64,000 nucleotides of DNA from an uncultured bacterium (lineage in GTDB: Bacteria; Zixibacteria; MSB-5A5; CAIYYT01): assembly GCA_963726455.1 (NCBI GenBank), contig CAVSCK010000004.1:800001-864000 (forward strand), read 5' to 3'. This document shows, one piece after another, positions 1 to 64,000 of this stretch (the first letter of the stretch is position 1; the number at the start of each line of letters is the position of its first letter). A program made the translations under genes and the position numbers. The notes under the pieces are model-generated. The model was not told the origin of the DNA, made no database searches, and saw only the letters and a list, made by a program, of their open reading frames with translations.

Positions 1-47
1 TTAGCCACGCATCTCGCCTCGTTCAGTCGAAAGCCAGTCCATTCTGT

Positions 48-797
48 TCACGGCAATACCCTCCTGACCGCCCTGACCTTGTCCGCCAAGTCAGCTCGAA
101 AATCGGGCGCATCCTTGTCAAGCGACTCAATCACAACCATACCACGCAATCGTGTCGCGTGAATGATCCGCAATCCCCCAAGACATATCGCCACATGGCC
201 GGGAAAGAAAATCAGATCACTGTCGCGTGCATTTGCCAGTGTCACCTCGCTTCCCAACCTGCTCTGGTCTTTGCTGTCGCGAGGAAGATTGACACCGCAC
301 CGACTGTACACTGCCTGCACCAGTCCGCTGCAGTCGTAACCAAACGGAGATGAACCGCCCCACAGATAAGGCGCCGACAGGAGCGTCCGGGCAATTTGGT
401 TCGGTATCAGTTCGGCACGCTGCATGACGCTATCCACGTCGCCGGAGATAGTGGTCATTTTCGACTGTGTGCAGATTTCCCGATACACACCGCCTGATTT
501 TTCGGGATACACCAACGCACCGAACGGCAAAACTAACTCGCTACCATTCTCCATTGTGAAAGTTGCCCACCGGGAGGCAACCACGGCAGGATTCGGCAAC
601 GAGTCGTCAGTCTCCTCCAGGTAACTCTCGGCCAGAAAGCCGTCGTACCCGTCGCCAGTGCGCACGCGGCAGAATTTCTCTGCCTGATCGATTAGCTCTA
701 CGCAATGGCCGTACAAGACCTGCGACATGCGTTCGCAACCATGACGGGGTTCACGCCGAAGATCGGCAACGGGAACGATCACAATGCGGGAAGACAT
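48..797 (-). CDS. SH3b + NlpC/P60 (C40) peptidase, gamma-D-glutamyl dipeptidyl-peptidase-like
   Basis: N-terminal SH3b-like 'VADLRREP...SQVLYG...DGYDGF'; NlpC/P60 motif 'PYLWGG...GYDCSGL' with catalytic Cys and 'GHVAI...IIHA'. Confidence 0.88.
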   Translation of the reverse strand: MSSRIVIVPVADLRREPRHGCERMSQVLYGHCVELIDQAEKFCRVRTGDGYDGFLAESYLEETDDSLPNPAVVASRWATFTMENGSELVLPFGALVYPEKSGGVYREICTQSKMTTISGDVDSVMQRAELIPNQIARTLLSAPYLWGGSSPFGYDCSGLVQAVYSRCGVNLPRDSKDQSRLGSEVTLANARDSDLIFFPGHVAICLGGLRIIHATRLRGMVVIESLDKDAPDFRADLADKVRAVRRVLP

Positions 798-908
798 AGG
801 TCAATAAAGGGCAGACTCAAGCCATACTTCAACAAAAATTGCATCGTCAGTTGATCGCGATTCAAGTGAATCGCAATCTCAGCCATATCAATTCATACGT
901 CTGCCAAC

Positions 909-940
909 AAAAAAGCCGGTGGAGTAATCTCCACCGGCTT
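909..940 (-). terminator. Rho-independent terminator of the TBDT-CTD-PorV operon
   Basis: Perfect hairpin AAGCCGGTGGAG-taat-CTCCACCGGCTT followed by a T-run on the minus strand, about 20 nt after the stop at 960. Confidence 0.9.
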
Positions 941-959
941 GAAATGAATGTCGGACAGC

Positions 960-1977
960 TTAGAACGACACCTTAAAGGTGAAATAGTTGTTGCTGCCCG
1001 AAAAGAAGTCGCGCTGCTGCCAGCTGTAGTCAAAACCCATGTGCGTCTGACCCCAAGCCACTTTTACGCCGGCGCCCAACGCCGGCCCAAACATGTAATC
1101 CGATTGGCTGGAAGTTGAATAACCAGCACGCAGGAAGAACATGTCGTTGTAAGAGTACTCGCCGCCGCCTCTGATTTCGTCCTGCGAGAAGTTGTTGCTC
1201 TGGAACGTTGCCGCCAGTTCAACATTGTTCTTCTCGCCGGCTTTGTTCAAAGGATCCCAGGCCGCACCGAATTGCACCGAGGAGGGCAATTCAAATGCCA
1301 CACTCTGGGAACGCAAGTCATGAGTGAAGCCATTCGCCGGTGGTGTCACCTTTGTGCCGAAATTGGGGCCGTCGAATTTCATGTGTGGTCCAAAATTCTT
1401 GACCACCACACCGAACTTCAATCCCCGATAGTTGGGCACGTAGGTGAATCCGAAATCGAAGGAGACTCCCCGCGCCGACACCTGTTCAACTCTTTCGTTG
1501 ACAAATGCGGCTGTCAGGCCAAATGCCACTCTGTCGGTAAAACTGCGAGCGTAGGTCAGGCCGACTACTGAGAATGTCGGATTGAACGTTTCACCGGCGG
1601 CATTCTGCTGATCATCCCAGGTCGTCTTCTGCATGGTGCCGATCGACAGCACCTTGGCAGAAACGCCAATCGAGCCAAAGCCCTCGATCGAAGTCGTTAC
1701 CGCGGCATACTCGACGCTTCATACCGGCAAAATAATCGAGATGCGAGAACATGGCCTCGGTGCCGGATTGCCTTACCACGCCGGCAGGATTCCAATAGAG
1801 CGCCTCCGTACCGGAGCAATTGGCGACCAGCGCCCCACCCATGGCGACGCCCCGGGAGCCGACCGAAATGCGCAACTCCTGCGCACCTGCCGTTCCAATG
1901 CGATCCTCGCTACCGGCGAGGAGCATAGCGCTGAGTGCGATGACTAGCGCTAACGATAGCCATAATGTCTTTCTCAT
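960..1977 (-). CDS. PorV/PorQ-family outer-membrane beta-barrel; split by one +1 frameshift at about 1717 (probable sequencing error)
   Basis: Signal peptide, 'GTAGAQELRISVGSRGVAMGGA...ALYWNPAG' PorV-family N-terminus, C-terminal aromatic strand 'YFTFKVSF'. Removing one base in ATGAAGCGTCGAG joins ORFs 1612..1977 and 960..1652 (…FAGM-x-VEYAAVTT…). Confidence 0.85.
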
Positions 1978-1995
1978 CGTTTTTACCTCCTCACC

Positions 1996-4900
1996 TTAGA
2001 ATGTGTTAAGTTGTTCAACTTCAGTGAATATTGCCATCTTGCCGTATTTGCTGCCCAGCCCCGGGGCCTCAATCAGCCAGACGTAAATACCTGGTGCAAC
2101 CCAGAGGCCTTTGTCCGTCTTGAGATCCCAGACAAACTCCGAGTTGTAAATGTCCGTTCGCTGCATCGTCCGCACCAAATCGCCGGCAATGTTAAAGACC
2201 CTGATGGTCATCGGCGCTGCCGGCAAGTTGATGAATTTGATCATCCGATGGAATTGGTCCCTCTCCTCATTGTAGTAATTGTAATATGGATTTGGAACCG
2301 TCAGGACCCCATCAAGTGAGTTGGCGACATACGTGCCATTCACCGTCTCAGCTTTCTTCGACGTGTACTGGAACACATCAGCCGGAAGGTTCGGCTTCGC
2401 CGCCTCGATGGTTAGCTTGTCACCCTCTTGAATGTCGGTGATCGCAAACGGTGGATTACGCAACTTTGGAGTCATGGCGTACATGATATCCATGTCGCTG
2501 CCATTGGCGTTGGGGTTGTTATTCATATAGAACGGATCCGGCGTCTCAGAGTAAGTAGAGTTGAATATGAAGAGATACTCGCGGGCTTTGGTACCGTCCG
2601 CACCTGGGAACCAAGTCGAATCGTAGGTAGCGGGTTGACCGTTATTCTCGACAAAACCGGCATTGAGCTGCCGTGGCGGATTTGACTGCACATCCCAAAT
2701 CGTAAACGGACAATCGAAATATCCGATAGCGGCATAGTTGGGAGTTCCACCACGCAAGTAGTCGTAGCATTTCTGCTTCGTCGTATTGCTGAAACGAATT
2801 TCAACAGTGCGGTATTGTGCCGGTTGAATATTCGATCCAAAGAAATCCGGACCGTTCCACAGGCCACCGTTGAGCCAGTCAGGGTTGCCCCCAAATGCGG
2901 CTTCACCGGTGATCCATCTGGTTTGACCTGCCCACGCCCAACCCTTGATTCCCGGAGGCAGACCTTCCATCTTCCATTGGATTCCGTCCACAGTCTTGTA
3001 AGGGCCGTTGGGGTCCTGATTCGTCTGATTCACAAGCAGCGTTTCCTGTGCCGCAGGCAAATTCAGATCACGCAGGAACCAGGTAAGATCCTCGGCAAAG
3101 CCAACCTGGTAGGTGTGACCGGTTACGTCCGCCGGTATCATATACTCGATGGCCAATGTACCGTCACTCGTACCGGTGTGCTGGGCGGTATCCTGGAACA
3201 CTCCAGAAAAGACACGCGGTCTCACCTCGTACGAGATGATCGGACTTTCGAGGTTCTCAACGATGAATCCTAAGAATTTCTGGTTAAGGTCGAAGAAAGG
3301 AGTCATGTTCCTGACATCGTAGGAATAAGCAGTGACCGCATACCAATAAGGCTGATTGTCCTTCAAAGGACTACCGTCAACTTTACTGGTATTCAAGCTC
3401 AAATGATATTGCAGCCCCGAATTTGAGCCTTTTTGGAGAATGAGCCGCTGGGTCCCCCCGGCCGCAGGGTCGACCACATCACCATAGAGTGAGGCCACAT
3501 CGCAGAATGTAAATGTTGTTTCAGGTGGATCTCCAGAGATATCTGAGATGCCACAAGCCGCCTGATCCGATATGTCATAAGTGGCGAATTTTGTCCAGGG
3601 GCCAACCGCAGATGCGCCCTGCCAGACATTGAAACCTTCGAAATGGAATTCCTGATTGAGAATAGCGCTGGAGTCGACAGTGCCTACCGGCTCGTCGCCC
3701 CAACTCAAGTCAACGCCGCCTTCGATACCACGCGCCCAGACTGAAGGCGGAGGTGGCGGGTTGGGAATTTGGAAGTTGAGATTAAACACTGCCTGAATCT
3801 TCCCTACGTTGTTCTTCAACGCGCTGACCGAGCTAATCGGGTCAGTGCCCTGGCCGACGATACATGCAATAACCACTTCCTGGGTGTCACCGGGATTCAT
3901 GGTGAAGGGACCTGCATTCAGCATCATTCTCTTGTCGGCCGGCGTGGGGTCAAGCCAACCCGTACCTTCCTTGGGATCACCAGAAGCGACAAACGTTGTG
4001 ACTTCGTTGGTGACCGGATTGATCACCTGCGTGCCGTCACGGTTAAGTCCTTTCATGTAAGTATAGGTCACACTTGGATTATCAGGATCGGTGCCATTGA
4101 CATAACGGTTGAAAGCAGTCATCGGCAGGTTCTTGAAACCGTGGCGCCACTTACCGGACACCAGAGCAGAATCCTCAGGAGCGGCGGGAATAATGGGCCC
4201 CTCCAGAAATACAAAGCCGACGGACGGAGGAGCGGCTCCATAGAGATTGTCCGGTCCTGAATTGTAGCAGTAGCCGAGACTGAGAAGTGTGTCGCAGCCA
4301 ACAAGATCGTCGCTGGCCTCACCCAGATCGGGATCAGACCAGGCGGAAACGAAGGCGCTGTCCAACTGGTTCGGTCCTTTGTTGATGATCCTGAACTTCA
4401 GATAGATGGCATTGCCCAAGGCGCCGGCACGAGCAAAAGCGAACGTCGATTGTTGGATTTCAAGCCCGAGCGGTTGGGTGCTGCCCGCATTATTCGAGTG
4501 CTGCGCCGGATCACCGTCGTTGTAGACCGCCCAGGCCATCTGATCGCCCAGGATTGCCGGACTTCCCGTTGAATCGACCGGAGCTCCCTGGTTCACCGGC
4601 CAAATAGCGAAGTCCGGATTGGTCGCGGCATCGTCACCTCTGTTCAACTCGTAGACTCTAAAGTCTGGGCTATCCGTCTGAAAGGTGCCGTCCAGCATCG
4701 GGCCCGGAGTGAACTCACTCGAGTACTCTGCCACGGCGATTCTGGTGCGACCATTTACCTTGGCGCCCAGCCAGATACCGGCATCATAAATACAGTGTAG
4801 ATTCGTACCGCGAGGAAAATACAAACCGTCGTTTCTTCCACGCGATGCGGTCTTATCGTAAGCGTAGTTTCCAACGTTGGTAATGATCATATCCAGCGAG

Positions 4901-5043
4901 TTCACACCGACGTTATGAGTCGCGTCGATTATCATGATTTCGCCGGGACTTTCCCATTTCCCTGAAATGTTGCTGAGACTCCACGCCACCGCGGTCATCA
5001 ACAGAAACATTGTCAGGGAAAGAACCAATCTCGATTTATTCAT
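1996..5043 (-). CDS. Large secreted protein with T9SS type-A-like C-terminal sorting domain (1015 aa)
   Basis: Signal peptide; C-terminal 'VPNPY...IKFINLP...TIRVFNIAGDLVR...WDLKTDKGLWVAPGIYVW'; SD GGAGG upstream. Confidence 0.85.
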   Translation of the reverse strand: MNKSRLVLSLTMFLLMTAVAWSLSNISGKWESPGEIMIIDATHNVGVNSLDMIITNVGNYAYDKTASRGRNDGLYFPRGTNLHCIYDAGIWLGAKVNGRTRIAVAEYSSEFTPGPMLDGTFQTDSPDFRVYELNRGDDAATNPDFAIWPVNQGAPVDSTGSPAILGDQMAWAVYNDGDPAQHSNNAGSTQPLGLEIQQSTFAFARAGALGNAIYLKFRIINKGPNQLDSAFVSAWSDPDLGEASDDLVGCDTLLSLGYCYNSGPDNLYGAAPPSVGFVFLEGPIIPAAPEDSALVSGKWRHGFKNLPMTAFNRYVNGTDPDNPSVTYTYMKGLNRDGTQVINPVTNEVTTFVASGDPKEGTGWLDPTPADKRMMLNAGPFTMNPGDTQEVVIACIVGQGTDPISSVSALKNNVGKIQAVFNLNFQIPNPPPPPSVWARGIEGGVDLSWGDEPVGTVDSSAILNQEFHFEGFNVWQGASAVGPWTKFATYDISDQAACGISDISGDPPETTFTFCDVASLYGDVVDPAAGGTQRLILQKGSNSGLQYHLSLNTSKVDGSPLKDNQPYWYAVTAYSYDVRNMTPFFDLNQKFLGFIVENLESPIISYEVRPRVFSGVFQDTAQHTGTSDGTLAIEYMIPADVTGHTYQVGFAEDLTWFLRDLNLPAAQETLLVNQTNQDPNGPYKTVDGIQWKMEGLPPGIKGWAWAGQTRWITGEAAFGGNPDWLNGGLWNGPDFFGSNIQPAQYRTVEIRFSNTTKQKCYDYLRGGTPNYAAIGYFDCPFTIWDVQSNPPRQLNAGFVENNGQPATYDSTWFPGADGTKAREYLFIFNSTYSETPDPFYMNNNPNANGSDMDIMYAMTPKLRNPPFAITDIQEGDKLTIEAAKPNLPADVFQYTSKKAETVNGTYVANSLDGVLTVPNPYYNYYNEERDQFHRMIKFINLPAAPMTIRVFNIAGDLVRTMQRTDIYNSEFVWDLKTDKGLWVAPGIYVWLIEAPGLGSKYGKMAIFTEVEQLNTF

Positions 5044-5095
5044 CTGCTTCCTCCTATAGCTCGTGATCCTTTCAACTCATAATCCATGGTTGACA

Positions 5096-7897
5096 TTAGA
5101 AGTTCATCCTCAGGCCGAGACGCAACTGACGCGGAGTGTCGTAGTTCATCGGATTCCGCTGTTTGAAGTCATACTTCGCTTGTCCGTCAGTTGGATGGGT
5201 CGCCAGATATTCCTGACCTCCCGGCGTGATGAGCCAGCCGGTATTGTCCGGAAGACCGGTGCCTTCGTAAACGTTGATCACGTTCTTGGTATTGAAAACG
5301 TTGATCACCCAAAGATAAATATCCCAATTCAACTTGCCGATTCCGAAGGTCTTGTTGGCCTTCAGGTCGAGTCGATAGGTCCACGGCATATTGCGCGAGT
5401 TTACCGTTCCGGCGGGATTGGGGGAAAGCGCCTGAATCGATATCTCGTTGTAAATGTTCACTGGAGTGTAAGGAGTTCCCGAAGCCGCCTGGAATACGAA
5501 ATTGATACCGGCATTTTCCAGCGGGTAAGTTTCGCCAAGCTTGGGCCCCTGGTGCTTCTGGGCGCGGACATCCATCATTGCAGTGATCTTGTGGCGCTGG
5601 TCAAAGTCCAGTGGCGCTACGCGCTGCGGACGCTCGCTATTTGTCCAGGCGATGTTGGACTGGGTCGTCGCGTAAGAACCGGTACCGTCGGCATAAGCCA
5701 GCGAATAATCCAGTTCTCCCGAGACGCTACGAGTCCGTCTCATCACCAACTGGAAATCAATACCTTTGATTGTGCCAAAGTCAGTGTTTTGATACATCGG
5801 GAACGAATTCGGAATCGACGAGATATTCAGAATCTCCGTTAGGTTCTTCACGTCCTTGTAATAAGCAGTTGCCGTGAAGCTCGTAAAATCGCCCAACTGA
5901 TGCGCAATACCGACCTCGTATGCCGTTGTCTCTTCCGGCTTCAAGTTCGGATTGCCGATCGGGGCATAGTAAGGATTGAACTTCAGCATGCGCTGCAACC
6001 ACGCCGTGCCAACATACAGGTATTGCAGTTCCGGTCTCTGGAAGAACTTGCCGTAGTTGACGTGCAACACGGTCTTGTCTGAAACCGGGAATCCGACGCC
6101 CAAACGCGGCGATACCTTCTGCTCGGCCTTGGCCTTCACAAATTGGTCTGGACCCAGAAGGTTGGTAACGGGGTCAAGCGGACGAGCCGGGTTCTTTAAC
6201 TGATCGGTATTTACATTGAGATAGTCCCAACGTATACCGGCGTTGACTACCAGTCCCTGCCATTCCAACTTGTCCTGCAAATAGACAGCGAAGTCGTACG
6301 GCTTCTTGACGCCATTCGGCCCACTGTTGACGGCGTTCTGTCCGGTAATATCCCAGCCATACGCATTGGCGTCCTGGTAACTTACCTGCTGGAATAACGC
6401 CGGATCGTGAACCGTCGTGTCAATCTTGGTCGGACTAAGATGCTGGTACCAACGAAGACGATGGAAATTAGCATCAATACCGAATTGCATCAGGTTCGTC
6501 TTGTTTATCTGGCTGCTCAACGCGAACGTTGCGCCGACGTAGGAAGACCGTCTCTTTAGGAAGTCATCCCACACGTGGCCGAGATCTTTTCCCGTGCTGT
6601 CGGTACCACCGAGCCAGAACAATGTTGACTCGTCGAAGCGCGGATTTCCGCCTGGGCGACCATAGGCGATTAGATTGTCCCAATATTTCGAGTCGCCGCG
6701 CGTGCGTTTGGTCAGATAGTAAGTCGTTCCCAACTCGAAGAACGTTTTGGGCGAGAGATTGCTCGTCCACTTGCCGTAATACGAGTAGTTCTCGTCCACA
6801 TAGCGCGGCGAATGATTCTGGTCGAAGTAGTAGTCCATGCGGAACTCGCGCCAGTCATCCTTGCTACCGAGCGTGCCAAAGCGCAAAGTGTTCTTCTTGT
6901 TTACATCGTACTGAAGTTTGCCCTGCCAGGTCCAACCAGACAGCGAGTTCATCGGCAGGATTCCGTTGGTAATTGCCTTGGGAGTTCGATCGCCGGTGCG
7001 ACGACGCTCCATCGAAGCAAAGAACGTCGCTTTATCGCTCCCCGGTTTCACGGGGCCGCCGATGTTGAAATCAATGACGTTGTAATCATACCGGTGCGAC
7101 TTGTTGTTGAAGCCGTCTGTGACTCCTTCCAATGCACCGGAATATTGGCTGCTGCCCGCTTTCGTGGTTACGTTGATTGCGCCAGAAGAAACCCACCCGT
7201 ATTCGGCGTTGAAACCTCCGGTCGAGATCGCAATCTGATCGATCGCGTTGTTGTTAATTGAGGTAGTCGACAAGTTGGTCAACGGATCCTGTTGCGAGAA
7301 ACCGTCCACGTAATAGGCGACTTCGCCCTGACGGCCTCCGCGAATGTTCAAAACCGGTTCATTAGTGGCTTCGCGCGCACCGCGCAAGTTTAGCGTCGGC
7401 GGCTGCTTGTAATTTGCCACTACACCGGCATTCAAACCGACGACATCCTGATAACCGCGTGTCGGCAGTTGTTGTACCTGATCCGACGTTACGATCTTCA
7501 GTGAAGCCGTCTGGTCTTTGATAATCATCGGACGCTCAGCAATTACTATCTGAGTCTCTCCGATGTTAAGCACCTTGGATGACAGCTGAAAATCTGCGTT
7601 CGAAGTCAAGTCGACGGAAACACGCAGACTCTGCAACTCCACCGGCGCATAACCGATAATGTTCGCTACGAGGTCATATTGACCGGCCGGGACGTTAAGT
7701 ATGAAATACTTACCTTCCGCATCCGTGAGCGCTCCCATGGTGGTTCCTTTGATCGAAACCGCCACTCCCGGCAGAGGAGACCCTGTATCCTTATCCGTGC
7801 ATCTACCTGAGATCTTGCCTACCGTTGCGGCAAACACCATCCCACTGAGCACCAGAACCAAGAACAGGGTGGCTACAAGTTTTGATCTAAGCTCCAA
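5096..7897 (-). CDS. TonB-dependent outer-membrane transporter with N-terminal carboxypeptidase-regulatory-like domain
   Basis: Signal peptide, 'GKISG...DTGSPLPGV' CarboxypepD_reg, plug 'LNIRGGR...YYVDG', 'GGFNAEYG', 'GNPNLKPE', C-terminal 'RLGLRMNF'; TTG start with AGGAGG SD. Confidence 0.95.
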   Translation of the reverse strand: MELRSKLVATLFLVLVLSGMVFAATVGKISGRCTDKDTGSPLPGVAVSIKGTTMGALTDAEGKYFILNVPAGQYDLVANIIGYAPVELQSLRVSVDLTSNADFQLSSKVLNIGETQIVIAERPMIIKDQTASLKIVTSDQVQQLPTRGYQDVVGLNAGVVANYKQPPTLNLRGAREATNEPVLNIRGGRQGEVAYYVDGFSQQDPLTNLSTTSINNNAIDQIAISTGGFNAEYGWVSSGAINVTTKAGSSQYSGALEGVTDGFNNKSHRYDYNVIDFNIGGPVKPGSDKATFFASMERRRTGDRTPKAITNGILPMNSLSGWTWQGKLQYDVNKKNTLRFGTLGSKDDWREFRMDYYFDQNHSPRYVDENYSYYGKWTSNLSPKTFFELGTTYYLTKRTRGDSKYWDNLIAYGRPGGNPRFDESTLFWLGGTDSTGKDLGHVWDDFLKRRSSYVGATFALSSQINKTNLMQFGIDANFHRLRWYQHLSPTKIDTTVHDPALFQQVSYQDANAYGWDITGQNAVNSGPNGVKKPYDFAVYLQDKLEWQGLVVNAGIRWDYLNVNTDQLKNPARPLDPVTNLLGPDQFVKAKAEQKVSPRLGVGFPVSDKTVLHVNYGKFFQRPELQYLYVGTAWLQRMLKFNPYYAPIGNPNLKPEETTAYEVGIAHQLGDFTSFTATAYYKDVKNLTEILNISSIPNSFPMYQNTDFGTIKGIDFQLVMRRTRSVSGELDYSLAYADGTGSYATTQSNIAWTNSERPQRVAPLDFDQRHKITAMMDVRAQKHQGPKLGETYPLENAGINFVFQAASGTPYTPVNIYNEISIQALSPNPAGTVNSRNMPWTYRLDLKANKTFGIGKLNWDIYLWVINVFNTKNVINVYEGTGLPDNTGWLITPGGQEYLATHPTDGQAKYDFKQRNPMNYDTPRQLRLGLRMNF

Positions 7898-8379
7898 ATC
7901 TGAACCTCCTGTTACACAAGTTGATACGTTGCCAAACGTACATAACGATACTCCTTAAGTTCAACGGCATTCCTCCTCAAAACTTTAGGGCTCCTCCTTT
8001 CGATCCACTCACTTCTGACATTTTTCTTCCAACGTTTTAAACGCAATAAAAACACAATCTTCTAAGTCTATCTATGTGTCCACGCATATTGGCAGCAGGC
8101 AGGAAGCGCAAATACCCCGATGTAGAATCCAATGCTGAGACAACCTCCAGTCGACCCGCATTCAATAGAATCATACCCAGCCATGCATCCTTGCCGGACA
8201 TCGATATGATTTTGCTCCCCTTCGTATACGCAATAGTTGCCCCGATGCCACTATTTTGTCAATATAAAACTTTAACTAACCATTTGATCTAGAGCGGCTT
8301 AATCGTACGAATAGTGGAGCGCACCTACCGGCTGGGTGGCCCGGCAAACTTGGATCGATTCCTGCGTGCTCCGGTGCCG

Positions 8380-9048
8380 CTAAATGCACAATTTGACTTG
8401 AAAAACTTCCTCGATGCTGTCGACGAGTCGATAGAAGACATCAGACTTATCAATCGGCTTTCCGATGAGCGATGACAAACTTGTGACACTTGAGGACGGA
8501 AATCCGCAGGGATTAATCAGGTCAAAATAGGAAAGATCAACGTCGAGATTCAACGCCAATCCGTGATAGCTTATCCAGCGTTTTACCGCAATTCCGATGG
8601 CGCAGATCTTTCTTTCCCCTACCCACACCCCCGTCTTGCCGGGATGCCTGCTGCCCGCTACATCATAGTGAGTCAAGAAGCGGATCACCACTTCTTCCAA
8701 GTCGCGCAGGAAGCGGTGGAGGTCCCGCGAACGCTTTTCCAGATCAATTATCGGATAGATCACTTGCTGGCCCGGACCGTGAAAAGTCACGTCTCCTCCG
8801 CGCTCGACTTCGAAAACCGAGACGCCTCGTTGGCGCAGCAATTCCTCAGATGCCAGAATATTACCTTCGCGGCTGCCTCGGCCGATTGTGATTGTCGGCG
8901 GGTGCTCTGCGAATATGAAAGTGTCGCCAATTTTGCCGTCGATTCTTTGGTCGACACAATTCAACTGAATAGAATGAGCCCGGCCGTAATCAAGACGACC
9001 GAGCTCTAGTATCTTGGCAGTCGGTTCAGTAGCGGCGTCGGAATCCAT
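8380..9048 (-). CDS. lipB: Lipoyl(octanoyl) transferase
   Basis: 'EHPPTITIGR', 'RGGDVTFHGPGQ', 'KICAIG', 'HGLALN', 'INPCG' motifs. Confidence 0.95.
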   Translation of the reverse strand: MDSDAATEPTAKILELGRLDYGRAHSIQLNCVDQRIDGKIGDTFIFAEHPPTITIGRGSREGNILASEELLRQRGVSVFEVERGGDVTFHGPGQQVIYPIIDLEKRSRDLHRFLRDLEEVVIRFLTHYDVAGSRHPGKTGVWVGERKICAIGIAVKRWISYHGLALNLDVDLSYFDLINPCGFPSSSVTSLSSLIGKPIDKSDVFYRLVDSIEEVFQVKLCI

Positions 9049-10302
9049 TTACAAGAACATCATCTCGGGATCTTCGATGTACGTAATCAGACGTCTCAGA
9101 AATTGCACGGCAAGGTGACCGTCAATCAGGCGATGATCAAAAGACAGCGCAAAATTCATCATGTCTCGGATTACGATCTGGCCGTCACGGACGACCGGCC
9201 GCTTTTGGATCGCGTGCACTCCCAAAATGGCCACCTGTGGCTGATTGATAATCGGCGTGGAATTGAGCGCGCCGAAGCCGCCGGCATTGGTGATCGAAAA
9301 CGTTCCGTCCTCGATGTCCACCGGATAGAGTCTTTCCGCTCGTGCCCGGTCGCCCAGGTCCTTGAGTTCGCGCATCAATTGGACCAGTCCCTTGGCGTCC
9401 GCATCTTTTATGACCGGCACAATCAATCCGACTTCACGGGCCACGGCAATGCCAATGTTGTAGTAGTGCTTGAGCAAAATCTTGTCCTCGGTAAACGAGG
9501 CATTCACGTATGGAAATTCCTTCAGCGCCTTACAGGCCGCAACGATGATAAACGGCATATAAGTAAGCCGGACGCCGTGTTCTTTCTCAATCTGCTCACC
9601 GTGACGCTTCCTGAATTCGACGACATGGGTGAAATCACATTCGTCAAAGGTTGTAACATGAGGCGACGTGTGTTTGGAGCGAACCATGTGCTCAGAGATC
9701 AATTTGCGAATTCTCGATGCCGGGACTTCCTCAACACGTTTTCCCGGCTCGGTCTTGACCGTCGGCGCGAACACAGACGGGGATGCCGGGGGCTTGGCTG
9801 CAGCGGCAAGCTTTGGCGCGGCTGCGAGATAATCTTCAACATCTTTTTGAGTGATCCTGCCGCCGGCGCCGCTGCCTTTGAGTTGAGTCACGTCGATCCC
9901 GTGTTCCTTGATCAGGCGCCTGACTGCCGGTGACAAACGCTGGGCTTCTTCGGACGCTGGCATTGTCACCGGAGCAACGGGAGCAGCAGGTGCAGGAGTC
10001 GCTTTGGCCGCCACCGGTGAAGCTGACTGAGCAGGCGCGGTCACCGCACTGCCGGGCTTCTCTCCCGGCGTACCGATAATCGCAATTTCCTTTCCGACCG
10101 GAACCAGGGTGCCTACCGGAGCGAGTATTTGCAGCAGCACGCCGTCGAATTCCGCCGGTATTGCTACATTGACTTTATCTGTCAACAGTTCGACAATCGG
10201 TTGATCCTTGACGATCGGCTGGCCTACTTCAACGAACCATTTGTTGATCGTTCCCTCGACAACCGATTCCCCCATTTGTGGCACTTTAAGCACAGTCGCC
10301 AT
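9049..10302 (-). CDS. 2-oxoacid dehydrogenase E2 (dihydrolipoamide acyltransferase)
   Basis: Single lipoyl domain 'TDKV', E3-binding 'SPAVRRL...GSGAGGRI', catalytic 'DHRLIDG'. Confidence 0.93.
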   Translation of the reverse strand: MATVLKVPQMGESVVEGTINKWFVEVGQPIVKDQPIVELLTDKVNVAIPAEFDGVLLQILAPVGTLVPVGKEIAIIGTPGEKPGSAVTAPAQSASPVAAKATPAPAAPVAPVTMPASEEAQRLSPAVRRLIKEHGIDVTQLKGSGAGGRITQKDVEDYLAAAPKLAAAAKPPASPSVFAPTVKTEPGKRVEEVPASRIRKLISEHMVRSKHTSPHVTTFDECDFTHVVEFRKRHGEQIEKEHGVRLTYMPFIIVAACKALKEFPYVNASFTEDKILLKHYYNIGIAVAREVGLIVPVIKDADAKGLVQLMRELKDLGDRARAERLYPVDIEDGTFSITNAGGFGALNSTPIINQPQVAILGVHAIQKRPVVRDGQIVIRDMMNFALSFDHRLIDGHLAVQFLRRLITYIEDPEMMFL

Positions 10303-10424
10303 CAGTACTTCTCCTTATGGTTCCTTGCTCGTTGATCTTTCAATCAGCAGCATTGTTAATCATATCGGCAGGAGTTGTCAACAAACATCGGTGTCGGTCG
10401 CCCAGTTCGGGAACCGTTGCTCCC

Positions 10425-11516
10425 CTACCCGCCTATCGCCAGCATTCGCTCCAGAGCAATACGGGCATTATCCTTTATGTCCTCAAAAACCGACATCGGT
10501 TTGAGGGTGTCGAGATTGTCGATGGTATATGCCAGATCAGCAAGCGTGGTGCGATACATGTTAACGCACATGGCGCAGGTCTGACCGGCTAACTCCAGAA
10601 TCTGTTTGTCTGGATACTGATGAGCAAGGCGATCGACGAGATTAAGTTCGGTGCCAATCGCAATCACGCTTCCGGATGGCTGTTCTTCAACGAATCTTAC
10701 TATATGGCTGGTCGAACCCGCGGAGTCCGCCAACGCCACAACGTCCTCGGTGCATTCAGGATGAACGACGATTTTGATACCGGGGTGTTGCTCGCGCATT
10801 TGCCGGACATGGTACGGCTGAAATACCGAATGAACATGGCAGTAACCCTTCCAAACGACGACTCTGGCCTTGCGAATAGCCGCCTCATCGCGGGGCTGCG
10901 ACTTGTTCGCGAAGTCCCAGACATACAATTGGTCGCGAGGGATGCCCAGTTTATTCGCCGTATTTCGTCCCAGGTGTTCGTCCGGAAAGAAGAAAACGAT
11001 TCCACCTTGATCGAAGGCACAGGCAAATGCTTTATCAGCATTTGATGAAGTGCAAATCATGCCACCGTTGCGGCCGCAAAACGCTTTCAAGTCGGCGGCG
11101 GAATTCATGTAAGCAATTGGAATAATCTTGGATTTCGGCAGAATTCGCGTCAACTCATCCCAGGCGCCGTAGACGGCATCGATTGCCGCCATATCAGCCA
11201 TCGGACATCCGGCCAATGGGTTCGGCAAGTATACTTTCTGATCAGGACGGGCGAGAATCACCGCCGATTCAGCCATGAAATGCACGCCGCAAAACACGAT
11301 ATATTCGGCATCCAATTTTGCAGCGATCTTGCAGAGGCCATACGAGTCGCCCTGATAATCACCCAGGGCAACAACGCCACGCCGTTGATAATGGTGGGTC
11401 AACAATACCATTCGGCTTCCGAGTTCGCGCTTGCGGATGCGAATTTTCGCGGTCAGCTCGTCATCACTCATTGACCGATACTTGTCGGGAGTCACTGTAT
11501 ATGCACTCGGAATCAT
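10425..11516 (-). CDS. nadA: Quinolinate synthase
   Basis: 'HHYQ', 'FCGVHFMAE', 'GCPMADM', 'YMNS', 'CHVH', 'VHPEC', 'GTE' motifs. Confidence 0.95.
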   Translation of the reverse strand: MIPSAYTVTPDKYRSMSDDELTAKIRIRKRELGSRMVLLTHHYQRRGVVALGDYQGDSYGLCKIAAKLDAEYIVFCGVHFMAESAVILARPDQKVYLPNPLAGCPMADMAAIDAVYGAWDELTRILPKSKIIPIAYMNSAADLKAFCGRNGGMICTSSNADKAFACAFDQGGIVFFFPDEHLGRNTANKLGIPRDQLYVWDFANKSQPRDEAAIRKARVVVWKGYCHVHSVFQPYHVRQMREQHPGIKIVVHPECTEDVVALADSAGSTSHIVRFVEEQPSGSVIAIGTELNLVDRLAHQYPDKQILELAGQTCAMCVNMYRTTLADLAYTIDNLDTLKPMSVFEDIKDNARIALERMLAIGG

Positions 11517-11641
11517 GTTTCTTATCTCAATTGCTTAAGGTTCTACAACCACACTACCACCCTGCAACCCGAAAAAGCTACGCCGCCAGACCGTTACCTC
11601 TTTGACAAAACGCCACTTAGAGGCACTACCGGCGACGCGGA

Positions 11642-13000
11642 TCATTCGGCTGGCCTGCCAATTCCATACTCCTTCATCTTCTGCCTGAGGGTATTGCGAT
11701 GAATACCCAGCATGTCGGCGGCCTTTTGCAGACTGTATCCGGTCGATGCCAGCACGTTTTCGATCTGGCGCTTCTCCAACTCCTTGAGGGTAGCAGAAAC
11801 CGGCGCAGTGTACTCGCCGGCGGCGGAATCCGACCTCCGCAACTGCGGGAAGTCATCGACATCCAAAATATCCGACCGTGACAACACAATCGCGCGTTCA
11901 ATCGTGTTTGCCAATTCGCGCACATTCCCCGGCCAATCATGCGCCATTAACAGGTCTTTGGCTTGGGCGGTTATTCCCCTGGTCGGGCGGTTTAGTCGCT
12001 CCGAAGTTTGCTTAAGAAAGTGCTCCGTCAGAGGCATAATGTCTTCGCGGCGATCACGCAACGGCGGCAGGAAAATATTGACGACGTTTATTCGGTAATA
12101 CAGATCCTCACGAAACCGTCCCTGTTCGACGTCCTCCGCGAGATTTCGATTGGTTGCTGTGATGATGCGAACGTCGGCATCAAGTTCCTCATCTCCCCCC
12201 AGGCGCTCGAATCGCTTGTCTTCAAGTATCCGGAGCAACTTCACCTGTATCGCCCCCGGCAACTCGCCAACTTCATCCAACAAAATCGTTCCGCCGATAG
12301 CCAATTCAAACCGTCCGGTGCGCCTGCGATCGGCCCCGGTAAAAGCACCTTTCTCGTGGCCGAACAGTTCTGATTCCAGGAGCGTCTCCGGGATGGCGGC
12401 GCAGTTGACCGCCACGAATCTTCCCTCACCTCTGGAGGACAAACGATGAATCGTCCGAGCCACCAGCTCCTTGCCAGAGCCCGACTCGCCCGTGATCAGA
12501 ACTGTACTATCGGTCGGTGCTACCCGAGCAATCTCCGATAACACCTGTTTCAGTTTGGAAGAACTGCCGATAATCTCTTTAACTTCAAGTCCTTCAAGGT
12601 GTTCACGGAGTAATCGATTCTCTGAAAGCAGATAGTGCCGCTCACCGGCCTTCTTGACAAGTTCCAGAAGCTCTTCAAGATTTATCGGCTTACTCAAATA
12701 ATCGTATGCTCCCGCACGCATCGCGTCCACGGCAGTCTCCACAGTCCCAAAGGCGGTTATCATGATGACCTGCATCTCAGGATCTTTCGCCTTCACCTTT
12801 TTGAGCAAATCGAGACCGCTTTCGCCAGTCATCTTCATGTCGAAGAGGCCAATTTCGAACGAGTTATGCGTCATATTTTCGAGTGCAACTTCGGACGAAT
12901 CAGCGGTCGTAACCGTGTAGCCCTTTCGGGTAAGGAAACCAGCCAACATTTCGCGCTGATTCTTTTCGTCGTCGACGACGATAACTCGTAAAGACAGCAT
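11642..13000 (-). CDS. Sigma-54-dependent response regulator (NtrC/AtoC family)
   Basis: Receiver 'VVDDE...FDMKM', AAA+ 'GESGSGKE', intact 'GAFTGA', 'WPGNVREL', Fis HTH 'LGIHRNTL'. Confidence 0.95.
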   Translation of the reverse strand: MLSLRVIVVDDEKNQREMLAGFLTRKGYTVTTADSSEVALENMTHNSFEIGLFDMKMTGESGLDLLKKVKAKDPEMQVIMITAFGTVETAVDAMRAGAYDYLSKPINLEELLELVKKAGERHYLLSENRLLREHLEGLEVKEIIGSSSKLKQVLSEIARVAPTDSTVLITGESGSGKELVARTIHRLSSRGEGRFVAVNCAAIPETLLESELFGHEKGAFTGADRRRTGRFELAIGGTILLDEVGELPGAIQVKLLRILEDKRFERLGGDEELDADVRIITATNRNLAEDVEQGRFREDLYYRINVVNIFLPPLRDRREDIMPLTEHFLKQTSERLNRPTRGITAQAKDLLMAHDWPGNVRELANTIERAIVLSRSDILDVDDFPQLRRSDSAAGEYTAPVSATLKELEKRQIENVLASTGYSLQKAADMLGIHRNTLRQKMKEYGIGRPAE

Positions 13001-13007
13001 CTTTTAC

Positions 13008-13036
13008 ATGGTATTTCTTTTGCCGGTAGAAAGCAA
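13008..13036 (-). promoter_or_regulatory. Sigma70-type promoter directly abutting the start codon (probable leaderless mRNA)
   Basis: Minus strand TTGCTT-17-TACCAT-7 nt-ATG(13000); no SD. Confidence 0.55.
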
Positions 13037-13090
13037 ACTTTTTCATGACTGCGCACCAGCCCCAAACGCCCGTGCTGTTCAAAAAAGGGT

Positions 13091-13119
13091 TTGACAAAAC
13101 AGCATGGGTTGATTAGATT
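13091..13119 (+). promoter_or_regulatory. Strong sigma70-type promoter for the 13476 gene
   Basis: TTGACA(13091-96)-17-TAGATT(13114-19), A-rich tract upstream. Confidence 0.7.
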
Positions 13120-13475
13120 TAAAGGAGAAGAGCAAGAGCAGTATTGGGTCTAAAATACTTCAGCAGGCGATCCTGAGTTAGCGGTTGCTTGGTACAGTAA
13201 TACTTAGAAGTGACAACATTGGTGTCGTCGGAGATGTTCTCCCTTCGTTGACCTCAATTGGATGGTGCCCGACTTAAGCTCAGTCATCGCAAATGAATGA
13301 AACGGTAGACCTTTTAAGTTCATATTTGTGTCAGTCAGTTATTTTACTGGTTCCGACTTCGTTATGTGGAACTGAGGGAGGTGATAGTCCACAACTGAGC
13401 GTACTCGGATGAATTAGTCCGAACATTGTTGTAACCGATTTTTCTCGCAAATTTCGGAAAGGAGCAAACGAACCG

Positions 13476-16400
13476 ATGCGAAAACTAACGGTCCTCACTT
13501 TAGCACTATTGTACGTGGTTGCTCTGACCTCGGTTGCGGCTTTTGCCGCCAACGCGCCAAGAATTAATGGCGTGGAGAGCCAGCCACATATGGTTCCAAT
13601 CGAAAATAGCAATGTCCCAATGCTGGAGACCGGTCCGGAAATCGGCACCACCAGCAAGCCGTCAGCCGCGTCGATGCAGGCACTGGGATACTATATGTCG
13701 CCGGGTCTGATCCTGGAAACGACCGACTACGACTTACAGCACAACAGCCGCATGGCCCGTCAGGTTGAAGTTGGCACCGATGGCCGCGTCCATTTTATTT
13801 GGACGTACAAAGCCGTCGCCGCTGATCTCGGCCTTCGCGCCGCGCATTACAGAACCTGGGTCACCAATGGTGGTGGCTTCGGTAGCATACTGTCTCTGTC
13901 AGACGACCTTGGCAAGACGCCGGGACGTTTCTGCACAGTTGACGTATATAACAACGCTGGCATGGGTGTCTGGCACTACACTGTTGGCGCCGACCCGCAG
14001 ACTACTTCGGCAATGGATGCCGGCTCTGGACTGAATCTGTTCACTGCCGTTAATCCGCCAGCCGGTGTAATCAACTGCCAGAATATCCACGCAGGCACGA
14101 AATTTATTCCCTACATTTGGCCGAGCGCTTGCACTGATGTTGACGGCTCCGGCAACGTGGTTGTTCACATCATAGCAATGGAAGGCAATACCGGTGCCGG
14201 TTATGCCGCCCTCACTTACTTCCGCGGCGCCCCGGGTGGAACTACCTTCCAGGACGGCATGTACGGCACGTGCGGCACATTTATTGACTCCACCACAACG
14301 ACTGCTTACGATGTCGCCGCCAGCCCGACCACGAACGACGTGGTCATCGCTTATGCCAAGGCGAGACAGAACAATAACCGTGAAAACAGTGATATGGTCT
14401 ATCGCAAGTCGACCGACATGGGCGTCAACTGGGGCCCCATTGTGAATATCACCAACTACCCAACCGGCACCAAGGAACGCGCCGGTGAAGACGTTTCGGT
14501 GTTATTTGATGGTCGCAACTGTTTCCATATTCTGTATCTGGGAACGATCTACGATTCCATCGCCGGTACTTATTCTGATCAGGAAGTTAAGTTGTTTCAC
14601 TGGACAAGCTGCAATGCGCTCTGCAAGAGCTTGATCGTGAATGCCACGAACCATGATGCCAACTGTAACACTCCTGCATTTGCCTACAATGTGACCAAGA
14701 TCAACATCACCCAGTGCGCCAGAACGGCTACGAACGACACGCTGCTCTATGCCGTTTACACGCGTTATCTGGGCACAACGGCGGATCCGGATTGCTCCTT
14801 CAAGCATTATCCGAACGGCGAAGTATTTGTGTCAGCGTCGTCGACTTGGGGCGAAACCTGGGGTGCTCCAATCAACCTGACGAATACCAAGACCAATAAC
14901 TGCACGGGCGGCAACTGCGCCGACGATCGTTACACATCTTCGTCGCGTTACGCCAAAGACACGCTGCGCATTGAATACCTGCAGGATCTCGACGCCGGCA
15001 GCTTCGTCAGCAACGAAAGCTCGACTGCTGACCTCGCCAACCCGGTAATGTTCCTCAGCTATCCTTGCGTCTCGATGTCTCCGTATCAGTCGCTGTCCGC
15101 GACTCCGAGCGTTATCAAGTACTGGCCTACCCCGTTCTTTGCCAAGCGTAATGCCACTGCGACGCAGAACATCACGCTGATGAACGCCGGTAACCAGTCG
15201 GCCAGCTGGACCAGAGCCTTCTCATATACCAATGGTTCTAACTGGTTGAGTTGCCAGGCCAGCGGTTCTGTAGGCGCCGGTTGCACCAACTCGGCTTCGT
15301 TCGTTCTTACAGCCGGTCCGATCGCGACCGAAGGTTTGTACAAAGGCAAGGTTACGTTCTCGTACGACAGCCCGGTGCAGACGTTTGATCTTCCGATCGA
15401 CTTCTACGTATTTGACACGTTCAGATTGCCGCAGGATATACCGCTTCGCACTGCGACCAGCCGTATGATGGTCAACCAGACCGGCCAAGTCGGCGATGAC
15501 ATTGGTGGTTCCTCGTGGACTTACTTCTCGGAGGTCGACGTCGACGCCATCACCGACGGTTCGCTTATTCTTGGTAATGCCGCTCACAACCTGAGCTGGA
15601 GAATCTACCAGAGTGGCCAGGGTGAGCCGACTGCGTCGAACCCCTATGGCATAATTTATGCTAGAGACACGATCGCTATTGATACCCTGCCCAGTGGCAA
15701 CGCTTTCTATCGCAAGGCCTGGGGCACGGGCACGAACCGCGACTCCACGTTGGAGTTCTCGGTAGAGTGGTATGCACCGAAGTTTGTCGATACTGACGGC
15801 TTCTACATTGGCAAGTTCGATCTGTATAAAGGCCGCAAGACCCCTGGGACACCGGTTACGGGCCTCACAGTGGCCTTCTCAACCGACTGGGACGTCCCGG
15901 ATGATTCACTCGGTTCTGACAACATTGCCCACAACGATCCTACCAGAAACCTGGTGTATTTACAGGGTGCATACTCTGTGGATAAGAACAACGGCTACGG
16001 TGGTATCGCGGCATATCGTGAAGACAACCAGCCGATCGCCGGTGGTTTCACCTGGACAAACTCGCAGCATGTGTACCTGGAATCTGGTTACAACTGCGAC
16101 TCCATGTGGAATTGGCTGACTCGAATCAACTCTGTTCAGAGTCTTCCGGTGGACACCGTGACCGACCAGTCCATCACGATGATCATTGCCAAGGGTCTGA
16201 CAATCAGCCAGGGTGATCACTTCAAGTTTGACGTGATTCACGTCGGTAAGCGCGGCGAACTTAATCCGGGAGGGCTTCCAGCTTTCCTGGCCATGGTTGA
16301 TGCCGGCAAGAAGTTCCTGTGCGGCCACATTTCCAACTCTAGCGCACTGTGCTCCGGTTGTGTCGATTGTGGCGATGCCAACAGCGACGGCGCGGTTGAC

Positions 16401-16589
16401 ATTTCCGACGCGGTGTTCTTGATTCAGTACATCTTCGCCGGTGGTGCGGCTCCGGGAACCTGCACCTACGCCTTTGGTAAGGGCGATGCCAACGGTGACT
16501 GCACAGTTGACATTTCCGACGCGGTGTACTTGATTCAGTACATCTTCGCCGGTGGCGCTGCTCCTCACTGCGGAGTGGGCTGCAAATAG
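13476..16589 (+). CDS. Large secreted Cys-rich protein with Asp-box/BNR-like repeats, Ig-like segment and C-terminal dockerin (1037 aa)
   Basis: Signal peptide; Asp-box-like 'KSTDMGVNWG' and 'SSTWGETWG'; duplicated 'GDANxDxxVDISDAVxLIQYIFAGG'; SD AAGGAG. Confidence 0.85.
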   Translation: MRKLTVLTLALLYVVALTSVAAFAANAPRINGVESQPHMVPIENSNVPMLETGPEIGTTSKPSAASMQALGYYMSPGLILETTDYDLQHNSRMARQVEVGTDGRVHFIWTYKAVAADLGLRAAHYRTWVTNGGGFGSILSLSDDLGKTPGRFCTVDVYNNAGMGVWHYTVGADPQTTSAMDAGSGLNLFTAVNPPAGVINCQNIHAGTKFIPYIWPSACTDVDGSGNVVVHIIAMEGNTGAGYAALTYFRGAPGGTTFQDGMYGTCGTFIDSTTTTAYDVAASPTTNDVVIAYAKARQNNNRENSDMVYRKSTDMGVNWGPIVNITNYPTGTKERAGEDVSVLFDGRNCFHILYLGTIYDSIAGTYSDQEVKLFHWTSCNALCKSLIVNATNHDANCNTPAFAYNVTKINITQCARTATNDTLLYAVYTRYLGTTADPDCSFKHYPNGEVFVSASSTWGETWGAPINLTNTKTNNCTGGNCADDRYTSSSRYAKDTLRIEYLQDLDAGSFVSNESSTADLANPVMFLSYPCVSMSPYQSLSATPSVIKYWPTPFFAKRNATATQNITLMNAGNQSASWTRAFSYTNGSNWLSCQASGSVGAGCTNSASFVLTAGPIATEGLYKGKVTFSYDSPVQTFDLPIDFYVFDTFRLPQDIPLRTATSRMMVNQTGQVGDDIGGSSWTYFSEVDVDAITDGSLILGNAAHNLSWRIYQSGQGEPTASNPYGIIYARDTIAIDTLPSGNAFYRKAWGTGTNRDSTLEFSVEWYAPKFVDTDGFYIGKFDLYKGRKTPGTPVTGLTVAFSTDWDVPDDSLGSDNIAHNDPTRNLVYLQGAYSVDKNNGYGGIAAYREDNQPIAGGFTWTNSQHVYLESGYNCDSMWNWLTRINSVQSLPVDTVTDQSITMIIAKGLTISQGDHFKFDVIHVGKRGELNPGGLPAFLAMVDAGKKFLCGHISNSSALCSGCVDCGDANSDGAVDISDAVFLIQYIFAGGAAPGTCTYAFGKGDANGDCTVDISDAVYLIQYIFAGGAAPHCGVGCK
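16371..16564 (+). repeat. Direct repeat (2 x 83 nt, period 111 nt) encoding the two halves of the dockerin
   Basis: 16371-16453 vs 16482-16564 differ at 8 of 83 positions by my alignment. Confidence 0.9.
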
Positions 16590-16645
16590 TTCATTCAATT
16601 GACTAGTCCAACGAGTTCTTGATTCGTGGAACTAGCCGAAATAAG

Positions 16646-16678
16646 ACCGTGCCGACCGTTTGGTCGGCACGGTTTTTT
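16646..16678 (+). terminator. Rho-independent terminator
   Basis: ACCGTGCCGACC-gttt-GGTCGGCACGGT followed by TTTTT. Confidence 0.92.
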
Positions 16679-16701
16679 GTTTGCCACTAATCCGCAAGTC
16701 G

Positions 16702-16730
16702 TTGCTTTAGTCATGCCGTCATGGTATGTT
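16702..16730 (+). promoter_or_regulatory. Sigma70-type promoter abutting the ATG (probable leaderless mRNA)
   Basis: TTGCTT-17-TATGTT with TGn extension; ATG 6 nt later at 16737; no SD. Confidence 0.55.
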
Positions 16731-16736
16731 TCGGTG

Positions 16737-18932
16737 ATGCTTCAGATTGTCAAAACCAGACTTCTGTGTCTGTTCGGCATATTTCTGTTGGCATTCGCGC
16801 ACAGTGCGATAGCCGCAGATGACACCCTTGGTCTGTCCCCGGGTGGCGTGCAGGACGAAGCATTTTGGAAGGCGCACATTCATCAACTGCAGAAGATGTC
16901 TCTCTCGGCCAGAGCGCAGGAAATGACCCCACTGGAAAAACGCTTTGATGTGACCTACTATATCATCCGCCTGAAGATCGATCCGTCCACAACTGCTGAA
17001 ACCATCGACGGTGCAGTCACCGTTTTCGGAAGTGCTGTTGCGGGTACACTCGACACCGTTCAACTCGATTTCTCTCAGTCTCTGACCGCCGATTCAGTGA
17101 CCAGCGGCGCCTCGCGGCTGGACTTTCAACAGACAGGTGACTTGCTCACAATAGCGCTGCCGGGCGGCGGAAGTAACATTGGTTTTGCCTTGACCGTTCA
17201 TTATCGTGGTCAACCACAGAATTTTGGTTTCGGTTCGTTCAAATTCGAAAGCTTCAACTCACATCCGACTGTTTCCACGCTCTCCGAGCCATATTATGCA
17301 CGCGGTTGGTGGCCATGCAAGGATCATCCAACCGACAAACCGGATTCCGTAGATATGTATGTCACAATCGACAGCAATTTGATTGTGGCTTCCAACGGTT
17401 CGCTGGTCTCGATTGTGAAAAATGGCGACGGCACCAACACCACACATTGGCATGAATCGTATCCCATCGCCACCTACCTGGTCAGTCTCGCCATCGCCGA
17501 TTATTACACCTATTCCGATACTTTGAAATATGGCGGCTTCACTATGCCGATCGATTTCTTTCACTACGGGCCGCCGGGAGATGTGATCAGAGCTAGATAT
17601 GCCAAAGTGAAGGACATGATCGCAGCCTTCTCGGATATGTTCGGGATTTACCCTTTCATCAGGGAAAAGTACGGGCATGCAGAATTCACCTTTGGCGGTG
17701 GCATGGAGCATCAAACTTGCACTTCGCTGGGCGCCTTCGACGAAAATGTGATTGCACACGAACTCGCACACCAATGGTGGGGCGATATGGTAACGTGCGG
17801 CTCCTGGCACGATATCTGGCTGAATGAAGGGTTCGCGAGCTACGGTGAAGCACTCTGGGCCGAACATACCGACGGCATGGCCGGGTACCATGCCATGATG
17901 AATACATTTCCCGATACGTGGGATACAACGCGGGCGCGTGATACTCTGATCGTCACTGACACGACCTCCGAATTTACCCTATTCAACTGGAAAGTGTACC
18001 GCAAGGGTGGATATGTGCTGCACATGCTGCGTTACACGATCGGTGATTCTGCCTTTTTTCGCACTTTGCACCGTTACGGTGAACCACCTTACAAGTATAG
18101 TACCGCAGTGACCGAGGACTTTCGCCGTGTTGCCGAGGAGGAATCGGGCCAGAATCTCGAGACATTCTTCCAGCAGTGGGTCTATTCCGGAGGTCAGCCA
18201 TACTACCACTATGGAATGTTACCGATCACCACTGATACCGGAGTGGTGACCTACTTCTTCCTTGACCAGGTACAGGCAGGGCGCAATCCGTTTCAGACTG
18301 ATATCGACGTTAGGTTTGACTTTGCCGACACAGCGTTGACGTTCCGACTGTCGGACACATTGTCTAGCCAGAATTTCGTTTTCCGGTTTGACACAGCTCC
18401 CATCAGTTGCACAGTCGACCCCGACCACTGGATATTGCAGCGGAATTCACTGGCGGACTTCGGCTTCCGGTTCATCACGGATTCGCTGCCTGACGCTTAT
18501 ATCTCTGCGCCATATAGTCAGCAACTCATTGTGGCCGGCGGACGTGATCCCCTGACCTGGTGGGCGCCGGTTGTGACCCTACCACCCGGCCTGACCCTAA
18601 GCTTCGACGGCATACTGTCAGGCACGCCAACCGAAACCGGCCAGTATCTAATTGGTGTGCGCGTTACCGATGCCTCGTCACCGGCACGGGTTCTTGTAAC
18701 GAACCTGCCGTTGAATGTCAAAGAGCTTCACGGCAACGTCGATGGCCAGCCCGGAATCGGCCTCTCGGACCTGATATACTTGATCAGATACCTGTTCAAG
18801 GGCGGCAATCCCCCCGCAAACTTGCAGCTTGCCGACACCAACTGTGATGGCGCGGTGGACCTTGTCGACGTTGTCGTACTACTCAACTACCTCTATGATC
18901 GCGGACCACTTCCCTGCGCCACCTTCAATTGA
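16737..18932 (+). CDS. Secreted M1-family aminopeptidase with putative Ig (He_PIG-like) domain and C-terminal dockerin
   Basis: 'GGMEH', 'HELAHQWWGD...WLNEGFA', 'YRKGGYVLHMLR'; 'LPPGLTLSFDGILSGTPT'; dockerin 'GNVDG...LSDLIYLIRYLF...DTNCDGAVDLVD'. Start moved to 16737 because the longer ORF runs through the upstream terminator. Confidence 0.92.
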   Translation: MLQIVKTRLLCLFGIFLLAFAHSAIAADDTLGLSPGGVQDEAFWKAHIHQLQKMSLSARAQEMTPLEKRFDVTYYIIRLKIDPSTTAETIDGAVTVFGSAVAGTLDTVQLDFSQSLTADSVTSGASRLDFQQTGDLLTIALPGGGSNIGFALTVHYRGQPQNFGFGSFKFESFNSHPTVSTLSEPYYARGWWPCKDHPTDKPDSVDMYVTIDSNLIVASNGSLVSIVKNGDGTNTTHWHESYPIATYLVSLAIADYYTYSDTLKYGGFTMPIDFFHYGPPGDVIRARYAKVKDMIAAFSDMFGIYPFIREKYGHAEFTFGGGMEHQTCTSLGAFDENVIAHELAHQWWGDMVTCGSWHDIWLNEGFASYGEALWAEHTDGMAGYHAMMNTFPDTWDTTRARDTLIVTDTTSEFTLFNWKVYRKGGYVLHMLRYTIGDSAFFRTLHRYGEPPYKYSTAVTEDFRRVAEEESGQNLETFFQQWVYSGGQPYYHYGMLPITTDTGVVTYFFLDQVQAGRNPFQTDIDVRFDFADTALTFRLSDTLSSQNFVFRFDTAPISCTVDPDHWILQRNSLADFGFRFITDSLPDAYISAPYSQQLIVAGGRDPLTWWAPVVTLPPGLTLSFDGILSGTPTETGQYLIGVRVTDASSPARVLVTNLPLNVKELHGNVDGQPGIGLSDLIYLIRYLFKGGNPPANLQLADTNCDGAVDLVDVVVLLNYLYDRGPLPCATFN

Positions 18933-19162
18933 TCCGCGCTTATTGCGTCGCAATCAACAACGCTACCCGGATCATCAATTAGTTTGCGTTCCGACTCCCA
19001 GATGCGTCGCAGAATTGGAATGCCGAATTGCAGAATTGTCCGCACGGCATGCGCCATCGTGTGGTTATGAGTCTGAGCCAGTTCCTTTAGGGCAGTCTTC
19101 AACTCGCGCGAAACTTGTATGTTGAGTGTTTGTTCGCCTGGATGTTTGCCTTCGTTTTCCAT
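18893..19162 (-). CDS. Small ribbon-helix-helix-like DNA-binding protein
   Basis: 'TLNIQVSRELKTALKELAQTHNHTMAHAVRTIL' beta-alpha-alpha pattern; SD AAGGGAG. Confidence 0.65.
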   Translation of the reverse strand: MENEGKHPGEQTLNIQVSRELKTALKELAQTHNHTMAHAVRTILQFGIPILRRIWESERKLIDDPGSVVDCDAISADQLKVAQGSGPRS

Positions 19163-19180
19163 GGTAGTTTCTCCCTTGCT

Positions 19181-19666
19181 TTAACAGTGGTATTTTATAT
19201 GTCCGATGATTGTCTGCGGCGAGACAATCGCAACACCGTAGACGTTTCTTAATTCAGAAATGACCCCGCAATATGAGTCACCATCCTCGTGTTGCACTAT
19301 CACGGCCTCGACTTCCAATCGTTGCGCGCAACGACAGATGGGACAATCTGAGGCCTCCGCAGTTATCCCGAACCGCACCAGAACAAATGGCGCCAGAAGT
19401 TTTCGCAACCGTTTGCAGGTGCGCCGGTGTATCCCCTGAACCAGTGCCGGTGAACAACGAGTCTCCCTGGCTATTCGGGCCAGAGACTTACCCTCGAAGT
19501 AGTGTCGCTCAACAATGAGCCGTTCGGCCGCGTCCAATTTGTCGACGGCATCTCTAACCTGTTGTTCCAGTACCTCCTGCTTACGAAGCGATTCCTCGTT
19601 AGGCTCCGGCGGCCAAATTGAACTAGTGGACGTCAAATAAACCCATTCGTGTAGCATAACGGTCAT
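19181..19666 (-). CDS. Sigma70 region-4 HTH protein with C-terminal CxxC...HxxxH putative zinc-binding domain
   Basis: 'AVDKLDAAERLIVERHYFEGKSLARIA...VQGIHRRTCKRLRK' is sigma4; no region 2; 'CPIC...HIKYH'; SD AAGGAG. Confidence 0.75.
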   Translation of the reverse strand: MTVMLHEWVYLTSTSSIWPPEPNEESLRKQEVLEQQVRDAVDKLDAAERLIVERHYFEGKSLARIARETRCSPALVQGIHRRTCKRLRKLLAPFVLVRFGITAEASDCPICRCAQRLEVEAVIVQHEDGDSYCGVISELRNVYGVAIVSPQTIIGHIKYHC

Positions 19667-19733
19667 GCCCGATCTCCTTTCGGGCAGGATTAAACGTCAT
19701 GGATCAGAGAAGGTAAATCAGGTGACATTCGCA

Positions 19734-19762
19734 TTGTGAATCACATCAGCAAGTGATATCAT
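19734..19762 (+). promoter_or_regulatory. Sigma70-type promoter abutting the ATG (probable leaderless), overlapped by palindrome TGTGAaTCACA
   Basis: TTGTGA-17-TATCAT with TGn; ATG at 19769; no SD. Confidence 0.55.
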
Positions 19763-19768
19763 GCCGGC

Positions 19769-20464
19769 ATGCAACCGGCTCCCGAGAACTTCCGGCTCAC
19801 TGTCATTAGTTACCTGATACTATTGCTATTGGCGGCCTTGTGGCCGTTGTCATCATTTGTTTTCCTGGGATCGCAGCTTGAGCTGTTGCGCGATATCGCC
19901 AATCCCGTGACAGACATCTATTATCCGACGATTATCGTGCAGTTGGTGACCTTGCTGTTGGTATTCGCCGCCGTCAGGTCGGAACAGGTGAAACTGAACG
20001 ACATCGGCTTGCGGGCGTTCAATCGCTGGACTACGTTGCAGGCGATCGGATTCCTGATCATTGCCAACAGCGTACTTTCAGTATTGCAGGTCGCCATTTT
20101 TGCCCAATCGCCGCAAAGCTTCAACCCCATCACCGCGATTGTCCCCACCACGGCCTATGCGCGCTCAGTCTGGGTGATTCTCTGCGTGATTGTCGCATTC
20201 AGTGAGGAGATGGCATATCGCGGCTACATTCTAACTCGTGTGACTCGCATGAGCGGCGGCAGAGTCTGGCTGGGTGTGCTGGTATCGACAGTCGCATTTG
20301 CCAGTGGGCATTTGTATCAGGGAATCGGTGGATTTGCCGTGATATTCGTGTACGGGTTGATGTTTGCCGGCTTGTACCTGTATACCGGCTCGATATTCCC
20401 CGGAATTATTGCCCACTTCCTGCAGGACACAATGATCATTTTCGTGCCGGGTCTGTCGCGCTAA
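19769..20464 (+). CDS. CPBP/CAAX (Abi) intramembrane glutamic endopeptidase
   Basis: 'EEMAYRG', 'FASGHLYQG', 'IIAHFLQD'; multiple TM segments. Confidence 0.92.
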   Translation: MQPAPENFRLTVISYLILLLLAALWPLSSFVFLGSQLELLRDIANPVTDIYYPTIIVQLVTLLLVFAAVRSEQVKLNDIGLRAFNRWTTLQAIGFLIIANSVLSVLQVAIFAQSPQSFNPITAIVPTTAYARSVWVILCVIVAFSEEMAYRGYILTRVTRMSGGRVWLGVLVSTVAFASGHLYQGIGGFAVIFVYGLMFAGLYLYTGSIFPGIIAHFLQDTMIIFVPGLSR

Positions 20465-20597
20465 ACAATAGTGCGCCGACCATGATTAGTCATATTTCCC
20501 CGTTCAATTTGGCGCTTTACAGTCGCGAAGCATGGGTTTATATTGCGACGAATATTTCCCGGTGGACAGTTTCCCATCGCGGTGAGAGGAGTCTGAA

Positions 20598-21620
20598 TTG
20601 ACAGGCATAGGCATCATAGGTTGCGGCTATTGGGGCCCAAATCTGGTACGGAATTTCAAATCGCTTTCATCTTGCAAGGTTGTTGGAATACATGACCTTA
20701 GACCGGAACGCGTCAAGTTTATCCAGTCAAGTTATCCTGATCTGAAGAGTTACGAGTCCGTGCAAAAGCTGATCGAGGATCCGGCTATTGAAGCGGTCGT
20801 GATTGCGACGCCGGTTGCGGCGCACTTTGAGGTAGCCAAAGCTGCACTGACCGCAGGCAAGCATGTGCTGCTGGAGAAGCCGTTGACGTCCTCGGTGGCG
20901 CAAGCATCGGAGCTGGTGGATCTGGCGGCAAAGAAGGGCCTGACTTTGATGGTTGACCACACGTTTCTGTACACGGGCGCCGTCCGCAAGATCAAAGAAC
21001 TGGTAGACTCCGGAGAGATCGGCAAGTTGCTCTATTTCGATTCCGTTCGTGTCAACCTCGGACTTTTCCAGCATGACATCAATGTGATTTGGGACCTGAC
21101 TCCTCACGACATTTCGATCTGCGACTACATCTCGCGTAAGAAGGCGGTATCGGTCAATGCTGTTGGCCATGCGTTCTACGGCCAGAGCATCGAGAACATC
21201 AGTTATCTCGCGGTGAAGTATGAAGACGAAATGCTGGCGCATTTCCACGTCAACTGGCTGGCGCCGGTGAAAGTGCGCACGACGCTGATCGGCGGCACTG
21301 AACGGATGATTGTCTATGATGACATGGAGCCGTCCGAGAAGATCAAGATCTACGACAAGAAAGTCGTGCTGACCGACCATGCGGGCCAGGAAGACCAGGA
21401 GAAGGTATATAGCGCGCTGGTGGAATATCGAATCGGTGATATGCGAGCGCCGAAACTGGAGAGCACCGAGGCGCTGAAACTGGTCGCCAAGGAATATGTC
21501 GATTCGATCACTCAGAAACGTAAGCCGCTGACCTCCGGTGAGGATGGTCTGCACGTGGTGCGAATTCTTGAAGCCGCAGACAAGTCGCTCAAGATGAACG
21601 GCGCACAGGTGAAGCTATAA
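20598..21620 (+). CDS. Gfo/Idh/MocA family oxidoreductase (nucleotide-sugar 3-dehydrogenase-like)
   Basis: 'GCGYWG', 'HVLLEKP', 'WDLTPHD'; TTG start with SD GAGGAG. Confidence 0.9.
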   Translation: MTGIGIIGCGYWGPNLVRNFKSLSSCKVVGIHDLRPERVKFIQSSYPDLKSYESVQKLIEDPAIEAVVIATPVAAHFEVAKAALTAGKHVLLEKPLTSSVAQASELVDLAAKKGLTLMVDHTFLYTGAVRKIKELVDSGEIGKLLYFDSVRVNLGLFQHDINVIWDLTPHDISICDYISRKKAVSVNAVGHAFYGQSIENISYLAVKYEDEMLAHFHVNWLAPVKVRTTLIGGTERMIVYDDMEPSEKIKIYDKKVVLTDHAGQEDQEKVYSALVEYRIGDMRAPKLESTEALKLVAKEYVDSITQKRKPLTSGEDGLHVVRILEAADKSLKMNGAQVKL

Positions 21621-21688
21621 CACGATTGCTTCCCCGTATGATAAGATTGGAACACTATTGTTCGTGATACAAAAGCAAGGATCAAACG

Positions 21689-22180
21689 ATGAATGAATAT
21701 CAATGTGTTGCTCCGGACGTCGTTCTGGGGAAAGATGTCAAGCTCGGGAAGTTTATTAATCTCTACGGTTGTTCGATCGGTGACGGCACCAAGGTCGGCG
21801 CAATGGTGGAGATTCAGAAGAACGCCTCCATCGGTAAGTCGTGCAAGATATCGTCGCACACGTTTATCTGCGACGGCGTCGCAATCGGCGACAACTGCTT
21901 TATCGGGCACGGCGTGATGTTCATCAACGACAACTATCCGCAAGCGACACGCCCTGACGGCCAACTCGAAACGGAAGCGGACTGGAAACCGCGTTTTGTC
22001 TATACGCAGATCGGCAACCATGTCGCCATCGGGAGTAACGCCACGATAAAAGGCGGCGTAAAGATCGGTGACAATGCCATTATCGGCGCCGGGAGTGTCG
22101 TCACCAAGGACGTGCCGGCAGGAGAAATCTGGGCGGGAAATCCGGCGCGCAAGTTGCGGGAAGTTCCGAAGAGCAAGTAG
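21689..22180 (+). CDS. Hexapeptide-repeat N-acyltransferase (WbpD-like)
   Basis: Left-handed beta-helix repeats, 'FIGHGVMFIND', 'IGAGSVVTKDVP...GNPA'. Confidence 0.9.
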   Translation: MNEYQCVAPDVVLGKDVKLGKFINLYGCSIGDGTKVGAMVEIQKNASIGKSCKISSHTFICDGVAIGDNCFIGHGVMFINDNYPQATRPDGQLETEADWKPRFVYTQIGNHVAIGSNATIKGGVKIGDNAIIGAGSVVTKDVPAGEIWAGNPARKLREVPKSK

Positions 22181-22249
22181 GCGGAAAACGCCTTCGCCCG
22201 TCTCTATGCACCGGGCGATTATATTGACCCGGGCTGAGGGACGAACTGG

Positions 22250-22957
22250 ATGAAAGTACTCGTAGCAGTCTTCTGCTATAACGAAGGGGGCAAACTTCGC
22301 AATGTGCTGCAGAAATTCGGAACGCAGCCGGCGTGGGACGTGCTGGTGGTGGACGATGGTTCAACCGACGACTCCCCTGCTGTAATGAAGGAATTCCCGT
22401 TCACCGTGATTCGCCATGATGCAAACAAAGGCGTAGGTGAATCAATCAAGACATCGCTACGATACGCCAAAGAACATGGACACGAAGCCATCGTGATTAT
22501 GGCGGGCAACGGGAAAATGGACCCCAACCAGGTCACGGTGCTGTTGGAGCCGATTGTCGAACGCGGATTTGATTACGTCCAGGGTTCACGATACTTGGTG
22601 GGTGGTTCGAGCCCCAATCTGCCGTTCAAGCGGGCGATGATGATCAAGGCATTTACCTTCTGTGTTAATGTGTTCATGCCCTTCAAAGGCACTGACGTCA
22701 CCTGCGGTTTTCGCGCGTATCGCACGGATATATTCAGTCGGGCGGCGATCAATATTGATCAGGACTGGCTCGGGCGGTACGAAATGGAATACTACATCCA
22801 CTACCGAGTGATCAAGGGCGGCCTGAAGGTAACCGAAGTGCCGGTTGCGATGACTTACCCGCCGGAAAAGAAGAACTATTCCAAAATCAAGGCAGGTTCC
22901 GGGTGGTGGTCGATGATCCGTCCCTGGGTATTTCTAATTCTTAGGATCAAGAAATAG
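22250..22957 (+). CDS. Glycosyltransferase family 2 (DPM1-like)
   Basis: 'YNEG', 'VVDDGSTD', 'GSRY', 'TDVTCGFRAY'. Confidence 0.9.
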   Translation: MKVLVAVFCYNEGGKLRNVLQKFGTQPAWDVLVVDDGSTDDSPAVMKEFPFTVIRHDANKGVGESIKTSLRYAKEHGHEAIVIMAGNGKMDPNQVTVLLEPIVERGFDYVQGSRYLVGGSSPNLPFKRAMMIKAFTFCVNVFMPFKGTDVTCGFRAYRTDIFSRAAINIDQDWLGRYEMEYYIHYRVIKGGLKVTEVPVAMTYPPEKKNYSKIKAGSGWWSMIRPWVFLILRIKK

Positions 22958-23070
22958 CCGACTGCCCTTCTCGCAGAGCCCCCGCACGCTGTCGAATTCG
23001 ATGCTGCTAACTGGCTGCGATGGTTGAAGTATCAAGGATTTACACCCGTCGGGCAGGGCAAGCTTGTTGC

Positions 23071-23099
23071 TTGACAGTTATCCAACAAAAGGGCATATT
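23071..23099 (+). promoter_or_regulatory. Sigma70-type promoter upstream of manC
   Basis: TTGACA-17-CATATT followed by SD AAGGAGG. Confidence 0.6.
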
Positions 23100-23127
23100 G
23101 ACCGTTTGGTAAGGAGGTTGGAAAAGT

Positions 23128-24207
23128 ATGATGTACGGTGTTATCATTGCCGGTGGAAAGGGAGAGCGTTTTTGGCCCTTCTCCACTAAGGAGAAGCCCA
23201 AGCAACTGCTCAACATCTACTCAAATCGCTCGATGCTGCAAGACACTATTGAGCGAGTGTCCGACCTTGTGCCCATGGACAGAACGGTGATCGTAACCGG
23301 TGAGAGTATCCGAAATCAGATACTCGAACACGTCCCCAATGTTAAAGAGCAGAATATACTTGCCGAACCATTTGGCAAGAATACCTGCCTGGCGATCGCC
23401 TTTGCGGCGGCGCATCTGGCGAAGAAGGATCCCCAGGCAACGATGCTGGTTTTGTCGGCAGATCACTTCATCCAGCCCAAGGAAAGACTGCTAGAGATAC
23501 TGAAGTACGGAGCGACGATCGCCGAGCGCGATGAAATGTTGATCACAATCGGTATCAATCCGACTCGCCCCGAGACCGGATATGGATATATCGAACAGGG
23601 ACAACTCTACGATTCGTACAACGGCATCAGCAGCTATACAGTAAAGCAATTCAAGGAAAAGCCGAGCCGCCCCCTGGCACAGCAGTATTATGTAGGCAGA
23701 TCGCACCTGTGGAATTCCGGTATGTTCATCTGGACGGCAGCCGCATTCCTGAAAGCCGTGTCGCAGTGCAAGCCAGACATGTACTCACAATTGATGGCTT
23801 ATTCCGAGAAGATCGGCACAGGAGAAGAGCGTGACTACCGTCAGAAATTGTTCGAAAACGCCGAGAACATTTCTGTCGACGTGGCGATACTTGAAGCCGC
23901 TGCCAATGTCGTAGTCATCAAGGGTGATTTGATCTGGGACGACATCGGTAGCTGGCTGGCGCTGGAGCGAATCAATCCCAAGGACAAAGATAATAACGTG
24001 ATCATCGGCAACACGATATTGCACGATTCGTACGAAATCACTGCGGTTAATGCCAATGACGGCATTATCGCAACTCTGGGAGTATCGGATCTGGTGGTCG
24101 TCAAGACCGATCAAGTGGTTTTGGTGGCGCACAAGACCAAGGTTGGCGATATCAAGGCGTTGCTGGCCATCCTCAAAGAGGACCCCAATCTTGAGAAATA
24201 TCTATAG
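23128..24207 (+). CDS. manC: Mannose-1-phosphate guanylyltransferase
   Basis: 'AGGKGERFWP...PKQ', 'EPFGKNT', 'PETGYGYI', 'FKEKP', 'WNSGMF', 'WDDIGSW'. Confidence 0.93.
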   Translation: MMYGVIIAGGKGERFWPFSTKEKPKQLLNIYSNRSMLQDTIERVSDLVPMDRTVIVTGESIRNQILEHVPNVKEQNILAEPFGKNTCLAIAFAAAHLAKKDPQATMLVLSADHFIQPKERLLEILKYGATIAERDEMLITIGINPTRPETGYGYIEQGQLYDSYNGISSYTVKQFKEKPSRPLAQQYYVGRSHLWNSGMFIWTAAAFLKAVSQCKPDMYSQLMAYSEKIGTGEERDYRQKLFENAENISVDVAILEAAANVVVIKGDLIWDDIGSWLALERINPKDKDNNVIIGNTILHDSYEITAVNANDGIIATLGVSDLVVVKTDQVVLVAHKTKVGDIKALLAILKEDPNLEKYL

Positions 24208-24344
24208 CAGGAAATCGAACAAGCTGCGTCTCCTGCTAGTATTCGCGCAGAGTCTGTTACCTGAGGATCATGACACTAAGCACTAGTAATCTTTCCGGGG
24301 AGTACCCTAAGGCACGTGCAGTCACGTCAAAACGGTGGCAGGAA

Positions 24345-24968
24345 ATGAAAGCGATAATCCGCTTAATCACCGAACCGGGTGTCCTGGAGCAAGCCGTCGC
24401 GCTGATCTCGCAGGGACATCAGGTTGTGATACCGACGGAAACAATCTTCGGCCTGACCTGTGATGCCCTCAATGACAAAGCCGTAAGTGAGTTGTACGCC
24501 ATCAAGGGGCGACCACTCGACAAAGTATCGGCAATATTCGTGCCGTCAATCGAAGCGATAAGAAGTTACGCCATAATCGAGCAAGAATATGCGCGCCGCG
24601 TTATCGAACAATTATTGCCCGGTCCCCTGACGATAGTCGTCAAGAGCAGGAGAAGTCACTGGCCGGGAGTTGTAGGCGACGACGGCAAGATAGGAATTCG
24701 TGTCAGTTCCGAGGCGTTCGTTGGCGAATTGGCAGGCCAGGTTGGGCGTCCGTTGATTGCGACCTCAGCGAACAAGTCGGGTTTGCCCGATTGCACGAGC
24801 GTGGCGATGCTCACGGAGCAACTCGGTGACGTCGTAACACTCATATTGTATCGCGATCTCCAATGCCCGAGTATTCCGTCGACGGTAGTGGACTTGACGG
24901 GCGAGGAACCGAGACTGTTGCGACAGGGTTCTATACCGTGGGAAAAGATTTTGCAGATAACTGGATAA
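24345..24968 (+). CDS. tsaC: L-threonylcarbamoyladenylate synthase (Sua5/YrdC/YwlC)
   Basis: 'PTETIFGL', 'KGRP', 'PGPLT', 'TSANKSG', 'PSTVVD'; start at 24345 chosen by homology. Confidence 0.9.
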   Translation: MKAIIRLITEPGVLEQAVALISQGHQVVIPTETIFGLTCDALNDKAVSELYAIKGRPLDKVSAIFVPSIEAIRSYAIIEQEYARRVIEQLLPGPLTIVVKSRRSHWPGVVGDDGKIGIRVSSEAFVGELAGQVGRPLIATSANKSGLPDCTSVAMLTEQLGDVVTLILYRDLQCPSIPSTVVDLTGEEPRLLRQGSIPWEKILQITG

Positions 24969-24983
24969 ACCAACGGAAATTGA

Positions 24984-25460
24984 ATGTATAAGATAGTGTA
25001 CGTTTGCACAGGAAATACCTGCCGTTCACCCATGGCCGAGGGGATTTTGCGGAAATTGATCGCGGAGAGCGGCCACAAGGATGTGGAGGTTTTGTCGGCC
25101 GGGATCGGCACTCTGGACGGATATCCAGCCACACTTACTGCGGTGCAGACGGCGGCAAATCACGGTATTGATATTTCCGAGCACCACTCGCAGCGGTTGA
25201 CCGGCAAGCTGTTCAAAGACGCTGATCTGGTGTTCGCCCTTTCGGACAATCATTACGAGTTCATGCGGAATTTCCCGGACGCCGACGAGAAGCTGTACAT
25301 GGTAAAGGGCTTTCCCGAGAAGGAGCTCGCCGATCTGGAACACTCAGTGGATGATCCATTGGGAGGAACTTCTGAAGAATACCAACGTATCTTCGAGGAA
25401 ATCGAGCGGGAAATCAAACGGTCACTGCCGGAGATTTTGCGGAGGGTTGATCATAAGTAG
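24984..25460 (+). CDS. Low-molecular-weight protein phosphatase, YwlE-like (protein arginine phosphatase)
   Basis: P-loop 'CTGNTCRSPMAE', 'DDPLGG'; follows tsaC as in the ywlC...ywlE order. Confidence 0.85.
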   Translation: MYKIVYVCTGNTCRSPMAEGILRKLIAESGHKDVEVLSAGIGTLDGYPATLTAVQTAANHGIDISEHHSQRLTGKLFKDADLVFALSDNHYEFMRNFPDADEKLYMVKGFPEKELADLEHSVDDPLGGTSEEYQRIFEEIEREIKRSLPEILRRVDHK

Positions 25461-26280
25461 GAAAAGAATTATGGCGGCGACGCTGACGATTGCCGTGGCG
25501 CTGTTGCTGCTGATCGGAAGCATTCAGGGTGAGAGCGGCAAACCGGAAAGTGCGGCTGCCACAGCACAGGATAGTCTCACCCGGCAGGTGTCCAACGACG
25601 CATTTGGATTGGGAGAACGGCTGAAGTTTTCGATCGGCTACGGTCCGATCACGGCGGGAACGGCATACCTGGAAGTAAGCGACACGAATACTTACAACGG
25701 CAATATCTGCTACAGGATCACGTCACACACTACATCAAACGGCTTCTTTGACAATTTCTACAAGGTGCGCGACACGATATTAAGTCAGCTGGATGTCGAT
25801 GGATTATTTTCGCGCTACTTCTTCAAGGCACTGCACGAAGGTTCGTACCATTCGTCGCGTGAGATCGTTCTGGAACCCCGCCATCAACGCGCTTTATTTC
25901 GCAAGGGTACGGACAAGCCCGATACTGTGTCGCTTCTGCCGTTTGCCAACGATGAACTTTCTGTTCTTTACTATGCGCGTACTCAGCCGCTGAAGGTCGG
26001 CACGAGCATACACGTACCGGCGATGTCCGGAGACACGAGCCAGATGATCGAAGTGCGCGTAATTGGACGCGAAACGGTCGAAGTGCCGGCGGGTGAGTTC
26101 AAGTGCATCGTTGTCGAACCGATGCTGATAGCAGCCGGTGTGTTCAAGCAGGAGGGCGAAATCAAGGTTTGGCTTACCGATGATCGCCTGCGGATGCCGG
26201 TGCTGATGAAGAGCAAGATTTTGGTCGGTTCGATTTATGCCGAGTTGGAAGAATACAAATTGGGCAATCTGGACTGGTAG
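25447..26280 (+). CDS. DUF3108-family exported protein
   Basis: Signal peptide; 'GERLKFSIGYG', 'FYKVRD', 'ETVEVPAGEF', 'VWLTDD..RMPV'; alternative start ATG at 25471. Confidence 0.8.
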   Translation: MIISRKRIMAATLTIAVALLLLIGSIQGESGKPESAAATAQDSLTRQVSNDAFGLGERLKFSIGYGPITAGTAYLEVSDTNTYNGNICYRITSHTTSNGFFDNFYKVRDTILSQLDVDGLFSRYFFKALHEGSYHSSREIVLEPRHQRALFRKGTDKPDTVSLLPFANDELSVLYYARTQPLKVGTSIHVPAMSGDTSQMIEVRVIGRETVEVPAGEFKCIVVEPMLIAAGVFKQEGEIKVWLTDDRLRMPVLMKSKILVGSIYAELEEYKLGNLDW

Positions 26281-26281
26281 T

Positions 26282-27221
26282 ATGAAGCAAATCGACTTCA
26301 GCAAACTCAGAGTCAACAGCATCCGTGACCGCAAATCGAAGGTCGAGCGCGCGGAGTTGGCATTGAGTCTCAAGAGCAAAGGTGTGGCCGCTTTCGTTGA
26401 TTCCCTGCCTGATCTTCTCAAGGCCCGCGATCTGAAGGCTCTGACGAGCGCCATTGTAACTGCGCAACAAAAGCGTAAGCCGATTCTCTGGATGTTCGGC
26501 GCGCATGTGGTAAAAGTCGGATTGGCGCCGATACTGTGCGAGATTATGCAGAACGGGGCGGCGCAGCAGATTTCGACGAACAATGCCGGATTGATTCACG
26601 ATCTGGAATTGGCGTTCTTCGGGCCGACATCGGAGGATGTGGAAGCGGCGATCACGGAAGGCCAATTTGGAATGACTCGCGAAACGGGCGAGTTGTATGC
26701 CGGAATTCTCTATCTGGCGGCGAAAGACAAGATCGGACTCGGCGAAGCGGCCGGCAAATTCATGAATTCACGTAAGGCCAAGTACCGCAACACTTCGGTC
26801 TTTGCCACTGCGCAGAAGAAAAGCATACCGGCGACGGTGCACGTGGCAATCGGCACCGATGTTGTCAATGCGCATGCGGGATATGACGGCGCCAAGGCCG
26901 GAGCGGCATCGCAGATTGATTTCGGATATTCTGTGAAAACGTGAGGCACTTGAAGAACGGCGGCGTCGCGCTCAATTTCGGTTCGGCGGTGATTCTGCCG
27001 GAAGTGTTTCTGAAAGCGATCGCGATTGCGCGGAATCTGGATCCCAAGTTTACGAAATTTACGACAGCAAATTTTGATATGATCAGTCTTTATCGACCGC
27101 AAAACAATTTTGTCAAGCGCCCGCGCCTGTTGGGAGCTACGAGCTACGATTTTGCCGGGCATCATGAAATCATGTTGCCGTTGCTCTGGGCGGTGTGCGG
27201 GACCGATTGGGAAAACGGTAA
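26282..27221 (+). CDS. GSU2086-family / deoxyhypusine-synthase-fold protein; two apparent -1 frameshifts (about 26921 and 27193)
   Basis: 'RKSKV', 'GAHVVKVGL', 'IHDLELA', 'GQFGMTRETG', 'TVHVAIGTD', 'GSAVILPEVFLKA', 'GHHEIMLPLL' continue across ORFs 26237..26944 and 26941..27390. Confidence 0.75.
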
Positions 27222-27242
27222 CGGTGTTATTGAGGTTACGAG

Positions 27243-28802
27243 ATGGCGAAGATTGTTGAATGTGTTCCGAATTTTTCCGAGGGCAGACGTCCGGAAATCA
27301 TCAAGAGTATTACCGATACGATTACTTCAGTCCCCGGAGTCGTGCTGCTTGATTCGGAGATGGACAAGGATCATAACCGCGCGGTGGTAACTGTCGCGGG
27401 TGAACCGAACGCGATGAAGAAGGCGATGTTCCTTGGCATCAAGAAGGCGGCGGAGGTGATCGACCTGCGGACGCACAAGGGCGAGCATCCGCGCATGGGC
27501 GCGACCGATGTTTGCCCGTTCGTTCCGATCAGCGAGATGACGACCGAGGAATGTATCGAGCTGGCAAAGTCACTTGGCGAACAGGTGGGAAGCGAATTGC
27601 AGATTCCGGTATATCTGTACGATCAGGCGGCGACACGGCTGGAGCGCCAGAGCTTGCCCAATATCCGCAATAAGCATGGCGAGTATGAAGGAATCAAGGC
27701 CAAGATCGCGACCGAGCCGGAACTGGCGCCGGATTATGGTCCGCGCAAGGTGCACGAGCAGGCGGGCGCGATCGCGATCGGCGTGCGGTTTCCGCTTATT
27801 GCGTTCAATGCCTATCTCGGCACCAACAATGTCGATATCGCCAAACGGATTGCCAAGGCGATTCGCTCAAACACCGGCGGATTTGCGTTCTGCCGCGCGC
27901 TGGGATTTGAGATCGCCGACCGCAATTGCGTGCAGGTGTCGATGAACATGATCAATTACCTGCAGACACCGCTTTACCGCGTGCTGGAGACGATCAAGTC
28001 GGAGGCGGCGCGCTGGGGTACGATGGTGACGTCGACCGAGATCGTCGGACTGGTGCCGAGTGAGGCGATCACCAATTCGGCGCGCTGGTATCTGATGCTG
28101 GAGAATTTCAGCAAAGAACAGATTCTTGAAGAACGATTGAACAAGGCGACGGAAGGCCAGGCGACGCAGTCAGGGACTATCGACATTCGTGGAGAGTGTG
28201 GCGTCATCCTCCCCTGCTCCGGGTGGCGGCTCGGTGTCGGCAGCGGCAGGATCGCTGGCGGCAGGCGTTGGCTTCGATGGTCTGCCGATTGACGCTCGGC
28301 AAGAAGAAATACGCCGAAGTGCAGGATCAGGTGACGGCGATTCTGAGTCAGAACCGACAAGTTGAAGGATGAGCTATACGAATTGGTGCAGCGCGACGCG
28401 TCAGCGTTTGATGACGTGATGGCGGCGATGAAACTGCCGAAAGAAACTGAGGAACAACAGAAGCAGCGCGCAGGAGGCAATTCAGAAAGCAACGATCATG
28501 GCGACGCGTACGCCTCTGGAAGTTATGAACAAGTCGTTGCAGGCGCTTGATCTGGCAATTGAAGATTGCGAAGATCGGCAACGTCAATTCGGTGAGCGAC
28601 GCCGGTGTCGGCTCGCTGATGGCACGGACGGCTGTTGAAGGGGCGTTCTACAACGTGCAAATCAATCTGCCGGGCATTGCGGACAAGGCGATTGCCGAGG
28701 AAATAGATCGAGAAGCACGGCAGATTCTGACAGCGGCTGAGGAACAAAGCGAAAATCGCGCGCGACATCGTGCTTGAGAAAATCGGATGCCGGAAAAACT
28801 AA
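27243..28802 (+). CDS. ftcD: Bifunctional glutamate formimidoyltransferase / formiminotetrahydrofolate cyclodeaminase; six +1 frameshifts in the cyclodeaminase half
   Basis: 'ECVPNFSEGR', 'HPRMGATDVCPF'; the cyclodeaminase 'SPAPGGGSVSA...MVCRLT.GKKKY...GNVNSVSDAGV...NVQINL' reassembles after removing single bases near 28173, 28264, 28352, 28473, 28558 and 28752. Confidence 0.88.
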
Positions 28803-29615
28803 TCGATCTGCATTTACATACGCATCACTCCGATGGATCGTGTACGCCTGAGGAGACGATGCAGCGTGCACACGAAACCGGATTGTCGGCGATGGCGATC
28901 ACCGACCACGACAGTCTGTCGGCGATCGATGAGGCGCGGAAATACGCCGACGGTATCGAGTTCGTAACCGGCGTGGAATTGTCATGCCATTATCAGGGCG
29001 TCGACATTCACATGCTGGCCTACTTCGTCGATCCGACCTATCCGCCGCTAGTCGAGAAGGTGAAGTTCTATCAGCAGGAACGGCTCAAACGCGGCATCCT
29101 GATCGTAGAGAAGCTGAACGAGCTGGGGATCGATCTGAAGATGGAGACCGTACAGCGCATGGCCAAGGACGCCACGATCGGCAGAGTACACGTCGCCGAT
29201 GCCCTGCTGAAGGAAGAGTATGTGCAGGACGTTTGACGAGGCCTTCAGCCGTTATCTGGGCTACCATGCTCCGGCCTATGTTCCCAAGACGCATTTCGAA
29301 CCGGCGGAAGCGATTGAACTGGTGCATCAGGCGGGCGGTATCGCGGTGATGGCGCATCCGGGCTCAACGCGCCGCGACGATGCGATCGCGTTTCTGAAGG
29401 GGGTCGGCATGGATGGCCTTGAAGTCTATCATTCTAAACACACACCGGCCCAGGTACGTCATTACAAAGAGATGGCCACGCGCAACAGTCTGCTGGTTTC
29501 CGGCGGGTCCGACTGGCATGGTCGCAACGACCCGCGCTCGGAAATGGGAAATCAGCGCGTATCTTATTCGGTGCTTGCACGCATGAAGGACTACCTGGAA
29601 GCCCGTGGCAAATGA
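28787..29615 (+). CDS. PHP-domain phosphoesterase (YciV/TrpH-like); one +1 frameshift at about 29227
   Basis: 'DLHLHTHHSDG', 'AITDHD', 'GVELS', 'GRVHVA', 'AHPG', 'GGSDWHG'. Confidence 0.88.
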
Positions 29616-29637
29616 AAATGATCTGAAAGGAGTTGCC

Positions 29638-31533
29638 GTGACAATCCGTACCCACGTACTCACTGCCCTACTATTCGCACTTATCCTTGTTCCCTCTGTG
29701 AGCTATGCCGACGAGGCGCTGGATACTTACAACCAGATCAAGCAGTATTTTCCGTACGCAAATAGCTCCACGGCGCTGACAGGCCAGCCGGCCGGGACCG
29801 ACAGTGTGCAGTTTGTCAAATGCGGAACTCCAATCATGAGATTGGCGCAAGGACTGCCTGAAGAATACCGCAAGGCACTGGGGATCATGACCTACGCCCA
29901 TAGGCCATATTGGTCCGACCTGCCGCTAGTGTTCCGCTCAGCGTCGGGTCGCTTTGTCATTCATTACAACAACACTCCGGGCAACCAGGACCAAATCAAC
30001 CAGACCTTTGGTGATGCCAACGCGAACGGTGTTCCTGACTACGCTGAGATCGTTGCCAGAATAGCGGATTCAGTTTGGGTGCATCATATAGATTCGCTTG
30101 GCTTTCACGAACCGCTCAATGACAGCGCGTATGTATGGGGTGACGGACCGGGGTATGACATCTATGTCGGTCACCTTGGCGCCGGGTATTACGGAGCTAC
30201 CATGAGCGATACGGTCATAGTTGACGGCACCCACTATAGGGCGACAAGTTGGATGCAACTCCAGAATCACTACGAAACGTTCCAGGGATATGCCCACCGA
30301 CCGATTGAAGCGTTACAGGTCACAATTGCGCACGAGTTCCTGCACGCGCTTCAGTTCTGGTACGATGGTATTGAGGATTGCACTGATCCCATATGTGCTG
30401 GGCGCAATGGATACTGGATGGAAATGTCGGCGGTCTGGGCGGAAGATGAAACATACAATAATGTAAATGACTATTACTACTACCTTCCATCATATTTCCC
30501 GCATATCGATCGCTCTCTGCGATTCTGGCAAACCACCGGTGTGTGGGAACCCAACTATCCATACGGCGCAGGTGTATTCCCCATGTATCTTTCACAACGA
30601 TTTGGCAGGGACATCGTAAGAAAAGCCTGGGAGCATTGTGGCGATGTCAATGGAGGAAATTTCCTCGAGAGTGCACTTAGCAGTGCGCTTGCCGAAATGA
30701 CCGGTGGGCAGATTGATATGCCCCATGCCTGGACCGAATATAGCCGCTGGCTCTTTTTCACCGGCGCGCGCACGCGGCCAGGCCAGTTTTATCGAGAAGC
30801 ATCCAACTATCCGGCGATTCCTGACTCGGCTCTGAATAATGTCAACGCGAACGTGCCATACATTCGCACTTTTAGTCAATACCCGATCTCGATGCCTGAT
30901 ACCAGGGGATTCCAATTCTATCCCGATGACTTCGCTTTTAATTATCTGGATTTCAAAACTTCCACGCTGGATAGCGTACTCACGTTTACGTTCGACGGTT
31001 CCAAAGTAGGTGATGCCTCAGATTGGCGCATAACTGCCATTGCCTACAGCTCCACCGACCCGTCGAGCGCCATCTGGATCGACGACGTGCTTCACACAAA
31101 CAAAGAGACATTCGAGGAAAAGGACTTCCACGCTTACACGGATATTTTGATCGTTCCGACGTTGGTCAATCCGGCCTTACACTGGAGCCGGAACGCTTAC
31201 CAATTTGCCGTGGCTGACACTTCAATTCCGATCACCAATGACCAGATCACCTATGGACCGTCCAAGATATTCCCGAACGGCAGCGATCCCGATCAGGCAT
31301 CGTTGAAAGTATATGTCAAGACGATCAACGGCGGCAATGTCACGATGAATGTCTTCACGACGGCCGGTGAGAAAGTGTTTTCGACATCAAAGACCGTCCC
31401 GCAAGCCACGCTCGATCAATTGCAGTGGGATGCGAACAGTGACTATGATCAGCAGGTGGCATCGGGCGTCTATGTCGTGCAGGTGCGGTTCGGCGGATCG
31501 GAGCAACACTTCAAGGTACTGGTAGTTCGTTGA
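29638..31533 (+). CDS. Secreted zinc metalloprotease (MXAN_6640-like) with FlgD-Ig/CTD-like C-terminus
   Basis: Signal peptide, 'KCGT', 'DANANGVPDY', 'TIAHEFLHALQF', 'WMEMSAVWAED'; C-terminal 'FTTAGEKV...WDANSD...VASGVYVV'; GTG start with AAGGAG SD. Confidence 0.82.
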   Translation: MTIRTHVLTALLFALILVPSVSYADEALDTYNQIKQYFPYANSSTALTGQPAGTDSVQFVKCGTPIMRLAQGLPEEYRKALGIMTYAHRPYWSDLPLVFRSASGRFVIHYNNTPGNQDQINQTFGDANANGVPDYAEIVARIADSVWVHHIDSLGFHEPLNDSAYVWGDGPGYDIYVGHLGAGYYGATMSDTVIVDGTHYRATSWMQLQNHYETFQGYAHRPIEALQVTIAHEFLHALQFWYDGIEDCTDPICAGRNGYWMEMSAVWAEDETYNNVNDYYYYLPSYFPHIDRSLRFWQTTGVWEPNYPYGAGVFPMYLSQRFGRDIVRKAWEHCGDVNGGNFLESALSSALAEMTGGQIDMPHAWTEYSRWLFFTGARTRPGQFYREASNYPAIPDSALNNVNANVPYIRTFSQYPISMPDTRGFQFYPDDFAFNYLDFKTSTLDSVLTFTFDGSKVGDASDWRITAIAYSSTDPSSAIWIDDVLHTNKETFEEKDFHAYTDILIVPTLVNPALHWSRNAYQFAVADTSIPITNDQITYGPSKIFPNGSDPDQASLKVYVKTINGGNVTMNVFTTAGEKVFSTSKTVPQATLDQLQWDANSDYDQQVASGVYVVQVRFGGSEQHFKVLVVR

Positions 31534-32051
31534 GTGCAAAACGAGTCGCGGCGATTGGCGTCTTTGCGGCGCTAGCGTACGTCGGCTCGTTTGTCTTGAT
31601 GACCATACCGAACGCCACGCTGTCAATACTTCTCGTGTTCTTCGCCGGCTATTATTTAGGCATTACCGGCGGCGCTCTGACAGGTGTAGTGAGCGCGCTG
31701 TTGATTTCACTGTTTAATCCCTACGGCTTGGCGATGCTGCCGATTCTGGTGGCACAGGTATTCGCCTACATGGTTATTGGCGGACTGGGCGGCTTGTTTT
31801 CCGGGCGTACCGGGTTCGATGATTATGGTCGCTCCCTGATTCCGCTGGCTCTGCTTGGTTTGTTGACGGCGCTGATTTATCAGGTACCGGTGTCGCTGGC
31901 CGATGCCTGGCTGTTCGGCCCTTTCTGGGCGCGGCTAACGATGTCAGCCGGGTTTGCGTTGATTACTATTGTTTCGAATATTCTCTTCTTCGTGCTGCTC
32001 TTTCCCCTGCTTGCAAAATTGAAAAAAGTCGGTATCTTCCGGCTCAGCTAA
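31530..32051 (+). CDS. ECF transporter substrate-binding (S) component, CbrT-like
   Basis: 173 aa, 5-6 TM segments, AxxxA-type TM1 'AIGVFAAL', 'IPN' loop. Confidence 0.75.
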   Translation: MSAKRVAAIGVFAALAYVGSFVLMTIPNATLSILLVFFAGYYLGITGGALTGVVSALLISLFNPYGLAMLPILVAQVFAYMVIGGLGGLFSGRTGFDDYGRSLIPLALLGLLTALIYQVPVSLADAWLFGPFWARLTMSAGFALITIVSNILFFVLLFPLLAKLKKVGIFRLS

Positions 32052-32118
32052 TTGAAGCTTGAGAAGACAGTGATCACCGACGGTTACAGCCGGGCAATCT
32101 GTCAGGGAGCTTGAAGGA

Positions 32119-34098
32119 TTGAGGCGATTTCCAAGTTATCTGCTCTTATTTTGCAGTCTGCCGATATTGCTGTATGCCGCTGATTCTACACGCGTCGTGG
32201 TTCCTGATTCGACGACCAGGACGGATTCCACGCAGATCGTTCGCCCGGATTCAGCGGCCCAGATCGATACCACCGGGACAGCCGACACCACATTCGTAAC
32301 CCCTGCCCTGCTGAAGCCGCCGGCGCGGGTGCGGGAGTTCGCCAAGTTGACTCCTTATCTCGATAGTCTGATAACGCTGATGTTCGGCGCTGAAAAGCAA
32401 CCTGCGCTTGATCTGGACCTGCCACAGATGTCGTCACGGTTCTATTACGATCCCATGCTGTTTCGCTTTTCATCCTCGGACTGGGGCGAATTCGAGACGG
32501 TCAATCCGCTCGGAATGCCGGCCTCGACGATGTCGTGCGTCGACCCGCTAGTTGGCGATGAGTCGTTCGCCAATCCGATTCCCCGGCCGGGCGGCGAGGA
32601 ACTTACGCGGATGCAGTATGCCAACGGCTATCGGTTGCTGTCACCGGCACTGGCCGGAGCAGCATCGCCATTCGGCAGACCGTTTGTCGTGTATCAGAAG
32701 TTTCAGTTGCCGAATAGCGATACGTCACTCAGCAAGATCTATGTCACGCGTGGCACCGGCGGCTTTGCGAATACAACGTTTACGTTCGAGAATCATTTTG
32801 GCCCGGCGGGTATTGTGAACGCCGACGGAACGTTTATCAAGCGCAATAAAGTGCAATCGTATTCTGCCGCCAATCTCACGCGCTTGCGCCTGATGAGCCA
32901 GCCACGATTGGCGCAAGGACTCGATGCGACAGTCGGCTTGTTCATCGACCGGCTGAACGGCGACAAGCAGTACGCTGCACTTAGCACGTTTACGCCGGGA
33001 GCGCTGAGCGACAACTATTCCGGCATTTTCGGGCGTTTTTCCTACTATGCAAGTAAGAAGGTCAACTATCGGGGTTCGCTGGTGTACCGCGCCGACGATC
33101 AGCGAATCGACTTTACGGGACTCGGTTCCCACCAGCGATTTCAGGTACTGGACGGGCATCTGTCGCAGCAGATTCAAGGCAAGCACAACTTCTTCGAACT
33201 CGGCGGAGACGTGCGATATTTGAAATACACGGAAAACAGCAAAGCCCACAATGCAATCTACTATAATGCGGTCGCCGGCGAAATCGTCGGGCTGTTGCCG
33301 CAAGTCAACGGCTATGCCTCCGCAAGCCTGCGCGGCTCCACCGATCTCAAGATCAAACCGGGCGCAACGGTCGGTGTTGAGTATCGCTTCGATAGTTTGC
33401 GGGCACTGTCGCTGATGGCGTCCCGCACTGTTGCGATGCCGCAACCGGAGATGCTTTATCTGCGACCCGTGTTCGGACAGTTGGAAGACACGATTCCGGA
33501 TTACCGCATCAGTGGCGACGATCAACTTGAATCGGGATACATTAACAGTCTGGAGTCAATGCTACAGTACAAGTTCAACAACGTGCTGTCAACTTCGGCT
33601 CGCGTCGGCTATGCCAATTTCCGGAGTCTTCCGATCTGGGATGTCGACTTCAGCCAGTATGCCAAAGGCGATTACCGCGCAACCGCGGCGGATCGCAATC
33701 TGGTATATGCCTCGGTGTCCGCGCGGCTGACCCTGCCTCATGGGATCTTCGGTCAGGGCGCATATGCGTTCCGGCATGTTTACCACAGCGCCATTGATTA
33801 TGCGGAGGGACCGCGCCAGATAGCTTCAGGGTACGCAGGGATTCGTTTTCCGATACATAAACTCAAGATCATGGTCAACGGCGCGATCGGCGGGCGGTTT
33901 CGCTCGGAGACGCGCAATTTGCTCGGCGGCAACGACGGAGCACGTTTCGTCGCTGAAGCATACCTGGGGTTCGACTTGAAGAGCTTTCATTTCTTTTACA
34001 ACTACACGAATCTACTCAACGTTAACTATTTTGCCGGTGGTTACAACCAGCCCGGCCGTGCGATCTGGTGGGGATTCACCTGGGCGTTCATTGATTAG
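32119..34098 (+). CDS. Putative outer-membrane beta-barrel (putative porin / TBDT-like)
   Basis: Signal peptide, Asp/Thr-rich linker, alternating amphipathic strands, C-terminal 'PGRAIWWGFTWAFID'. Confidence 0.72.
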   Translation: MRRFPSYLLLFCSLPILLYAADSTRVVVPDSTTRTDSTQIVRPDSAAQIDTTGTADTTFVTPALLKPPARVREFAKLTPYLDSLITLMFGAEKQPALDLDLPQMSSRFYYDPMLFRFSSSDWGEFETVNPLGMPASTMSCVDPLVGDESFANPIPRPGGEELTRMQYANGYRLLSPALAGAASPFGRPFVVYQKFQLPNSDTSLSKIYVTRGTGGFANTTFTFENHFGPAGIVNADGTFIKRNKVQSYSAANLTRLRLMSQPRLAQGLDATVGLFIDRLNGDKQYAALSTFTPGALSDNYSGIFGRFSYYASKKVNYRGSLVYRADDQRIDFTGLGSHQRFQVLDGHLSQQIQGKHNFFELGGDVRYLKYTENSKAHNAIYYNAVAGEIVGLLPQVNGYASASLRGSTDLKIKPGATVGVEYRFDSLRALSLMASRTVAMPQPEMLYLRPVFGQLEDTIPDYRISGDDQLESGYINSLESMLQYKFNNVLSTSARVGYANFRSLPIWDVDFSQYAKGDYRATAADRNLVYASVSARLTLPHGIFGQGAYAFRHVYHSAIDYAEGPRQIASGYAGIRFPIHKLKIMVNGAIGGRFRSETRNLLGGNDGARFVAEAYLGFDLKSFHFFYNYTNLLNVNYFAGGYNQPGRAIWWGFTWAFID

Positions 34099-34112
34099 CT
34101 TTTGAGGGTTTT

Positions 34113-34661
34113 ATGAACCGCGACTTCGCCTATCAATTGGTTTGTGAGAAGATACAGCAAGAGAATTTGATCAAGCATATTATCAGCGTCGAAGCGGTTA
34201 TGCGCCGTCTGGCCCAGCACTTCAATGAGGATGTCGAACGCTGGGGGCTGGTCGGACTCTTGCATGATCTAGACTATGCCGAAACGGTGAACTCACCGGA
34301 GCGCCACACGTTCCTCACCAAGGAGTGGTTGGCCGCCTATCCGGAGATCGATGCGGAAATGATTCACGCGATTCAGGCGCACGCCGAGCATGTAGAGTGC
34401 CAGTCGCGCATGGATTGGGCAATTTATGCTACCGATCCGACTACCGGTTTGATTACCGCGGCAGTCCTGATGCATCCATCGAAAAAGCTCGACCAGCTGG
34501 AAGTGAAGTCGATATTGAAGCGATTCAAAGATAAGCGTTTTGCAATGGGCGCGCGACGAGATGCCATCGCCAAGTGCGATCAATTGGGGCTGACAATGGA
34601 AGAGTTCATGACTTTGGCGCTGGATGGCATGCGTTCGATTGCCGAACAATTGGGATTGTGA
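34113..34661 (+). CDS. HD-superfamily hydrolase (HDIG-type)
   Basis: 'LIKH...VEAVMR', 'GLLHDLDY', 'AIQAH', 'FKDKRFA'. Confidence 0.88.
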   Translation: MNRDFAYQLVCEKIQQENLIKHIISVEAVMRRLAQHFNEDVERWGLVGLLHDLDYAETVNSPERHTFLTKEWLAAYPEIDAEMIHAIQAHAEHVECQSRMDWAIYATDPTTGLITAAVLMHPSKKLDQLEVKSILKRFKDKRFAMGARRDAIAKCDQLGLTMEEFMTLALDGMRSIAEQLGL

Positions 34662-34703
34662 TTACAGACAGACCAAGTCCTTACGACCGGTCGGAATGAA
34701 TTC

Positions 34704-36062
34704 GTGACAAGCAACAGCCGGGAAATTCAGGGAGGCCGTCTCAGGCGCGCACAGTTCGCCTGGGGGATGTACGATTTCGCCAACACGATCTTCTCGATGA
34801 ACATCGTGACCTTCTACTTCTCGCCGTGGATCATTCTCACGCTGGGAGTGGAAGACATCTGGTATTCGGTCGCGTACTCGGTGTCAATGGTATTGGTGGC
34901 TTTGACCATGCCAGGCCTGGGACGCAAGGCCGACCACACGGCAGGCAAGGTGCGGGGCCTGCGGCAGTTCACGGTGCTCTGTGTGTTGTTCACTATTCTG
35001 CTGTCGCTGGTGGCCATTATGCACCTGAGCGTGACGGTTACCGCGATGTTGGCGCTGCTGTGTTTTGCGGGGGCGAATTTCTTCTATGAGGGCGGGAGCA
35101 CATTCTATAACTCGTTGTTAGCCGATGTGTCGGACGAAAGCAATGTGGGCAAGGTGTCTGGGATTGGTGTGGCATTGGGATATGCCGGAGCGATTGCGGG
35201 ATTGTTTCTGGTGGTGCCGTTTGTCAATGGCACATTTTCGGCGACAATGACGGGACGCGAATACGCGTTTCTGCCGACGGGCGTATTCTTCCTGCTATTT
35301 GCGTTGCCGGCGTTCTATTGGATCAGGGAGCGGAGACATACGCAGGCGGCGGGCACTGAAGATGAAAGCTATCTCAAACGCATGCGCCTGACCTTGAAGG
35401 AGACTCGCGATTATCCGGGTGTGTTGCGATTCCTGATCAGTGACTTTTTGGTTGAGGACGCGATCGCCACGACAATTGTCTTCATGGCGGTCTACGCTGA
35501 AGCGGTGGTCGGTTTTGTCGAGGCGGACAAGCGGATACTCTTCATTTCGTCGACGGCATTTGCCTTCGGAGGGTCGTTCTTGTTCGGTTACCTCACGGAC
35601 TGGATCAAGCCGAAGAATGCGCTGATCATTGCCCTGATCGGCTGGGCGCTGGTGCTGTCAGTCGGCGTGGTTATCAGCAGCAAGACCCTGTTGTATTTCG
35701 TCGGCGGGTTTGTGGGAATATTTCTTGGCGCGGTTTGGACGACGGCGCGCCCACTGCTAAACAGTCTCGTCCCCAAGGAGAAGCTGGGGCAGTTTTATGG
35801 CTTGTATTCCCTTTCGGGCAGATCGGCCGCGACAGTCGGCCCTTTGATCTGGGGCGTAATCGCACTTATTGGCAAGCAAGATATGCCGCTGGGACGAATG
35901 ACACTGGGTCTGCTGTCATCGCTGGGAGTCGAAATTACCACCAATCTTCAGCAGACGATTCACTATCGTTTGGCGCTGGCGTCGTTGTTGATCGCGATGC
36001 TGGCGGGGCTGATTGGCTTCATTAAAGTGCCAAATCGGCGCAGGTACGAAGGCGACAAATAA
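34704..36062 (+). CDS. MFS transporter, UMF1/ATG22/BtlA family
   Basis: 'WGMYDFANTIF', 'FYNSLL', 'VSGIGVALGY', 'FYGLYSLSGR'; 12 TM segments. Confidence 0.9.
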   Translation: MTSNSREIQGGRLRRAQFAWGMYDFANTIFSMNIVTFYFSPWIILTLGVEDIWYSVAYSVSMVLVALTMPGLGRKADHTAGKVRGLRQFTVLCVLFTILLSLVAIMHLSVTVTAMLALLCFAGANFFYEGGSTFYNSLLADVSDESNVGKVSGIGVALGYAGAIAGLFLVVPFVNGTFSATMTGREYAFLPTGVFFLLFALPAFYWIRERRHTQAAGTEDESYLKRMRLTLKETRDYPGVLRFLISDFLVEDAIATTIVFMAVYAEAVVGFVEADKRILFISSTAFAFGGSFLFGYLTDWIKPKNALIIALIGWALVLSVGVVISSKTLLYFVGGFVGIFLGAVWTTARPLLNSLVPKEKLGQFYGLYSLSGRSAATVGPLIWGVIALIGKQDMPLGRMTLGLLSSLGVEITTNLQQTIHYRLALASLLIAMLAGLIGFIKVPNRRRYEGDK

Positions 36063-36111
36063 CAGCCGTTCATCCGACCGTTCCAGCCGACTAATCCACT
36101 CCAGATTTAGA

Positions 36112-36139
36112 TTGCCAAATCGGCGAAAATTGTTATATT
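36112..36139 (+). promoter_or_regulatory. Sigma70-type promoter for the M23 / FG-GAP dockerin gene pair
   Basis: TTGCCA-16-TATATT with TGn extension, then SD GGAG before GTG 36175. Confidence 0.5.
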
Positions 36140-36174
36140 TCAAGCGGTTCGCCAGCTACTACTCCGGAGCCGCA

Positions 36175-37623
36175 GTGTATAGAATCGTTCTGTTATCGTT
36201 CATAATCTTAATCAATTCCACAACTTATGCAGTTATTCCCTGGCCGTTCGAACCGTTTGACTCGGCGCAGCCGATCGGCAATAGTTATGGCGAGTATCAG
36301 GATTACGGCGGCGGGGCGTATCTTCATCCCGGCATCGACATACTGCATCCGGCAGGAACTCCGGTATACGCCGTCAAATCGGGCTGGGTGAAGGCCGTAC
36401 TTACCACGGCAGCGGATTTGCACTGGCGTGTTGCGATCGCCGATTGTGACGGCGCGGATAGTTGCGACGGCTGGCTCTACGCTCATCTTGATGCCCAGAC
36501 TATCGCCGTGAGTGAAGGCGATCATGTCGACAGCGGGCAGTTTCTCGGCAACATTGTCACCTGGCCGAACGCCGACTTTCACCATTGCCATTTCGTGAAG
36601 ATTCGTAATGCCGGCCTAACGTGGACAGCCGACTGGTTGTTCGTCGGAAATCCGCTGGATGAACTGGTCAATGCCGAGGACACCACAGCACCGGTAATAC
36701 TCAATGTCGGACCCGGCGCGCCGTTTCGGTTCTGTAAGGACAACACCAACTTCTTCTTCCCGATTGGTGGACCGCTGAATGGCAATGTTGATATTGTTGC
36801 GGAGGCACTGGATCGGGTCGGACATCCTACCTGGATGTTATCACCATATGCGATGGGTTACGACATCTATTCCGATTCGGTTCATCTGGGACCCTATACA
36901 TCGTTTGTCTTCTCAGGCCTGTTGCAGTGGGATCAGGTTCAGCACGTGATTTACAAAAACTCCGGCCCCTGCAATTCTGCCGGTGACTACGATCAACGTG
37001 TATTCTATGAAATACTGACCAATCATGACGACGACTCGCTGGTTGAATTGAGCGATACGACGGGCAAATGGGCGACCGGGCAGGCGCCAAATGATACATA
37101 CAGAGTTCGAGTCTGGGCTCGTGACCAGCATGGAAACACTGCCTGGGACAGCATGACGGTCGCGACAGCCAACTTCTATGACATCGGCGGAACAGTGACT
37201 ACCAGCGATGATTGCCCGGTCAACTCAGGCTCACTAGTGACTGTCACACTATCGGGTGCGCAGGCCTCGACTGCCGTTGACGGCAGTTTCGGTATTGCGT
37301 CGCAGCCGGCGGGAAGATATCGAATTATCGCGTCGCGTGAGGGCTATCAGACCTGTTCCGAGATTTATGAGGTTTTGAGTCCGAGGAACCTGTCGATCAT
37401 GCTCGAACCGGCGCCCTATGTGAATGGCGACGTCGATAATTCCGGCAACGTCGACATTTCCGATGCGGTTTACCTCATTCAGTTCATTTTCAATGACGGC
37501 CCGGCGCCAAAACCCTGGTCGGCGGCAATGCAAATTGACGGCGACCCGGCAGTGGATATTTCGGATGTAGTCTACTTGATAGGATACATATTCGGAGGCG
37601 GCCCGCCACCGGAAGGGAGATAG
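36175..37623 (+). CDS. Secreted M23-family metallopeptidase with carboxypeptidase-regulatory-like domain and C-terminal dockerin
   Basis: 'HPGID' (HxxxD), 'YAHL', 'HCHF' (HxH); 'GRYRIIASREGY'; dockerin 'GDVDNSGNVDISDAVYLIQFIF...DGDPAVDISDVVYLIGYIFGGG'. Confidence 0.85.
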   Translation: MYRIVLLSFIILINSTTYAVIPWPFEPFDSAQPIGNSYGEYQDYGGGAYLHPGIDILHPAGTPVYAVKSGWVKAVLTTAADLHWRVAIADCDGADSCDGWLYAHLDAQTIAVSEGDHVDSGQFLGNIVTWPNADFHHCHFVKIRNAGLTWTADWLFVGNPLDELVNAEDTTAPVILNVGPGAPFRFCKDNTNFFFPIGGPLNGNVDIVAEALDRVGHPTWMLSPYAMGYDIYSDSVHLGPYTSFVFSGLLQWDQVQHVIYKNSGPCNSAGDYDQRVFYEILTNHDDDSLVELSDTTGKWATGQAPNDTYRVRVWARDQHGNTAWDSMTVATANFYDIGGTVTTSDDCPVNSGSLVTVTLSGAQASTAVDGSFGIASQPAGRYRIIASREGYQTCSEIYEVLSPRNLSIMLEPAPYVNGDVDNSGNVDISDAVYLIQFIFNDGPAPKPWSAAMQIDGDPAVDISDVVYLIGYIFGGGPPPEGR

Positions 37624-37624
37624 A

Positions 37625-39203
37625 TTGAAACGTTGGCTAACGATTCTGACACTTCTACAACCCATAATGCTTGTTGCCGCGGTGCCATATCAGCAGAGCC
37701 CGTTTTGGCAATCGACGGAAGCAGGGGTTTATTCTACAGGGCTGGTCTGGGAGGATGCCAATCGCGACGGCTATCTCGATATGTTCGTGTCGAACGGCAA
37801 CGACATGGCAGCGGCACAGGACTACATATACCAGAATAATGTTGGCGCCATCCAAACCACGCACGCGTGGTCGACGCTGGCCAATGACTATTCCGGCCAT
37901 TGTGCTGTTGGCGACATCGATGCCGACGGTTATCCGGAGTACTTTATTTCGAACTATATTCGCAGCGGCTGGGGAGCAACAAAATCGAAAATGCACAAGA
38001 GCAACGCCGGAACTTTCGACGCCATACCTTTATGGGTGACGGGTGACACGCTGCATAGCTTCTCCTGCGATCTCGGCGACGTCGACGGCGACGGGGATCT
38101 GGATATCGCCTTTGCGGCAGGAGAGGGTTATAATCATATCGCTGAGCGGCAACGAATCTACTTCAACCACGAAGGCACGATCGCTTCGTTGCCGGGCTGG
38201 TATTCGCATGACGCAATGTACATGATGGATGTTAGGCTGGGCTGATGTCGACAACGACGGTGATCTCGATCTGGCGTTCTGCGGCGATGAAGGCCATGTC
38301 TGGCTCTACACGAACAACAACGGCGTGCTGGACACCTTGCCGAGTTGGCGTTCGACCGATGTCAACCCCGGCAATTCGCTGGCCTGGGGTGATCTGGATG
38401 GTGACGGATTTCTCGATCTCGCAGTCGCCGACAATAACCAGACCGGCGGAAATGGCCGATTCAAAGTCTACAAGAACACCGGCGGCCAACTTAGTGCTGC
38501 TCCAGTTTGGCAATCTGCTACCAGCGGGTACGGTTCGGCGGTGTGTTGGTACGATGTCGATCGGGACGGCGATAAGGATCTGGTGACCGGCCGCTGGTGG
38601 GACAACGTTGCCATATACGAAAACGTGAATGGTGTGCTGACAACGTCGCCGGTATGGCTATCGAGCACGTCGACGGTTATCGAGGAAATTCGCATGTGCG
38701 ATGTCGACCGGGACGGGATTGAATCATACAAGACGGCGCGTGCCGGAAACGGCGTGAAGAAAGTGTTCTACGTGCAGAATTATCCGATGAACTCGCTCGA
38801 CAGTGTGCGCAGCGACGGCATGAAACTGTTGCCGGGACTATACTGCAACGATCTGTATGCCGGCTGGGTTTCGCTGGCTCATGCTCCGGTCGATTCGGTT
38901 GAGCTTTTCTACAAGTATTCCGACAAACAGGACCTGGCGGTTGTCAACTGGGACGGCGCCAATCTGATTTTCGCCGACACGCTCACGCATGTGCCACCGA
39001 TCATTTATGTCAAAGGTGATGCCGACGGATCCGGCGCAGTTGACATTTCTGACGCGGTATTCCTTATCAATTACATTTTCTCGGCCGGAGTACCCCCGGA
39101 TCCGATATTCCTGGGCGATGCTGACTGTAGCGGCGCGATTGACATTTCGGATGTAGTGTACCTGATCAATTACATTTTTAGTGGTGGACCGGCTCCCTGC
39201 TAA
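37625..39203 (+). CDS. Secreted FG-GAP/VCBS-repeat beta-propeller with C-terminal dockerin; one +1 frameshift at about 38232
   Basis: Seven DxDxDG-type repeats (DANRDG, DIDADG, DVDGDG, DVDNDG, DLDGDG, DVDRDG x2); dockerin 'GDADGSGAVDISDAVFLINYIF...GDADCSGAIDISDVVYLINYIFSGG'. Removing one T in GATGTTAGGC joins the two ORFs. Confidence 0.85.
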
Positions 39204-39292
39204 ACATTGGACGACCTGGCGCGTGATTGTCAGCCGGACATTTCTGTTTCTGTTAGCCCGTCAAAGCTCTATATTGATGGCAGGAGGTTTCT

Positions 39293-39637
39293 ATGGCCGA
39301 TCGATTAGAGCAGTTCCGGCTTTACCGCGAGAAGATGAATGAGCGCATTCTGGGGGAGCATCACCAACAGATCAATCGCTTCTTTGCCCTTGATTCGCGT
39401 ACCTACGAACCCGGTGCCCTGGATTCTCGCACAAAAGAGTTGCTGGGGCTGGTAGCATCGATGGTGCTGCGCTGTGACGACTGCATCGCCTATCATCTGA
39501 TACAATGCAAGAAGGAGGGGATTACCCGCCCGGAGTTCTTTGAGGTGTTCAATGTGGCACTGGTTGTCGGCGGATCGATTGTGATACCCCACCTGCGCCG
39601 GGCAGTCGAGTTGCTGGATGAATTGGAAAAGGAATAA
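39293..39637 (+). CDS. Carboxymuconolactone decarboxylase / AhpD family protein
   Basis: 'GALDSRTKEL...LRCDDCIAYH'; SD AGGAGG. Confidence 0.9.
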   Translation: MADRLEQFRLYREKMNERILGEHHQQINRFFALDSRTYEPGALDSRTKELLGLVASMVLRCDDCIAYHLIQCKKEGITRPEFFEVFNVALVVGGSIVIPHLRRAVELLDELEKE

Positions 39638-39646
39638 CAACTTTCG

Positions 39647-40414
39647 ATGAACGAGTACACGGCTCCTCCCCCTCATTTAGTCCACGACTTTTATCCCTGT
39701 ACAGTCAGTCCCAGGTTCGACATGGGGCTAATCCTTACCGATACCCTGAAGCTTCTGCGCCACGGTTTCGGGCAGTTTGCCATGATATTTCTCGCGATTC
39801 AAGCACCTCTGCAAATAGTGCAGCTTATCGCCCTGCCGGGCTCGGATCAACCGCAGGGGGAACTGGGCAATACGGGAAACCTCATGTTGTCGGCAATCTT
39901 CTTCGGGTTCCTCGGGCTATTCGCCACCTTGAACGTCATGATGGCGGCTCGCTTTCGGGTGGGGGGATCGCCCAAAGTGTTCTATGAAGTATTTCTGCAT
40001 TCTATCATCAAATTCCCGACAGCAGTTTTCGCGACGATCATTCTCTTCATCACGGTCTTCGCCGGTCTGTTGGTGTTGATTATTCCCGGCATAATCTTTT
40101 TCATCTTCGGCTGTTGCTTTCTGCAGGCCATTGCCGTAACCGACCGCCGCATCATCAGCAGTCTCATCGAGAGCTACGACATGGTTCGCGGCAACTGGTG
40201 GAACGTGTTTCTATTTCAGATTGTATTGGTGATGGTCGTGGGAATCGTCGGCCTGCCCCTGTTTCTTTTCGATTACCTTGTGGCCCCACCGCTGGCGATC
40301 AAAGTTCCACTGTATTTGATTTTCGATGCGGTTGGGATTGTTGCCAACGTGGCGAGCGTGTTGATGTTCTACAATTTGCTGGCGATCAGAGCGCATCGAA
40401 TAATGGGGGCTTGA
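39647..40414 (+). CDS. Integral membrane protein (YciC / GDPD-membrane-domain-like)
   Basis: About 5-6 TM segments, 'LIIPGII', 'SLIESYDMVRGNWW'. Confidence 0.7.
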   Translation: MNEYTAPPPHLVHDFYPCTVSPRFDMGLILTDTLKLLRHGFGQFAMIFLAIQAPLQIVQLIALPGSDQPQGELGNTGNLMLSAIFFGFLGLFATLNVMMAARFRVGGSPKVFYEVFLHSIIKFPTAVFATIILFITVFAGLLVLIIPGIIFFIFGCCFLQAIAVTDRRIISSLIESYDMVRGNWWNVFLFQIVLVMVVGIVGLPLFLFDYLVAPPLAIKVPLYLIFDAVGIVANVASVLMFYNLLAIRAHRIMGA

Positions 40415-40432
40415 GCGTCGCTGGCGCGGCGC

Positions 40433-43225
40433 CTATTTGAGCAGCGTCATCTTCCTAGTTTCAGAATAGTCGCCTGCCTGAAGTCGGTAGAAGTATATGC
40501 CGCTGGCGACCGACGTTCCTTCGGACGACCTGCCGTCCCACGTGACCGTGTGAGTTCCTGCGACTTGATAATCATCGACAAGAGTCCGCACTTGCTGTCC
40601 GAGCGTGTTGAGGACTGTCAGCTTGACCGGTTCTGACGCTCGCAAAGAATAGCGAATGACAGTCTCGGGATTGAAGGGATTTGGGTAATTCTGCTCCAAG
40701 TCGAACTGCTTCGGCAGCGTGGCCTCGGTTCCACCAACGTCGGTCGAAGTATACTGGCTGTGATTGAGGAAGACGTCAAACCCGCGACCGAGATTGCGGT
40801 TGTCAATCCAGGTACCGAAGACAAAGCCGTTGTTCAACACGGCTACCGGCTGCTGCTCCAGAACCGGACTGGCAAACGATGACATGGGTGTATTGATGCC
40901 GATATGGTTGCCGTCCTCGCGCATTACTTGAAAGTAACCGCGACGAATTCCCGACCTTTGATCACTCCACGACACCACAATGCCGTCGTCGATATCACCA
41001 TTAGTTCGGACGTCGGCGAAATTCGCGCCGGTCACGTCGGAGACCTGAATATTGGCAAGTTCGAGATTTCCGTTGAATCCATAACGATACCATTTGATGA
41101 CGTCGCCGGTGCTCGTTGATAGAATTGCGGCAATGTAAAAGCTGCCCTTGAAGTCATGCACGAAGATGTCCCCGTCCAGAACCTTTACTTGTGTCGTGTC
41201 GATATCGAGCATATGCATGTCGCCGACAGGAAGACCGGTGGAATTGAATCTCTGGAAGTACAGCGTCTGATTGCTGCCGATGATGGACAGGAACGTCACT
41301 ACAAATGAGCCGTCACTGCGCGTACCGACGTGCGGGGCGAAACTTCCCGATGCACTCGGAACATCGGCGACAAGCTGGTTGGCTCCATCCGGAATGCCGG
41401 AGGTGTTATAACGTTGGATATAGATTTGCTTTTTGCCGGAACGCTCATCGGCCCACGCAATTTTGAAACTTCCGTCATTTCCTACCGCAATGTCTGGTTG
41501 TGATTTTGGCGCCGATGTACCATCGCTATTGACGATAAGATTAGCACCTGTCATTGAACCGTTACTGGCAACGCGCTGGGCAAATATGTTTCTGCCGGCA
41601 ATGCCGGTTGCGGTACGGTTATCTTCCCAGACTGCAACCATGGCGCCGTTCGTCGAGGTGCCGATACGCGGCGCCGCCTGCAGACTGTTGCCGGCATCGT
41701 CGTTGAGGCGTGTCGCCAATCCAATCGGCGAACCGGCAAGACTGATCCGCTGCAGGTAGATGTCACCCGCGTCATTCTTGCAGTCCTGCCAGACGATCGC
41801 GTTGGCCCCCTGCGGCAACCAACTCAGGTCGGGAGAATATTGCTGCGAGCCGGACTGATCGTCGTTGAGCAGCAGATTAGGCGCAACTCTGAGGAATGTG
41901 GGATCGAGACGTTGCAGGAAAATATCGGCGTTGCCGTTGCGGTAGTCGGTCCAGATGGCATTGACGCCGGTCAGTCGGAAAGCGAGGGCCGGAAAATTGC
42001 GTTCTTCCAACACTCCTGCATCTTGAAGAGTTACGTTTGTACCGGAGAGTTTGCCGAGCTTGTTCACTTTCTGCAGCACTATCGTCGCGGTTGAGTCGTA
42101 ATTTGCAAAGATGCAGCCAACACCGGAATCCGGGGTTGTCGCAAACCGCAGATCCCAGCAGATATCGGCGAGAGAACTATTGACGCGGAAACTCGTATCC
42201 ATCGGCACGGACGACGCCGAGATCACCTGTGCGTACGCGCTCTGTCCGGCGTAGCGAGTCGATATCCATCCCGCGAGATAACCCTTGCCGGGAATGAATC
42301 TGACCTGGGAATTGAACTGTATGTCGGCCGGGAAATTTGATTCCAACATCATATCAGAATAGATAGGCGTGCCGTCGTTCTTGAGGATGCGGAAGTAGAC
42401 GTGTTGATTTGCGTCGCGGGCGTCCTCCCAGACAACGGCGAAGGTGGTATCGCCACTGGCTCCGATATCGGGTGAACGGCGGTACGGCGAGGTCACCGAA
42501 TTGTTGACCTGGAAATTGCTGCCGATAAGATTGCCGGCGTCATCGAAAGTCTGACCGAAAATATTCGCGCCACTGCGAGCGTCTTCCCAAACGGCAGCGA
42601 ATCGGCTGTTGGCAAGCGCGGCGACGACAGGCAGGTTGACCGAGTTTGTGGTCAGGTTGTCATTGAGCTTCACTCGATTTGTAAGCGCCGTCAGACTGCT
42701 GTTAAAGATCATTGCATAGATAGAGCCCGATTCGCCCTCGGACCAGACGATTGCCATTTTACCGGCGGCGTTCACCGCGAGTCGCGGTTGTCGTTGCGAA
42801 AAGTAAGTAGCGCTGTGAATCAGTCGAATATTTGACCCCGAAGGAATACCAGACGACGTCAGTCCCTGGGCATAGATTTCCCATTCGCCGTTGCGTTCAT
42901 CTTCCCAAACAGCCACGCCTTTGCCATCGGGAAAATAAGCGATGTCGCTGTACTGCTGCCTGAATGTCGCCGTGCCATCGTCGTTGTTAACTTTGATATC
43001 AGCGGCAGCCGGACTATAGGATTTCGGGAAGAGATTTGGAGACTCGATCGTGGTCAGGAATTCATCGGTGCGAGGAATCTCGGCAGACTGCTGCTGCCAA
43101 CGCTCCCACCGTTGCTTGAGGACGGCTGAATTGTCGGCGTAAAGACTTGAGACAAAGATCAGCAGGTTCGCGAATAATGTGATCGTGGCGATTCGTCTGT
43201 GGTGTCTCAAAATCCCTCCTTCCAT
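40433..43225 (-). CDS. Secreted repeat beta-propeller protein with T9SS type-A / FlgD-Ig C-terminal domain
   Basis: About 14 repeats of 'VN...Q..P.I...VWED.R.G..I..Q'; CTD 'LEQNYPNPFNP...VASGIYFYRLQAGDYSETRKMTLLK'; true start may be TTG at 43210 (SD AGGAGG). Confidence 0.88.
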   Translation of the reverse strand: MEGGILRHHRRIATITLFANLLIFVSSLYADNSAVLKQRWERWQQQSAEIPRTDEFLTTIESPNLFPKSYSPAAADIKVNNDDGTATFRQQYSDIAYFPDGKGVAVWEDERNGEWEIYAQGLTSSGIPSGSNIRLIHSATYFSQRQPRLAVNAAGKMAIVWSEGESGSIYAMIFNSSLTALTNRVKLNDNLTTNSVNLPVVAALANSRFAAVWEDARSGANIFGQTFDDAGNLIGSNFQVNNSVTSPYRRSPDIGASGDTTFAVVWEDARDANQHVYFRILKNDGTPIYSDMMLESNFPADIQFNSQVRFIPGKGYLAGWISTRYAGQSAYAQVISASSVPMDTSFRVNSSLADICWDLRFATTPDSGVGCIFANYDSTATIVLQKVNKLGKLSGTNVTLQDAGVLEERNFPALAFRLTGVNAIWTDYRNGNADIFLQRLDPTFLRVAPNLLLNDDQSGSQQYSPDLSWLPQGANAIVWQDCKNDAGDIYLQRISLAGSPIGLATRLNDDAGNSLQAAPRIGTSTNGAMVAVWEDNRTATGIAGRNIFAQRVASNGSMTGANLIVNSDGTSAPKSQPDIAVGNDGSFKIAWADERSGKKQIYIQRYNTSGIPDGANQLVADVPSASGSFAPHVGTRSDGSFVVTFLSIIGSNQTLYFQRFNSTGLPVGDMHMLDIDTTQVKVLDGDIFVHDFKGSFYIAAILSTSTGDVIKWYRYGFNGNLELANIQVSDVTGANFADVRTNGDIDDGIVVSWSDQRSGIRRGYFQVMREDGNHIGINTPMSSFASPVLEQQPVAVLNNGFVFGTWIDNRNLGRGFDVFLNHSQYTSTDVGGTEATLPKQFDLEQNYPNPFNPETVIRYSLRASEPVKLTVLNTLGQQVRTLVDDYQVAGTHTVTWDGRSSEGTSVASGIYFYRLQAGDYSETRKMTLLK

Positions 43226-43686
43226 TCCGGAGGGTAGTGCGCAAACGGTGTGCCGATTGGGTTCGCTTGCCCGTATCTGCTGTTCAAATCTGAGGCAAAT
43301 AAACGCGGGGAAAATTCCAGAGAACCGGTCAAGGTATCTTCTTGACGTCCATGATAGTAGCGATAGGCAACCGGAATGAGCCAGTTCATTCGATAGTTAT
43401 ACGCGCCAGAATTGCTTCTGCCCAATCTTGGACACGGGATGTCGGGTTCATAAGATGAGCAAGCTTTTGCAGAAACTGGAGCAGGACACTCGCTGGATAA
43501 CCTTCCGATCTCGACCGCAGGAACAGAAAGTGGAACTTAAACAGAACATCGTAACAAATTACCATGTCACAAGTTACGTGACAATAGAAATCGGCCACAG
43601 CCGGTTGATTTTTGTTGACCGATACAGGTCTAACCCACACATTGACGCAACGTTTGAAGGGGCAATCGGTAAAACAACGAGAGAAG

Positions 43687-45792
43687 ATGTTTGATTTTCG
43701 AGATATCAGGTTCCCGGTAAAGTACTATCTGGTGCTGGCGCTACTGGTGCTGGTCGGGATATCGGTGGCGGTGTCGCTGGGCTATGCCTACAAGAACGAG
43801 CTACCGTCGATTGAACAGATCTACAATATCGAACCGCCGGTAGTCACTACCATATATGATCGCAATGGCGTGGTGCTCCAGAAATTCCATTACGAGAACC
43901 GAATTCTGGTGCCTTATAACAAGATCCCGCCATACGTAATCCAGGCACTGATTGCCACCGAGGATGACAAGTTCTATCAGCATTGGGGAGTTGAATGGCG
44001 CGGTGTTATGCGGGCCTTGTTCCGGAACGTGTTTTTCGGATTCGGTTCCGGGGGCGGCTCAACGATAACGCAGCAGCTTGCGCGTATGCTATTTCTCAAT
44101 CGCGAAATTTCGATGGAGCGCAAGTTCAAAGAGGCGCTGACGGCACTGAAGATCGAGCGCACGTACTCCAAGGATGAAATTCTGGAGATGTATCTCAACC
44201 TCTATTACTTCGGCAACTCAGCGTACGGAATAGAGACGGCGGCGCGAAACTATTTCAATAAGAACACCGAAGCGCTCACGATCGAGGAAGGCGCACTACT
44301 GGTGGCGATCGTAAATGCGCCGTCGCGGTATTCCCCTATTGATCATCCCGATCGCGCGCTGCAACGACGAAACTACGTGCTAGGCCGAATGGAGTCGGAA
44401 GGATACATCAGCAAGGATATGGCCGACAGTCTGCGGAACATTCCGATCAAGCTGGATCTCTCACAGAATGCCACCGGCGCGGCGCCCTATTTTACCGAGA
44501 TGGTACGTCAATACCTGACCGACAAATATGGCGACGAGCAGTTCTACAAGGGCGGGTTGAACGTATACACAACGTTGGATTCGCGCCTGCAAAAGATAGC
44601 CGAGCACTCACTGAAGATTCAACTTGATTCGATTCAGACAAGAATCGAACGCACCAAGTGGCTGGGCAATCCGGAATATTCGGTAGTAGTCTACGACAGC
44701 CTGAAGCACAAGAAAGCGTATCAGTTCAAGCAGATTCAAGGCGCCTTTGTAGGGATTGACAATGAGACCGGCGACATACTCACACTGATCGGCGGCAAGG
44801 ATTTCGGCAAATACAAGTTCAATCGTGCGGTGCAAGCCAAGCGTCAGCCCGGTTCGGCATTCAAGCCCTTCGTGTACACCGAGGCGATGGCGCAGGGCTA
44901 TCATCCTTGTGATATCTTCTACGACACACCGATCGTGCTTACGATACCCGGATCGACGGAATGGAGCCCACAGAATTTCGATAATGAGTTTCAGGGCGCC
45001 ATGTCGTTGCGTACCGGTCTGGCGCGGTCGCGAAACCTCATTGCCATCAAGCTCTTGCAAATGGTGGGCGCCAAGCCGGTGATTGAGATTGCGCACAAGA
45101 TGGGAATTCGCAGCACGCTGACACCGAATCCGTCACTGGCCATCGGTACTTCCGAAGTGACGGTCTTGGAGCTGGTAAGTGCGTACTCTTGTTTTCCCAA
45201 CGGCGGCATTCATGTCGAACCGCGTTTTATCACGAAGGTCGTGGATCGCTACGGCAACCTGCTGGAGGAAAACAGCTCTTCAACTCGCCAGGTGGCCATT
45301 CCGCCGGCGGTTGACTACATGACTGTCAGCATGATGCAGTCGGTCATGGATGATTCGGGAGCGACGGGAGCCGGCGCGAGATCACGCGGTTTCTATCGCC
45401 CCGCCGGTGGCAAGACCGGAACATCGGACAATTTCTGTGATGCCTGGTTTGTCGGCTACACGGCACAAGTGACGGCCGGCTGCTGGATTGGATTTGATGA
45501 CAAGACGTCGCTGGGGCATAATCAGACGGGCAGCATGAATGCGCTGCCGATCTGGACCGACTTTATGACGGCGGCAGTCGATTCACTTCCGATTGAGAAT
45601 TTTGTCGAGCCGCCCGGTATTGTGCATGATACGGTGTGCGTCGAATCGGGCAAGCTGGCGACTCCGTTTTGTCCGCGAACGCGCGACGAGATATTCCTGG
45701 GTGACTTCACGATCAAGGAAAAATGCCCATTGCACAAGCGGCGAGCGGAGATCGGCGAACCGCAAAGGTTAGCAGCTTCAAGCAATCATTAG
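43687..45792 (+). CDS. Class A penicillin-binding protein (PBP1A)
   Basis: Transglycosylase 'EDDKFYQHWG', 'GGSTITQQLAR', 'RKFKE'; transpeptidase 'PGSAFK', 'SRN', 'KTGT'; start taken as ATG 43687. Confidence 0.95.
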   Translation: MFDFRDIRFPVKYYLVLALLVLVGISVAVSLGYAYKNELPSIEQIYNIEPPVVTTIYDRNGVVLQKFHYENRILVPYNKIPPYVIQALIATEDDKFYQHWGVEWRGVMRALFRNVFFGFGSGGGSTITQQLARMLFLNREISMERKFKEALTALKIERTYSKDEILEMYLNLYYFGNSAYGIETAARNYFNKNTEALTIEEGALLVAIVNAPSRYSPIDHPDRALQRRNYVLGRMESEGYISKDMADSLRNIPIKLDLSQNATGAAPYFTEMVRQYLTDKYGDEQFYKGGLNVYTTLDSRLQKIAEHSLKIQLDSIQTRIERTKWLGNPEYSVVVYDSLKHKKAYQFKQIQGAFVGIDNETGDILTLIGGKDFGKYKFNRAVQAKRQPGSAFKPFVYTEAMAQGYHPCDIFYDTPIVLTIPGSTEWSPQNFDNEFQGAMSLRTGLARSRNLIAIKLLQMVGAKPVIEIAHKMGIRSTLTPNPSLAIGTSEVTVLELVSAYSCFPNGGIHVEPRFITKVVDRYGNLLEENSSSTRQVAIPPAVDYMTVSMMQSVMDDSGATGAGARSRGFYRPAGGKTGTSDNFCDAWFVGYTAQVTAGCWIGFDDKTSLGHNQTGSMNALPIWTDFMTAAVDSLPIENFVEPPGIVHDTVCVESGKLATPFCPRTRDEIFLGDFTIKEKCPLHKRRAEIGEPQRLAASSNH

Positions 45793-45845
45793 TGCGTTAT
45801 GTATCTGCAAGGCGGGGGCGTTCGAATGATATCGAGCTCACAATT

Positions 45846-47087
45846 TCATTCGTAATGCAGACTGATGATCGGATCGACCGACGCTGCGCGATAAGCAGGT
45901 ATCACGCCGGCAGCAAGGCCAATACCCACGGAAAGTGAGAAGGCCACGATAATGCCGAGAATCGGAACGACCATGGGCAAGGGTGAGACAGCAGATATGA
46001 TGAACGCCGCCAACAATCCAAACACAATTCCTATGACACCTCCGGTGCCGGACAGCGTCATCGCCTCCACAAGGAACTGGAAGAAGACATTGGCGCGGCG
46101 CGCGCCGATGGCTTTGCGAACGCCAATTTCGCGCGTTCGCTCCGTGACGGAAACCAACATGATATTGAGCACACCGATTCCACCGACCAGCAAACCGACC
46201 GCCGAAATCGAAATCATCGCAACCCAGATTCCTTTGGTAATATCCTTGTACCAACCGAGAATCGATTCCTGGGTAGCCATTGCGAAGTCGTCCGGATCGC
46301 TGTACTTAACGCCCCGCAACCGCCGTAACGCCTGACGAATTTCATCTTGGGCCGGATTCATCAATTCGGCCGTGCGGGCTCTAACCGCAAGAAATAGTTC
46401 CTTCTCCCAAGGGAAAAGCTTGTGGAATGTACCATACGGGAGAATGACCATGTTGTCTTGACCTTCGCCGAAGGTGGTCTTGCGTTTTTCCATAACTCCG
46501 ACCACTCTCAGTCTGACGTTGTTAAACAGAATTTGCTCTCCAACCGGATCATTGCGAGTGAAGAGGGTCGTTGCCAGATCGGATCCAATTACGCACACCA
46601 TGGCGCGATGGCGATCCTCGGATTCCAGGAAGAAACGTCCTTTGGCGACATAGTGATTATTGACCAGTGGATAATCGACGCTGGTGCCGAACAGATTGGT
46701 ACTCCGCGAAGTGTTTTCCTTATACTTGGCAACATTTCCGCCAGGGCGCCAATAGTGATTCTGCGGCGCCACGCCGTCGACCGACGGGCACAATTCCGTG
46801 ATGACATTGGCTTCCGCCAGCGTGATCGGCTCGCGATTGCGTTCCTTGTCGGTGAGTTCGTCCCAGTTCGTGTTGAATGGATACTTCGTAATGTAAATGA
46901 CATTGGAACCCATCGCTTGAATGTCGGTAGCAACAGCCGAATTCAGCCCCTGGATCAGTGCCACCATGGCAATCACCGAACTGACGCCGATCATTACTCC
47001 GAGAATGGTCATGAAGGCGCGAAACTTGTTCGAGCGAATCGAATCAAATGCGAGAATGATGCCTTCTTTGGTTTCGAAAATATTCAT
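45846..47087 (-). CDS. MacB/FtsX-type ABC transporter permease
   Basis: 'LGVMIGV', '[28 protein letters not shown]'. Confidence 0.93.
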   Translation of the reverse strand: MNIFETKEGIILAFDSIRSNKFRAFMTILGVMIGVSSVIAMVALIQGLNSAVATDIQAMGSNVIYITKYPFNTNWDELTDKERNREPITLAEANVITELCPSVDGVAPQNHYWRPGGNVAKYKENTSRSTNLFGTSVDYPLVNNHYVAKGRFFLESEDRHRAMVCVIGSDLATTLFTRNDPVGEQILFNNVRLRVVGVMEKRKTTFGEGQDNMVILPYGTFHKLFPWEKELFLAVRARTAELMNPAQDEIRQALRRLRGVKYSDPDDFAMATQESILGWYKDITKGIWVAMISISAVGLLVGGIGVLNIMLVSVTERTREIGVRKAIGARRANVFFQFLVEAMTLSGTGGVIGIVFGLLAAFIISAVSPLPMVVPILGIIVAFSLSVGIGLAAGVIPAYRAASVDPIISLHYE

Positions 47088-48304
47088 GATTCAAACCGCA
47101 GCGCTTCGATCGGATCAAGCCGGGCCGCCTTCCATGCCGGATATATACCGAACACGAGACCGATAACTGTGGGAATAGTAAATCCGGTAACGACCGCCAG
47201 GACCGAGATTACAAACGGCAGCCCCATGTAGCCGGACGCAATGCTGGAAATACCCAACCCCCCCGCGAGTCCTAACACTCCTCCGAGCAGGCACATCATC
47301 AAGGCCTCCAGCAGGAACTGTCCCAGAACATGTCTGCTGCGAGCTCCCACCGCTTTGCGAATTCCGATTTCGCGCGTTCTTTCCGTCACCGACACCATCA
47401 TGATGTTCATGACGACGATACCGGCAACGACGATAGAAATAAACGGAATCGAAACAGTCACGAGACGCGCCGTTCCAGTGAAATTATCCACAAAGCCCAT
47501 CACCGCCTCTTTGGTAATCAGGGCGAAGTCATCGGGATCGTGATAAGACGTATGACGACGGGCGCGCATGATGGCGCGAATCTGATCCATACCCTGATCC
47601 ATGCTCGACTCGGATCGCATCTTGACCAGGATGCTGATATCCTGATGCATTCCCGTCATTTTCAACATGGTCTGAGCCGGCAGATAGACATACCTGTCGA
47701 GGTTCTCCCCCATAACCGAGCCCTTCTTGGCGCCGATTCCAATGATTGTGAACTTCTCGTCACCGACGATAATCTCTTTGTCCAACGGGTCTTCGTAGGG
47801 AAACAGCTTGTCCTTGACCTCCTGGCCGATAACCGCCACCTTCCGTCGGTGCTCATCATCCATTTCCGTAAAGAAACGTCCTTCCGCAATATCCAGATTG
47901 TAGATTCGCGACACGCTGGCCGAGTACCCCACTACCGAAATGGCGTAAAGCGGTTTGTTTCCCCGTTTGATATTCCTGACGTGCCCTTCAATGGCCAGAC
48001 CTGTTGCCTCGGCAAGCGTGCAGGAAATCTCAATGGCGCGGGCGTCCTCAACGGTGATCTGTTTTCGCTTGAGTGCTTTGATCCACTCATCGTGAGAGGT
48101 GATCATTCCAAAGCGGGTCACTGCGACAGTCGAAGCGCCCATCTCATCAAAGATGCTGGTGATACGCAACATCATACCATCGAGCGTCGAAATGATGGCA
48201 ATTACCGAAGCGACGCCGATCACGACACCAATTACGGTGAGCACCGTGCGGAGTTTGTGCGACCAGAGCGCCGCCAATGCCAATTTCAGGTTCTCAAAAA
48301 TCAT
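47084..48304 (-). CDS. MacB/FtsX-type ABC transporter permease (second paralogue)
   Basis: 'IGVVIGV', '[23 protein letters not shown]', '[11 protein letters not shown]'. Confidence 0.93.
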
Positions 48305-48995
48305 TTATGGTAGCACTGGAAGTGATGACTTCTTTTTCGACTTGCCCATCGCGGATATGGATCACCCGGTTGGCGTGAAGCGCAATATCCGGCTCGTGCG
48401 TAACCACGATTATGGTATTCCCGTTGAGATGCAGACGCGCAAACAGCCCCATGATCTCGTCGCCAGTCTTAGTGTCGAGGTTGCCCGTCGGTTCGTCGGC
48501 CAGAATGATCGAGGGGTTGTTCACCAGCGCCCTAGCCACGGCGACTCGTTGTCTTTGACCGCCGGAAAGCTCATTCGGCTTGTGCATCATGCGATCGGCA
48601 AGGTCTACCTGCTCCAGAGCGTACTTGGCTTTTTCGATCCGGGTTTTGGAATCGGTGCCGTTATAGATCAACGGCAACTCGACATTGTGCAACGCCGTCG
48701 CTCTCGCCAGGAGATTGAACGTCTGGAACACGAAACCGATTTCACGATTGCGGATACGCGCCAGCTCGTCATCGTTCATGCTGGAAACCAGCTTGCCGTT
48801 GAGCACATAGCTACCCTGCGAGGGAGTATCGAGGCAACCGATCAAATTCATCAACGTGGATTTGCCTGAGCCGGAAGGTCCCATAATAGCGAGATATTCA
48901 CCCTTTGCGACGCTCAGATTAACCCCCCGAAGAGCGTGCAACTCCTCCACCCCCATCTTATAGGTCTTCCAGAGATTCTGTGTCTCGATCAGCAT
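48294..48995 (-). CDS. ABC transporter ATP-binding protein (MacB/YknY type)
   Basis: 'GPSGSGKS', 'LSGGQRQR', 'ADEPTGNLD'. Confidence 0.95.
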
Positions 48996-50287
48996 TAGTC
49001 GGTCTTCTCTTCTTTGACAATCTCCTTGGTAACCTTCACCTTGGCACCGTCTTCGATAGTGCGTAAAGTCTTGTAGCTTCCGGTGACGATCTCGTCATTC
49101 TCGGCAAGACCTTCAGTGATTTCGATATTCTGTTGGTCGGCAATACCGGTTTTGATGGGCACGAACTTGACAACGTTCCCTGCTAATTTGAATATGCCCT
49201 CCAGCTCCTTCGGCTTTTTGTCATCCTTCTTTGAAGACTTCGTAGTATCGACCGTCGCCGCGACCGCGCCACCGGATGAACCGCTGTTACCGGCCGCTTT
49301 TTTGAGCGAGTCCGACTTGTCCGGACGCATTACCACTGCCTGAATCGGCACATAAAGCACGTCCTTGCGTTTATCAGTTGTGATATCAACCGTCGAAGTC
49401 ATTCCCGGCTTAATCCGCTCGACCTTGTCGAGCAGCAGAATCTTGACAGTGAAGTTGGTGACGCCGCTGGTGCCGGCGTTCTGCGCCGCATTACCCACTT
49501 CCGTAACAACACCTTTGAACGAAGTGTCTGGTAAAGCATCTAATTCAATCTTGGCGTCCTGACCGACCCGCACGCGGGCAATATCGGTCTCGTCAACATT
49601 CACTTCCACTTCGATCGTTGAAAGGTCCGCCACCGTCATGATGACGGTGCCAGCATTGTTCATCGTTCCCACCATAACGATTTCTCCAACCTCGGCATTG
49701 AGCGAGGTGATAGTTCCGTCGATGGGCGAAGTGATAATAGTTTTGCTGAAGCTATCGCGGATTTCATCCAGCGAGGCCTTTTGTTGCTTGGTGAAGAATT
49801 GGGCCGACTCGAGGTTCGCCTTGGCGACTTCCAGTTGTGTCTGCAACTGAGTGTAGTTCTCGTCGGAAATCAATTTGCCCGCATACAGCTTGTTGCCGCG
49901 CTCGTGCAATTGCTTTGCCTCAAGCAGGGAGGCCTCGGCGCGTTTCTCGGCCGATTTGGCGGCAGCCAGGGATGCCTCCGCCTGGCTTACGGCGGCCTGA
50001 TAACGTGTCTGATCCAGTTCGACCAGCACGTCGCCTTTCTTGACAAGGTCACCCTCCTTAACCGGAAGTGCGATAATCTTGGCCGCTACGTCGGCGGAGA
50101 TTTTGACGGTAGTTCGCGCCTGGACGGAGCCGGTCGCTGTCACCAGCGACACGATTTCACCCTTTCCCACCTTGCCGGATTGAACGGAATAGACCAAGCC
50201 GCTATCCCTGGTGGCGGCCAACACGATAATCGCGATGACAACTACTGCGCCCGCGACTATCAACCATAGCTTCTTCTTCTTACTCAT
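48995..50287 (-). CDS. Periplasmic adaptor / membrane fusion protein (MacA/YknX-like)
   Basis: N-terminal TM, '[10 protein letters not shown]', coiled-coil hairpin, 'SPIDG', 'VDETDI', 'KPGMT'. Confidence 0.93.
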
Positions 50288-50346
50288 TGTCGTTTTTGTT
50301 ATCTGAACCTCATGTTAGTGTTCTATTCCGTGGAGACGCGTTATCG

Positions 50347-51672
50347 CTACATTCTTCCCAGCGCCATTGTCATCGAGGCGACCGATACATTGAGTTGGTA
50401 AAGCGCCTGTACTTTCTGTGATTGGGCTTGGGTGAGAGATACTTGGGCATTCAACAGATCCAAAATCGAGGCCGCGCCAAGCCGGTACCTTTCCGACTGC
50501 AACTTCATGTCTTCCTCGGCGGATTGCTCGCCAAGAACAGCTGTCTGGTATTGAAGTTTGGCGGTCACAATATTCAAGTACGATTGACGCACCTGGAATA
50601 TCAAATTGTTGCGTTCGGCGCCATAGTTTTCGCGCTGCGTCTTCTCACTAAGTCTCGCGCGTGAATAGTCGGTTTTCTTGTGTAAGCCGTCGAACAGATC
50701 GTAGGTGATGTTGATGCCGAACGAGTAGGAAGCATTCTGCTTCTGGTAGGAAAACCATTCGGAACCGGTACGTGTCGACCAGCCCCAGCCAGCGCTGGCG
50801 CCGACTCTCGGAACCCAAGCCGATCTAGCTAACCACACTCCCGTCCGAGAAGCGTCATAATCATTCTGGCTCTTCTTGAGAGTCGGGTTATCGGAAACCG
50901 CAGTTTGGAGGCATTGATCCAAATCCATGGTGAAGTCGATTTCCGCCATCGAGTCGGCAGGGTCAATCGAAGTATTGACATCACGATTAAGCAGCAGGTT
51001 TAGACTGAACTCCGCGTTTCTGATGTCGTTCTGGCGCTGCAGTAACGTGACTGAATCCTGAGCCACAAGAACTTGGGCTTTCAGCTTGTCGGACAAAGAT
51101 GCTGAGCCAAGTTCGTACTTACTGGTGGTTACCTCGAGCTGCTTCTTGGAGCGTGCCAGCGCATCTTCCTGTACTTTGAGGAGCATCATGATCTGCAACA
51201 AGTTGTAGTAGGCCTGCTTAGCATTGAAAGCCGTGTTCTGAATGGTCGCTCTCATGCCGTTTTCAGACGATGATGACTGCAGCGAACTTTGCCGGATATT
51301 GAACCAGGTAGCGCCGCCATCGAAGAGAGTCATACCGAATGACAGCCCGGTTGAATAGTTGCGCGTGCCGGGGTTTACGATAGGCAGATTCGTGATCGGG
51401 TCCACGTTCTGTCCGTAGGATTTGCGAAATGAGTAGTTCGCACTGGTGGATGCCGTCGGCAAGGCGTTCATCCAGGAATCGAGCAGATTGTACTGAGATT
51501 GCCTGTAACCGTTTTGCGCCGAAATCACGCCGACATTCTGTACAATCGCTATGTCAACGCACTCCTTCAGGGATAGTTTCCCGTCTGCCGCAACTGCCGG
51601 ATTGTCCTGCAAAAGCAAGACAGCGAGCCCCGCGAAAAGTAGCATGCTTCCTATCTGTCCGATTCTTCCCAT
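50347..51672 (-). CDS. TolC-family outer-membrane channel
   Basis: Signal peptide, 'LSLKECVDIA', duplicated 'YELGSASLSD' and 'YRLGAASILDL'. Confidence 0.92.
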   Translation of the reverse strand: MGRIGQIGSMLLFAGLAVLLLQDNPAVAADGKLSLKECVDIAIVQNVGVISAQNGYRQSQYNLLDSWMNALPTASTSANYSFRKSYGQNVDPITNLPIVNPGTRNYSTGLSFGMTLFDGGATWFNIRQSSLQSSSSENGMRATIQNTAFNAKQAYYNLLQIMMLLKVQEDALARSKKQLEVTTSKYELGSASLSDKLKAQVLVAQDSVTLLQRQNDIRNAEFSLNLLLNRDVNTSIDPADSMAEIDFTMDLDQCLQTAVSDNPTLKKSQNDYDASRTGVWLARSAWVPRVGASAGWGWSTRTGSEWFSYQKQNASYSFGINITYDLFDGLHKKTDYSRARLSEKTQRENYGAERNNLIFQVRQSYLNIVTAKLQYQTAVLGEQSAEEDMKLQSERYRLGAASILDLLNAQVSLTQAQSQKVQALYQLNVSVASMTMALGRM

Positions 51673-51711
51673 TGATTACTCCTCAATAGCCAAAACGATG
51701 ATTCTGCAAAT

Positions 51712-52437
51712 CTAGAATACTGTCTTAACGACACTGATAATGGCAAACACCACTCCTACCGGAATCAACACAGCCGCAGCTGCTTTGCCCTTGGCGAAAT
51801 TGTAAAGCACGGCGACTCCGAAAATCAGCAACACTATCTGCCAAATGAAAAAGATGTCCGTGAGAGAATTCAGTATGATGTAAGCAAGGGACTTCATATC
51901 GCTCCCCGGCAGCAAGACCGCCAGCGAGGTGCGAACATCCATAGTCCCTTTCGATACGATCAGGGGTATCTTGACTATTTGCCCCACGACATCGACCATG
52001 TGCGTAAAGCTGACCAGTGCCACCAGCTTCATGAAGTCGACCGAACCTCCAAACACGACGGTCCCCATGATCAGGATTATAGCCGCTGACAAAAATACGA
52101 TAACCGCGGCTCCGAAGATTCCGCCGACCACGCCAATGGCGCTTGCGAGGCCCTTGAACGTCTCCATTTGCTGAACTGTTTGCTCGCGCTGCTCCTGAGA
52201 CATGTTCTCGTTTGACATTGTTTCTTGCTTCTGCTGCTCCAGAGCCAGAGGCGTCACCACATAGGCGGTGGCAGAAGAAATCAGCATGAAGATTATGAAG
52301 GGCAGTATCCACGTCGGCTTCGCCTTGATCCGTTGAAACACTCGTACCGGGCTAACAAATATGTTCCACATCATAGACCCGGCGGACTCGAGTTCTGTTT
52401 CATTAGACACAGTAATTTCGGGATTAACTTCGGTCAT
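51712..52437 (-). CDS. Yip1-family membrane protein (YknW-like)
   Basis: 'IFVSPVRVFQRIKAKPTWILP', 5 TM segments; SD GAGGAG; first gene of the exporter operon. Confidence 0.85.
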   Translation of the reverse strand: MTEVNPEITVSNETELESAGSMMWNIFVSPVRVFQRIKAKPTWILPFIIFMLISSATAYVVTPLALEQQKQETMSNENMSQEQREQTVQQMETFKGLASAIGVVGGIFGAAVIVFLSAAIILIMGTVVFGGSVDFMKLVALVSFTHMVDVVGQIVKIPLIVSKGTMDVRTSLAVLLPGSDMKSLAYIILNSLTDIFFIWQIVLLIFGVAVLYNFAKGKAAAAVLIPVGVVFAIISVVKTVF

Positions 52438-52566
52438 AATAGCTCCTCACCTATATGGTTCACTGAACGGAAGTTAGCGCCTAAGGTTTCAAAAATCAAC
52501 TCAACTCTCGCGGGTGCGCCTTTCGGCATGGCGGGGATGGTTTGGCGGCATTATCGAGCGTTGAAG

Positions 52567-52597
52567 AAAAGGCCGGCCCTGACGTCAGGGCCGGCTT
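52567..52597 (-). terminator. Rho-independent terminator after the 52630 lipoprotein gene
   Basis: GCCGGCCCTG...CAGGGCCGGC hairpin with TTTT on the minus strand. Confidence 0.8.
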
Positions 52598-52629
52598 GAA
52601 TTTCCACAAAATTTGAATACCGAATCAGA

Positions 52630-53649
52630 CTATTTGGCACGAAGGAAGCTTGCGTTGATCTTCGGGAATGAGTACGCCGTCACAAATCCCATCTCGTACG
52701 CTCCATTACGAACCTTATCCTCTGTGACCGGCAGGTTGCCCTTCAGAATGACAAAAGGCGAAGGCCGGAAGAGGTCGTTGTCCGGATTGGGCTCAAGCGT
52801 TACGAGCACCGTTCCCCCGCTCAGAATGTCGATTGGCCAGCGAGAGTCAGGAACGTTTGCCGGCTTATTATTTATGAAATCCTCGCCGGGAAAATTCGGC
52901 ACCGCTCCGGCAGCACAGTGGCTGTTGTCGTAGTCGATGTAAGCCGGCGAGAAGAACTTGCCGGTCGACACTGTATCGCCATTGTTCAAGGCCACCCAGC
53001 CTTCGTATAGATACCCGGTATCCGGAAGCGTCGGAAGCGTTATTCCCGGCGCAAAGGCCTCAGTAACAACACCGCCTGTTATAGACACAATCAGATTTGT
53101 GAACCAGAGCCCATGGCGCTCGTTTTCCTTTGTCTGTCCCATGGCGGAATACCTGCCATCAGAGAATGTCCCAACGCTGAACCAGCCCTGCCCGGAGCCG
53201 AAAGCACGCGGAAATCTCAGGACTGTGGCTCTGTCAGGGACAATTGAACTGAGAGCGATTACCGTTGGCGACGGTTTCGGATCTGGATCGGTGGGGTATG
53301 GCTCCAATGTAATGGCGATCATACCGTAGTCAAATACGCTTCCCTGCGAAATCGTGAAGGTATTGCCGATGTCCTTAGTCGTGTCGGCCGGATCGAGGAA
53401 CCGGAAATCGCGCTCATCCCAGAAGAACTTGCCGAAACCCTGATAGCTGACCCAGTTGGAGTCCTGATCAACGTTGACCAGCCATCCCTCGTAAACCAAA
53501 CCTGACTTCAGTGTTGGAAATTGCACCGGGTCGAGCTGAATACGATTAAATGCATCCGTGTTTCCACCGGTCGAGTTGTCTCCACATCCACCCAGTCCCA
53601 GCAACAGCAGCAGCATCACCAGTCCACCAGCGACTATAGCTCTGAGCAT
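52630..53649 (-). CDS. Lipoprotein with tandem duplicated 'YEGW...TLEP' domains (RskA-C-like)
   Basis: Lipobox 'LGGC'; 'PTLKSGLVYEGW...ITLEPYP..PSP' and 'PTLPDTGYLYEGW...VTLEPNP..PSP'. Confidence 0.75.
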   Translation of the reverse strand: MLRAIVAGGLVMLLLLLGLGGCGDNSTGGNTDAFNRIQLDPVQFPTLKSGLVYEGWLVNVDQDSNWVSYQGFGKFFWDERDFRFLDPADTTKDIGNTFTISQGSVFDYGMIAITLEPYPTDPDPKPSPTVIALSSIVPDRATVLRFPRAFGSGQGWFSVGTFSDGRYSAMGQTKENERHGLWFTNLIVSITGGVVTEAFAPGITLPTLPDTGYLYEGWVALNNGDTVSTGKFFSPAYIDYDNSHCAAGAVPNFPGEDFINNKPANVPDSRWPIDILSGGTVLVTLEPNPDNDLFRPSPFVILKGNLPVTEDKVRNGAYEMGFVTAYSFPKINASFLRAK

Positions 53650-53709
53650 GTCTACTAATCCTCCAAAACTGTATCAAAAGCAATAACTTCCGTGACCATC
53701 AGAACCAAA

Positions 53710-53738
53710 AGAATACCTAGTGCCACCATCACTGTCAA
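53710..53738 (-). promoter_or_regulatory. Sigma70-type promoter of the lipoprotein gene
   Basis: Minus strand TTGACA-17-TATTCT. Confidence 0.65.
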
Positions 53739-53848
53739 GTAATTTTTGGCTCCCTAAAAGAGACGTGGACGACAACGAAATGATTAAAACCGACTGCTAT
53801 CCTTGACGATAACACTAGAGGTTCGAATTTATTAACAGCGGGGAGAAT

Positions 53849-55975
53849 ATGATCGAGTGCGGAAAATGCGGTACAGAAAACCATTTTGACGGCGCCAAAT
53901 TCTGCAAGCATTGCGGCGCCGAGCTTTTGGCCTCGGTGGCCGTGGCAGTGGCAGAAGAGCAAGCCACCAAGGCACAGTCCTCTCAAACACCTGTAACACA
54001 ACAAGATATGAATACGGAGCAACGTGACTCTGATTTTGAGGTTACGGACTTGCCGACGGACGAGACGGACGCCAAGGCAAGAATCGGCGTGGACCCATCG
54101 GGCGCCGGCTTTGATCAACTGCTGAAAAGGTACGAAACAACACCTTCTCCGCAGGAAATAGCTGATTCAGCGCCAGAAGTCTCGCAGCCGATTTCATCGG
54201 ATTTGGGCATCGAATCTCCTTCCGACTACCTGATGAGCCAGGTTGAAAAGCCCGCACCGGAACAGGTCGCTCAAGTAGTCGTACCGATAAAGGTGCCCCT
54301 GGCAACGCCCTTACAAAGTGAAATAACGCAGGTGCCATCGGACTCACTCAAGCCAGCACCGAAGCAATCGATATCGGCGGATGATCGTGACCGGCTTATC
54401 ACCAGTTTACGGAAGTCGTTAAACGACGAGGAAGTCGCGCCGAAGCGGGAGGCCACCAGCCAATTCAAGGAGCCGGTGCAGCAGGCAAGCAGCTTTTCGC
54501 CTCCCCCCGTTCTTCCCAAAATCGAACCCGAGACTTCGGAACCCCAGACAGGTGCCCGGCACGCAACGGCTCCAATTCCGCTGACGGTTTTCGTACGGGG
54601 CCACAACCTTACCTTCCCTGAAAGAGTGCGATTGGTTTCGGGCGAGAGCGTTGTCTACGGAAATCAGCACTACATGATTAAGAAAGGCGCTCTCGATCGT
54701 AAGATTCTCATCGCGGGAGGCGCAATCGGGCTCATTATGCTAACGATGCTGCTGATTATTCTTTTCGGCGGTTCCAGCGCGCCCAAGCCAATGTTGTTTG
54801 GCGTTGTTACCGATGCTCAGACCAAACAAGTATTGGCGGGCATCAGCGTCAGTATTCCGCAGACCGGCGCGTCCACGATCACGGATGAAGACGGGACCTT
54901 CAAATTTGCGAACCTGGCCAACGGGCGTTATGACATCAAGATGGAGGGAATACAATACGAGCCGTTTATGATTCCGACCTCAATCAGCAATGATGAGAGC
55001 AAAGTGATGGCGGCGAGTTTGATCCCGATAGTGTCGCAGCGAGGCACATTCTCGGAAACAATTCCTCAACCAACTGATGCCAATGTCGCGAATCTCGGCC
55101 CGATCTATTCCGGGCTCAAGATCAAATGTAGTGTGACTGATGCCATGGTTATCGTGGACGGCAAGACACTCGGCTCTGTGGGCCAAACGTTCAGAAAAGT
55201 CTTGCCGGGAACGCACACGGTTGAGGTCAGACGTGATGGTTACGAGATATGGTCGCAAGAAGTGAAGCTGGACGAAGATCAGACAACAACACTCACGGTG
55301 ATTTTATCAGAAGCCAAACCAGAGAAACCAACCGAGTACTCAGCTAACGAATTCTTCCAGCAGGCGGAAGCATTGCTTGGTGAAGACAAGTACACTGAAG
55401 CCATCGGGTACTACACCCTGGCGCTGGCCAAGGACAACACGATGGTGCAGGCGTATCTGCGTCGTGCGGAAGCAAATCTGGCATCAGGCAAGTCACTCAA
55501 TGCCCGCGCCGACTACCGCTCGGCAGCCGATGTCTATTTGCACATGAATCAGTTTGCCAGTGCCGTGAGTTGTTATGATAAGATAATCGAAATGTCACCC
55601 AACGCTGCCGACGCTTATCAGCTTCGCGGCTGGGCTCAGATTTCCGCCGGTAACTACGATGCCGGACTCAAGGATTTGTCGAAGGCGCTTTCATTCAACA
55701 AGGACGACACTCAGTCACTATTTGAATACGGTAAGGCGCTGTACATAACGGGCAACTATAAAGATGCCGAAAAGACGCTCAAAAAGATTCGCAAATTCGG
55801 CGACGATAGTCCGGAGATTTACGGTTATCTCGCGCTGGCGTATCTGTCGCAAGGTAATGATTCGGACGCCCGCAAGAATTACGAGGCGTTCTCCAAACGA
55901 GCCAGTTCAGCCCAAACGGCGCGCATGACGACTGAATCGGGCTGGCAACGTCTAACGGCGATGGCAGGAAAGTAA
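53849..55975 (+). CDS. Bitopic membrane protein: zinc ribbon, low-complexity linker, TM, CarboxypepD_reg-like, PEGA and TPR domains
   Basis: 'CGKCG...FCKHCG'; TM 'ILIAGGAIGLIMLTMLLIILF'; 'TITDEDGTFKF'; 'PGTHTVEVRRDGY'; TPR helices at the C-terminus. Confidence 0.85.
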   Translation: MIECGKCGTENHFDGAKFCKHCGAELLASVAVAVAEEQATKAQSSQTPVTQQDMNTEQRDSDFEVTDLPTDETDAKARIGVDPSGAGFDQLLKRYETTPSPQEIADSAPEVSQPISSDLGIESPSDYLMSQVEKPAPEQVAQVVVPIKVPLATPLQSEITQVPSDSLKPAPKQSISADDRDRLITSLRKSLNDEEVAPKREATSQFKEPVQQASSFSPPPVLPKIEPETSEPQTGARHATAPIPLTVFVRGHNLTFPERVRLVSGESVVYGNQHYMIKKGALDRKILIAGGAIGLIMLTMLLIILFGGSSAPKPMLFGVVTDAQTKQVLAGISVSIPQTGASTITDEDGTFKFANLANGRYDIKMEGIQYEPFMIPTSISNDESKVMAASLIPIVSQRGTFSETIPQPTDANVANLGPIYSGLKIKCSVTDAMVIVDGKTLGSVGQTFRKVLPGTHTVEVRRDGYEIWSQEVKLDEDQTTTLTVILSEAKPEKPTEYSANEFFQQAEALLGEDKYTEAIGYYTLALAKDNTMVQAYLRRAEANLASGKSLNARADYRSAADVYLHMNQFASAVSCYDKIIEMSPNAADAYQLRGWAQISAGNYDAGLKDLSKALSFNKDDTQSLFEYGKALYITGNYKDAEKTLKKIRKFGDDSPEIYGYLALAYLSQGNDSDARKNYEAFSKRASSAQTARMTTESGWQRLTAMAGK

Positions 55976-56018
55976 ACAGAGTACAGCATCTAAACCGGCA
56001 ATACACGTACAGGGGTAA

Positions 56019-56052
56019 ACGGGACAGGCAGCAATGCCTGTCCCGTCTTTTT
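56019..56052 (+). terminator. Rho-independent terminator
   Basis: ACGGGACAGGCA-gcaa-TGCCTGTCCCGT then CTTTTT. Confidence 0.9.
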
Positions 56053-56115
56053 GTGCTTGTAGTTGATGTCAACACAGGGAAATGCGTAGTCGTGTTTGCG
56101 ACCGGCAGCGTGAGA

Positions 56116-56583
56116 CTACTTGTGATATTTACTACCTGCAGATATAGATAGCGCGCGATACAATTGCTCCAGCAGAACGATCGGAACGAGTTCGTGAGGC
56201 AAAGTCATTTTTGACAGCGAAAGCAACAGGTCTCCCTTCTTACGGACCTGCGGATCGAGTCCGAAAGCGCCTCCGATGACAAACTGCAGACGCGAGTGAT
56301 CTTTCTTCAACCGATCGAGCAACTTTGCAAGCTGCTCGGACGAAAGAGAGTCCCCTGTTGCGTCCAACACGATCGAATAGGAGGTGTCGTCTATCTGGCT
56401 TAGCAGGCGTTCCGCTTCAGTACGCATAACTTGCGGCCCAGGCAAATGGGCGCTGTCGCCCTCCTTGACATGTTTAAGCTCGACCTGCGCGTACTTACCC
56501 AGCAGCTTGGTGTAATGTTCCTGCCCCGCTTTCGCCCAACTTGATTTGACCTTTCCGACGGTTATGATTTCGATCCTGAGCAT
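56116..56583 (-). CDS. rlmH: 23S rRNA pseudouridine1915-N3 methyltransferase
   Basis: 'VGK', 'FVIGGAFG', 'LSLSKMTLPH', 'EQLYRA...YHK'. Confidence 0.95.
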   Translation of the reverse strand: MLRIEIITVGKVKSSWAKAGQEHYTKLLGKYAQVELKHVKEGDSAHLPGPQVMRTEAERLLSQIDDTSYSIVLDATGDSLSSEQLAKLLDRLKKDHSRLQFVIGGAFGLDPQVRKKGDLLLSLSKMTLPHELVPIVLLEQLYRALSISAGSKYHK

Positions 56584-56981
56584 CAGCCGGCAATTACCTT
56601 AACAAAATATCGCCGCGAGCGTGGACCGTCAAACTCACAGAAGTAGACCCCTTGCCAGGTGCCCAACAACGGCGCTCTGTTTTCAATCAACAGGGTCTGT
56701 GAACAACCGATAACCGACGACTTAAGGTGCGCGTCAGAATTGCCCTCGCTGTGTTCATAACGATCTCTTTGCGGGAAGATATCGGCCAGTTTGCGAAGTA
56801 TGTCCGACTTGACTGATGGATCAGCGTTCTCATTGATCGTGATGGCCGCCGTGGTGTGCGGAGTGTAGACGAAGCAGATACCGGCTTTAGTCCCCGTGCG
56901 CAGTACGAATGACGATACGGATTCGGTGATGTCGAGTAGCTGATTGCGACTGGAAGTTGAAATACTGAATTGCTCGATCAT
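56583..56981 (-). CDS. yjbQ: YjbQ/UPF0047 family protein
   Basis: 'HTTAAITINENADP', 'EGNSDAHLK', 'LGTWQG...EFDGPR'. Confidence 0.93.
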   Translation of the reverse strand: MIEQFSISTSSRNQLLDITESVSSFVLRTGTKAGICFVYTPHTTAAITINENADPSVKSDILRKLADIFPQRDRYEHSEGNSDAHLKSSVIGCSQTLLIENRAPLLGTWQGVYFCEFDGPRSRRYFVKVIAG

Positions 56982-57895
56982 GAAAACAATGCTTCGACAA
57001 AATCACTCGGCTTGAATTCATCGAGATCGTCCATCTGCTCGCCGATTCCAATCAACACAATCGGCAGTTTGTAGCGATCGACAATCGAGAACACGGCGCC
57101 GCCCTTGGCAGTGCCGTCAAGTTTGGTAACGATGATGCCGTCGATGTCGAGCATTTTCTTGAAGATTTCCACCTGTTGTAGTGCATTCTGACCCGTGGTA
57201 CCATCAAGGACGAGCAACGTGCGGTGCGGCGCATCCGGCATTGCCTTCTTCAGTACACGCTTCACTTTGCTCAGTTCTTCCATCAGGTTGAGCTTCGTGT
57301 GGAGCCGACCGGCAGTGTCGATGACAACGACATCATCCCCGCGCGCCGTCGCGGAAGATACAGAATCGTAAGCGACCGCTGCGGAATCGCCCCCCTCTTG
57401 TCCCTTGACCAGATGACAGCCGACACGGTCCGCCCAGATGGCGAGTTGATCGATGGCGGCCGCGCGGAAAGTGTCCGCCGCCGCAATGGTGACTTTCTTT
57501 CCGTCCGACACAAAACGGCGGGCAATCTTGGCAATGGAAGTTGTTTTGCCGGTGCCGTTGACACCAACAATCAGGATCACCTGCGGTTTGTGGGTAACTT
57601 CAAAGAACGGCATCTGCGGCATGCTGTTGAATATGTCTTTGAGGCATTCGCGCAGCAGTTGGAACACCTCATCGGAATTGTCGATTCCGCGTTCCGCTAC
57701 TTTCTTCTTGAGATCTTCTATGACGGTTGCCGCAGTGTCGACGCCGAGGTCGGCAGAAATCAGGATTTCCTCGATTTCGTCCAGCAGCGCATCATCGATC
57801 TTTTTGTGGAGACCGACGGCGGCCTTGATCTTGGTGACGAGATTTTCTTTGGTTTTGAGCAGCCCCGCGGCCAGTTTCTTGAACGAAAACCCCAT
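56978..57895 (-). CDS. ftsY: Signal recognition particle receptor
   Basis: 'GVNGTGKTT', 'DTFRAAA', 'DTAGRL', 'TKLDGTAKGG'. Confidence 0.96.
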   Translation of the reverse strand: MGFSFKKLAAGLLKTKENLVTKIKAAVGLHKKIDDALLDEIEEILISADLGVDTAATVIEDLKKKVAERGIDNSDEVFQLLRECLKDIFNSMPQMPFFEVTHKPQVILIVGVNGTGKTTSIAKIARRFVSDGKKVTIAAADTFRAAAIDQLAIWADRVGCHLVKGQEGGDSAAVAYDSVSSATARGDDVVVIDTAGRLHTKLNLMEELSKVKRVLKKAMPDAPHRTLLVLDGTTGQNALQQVEIFKKMLDIDGIIVTKLDGTAKGGAVFSIVDRYKLPIVLIGIGEQMDDLDEFKPSDFVEALFS

Positions 57896-60800
57896 CAGAC
57901 TTCCCCGGCCTCATCACCACCCTCTGGTTTCGCGGTTGACTGTACCACGGTGTCGGGAACTGGCTCGGCCTCCGGTTCGGGCGCAGGAGTTTCGTCCGGC
58001 TGCGCCTCGCTCTCCGTGAATTTGAGCGCCTCGATTTCGATCGGTTTGCCCATGGCGTCGAAATCGACCGAGACAATCTGGCTAACGCCCGGCTGTTGCA
58101 TGGTTACGCCGTAAAGTCGATTGCATTGTTCCATCGTGCGCTTGTTGTGCGTGATCAGGATGAACTGGGTACGCTGCGAGAACTGCCGGATCATTTTCAG
58201 GAAGCGATTGACATTGGCGTCGTCCAGCGGCGCATCAACTTCATCGAGAATGCAAAACGGCGACGGCTTCACGAGGTAGATCGCAAAGAGCAGCGAAATT
58301 GCGGTAAGTGCCTTTTCACCGCCCGACAATTGCGTGATATTCAAGAGTCGCTTGCCGCGCGGACGCGCAGAGATTTGAATCGGCGACTCTAGCGGATCAT
58401 TGTCGTCCTCCAATTTCAGGTCGGCTTCGCCACCCTGGAAAAGATCACTGAAGACCTGTTGGAAGTTGGTGCGCACTTTGGTGAAAGTTTCCACGAACAT
58501 ATTGCGCGCGGTGGTGTTAATACGCGTGATCGTAGTTTTGAGATCGTCCTTCGCCTTGGTGAGGTCGGCAATCTGTTGGCCGAGGAATCGCTCGCGCTCG
58601 GCTTCTCTTTCATATTCTTCCAAGGCCAGCATGTTGACCAGTCCGAGTTGCTGTTGCTTGGTGCGGCACTCCGCAAGTTCGGTATCCAATTCTGCGAAGG
58701 TCTGCTCCGACAGTGGTTCAGGTAAGGTCATCTCGTCGGCGATAATTCCGAAAGTGTCATGCAACTGGCGGACAACGTCTTCATGCTTGGCATGGAGTTC
58801 GGTTTCGCTGACCAACAGATGTTGACCGTCTTCATTGATCTGATCGCGATTCTTGCGCGATGCCTTCAAGAGCTGATCGAATTCCGATTGCTTTTCGCCG
58901 ATCTCGGCCTGACGCTTGACCAGATGTACTTCCTGCTGGTGCAGTGTTTCGCGTTCGGAAGACGTTTCCGTAAACTGATCCCGCAGTTCGATCAGCGCAT
59001 CTTTCAGACTTTCAATTTCGACCAGCCGCTGTTCGCAGGCCTTTCTTCTTGTCTCGCTCTGGACTTCCAGTTCCTGTGTCAACTCATCCACACGGCGCAG
59101 ATTGTTCTCCAGCGAATTGCGCTCCGTCTGCAATTTCACAGTACGCAGTCGCAATTCCTCCTGCTCGCGTCCCAGTTTGGCGACTTCCTGCTCGATCGCT
59201 TCGAGAGCGGAATTGTGCGCCTGTAGCGTTTGCTGTTTGCCTTCGGAATCGCCCTGCAGTCGGCTGGCATCTTCCTGCAGCCGAGCCATCTGCTGATTAT
59301 ACTCGCCCAGTTTTTCTTCCAGACGGGTTGCGTCAGCGGACGTTTGCTGCACCCGTTCCTCGAGTTGTTTCTGTTGCAGCGAATGGCGCGTGGACTCCAA
59401 CTGTAAATTCGTCTGCGACCAGCGCAACTGTTCAAGTTGCTGGTTGAATTCCGTGAGGAGGTCGTGAAGGTGATCCCGTTCTGACTGAAGCTGCGTCAGC
59501 TCGCCTTCGGCAGCGGCCAGGCCTGAATTACTGGATTCAAGACGTTGCCGCAGGCGTGCAAGTTCGCTCTCGCGTCCCAGCAAGGCCACCGGCTTGTCGG
59601 CGCCGCCTTGGTGGAGAACCTTCGACGGATAGTAATGACCGTCAATCGTGACTACACGGAACTCGCCCTGGCTCCAATCGAGCAGTTTTTCGGCGGCGGC
59701 TTTGTCGGTAACGACTAGGACGTCGCCCAAAAGCAACTCAACCAGCTTGTGATATTCTTCGCGCGCCGTAACAACTTCCGAGGCACGGATAATGTTACCG
59801 CCGAAGCCACCCGGGCGAGCCATTTTGGTGTCGCGCTGCCAAAGGTCGAGTTCGGATTTCACGATAAAAGTTGCCCGGCCAAAATTATTCGCCTGCAGGA
59901 ATGCCACTGCTGCATTGGCGGCCGCGCGATCCCGGACGACGATATATTCGGCCGCTTCACCAAGAGCCATCTCGACGGCGCGCAAATATTCGGTGTCGGT
60001 TTGAATCAGATTTGCTGCCGTATCGATTACGCCCGGAAGTTGTTCACGATTCGCAAAGATGGCGGTGACTCCGGAGCCGTAGCCCTCGTAATGTGCAATC
60101 ATTCGCTGGTGCAATTCGATCTGCGCGCTCAGCGAGCGAACGTCGAGGACGAACTCAGACACCTGCGCACTTAGCTCCGTAATTCTCGCTTCCGTGGTTG
60201 CCAAGGCCGACTCAGAATCCTTAGCCCTTTGATCGAGAGTTTCGGTCTCCTGCGCTACTGTACTCTGCCGCGTGGCAATTTCCGTGACTGCGGCAGCAGT
60301 CTTGGCGAGATTTGCCTGATACTCGTCTAGCTTGAGACGTGACTCTTCCAACTCGCGTGCGGTATCGCCGATCTGCATATCCAGATGCCGCCGCCCCTGC
60401 TCCGAGAGATTCTTTTTGCCCTCAATTTCGAACAGATCACGTTGATAAACCTGCCCCGACTTGCGTTCTTCATCGCGCGCGGCAATCTTCTCTGCCAGTC
60501 GCGACTCCAACTCTGCGAGATCATGCTGGGCGGTTTCGAACCCGACTTTCGCCTGCTCAAGCTGGTCCCCGAGCGATACCTTTTCGCGGGCAAGTTGGAC
60601 CGCTTTGGACTTCATGCTTTCGATTTCTTTGCCGTCAGTCTGATTGGCGATTTCAGACGAACTGATCTTTTCTTCGGTAACGGAGATTTCGCGTTCCAAG
60701 CGATAGCAGTTGGACGATATCTCTTCGAATTTCGCACGCAGCTGCTTGATCTCTTCGCTCAACTCAAGCGACTGGCCGGAATAATCCTCGCGTGCCAATT

Positions 60801-61596
60801 CCCAACGGTCAATTTCACCCGATACTTCGGCCATCTTGATTTGGTTCTGCCTCTTGTCGTCGCGAACTTGATGCAGTTGCTTTGAAAGTCGGCGATAACT
60901 TTCCTTCAGCAGAACCTGCCCGACCGTCTTGATCCGGTCGTCATAATATTTGTAGCGCTCCGCTTTTTTCATCTGGCGGCTCAGACTGTTCACCTGCGTG
61001 GACACTTCGGAATGAATATCAGACAGGCGCAGCAGATCATTGTCGGTCGCCTCCAGCTTGCGCAACGCGGCTTTCTTGCGTTCCTTGTACTTGGTAATTC
61101 CCGCCGCTTCTTCAAATAGCATCCGCCGTTGGTCGGCCTTGTCGGAAAGAATCGACTCGACCATGTCGAGCTCGATAGCTGAGTACGCATGCGCGCCCAT
61201 GCCGGTATCCGCAAACATCTCGGTGATATCCTTGAGCCGGCATTGTACGCGGTTGAGCAAATACTCCGACTCACCGGAGCGGTACAATCTGCGCGTCACC
61301 GTGACATGGCTGTATTCTATTGGTAGAGTGTGATTGTCGTTTACGATATGCAGGGAAACTTCCGCCATACCCAGCGGTTTCATTTCGCGCGTTCCCGAAA
61401 AGATAACGTCCTCCATCTTGCCGCCGCGCAGGATCGAAATGCGCTGCTCGCCGAGTACCCAGCGGATGGCATCGAGAACGTTGGTCTTGCCGCAGCCATT
61501 GGGACCGACGACGCCGGTAATACCGTTGGCGAAGTCGACCGTGGTCTTCAGGGGGAACGACTTGAATCCGATTATTTCCAATCCCGATAGGTACAA
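57895..61596 (-). CDS. smc: Chromosome segregation protein SMC
   Basis: 'GFKSF...GPNGCGKTN', coiled coils, hinge, 'LSGGEK', 'LDEVDAPLD'. Confidence 0.97.
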   Translation of the reverse strand: MYLSGLEIIGFKSFPLKTTVDFANGITGVVGPNGCGKTNVLDAIRWVLGEQRISILRGGKMEDVIFSGTREMKPLGMAEVSLHIVNDNHTLPIEYSHVTVTRRLYRSGESEYLLNRVQCRLKDITEMFADTGMGAHAYSAIELDMVESILSDKADQRRMLFEEAAGITKYKERKKAALRKLEATDNDLLRLSDIHSEVSTQVNSLSRQMKKAERYKYYDDRIKTVGQVLLKESYRRLSKQLHQVRDDKRQNQIKMAEVSGEIDRWELAREDYSGQSLELSEEIKQLRAKFEEISSNCYRLEREISVTEEKISSSEIANQTDGKEIESMKSKAVQLAREKVSLGDQLEQAKVGFETAQHDLAELESRLAEKIAARDEERKSGQVYQRDLFEIEGKKNLSEQGRRHLDMQIGDTARELEESRLKLDEYQANLAKTAAAVTEIATRQSTVAQETETLDQRAKDSESALATTEARITELSAQVSEFVLDVRSLSAQIELHQRMIAHYEGYGSGVTAIFANREQLPGVIDTAANLIQTDTEYLRAVEMALGEAAEYIVVRDRAAANAAVAFLQANNFGRATFIVKSELDLWQRDTKMARPGGFGGNIIRASEVVTAREEYHKLVELLLGDVLVVTDKAAAEKLLDWSQGEFRVVTIDGHYYPSKVLHQGGADKPVALLGRESELARLRQRLESSNSGLAAAEGELTQLQSERDHLHDLLTEFNQQLEQLRWSQTNLQLESTRHSLQQKQLEERVQQTSADATRLEEKLGEYNQQMARLQEDASRLQGDSEGKQQTLQAHNSALEAIEQEVAKLGREQEELRLRTVKLQTERNSLENNLRRVDELTQELEVQSETRRKACEQRLVEIESLKDALIELRDQFTETSSERETLHQQEVHLVKRQAEIGEKQSEFDQLLKASRKNRDQINEDGQHLLVSETELHAKHEDVVRQLHDTFGIIADEMTLPEPLSEQTFAELDTELAECRTKQQQLGLVNMLALEEYEREAERERFLGQQIADLTKAKDDLKTTITRINTTARNMFVETFTKVRTNFQQVFSDLFQGGEADLKLEDDNDPLESPIQISARPRGKRLLNITQLSGGEKALTAISLLFAIYLVKPSPFCILDEVDAPLDDANVNRFLKMIRQFSQRTQFILITHNKRTMEQCNRLYGVTMQQPGVSQIVSVDFDAMGKPIEIEALKFTESEAQPDETPAPEPEAEPVPDTVVQSTAKPEGGDEAGEV

Positions 61597-61608
61597 AATC
61601 TTCTCCTC

Positions 61609-62187
61609 TTAGGTCAGGTTGAGCTGCCCGCCGATTTTGATAGCGGCCGACTGCAATTGAATCGATGTCAGCAAGTCGATCATGTGGCGATAGGTTTTCA
61701 ATTCGTCGGTGTGATAGTCCGACTTGACCAGGAAATTATGAATCGGCATGCCCCAGACGTCGGCCAGTCCAATGCGCAACCCGGCGCCCGAATGCATTGC
61801 CACCATTGCGTTGAAAACATTACGGCGTGTTTCGAAGTCCATCAACACAGTGGCTTTGAAATCGCTCACCTTGCTGAAAAACTCGCTCTTGGGTAAGCCG
61901 ATCATGTTGGTTACGTGAATGTCCGGCGAAATGGCATGAATGCCGGTCTTGCGCGTCACCTCGGTACAGCCGGACGGCACGACAACCAGCAGATCGCTCG
62001 ATGGAAAAACCGTCGGCAGTTCCGAGATCATACGTAATAACAAACTGTTCGTCTGGATGCCGTGGGGCAGCGTAATCAACATTCTCTTGCTGCCTTGAAT
62101 CGACGACGGAAATTCGAATAGTCCCTGCTGAAGCCCACGGCTTCTGCGGCGAATCACCCAATGCTGCATCCGTTCTCTCAGCTTCAT
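61609..62187 (-). CDS. Hypothetical protein resembling an isolated GT9-type N-terminal Rossmann domain
   Basis: Translationally coupled between rodZ and smc; 'LPTVFPSSDLLVVV...LMDF...SGAGLRIG' pattern. Confidence 0.55.
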   Translation of the reverse strand: MKLRERMQHWVIRRRSRGLQQGLFEFPSSIQGSKRMLITLPHGIQTNSLLLRMISELPTVFPSSDLLVVVPSGCTEVTRKTGIHAISPDIHVTNMIGLPKSEFFSKVSDFKATVLMDFETRRNVFNAMVAMHSGAGLRIGLADVWGMPIHNFLVKSDYHTDELKTYRHMIDLLTSIQLQSAAIKIGGQLNLT

Positions 62188-63083
62188 GGCGCCAACCTCG
62201 AACTGTCCACATATTTGAGATAGTTGTCGCGCGACAACCAGAATGATACCACCGATGTGTCGTTGCCATTGGCAATTTTCAACGGCAAAGCGTTTAGATA
62301 GAGATCCACTGCGTTCGCCCGTCCGAACCGCAGGAACATGCTATCTTGCATGGCAAACCAGAGCGTGTCATTAGTTCTGATCATGCCGTCCTGCAACGTT
62401 GTATCCGAATCCCTGCGGATTCTAAACCAACTCCTGCCCTTGCCGACGATAAGCAGCAATACACTGTCGGGAGCTACGCTTTCGCCCACGGTGTCGACCG
62501 CAGCGGAATCGGCTACCAGCCCGGAATCAGTAGAATCAGCCACGATCACGCTTGAATCGACGACCGCCTGCTTTTTCGGCACGCTCTTTGGAATGGCCTG
62601 CGGAATTACAACTTTGGTCGGCGTACGATAATCGAGAGTGAGTTTGACCAGAAAGAAACCGAGCACGATAATTACCACCACGAGCGCCGCAACCAGCAGC
62701 GATTTGCCGCCGCTGCGCTGCGGCTCTTCCTGACGATAGGAACTAATGGGAGTCGGCTTTGGCGCAGTCTCAGGCGGACGTACCGGACGCGGCGCCGGCT
62801 TTGCGCCTTCAATGGGCGGAGCCGGAGTTGATTGCGGCAGACGCATCAACAAATCCTCGATCGCCACGCCGAGATATTCGGAATACGCTTTGATAAACAA
62901 ATCTTTGAAAACATGATCGGGGAATATTGAATCGTCGTCGGCCTCAATGGCAGCCAGGTACTTTTCGTGTATCTTCAGGATGTTGGCAACTTCCGCCAGA
63001 GTCAGTTCCTTCTCCTGGCGCAGTTGCTTCAAGTATGAACCGATTGTTTCCTGATTCTCGTCCTGATCGAATTCGAACGTCAC
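62184..63083 (-). CDS. rodZ: RodZ-like HTH membrane protein
   Basis: 'IGSYLKQLRQEK...KIHEKYLAAIE...FIKAYSEYLG', single TM, C-terminal DUF4115-like 'SWFRI...RFGRANAVDLYLN'. Confidence 0.8.
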   Translation of the reverse strand: MTFEFDQDENQETIGSYLKQLRQEKELTLAEVANILKIHEKYLAAIEADDDSIFPDHVFKDLFIKAYSEYLGVAIEDLLMRLPQSTPAPPIEGAKPAPRPVRPPETAPKPTPISSYRQEEPQRSGGKSLLVAALVVVIIVLGFFLVKLTLDYRTPTKVVIPQAIPKSVPKKQAVVDSSVIVADSTDSGLVADSAAVDTVGESVAPDSVLLLIVGKGRSWFRIRRDSDTTLQDGMIRTNDTLWFAMQDSMFLRFGRANAVDLYLNALPLKIANGNDTSVVSFWLSRDNYLKYVDSSRLAP

Positions 63084-63721
63084 TTCGTGATCTCCCTAAC
63101 CATTCGCACAAACAACTCAATCGGAAATCCGATGACGTTGTGCAGACTGCCTTCCAACCGTTCCACCAGCAACTCTCCCATCCCCTGGATACCGTAGGCG
63201 CCGGCCTTGTCCATCGGCTCACCGGATGTTACATAAAATGAAATTGCCTCATCGGCAAGCGGATAAAATGTCACATAGCTTTTGTCATAATCGCCGGTCA
63301 CCCGACCCGACTTGTTGTCGCGAATCGCGAGCGCCGTCACGACATAATGTTTTCGTCCCGACAACGTCCGAAGAATCCTGCGCGCATCAGCGACGTCTAC
63401 CGGCTTGCCAAGTATCTTATTGTCGAGCACGACTATCGTATCTGCCGCAACGGTAATACCATTCTCGCCCGGCACATGTGCCAGCTTATGTTGCGCAATA
63501 TCGAGCGCATATTGTTCGGGTGTCACCCCGGTCGGAATATCTTCGTTGACATCGGGGATGATAACGCGGCAATCGATTCCCGCGAGCCGCAGAATCTCTC
63601 TTCGTCTGGGAGAGCCAGACGCAAGCGTAACGGGAATATTGTTGAGAAGTTGTTTCAGATCTCGTACGATATTATCGTCGACCGTCAATTCGAATCGCCT
63701 TTGCTCAGCCGTCACAGTCAT
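63080..63721 (-). CDS. maf: Maf family nucleoside triphosphate pyrophosphatase
   Basis: 'LASGSPRRREIL', 'AADTIV', 'GKP', 'DKAGAYGIQ'. Confidence 0.95.
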   Translation of the reverse strand: MTVTAEQRRFELTVDDNIVRDLKQLLNNIPVTLASGSPRRREILRLAGIDCRVIIPDVNEDIPTGVTPEQYALDIAQHKLAHVPGENGITVAADTIVVLDNKILGKPVDVADARRILRTLSGRKHYVVTALAIRDNKSGRVTGDYDKSYVTFYPLADEAISFYVTSGEPMDKAGAYGIQGMGELLVERLEGSLHNVIGFPIELFVRMVREITK

Positions 63722-64000
63722 TTTCTCTTCTCTTCGGAGTCGAGGATAATCGTCACCGGTCCCCAGTTACACAACTCGACTGCCATTTTTGCGCCGAACA
63801 TTCCCGATGCCACTTTCACGCCCTCGGCGCTTATCTTATTCTTATAGTGTTCGAACAACCTTTCCGCCGCAATCGGTTCCAGCGCGTCGGTAAATGCCGG
63901 CCGCCGACCTTTGCGCGTGTCAGCATATAATGTAAACTGACTGACGGCCAGCACCGACCCACCGACATCCGCAAGCGACAAGTTCATCTTGTCGTTGTCA
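63718..64000 (-). CDS. dtd: D-aminoacyl-tRNA deacylase (5'-truncated by window edge)
   Basis: 'KMNLS', 'VSQFTL', 'KGRRP', 'FGAKM', 'GPVT'. Confidence 0.95.
   Translation of the reverse strand, partial: DNDKMNLSLADVGGSVLAVSQFTLYADTRKGRRPAFTDALEPIAAERLFEHYKNKISAEGVKVASGMFGAKMAVELCNWGPVTIILDSEEKRK

Follow-up and report, generated by a model that had tools for sequence, protein, structure and literature searches.

The textbook model of polymer capture in bacteria of the FCB group is SusC/SusD, whose SusD component is an alpha-helical lipoprotein that, to our knowledge, is confined to Bacteroidota. PopC, the secreted protein linked to the transporter Oar in Myxococcus xanthus, reportedly has neither a type IX secretion system (T9SS) C-terminal domain (CTD) nor a PorV-like partner. 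Anchoring of surface proteins by their CTDs is documented for Porphyromonas gingivalis, where uncleaved CTDs keep PorU attached to PorV and PorZ attached to PorQ, and cognate PorV-like β-barrels have already been proposed (review PMC10202324). Proteins with type-B CTDs bind adjacent PorP-like barrels, and in PG1035–PorP and SprB–SprF a dedicated small barrel encoded beside the cargo gene anchors the cargo (PMC9143113).

The window (the entire 64,000-nucleotide stretch of DNA that was analyzed) contains a triad of genes encoding a TonB-dependent transporter (TBDT), a large secreted protein (BIG), and a barrel of the PorV/PorQ family. As described for PorQ–PorZ and PorV–PorU of P. gingivalis (PMC10202324), a 14-strand-type barrel of this family would hold a large surface protein by its uncleaved CTD, but the barrel falls below the equivalog cut-offs for PorQ, PorV, and PorV2, and, apart from its CTD, BIG shows no relationship to PorZ or PorU. 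Moreover, BIG and its barrel are encoded together with a TBDT, with no role in LPS attachment implied, and the pair is found in metagenome-assembled genomes (MAGs) of Zixibacteria, Eisenbacteria, Marinimicrobia, and Calditrichaeota type. The dedicated barrel beside the cargo gene recalls PG1035–PorP and SprB–SprF, but it is a PorV/PorQ and not a PorP/SprF barrel, the CTD is type-A-like and not type B, and those systems involve no transporter. Like SusC/SusD (RagA/RagB) and the associated surface glycan-binding proteins, the triad combines a TBDT that has a carboxypeptidase-regulatory-like domain with a surface protein, here a presumed one without a catalytic signature and with a predicted carbohydrate-enzyme-like binding fold. 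By contrast, its transporter lies outside the SusC/RagA family, no SusD gene adjoins it, and BIG is all-beta, has no lipobox, and would owe its anchoring to CTD and barrel instead of a lipid. A TBDT linked to a secreted protein is also known from Oar–PopC (PMC6434023), but the window transporter has no match to an Oar-type barrel. The triad further differs from BamG–BamH of the Bacteroidota BAM complex, where a lipoprotein, BamH, has BamA as its partner barrel; a BamG match, found in one barrel ortholog only, was weak (28.9 bits versus a cut-off of 250 bits).

The initial annotation of this locus knew of no characterized example of such an architecture. A literature search that had most subscription journals outside its reach found no description of a TBDT–BIG–barrel triad, but the anchoring principle has precedents in PorU–PorV, PorZ–PorQ, and PorP-type systems, and we rate the triad as a variation on known PorQ–PorZ and PorP-type anchoring.

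Organization and conservation of the triad

All three genes lie on the minus strand, in the order transporter (5096..7897), BIG (1996..5043), and barrel (960..1977), with gaps of 52 nt (transporter/BIG) and 18 nt (BIG/barrel). A terminator-like hairpin (903..940, minus strand) with a 12-bp stem (940–913; 8 G–C pairs, 4-nt loop) and a subsequent T run directly follows the stop codon of the barrel gene; across the region, terminator-like sites are rarer than in shuffled sequence (3 observed, 8.2 expected). The transporter gene has a TTG start with AGGAGG 7 nt ahead of it, and its promoter is presumed to lie in the intergenic region on its 5' side (7898..8379, minus strand), where the GC content falls to 0.48 and which contains no Rfam family, no sigma-70-like site, and no sigma-54-like match. 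The genes flanking the triad in the window encode an NlpC/P60 protein, LipB, an E2 acyltransferase, NadA, and a sigma-54 response regulator, and a Pfam scan of the window neighbors found no SusD domain among the genes adjoining the triad. The initial annotation, which had described three co-directional, closely set genes (gaps of about 50 and 20 nt), closed by a strong terminator and devoid of SusD, is thus accurate in each of these respects. The next gene downstream (48..797, minus strand) encodes an endopeptidase with NlpC/P60 and SH3_16 domains (PF00877, 72.5 bits; PF18348, 38.9 bits); it is separated from the triad by the terminator and hence is a possible functional neighbor, not a member of the operon.

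The transporter (933 aa) comprises a signal peptide, a carboxypeptidase-regulatory-like domain, a plug, and a 22-strand-type barrel. Its identification as a TBDT is borne out by matches to Plug (PF07715, 37.1 bits; gathering score 23.9) and TonB_dep_Rec_b-barrel (PF00593, 101 bits; gathering score 27), and the match to CarbopepD_reg_2 (PF13715, 63.9 bits) is likewise above the cut-off. Membership in the SusC/RagA family was rejected, because TIGR04056 gave 63.4 bits against a cut-off of 368.25 and matched the N-terminal region only, and because no SusD/RagB gene is adjacent. No PDB chain matches the transporter at E ≤ 1e-5. Its N-terminal regulatory-like domain shows a weak match to an S-layer model.

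The barrel gene is split into two ORFs (1612–1977 and 960–1652) by a frameshift. Residues 1–87 of an intact ortholog of 341 aa (L004) align to positions 1977–1717 with 80% identity and residues 88–341 to positions 1715–963 with 70% identity; since the alignment continues in the next frame, one extra base near position 1716 is the only defect of the gene. The extra base may reflect a genuine mutation, in which case the module may be dead in the window, or a mistake in the assembly. The N-terminal part (1717..1977, minus strand, first frame) gives partial matches to NF052325 (44 bits) and NF033709 (37.9 bits), whereas the remainder including the stop codon (960..1715, minus strand, next frame) passes the PorV/PorQ family model NF033709 on its own (93.9 bits; cut-off 90). 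All 12 intact orthologs examined also pass (113–176 bits), and the best PDB match of the barrel profile is PorV of F. johnsoniae (6h3i_F, E 5.6e-22), in agreement with the initial assignment to the PorV family. The equivalogs PorV (NF033710), PorQ (NF033711), and PorV2 (NF052325) were rejected, with scores of 41–74, 58–93, and 40–77 bits among the 12 orthologs and cut-offs of 250, 220, and 325 bits, respectively.

Conservation of the gene order was assessed in the best 80 of 598 related loci, which comprise 81 copies of BIG, 64 of them with room on both sides. In 57 of these 64 copies, the transporter is located directly upstream and the barrel directly downstream of BIG on the same strand (median tblastn gaps of 67 and 61 nt), and because this order is identical in 57 related loci, the triad is not a product of chance. 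It occurs among these best 80 loci in Zixibacteria, Eisenbacteria, Marinimicrobia, Calditrichaeota, and related MAGs and constitutes an outer-membrane module that is conserved in uncultured bacteria of the FCB group; among named relatives, Zixibacteria are the best for the window. All six BIG copies without both neighbors end in a Dockerin_1 domain in place of the CTD. The dockerin state changes five times on the head-domain tree, with at least four changes forced by well-supported branches, and the dockerin-bearing copies differ from one another in architecture. The presence of the CTD is linked to the presence of transporter and barrel as neighbors, and both are lost where a dockerin replaces the CTD.

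The three genes also diverged together. Among 51 complete triads, the pairwise distances are correlated (Mantel Spearman 0.72, 0.62, and 0.83; each value reached by 0 of 999 permutations) and the gene trees have 29, 27, and 34 of 48 splits in common, so the congruence that the initial annotation had suggested examining does exist. In three MAGs with two triads each, the components fall into matching clades, completely for one clade and in part for the other, and the paralogous triad L068 sorts inconsistently for BIG and barrel. Any linked genes that are inherited vertically are expected to agree in this way, and the CTD–barrel pair is not singled out by a partial Mantel correlation given the TBDT (0.18; 12 of 999 permutations). 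The distances of the BIG head domain track those of the transporter (0.77; partial 0.68 given the CTD) more strongly than the CTD tracks the barrel.

Genes related to peptidoglycan flank 19 of the 58 triads in three arrangements, with NlpC/P60, S66 LD-carboxypeptidase, epimerase-like enolase, and/or Amidase_3 as neighbors; in L001–L007, the NlpC/P60 neighbor is followed by the S66 LD-carboxypeptidase, the enolase-type epimerase, and Amidase_3. The other 39 triads have no peptidoglycan gene within the flanks examined (up to 8 kb on each side). The substrate of the module may be peptidoglycan-derived.

Architecture and C-terminal domain of BIG

BIG is a secreted protein of 1015 aa that consists of a head, a proline-rich linker, a variable beta-sandwich middle, and the CTD; its AF2 model (pLDDT 89.4, pTM 0.81) is all-beta apart from one long helix (residues 402–421). 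The protein begins with a signal-like helix, has no cysteine among residues 1–35, and matches no Pfam or NCBIfam family at or above the cut-off, which agrees with the earlier claim that it carries neither a catalytic motif nor a lipobox. Of 8000 scored candidates, 1567 are homologs at E ≤ 1e-3, and all source names among the matches listed read "hypothetical protein". A second copy of BIG on the same contig is truncated. The majority-residue frequency of the CTD (0.63) is close to that of the head (0.70) and far above that of the middle (0.43–0.51).

The head domain (residues 37–432; 3748..4935, minus strand) is the most conserved part of BIG and contains an invariant acidic cluster (W235-D237-D239-G241...D251...D265). 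Modeled alone (pLDDT 95.1, pTM 0.93), its best Foldseek matches are chains of a GH15-like dextran dextrinase, GH116, GH94, and glucodextranase (E 6e-8 to 4e-5, TMq 0.37–0.44, 9–13% identity), suggesting a carbohydrate-enzyme-type beta super-sandwich that resembles the N-domains, themselves non-catalytic, of GH15, GH94, and GH116. Identity with these enzymes was rejected because no (alpha/alpha)6 catalytic barrel follows the super-sandwich in a model that is all-beta except for the single helix. Neither the curated families nor the Foldseek search of the head revealed a recognizable enzyme signature, which speaks against BIG being an ordinary enzyme, the outcome that the initial annotation had named as contrary to its proposal.

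A profile search with the head recovered 9244 cluster representatives at E ≤ 1e-3, and none of 40 superfamily members scanned has a Pfam model that covers the domain. In these 40 members, the head is combined with CTD-type tails (20), dockerins (6), cohesin, PKD, CBM_20, and Lectin_C, which are, judging from their domain assignments, display or binding modules; a known catalytic domain was not among the partners.

The CTD (about residues 906–1015; 1999..2328, minus strand) is a putative beta-sandwich of the FlgD-Ig/T9SS type, with beta strands predicted at residues 935–1005 of BIG in the AF2 model. Its conserved tail reads F-T-E-V-E-Q-L-N-x-[F/Y], and all 105 aligned relatives end in F or Y. 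With 14 bits on TIGR04183 (cut-off 23), it misses the curated type-A threshold; FlgD_ig matches BIG with E 0.012 and the isolated tail with E 8e-4, and among 22 relatives, FlgD_ig matches 16 and PF18962 at E ≤ 0.01 none. Its best HMM and PDB matches, which are weak, are the CTDs of PorZ and PorU. Another protein of the same window (40433–43225; TIGR04183, 39.1 bits) has a bona fide type-A CTD and no adjacent transporter. Alignment of the two CTDs by hhalign (probability 95.2%, E 2.6e-8, 62 columns) indicates that they are homologous. Both this homology and the beta-sandwich support the initial description of the domain as a type-A-like T9SS CTD, although it remains below the curated cut-offs of TIGR04183 and PF18962.

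Predicted docking and possible function

Complex prediction for the cognate CTD and barrel of L004 gave a score of 0.88, whereas the best of three controls reached 0.01. Of 157 solved complexes, 116 attained the 0.88 mark, as did 2 of 215 mismatched pairs; these counts provide only a rough calibration because the complex was run on our own alignments. The L004 runs have at least 87% of their contacts in common, with a partner pLDDT of at least 77. Binding of the CTD to its cognate barrel is thus a prediction for the L004 pair, and the interface may echo already solved PorV–CTD structures; the PDB entries of F. johnsoniae PorV matched by the barrel profile include substrate-bound translocons (6h3i, 8gl6, and others). 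The dedicated PorV paralog that had been envisaged to hold the CTD therefore gains a predicted interface, albeit one that possibly reflects memory of such structures. A T9SS core gene was not found among the ORFs scanned in the 64-kb window.

We propose that barrel-anchored BIG and the TBDT form a module for polymer capture and import, a mechanism to which we give, as a whole, an even chance of being correct. BIG would cross the inner membrane by Sec and then arrive at the cell surface along a type-IX-style pathway in which its CTD is recognized. The CTD would remain uncut on the dedicated PorV/PorQ-family barrel, as PorZ does on PorQ and PorU on PorV, and this docking would anchor BIG without lipid. 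The super-sandwich of the head would bind, and perhaps cleave, an extracellular polymer, and the co-encoded transporter would import the resulting products, so that BIG and barrel would do the job that SusD or a surface glycan-binding lipoprotein does for SusC in Bacteroidota. Going by gene order and co-divergence, BIG may be positioned next to or on the transporter and may capture substrate for it. The coupling might also be loose, with BIG as an ordinary T9SS cargo (an enzyme or adhesin directed at an extracellular polymer) that has its own anchor barrel and a transporter that takes up the products; the three proteins would then have regulation and substrate in common but form no physical capture complex. 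This reading, which we consider unlikely, would fit the dockerin-bearing heads, which work without transporter or barrel, and the variable middle of BIG, which looks more like a spacer than a fixed lid, but is at odds with the strict adjacency and short gaps in 57 loci, the close tracking of head and transporter distances, and the loss of the transporter along with the barrel whenever the CTD is replaced.

Other explanations assign different roles to the individual components. Since PorV/PorQ proteins are FadL homologs, the barrel might be a FadL-type channel for a small hydrophobic molecule, with the CTD of BIG merely an Ig-like module and adjacency not a sign of anchoring; the weak match of the barrel profile to TodX (E 3e-4) and the CTD scores below the T9SS cut-offs would agree with this. 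We judge it very improbable in view of the PorV/PorQ family assignment of all 12 orthologs, the best PDB match to PorV, the homology of the CTD to a bona fide T9SS CTD, the predicted interface, and the missing barrel whenever a dockerin replaces the CTD. A role in the cell's own envelope (peptidoglycan turnover or outer-membrane architecture), with BIG as a structural component of the surface layer, appears very improbable as well: the peptidoglycan-peptide enzymes adjoining 19 of the 58 triads also serve recycling, BIG lacks a catalytic signature, and the regulatory-like domain of the transporter weakly resembles an S-layer model, but TBDTs import in nearly all known cases, the partners of the head (dockerin, cohesin, CBM_20, lectin, PKD) are of the kind usual in the breakdown of extracellular polymers, and two diverged triads in some MAGs suit substrate diversification.

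Export instead of import would require the transporter to act as the outer-membrane gate for BIG, much as PopC secretion depends on Oar, with the PorV-like barrel receiving the CTD. Oar, which offers the precedent, presumably carries an N-terminal carboxypeptidase-regulatory-like domain like that of the window transporter, and a model for Oar-like barrels exists. As a TBDT, Oar is required for protein secretion (PMC6434023), and in the present loci every gain or loss involves transporter, CTD, and barrel as a set. Nevertheless, the transporter barrel is assigned to the generic PF00593, with no Oar-like barrel model among its Pfam matches, the protein at 40433–43225 with its standard type-A CTD has no adjacent transporter, implying a general T9SS route, and a folded protein of 1000 aa cannot pass a 22-strand barrel, which makes an exporter hardly credible. 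Just as little credence is due to a self-contained device for secretion and anchoring that dispenses with SprA, in which a TonB-powered gate releases BIG and the PorV-like barrel keeps its CTD; if it existed, it would represent a pared-down relation of type IX secretion, powered by ExbBD–TonB in place of PorLM.

In at least 57 loci, the triad pairs a TBDT with a lipid-free, putative surface protein and a PorV/PorQ-type barrel, which is proposed to serve as the anchor of that protein. If the capture-and-import mechanism is correct, type-IX-style docking of CTDs on barrels would be a general way to build surface machines, beyond the attachment complex of the T9SS. Abundant uncultured lineages from sediment and groundwater would then own a device for capture and import, possibly of peptidoglycan necromass, and a large domain family without a Pfam model (about 9,244 cluster representatives) would obtain its first functional context.

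Layout and conservation of the triad

The triad lies on the minus strand of the window and comprises a TonB-dependent transporter of 933 aa (gene 1, 5096–7897), a secreted protein of 1015 aa, here called BIG (gene 2, 1996–5043), and a barrel of the PorV/PorQ family (gene 3, 960–1977). The three co-directional genes are separated by gaps of 52 and 18 nt, and a hairpin with a 12-bp stem and a subsequent T run lies directly 3' of the gene 3 stop codon on the same strand; the tightly spaced, terminator-closed gene set described in the initial annotation is thus borne out by the coordinates, the Pfam and NCBIfam matches, and the hairpin. The transporter carries a carboxypeptidase-regulatory-like domain, a plug, and a TonB-dependent barrel, all above the Pfam cut-offs; with 63 bits against the SusC/RagA model TIGR04056 (cut-off 368), it falls outside that family, and it has no relative in PDB at E ≤ 1e-5. 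BIG begins with a signal-type N-terminus lacking cysteine and matches none of the curated Pfam and NCBIfam families.

The genes around the triad in the window are unrelated housekeeping genes, except for an NlpC/P60 endopeptidase downstream. Rfam gave 0 matches on the whole window, so that, judged by its models, a riboswitch is absent upstream of the transporter. A sigma-54 promoter pattern is absent from the region upstream of the transporter (7898–8379); window-wide, there are 89 matches versus 65 expected, which makes the pattern uninformative. Elsewhere, the window encodes an efflux operon (45846–51672, minus strand) with a MacB-type ABC permease pair, ATPase, membrane-fusion protein, and TolC-family channel, and an MXAN_6640-family HExxH metalloprotease (29605–31533).

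Gene 3 is broken in the window. Residues 1–87 of an intact ortholog align with 1977–1717 and residues 88–341 with 1715–963 in the next frame, which identifies one extra base near 1716 as the sole defect; the C-terminal open reading frame by itself passes the PorV/PorQ family model NF033709 (93.9 vs. 90 bits). The frameshift may be a real mutation or may stem from an error in the assembly. On the same 1,898,640-bp contig, beyond the window, a second BIG copy (57% identity over residues 1–585) ends abruptly at residue 562 inside a beta domain and is either truncated or frameshifted, so that both assembly errors and decay are plausible. Two open reading frames on the plus strand (37625–38245 and 38229–39203), which overlap by 17 nt in different frames and both encode FG-GAP repeats, the second with a dockerin tail, may represent another frameshifted gene and would then point to assembly indel errors.

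Among 8000 candidates scored, 1567 are homologs of BIG at E ≤ 1e-3; the names displayed are all “hypothetical protein”, and the organism labels displayed are Zixibacteria and Eisenbacteria. A survey of one genome per GTDB species yielded 598 loci encoding a relative, of which the best 80 (designated by L numbers) were taken with 8-kb flanks and searched by tblastn with the three proteins of the window. They contain 81 BIG copies, 57 of which have the transporter directly upstream and the barrel directly downstream on the same strand. A contig end cuts off 16 copies, on one side or on both; in one more (L073), scored as “transporter only”, the BIG reading frame runs past the locus end, and its classification as having no room sets the denominator at 64 instead of 65. 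Six copies (L015, L022, L035, L048, L058, and L066) have neither neighbor, and a second copy in L076 has no adjacent neighbors, with another BIG plus barrel 4 kb upstream. Hence, of the 64 copies with space for a neighbor on either side (best 80 of 598 loci), 57 belong to a complete triad in this gene order, with median tblastn gaps of 67 and 61 nt. The loci are labeled as Zixibacteria, Eisenbacteria, Marinimicrobia, and Calditrichaeota, and also include one MAG labeled as Gemmatimonadota and MAGs labeled as Ignavibacteria or Bacteroidota.

FastTree phylogenies were based on 51 complete triads, leaving out six of the 57 with cut or short reading frames. Mantel (Spearman) correlations are 0.72 for transporter and BIG, 0.62 for BIG and barrel, and 0.83 for transporter and barrel, values that none of 999 permutations reached. 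Of 48 splits, the trees have 29, 27, and 34 in common. Three MAGs have two triads each. For each of the three genes, one set (L010, L017, and L018) clusters with L020 and L063; the second triads (L034, L068, and L024) cluster for the transporter, and L024 and L034, not L068, do so also for BIG and the barrel. Going by these trees, the sorting of the paired triads is compatible with duplication of the whole unit. The predicted congruence of the three genes is therefore present in the 51 triads, though such agreement is to be expected of linked genes, and partial Mantel tests do not set the co-variation of C-terminal domain (CTD) and barrel apart from shared history.

The C-terminal domain and the barrel

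The CTD of BIG had been annotated as T9SS type-A-like. Its homology to this type is upheld: the profile of the CTD family matches the CTD of a 930-aa beta-propeller-repeat protein in the window (40433–43225, minus strand) with 95.2% probability (E 2.6e-8), and the latter is a bona fide type-A CTD (TIGR04183, 39.1 bits vs. a cut-off of 23). By contrast, the CTD of BIG itself remains below the cut-offs of the type-A models, with 14 versus 23 bits for TIGR04183; a Pfam scan of 22 relatives (E ≤ 0.01) matched PF18962 in none and FlgD_ig in 16. The only match in a PDB sequence search with the BIG profile is the CTD of PorU (E 0.075). With its bona fide CTD, the 930-aa protein implies the existence of a general type-IX-style sorting route in this organism; SprA and PorKLMN are absent among the reading frames scanned in the 64-kb window, and no paper on type IX secretion in Zixibacteria was found among open-access papers and bioRxiv. 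Neither a PorV-like nor a TonB-dependent gene adjoins the 930-aa protein.

The majority-residue frequency is 0.70 in the head of BIG, 0.43–0.51 in its middle domains, and 0.63 in the CTD, which, judged from the sequences, is unusually high for a sorting signal. The C-terminus of BIG (1999–2040) closes with the conserved tail F-T-E-V-E-Q-L-N-x-[F/Y], with an aromatic final residue in 105 of 105 relatives. Such conservation, together with the tail, would suit a domain that is bound to keep fitting a dedicated partner. This combination of an acidic tail and an aromatic final residue is similar to the signature at the C-terminus of outer-membrane barrel proteins, and in the predicted complex, just the first four tail residues (985–988 in L004) contact the barrel with confidence.

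All 12 intact orthologs of the barrel pass NF033709 (113–176 bits) and fall far below the equivalog cut-offs for PorV, PorQ, and PorV2. PorV2 (NF052325) was rejected as the family of the barrel at 40–77 bits versus a cut-off of 325; a genuine T9SS paper on “PorV2” was not found among open-access papers and bioRxiv. The nearest solved relative is PorV of F. johnsoniae (E 5.6e-22). Complex prediction employed the intact cognate pair of L004 (barrel residues 22–341 and CTD residues 880–994), a triad locus whose BIG is ~60% identical to that of the window. The pair scored 0.88, versus 0.01 for the best of three controls. Among solved complexes, 116 of 157 attain this mark, as do 2 of 215 mismatched pairs; these counts apply only approximately because the prediction used custom alignments. 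The prediction runs agree in at least 87% of contacts, with a partner pLDDT of at least 77. The score may reflect likeness to PorV entries in PDB, which include substrate-bound translocons. The proposal that a dedicated PorV paralog holds the CTD protein thus gains a predicted interface and stands at the level of a model, with PorV–substrate structures present in PDB.

The head domain and dockerin-tailed copies

In its AF2 model (pLDDT 89.4, pTM 0.81), BIG is nearly all beta: a 400-residue head leads through one long helix and a proline-rich linker to several beta-sandwich domains and then the CTD. Modeled alone, the head (residues 37–432, window 3748–4935) reaches a pLDDT of 95.1 and a pTM of 0.93. 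Its best PDB matches are a GH15-like dextran dextrinase, a GH116 beta-glucosidase, GH94 phosphorylases, and glucodextranase chains (E 6e-8 to 4e-5, TMq 0.37–0.44, ~10% identity). Because BIG has no helical barrel, these matches can involve only the beta-sandwich part of the GH enzymes, which we take to be their non-catalytic N-terminal domain. The invariant head residues are chiefly Asp, Asn, Gly, Trp, and Pro; a DxDxG...D...D cluster among them is a possible Ca2+ site. An ESM Atlas search with the head, limited to named clusters, gave no usable match.

At E ≤ 1e-3, the head profile retrieves 9244 cluster representatives, a number that falls to 6843 at E ≤ 1e-10 and to 3562 at E ≤ 1e-30. A Pfam scan of 40 of the best 150 members, picked for odd lengths, left the head uncovered by any model in all 40. 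CTD-type tails occur in 20 members (six above the PF18962 cut-off), dockerins in six, ExbD in one, and FG-GAP only in one; 12 lack any Pfam feature. Further partner domains are cohesin, PKD, CBM_20, Lectin_C, and beta-helix, and none of the 40 contains a known catalytic domain, which together characterize the head as an uncharacterized surface-displayed domain, either a binder or an enzyme of a new kind. Architectures range from head plus dockerin (~500 aa) to proteins exceeding 1700 aa and include two tandem heads (P0121 and P0122) and head plus cohesin plus CTD (P0125). One protein of 665 aa (P0129), with a head at 38–440 and an ExbD/TolR-like region at 591–660, represents either an unusual fusion with a TonB-system component or an artifact of gene calling.

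All six BIG copies without neighbors carry a type-I dockerin at the C-terminus in place of the CTD, and in four of the six cases, the MAG also contains a triad. In the head-domain tree, the dockerin copies require five state changes, at least four of which are forced by well-supported branches: L022 forms a sister branch to three triad copies (L002, L004, and L005), and L035 and L048 to those of their own MAGs (L008 and L009). Their architectures vary (head and dockerin; head, beta-helix, and dockerin; head, middle, and dockerin). Tree and architectures together indicate that the CTD was exchanged for a dockerin, with barrel and transporter absent as neighbors, more than once. Alternatively, if the heads had undergone gene conversion after a single old duplication, there would have been fewer independent events. 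The dockerin-tailed heads of L022:8001–9485, L035:8001–10955, and L048:7899–10946 cluster with the triad copies of their own MAGs (L002, L008, and L009) and not with each other, a pattern left either by gene conversion among paralogous heads or by repeated duplications in which tails were swapped.

Beside the dockerin-tailed paralog of L048 lie dockerin-tagged C25 (gingipain-type) and C11 (clostripain-type) peptidases (L048:157–3933 and L048:4110–6536), which hint at a cellulosome-like protease display system in such MAGs. The window itself encodes a 1037-aa protein (13476–16589, plus strand) with a terminal dockerin and otherwise no Pfam domain, which was rejected as a BIG paralog in the absence of significant similarity; the next gene (16626–18932, plus strand) encodes an M1 aminopeptidase with a He_PIG Ig domain.

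Flanking genes, precedents, and proposed function

In L001–L007, the triad is followed by four genes on the same strand, encoding an NlpC/P60 protein with SH3_16, an S66 LD-carboxypeptidase, an enolase-superfamily protein with best matches to N-acetyl-D-Glu racemase and L-Ala-D/L-Glu epimerase, and an N-acetylmuramoyl-L-alanine amidase (Amidase_3); their NCBIfam matches are all below the equivalog cut-offs. Of these genes, the window includes the first (48–797) and then stops. The barrel is directly followed by an Amidase_3 gene in L024 and L034, and Eisenbacteria-type loci have an NlpC/P60 gene with SH3_16 upstream of the transporter. According to local HMMs, 19 of 58 triads (window counted) have at least one such gene in their flanks and 39 have none, the 58 triads not being independent samples. 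Because the flanking enzymes dismantle peptidoglycan peptides, peptidoglycan fragments are one candidate substrate of the triad, albeit a tentative one; enzymes of these four types also serve the recycling of a cell's own peptidoglycan, and open-access papers and bioRxiv yielded nothing relevant on TonB-dependent uptake of muropeptides. Conserved proteins of 451 and 558 aa (L032:3255–4607 and L032:12023–13696) lie on either side of the triad in Eisenbacteria-type loci, with a GWxTD-domain protein further upstream. The two proteins match no Pfam or NCBIfam model, have homologs in 11 and 8 loci, and may be extra components of the module.

The initial annotation knew of no characterized example of such an arrangement. 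For the anchoring half, there is direct precedent in three papers: PorU is kept on PorV and PorZ on PorQ via CTDs that stay uncleaved, and the existence of cognate PorV-like barrels has been hypothesized (PMC10202324); type-B CTD proteins bind neighboring PorP-like barrels (PMC9143113); and BamG, which is FadL/PorV-like, serves as a platform for surface proteins (PMC12578637). New features are the constant association with a TonB-dependent transporter, the specialized CTD, the new barrel subfamily, and the new cargo family, all outside the classical Bacteroidota; a description of the triad itself was not found among open-access papers and bioRxiv. The likeness to SusC/SusD is functional only, as each test for SusCD membership was negative. 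In the best-supported reading, BIG would be a surface protein anchored through its cognate PorV/PorQ-type barrel, where it would work together with the adjacent importer.
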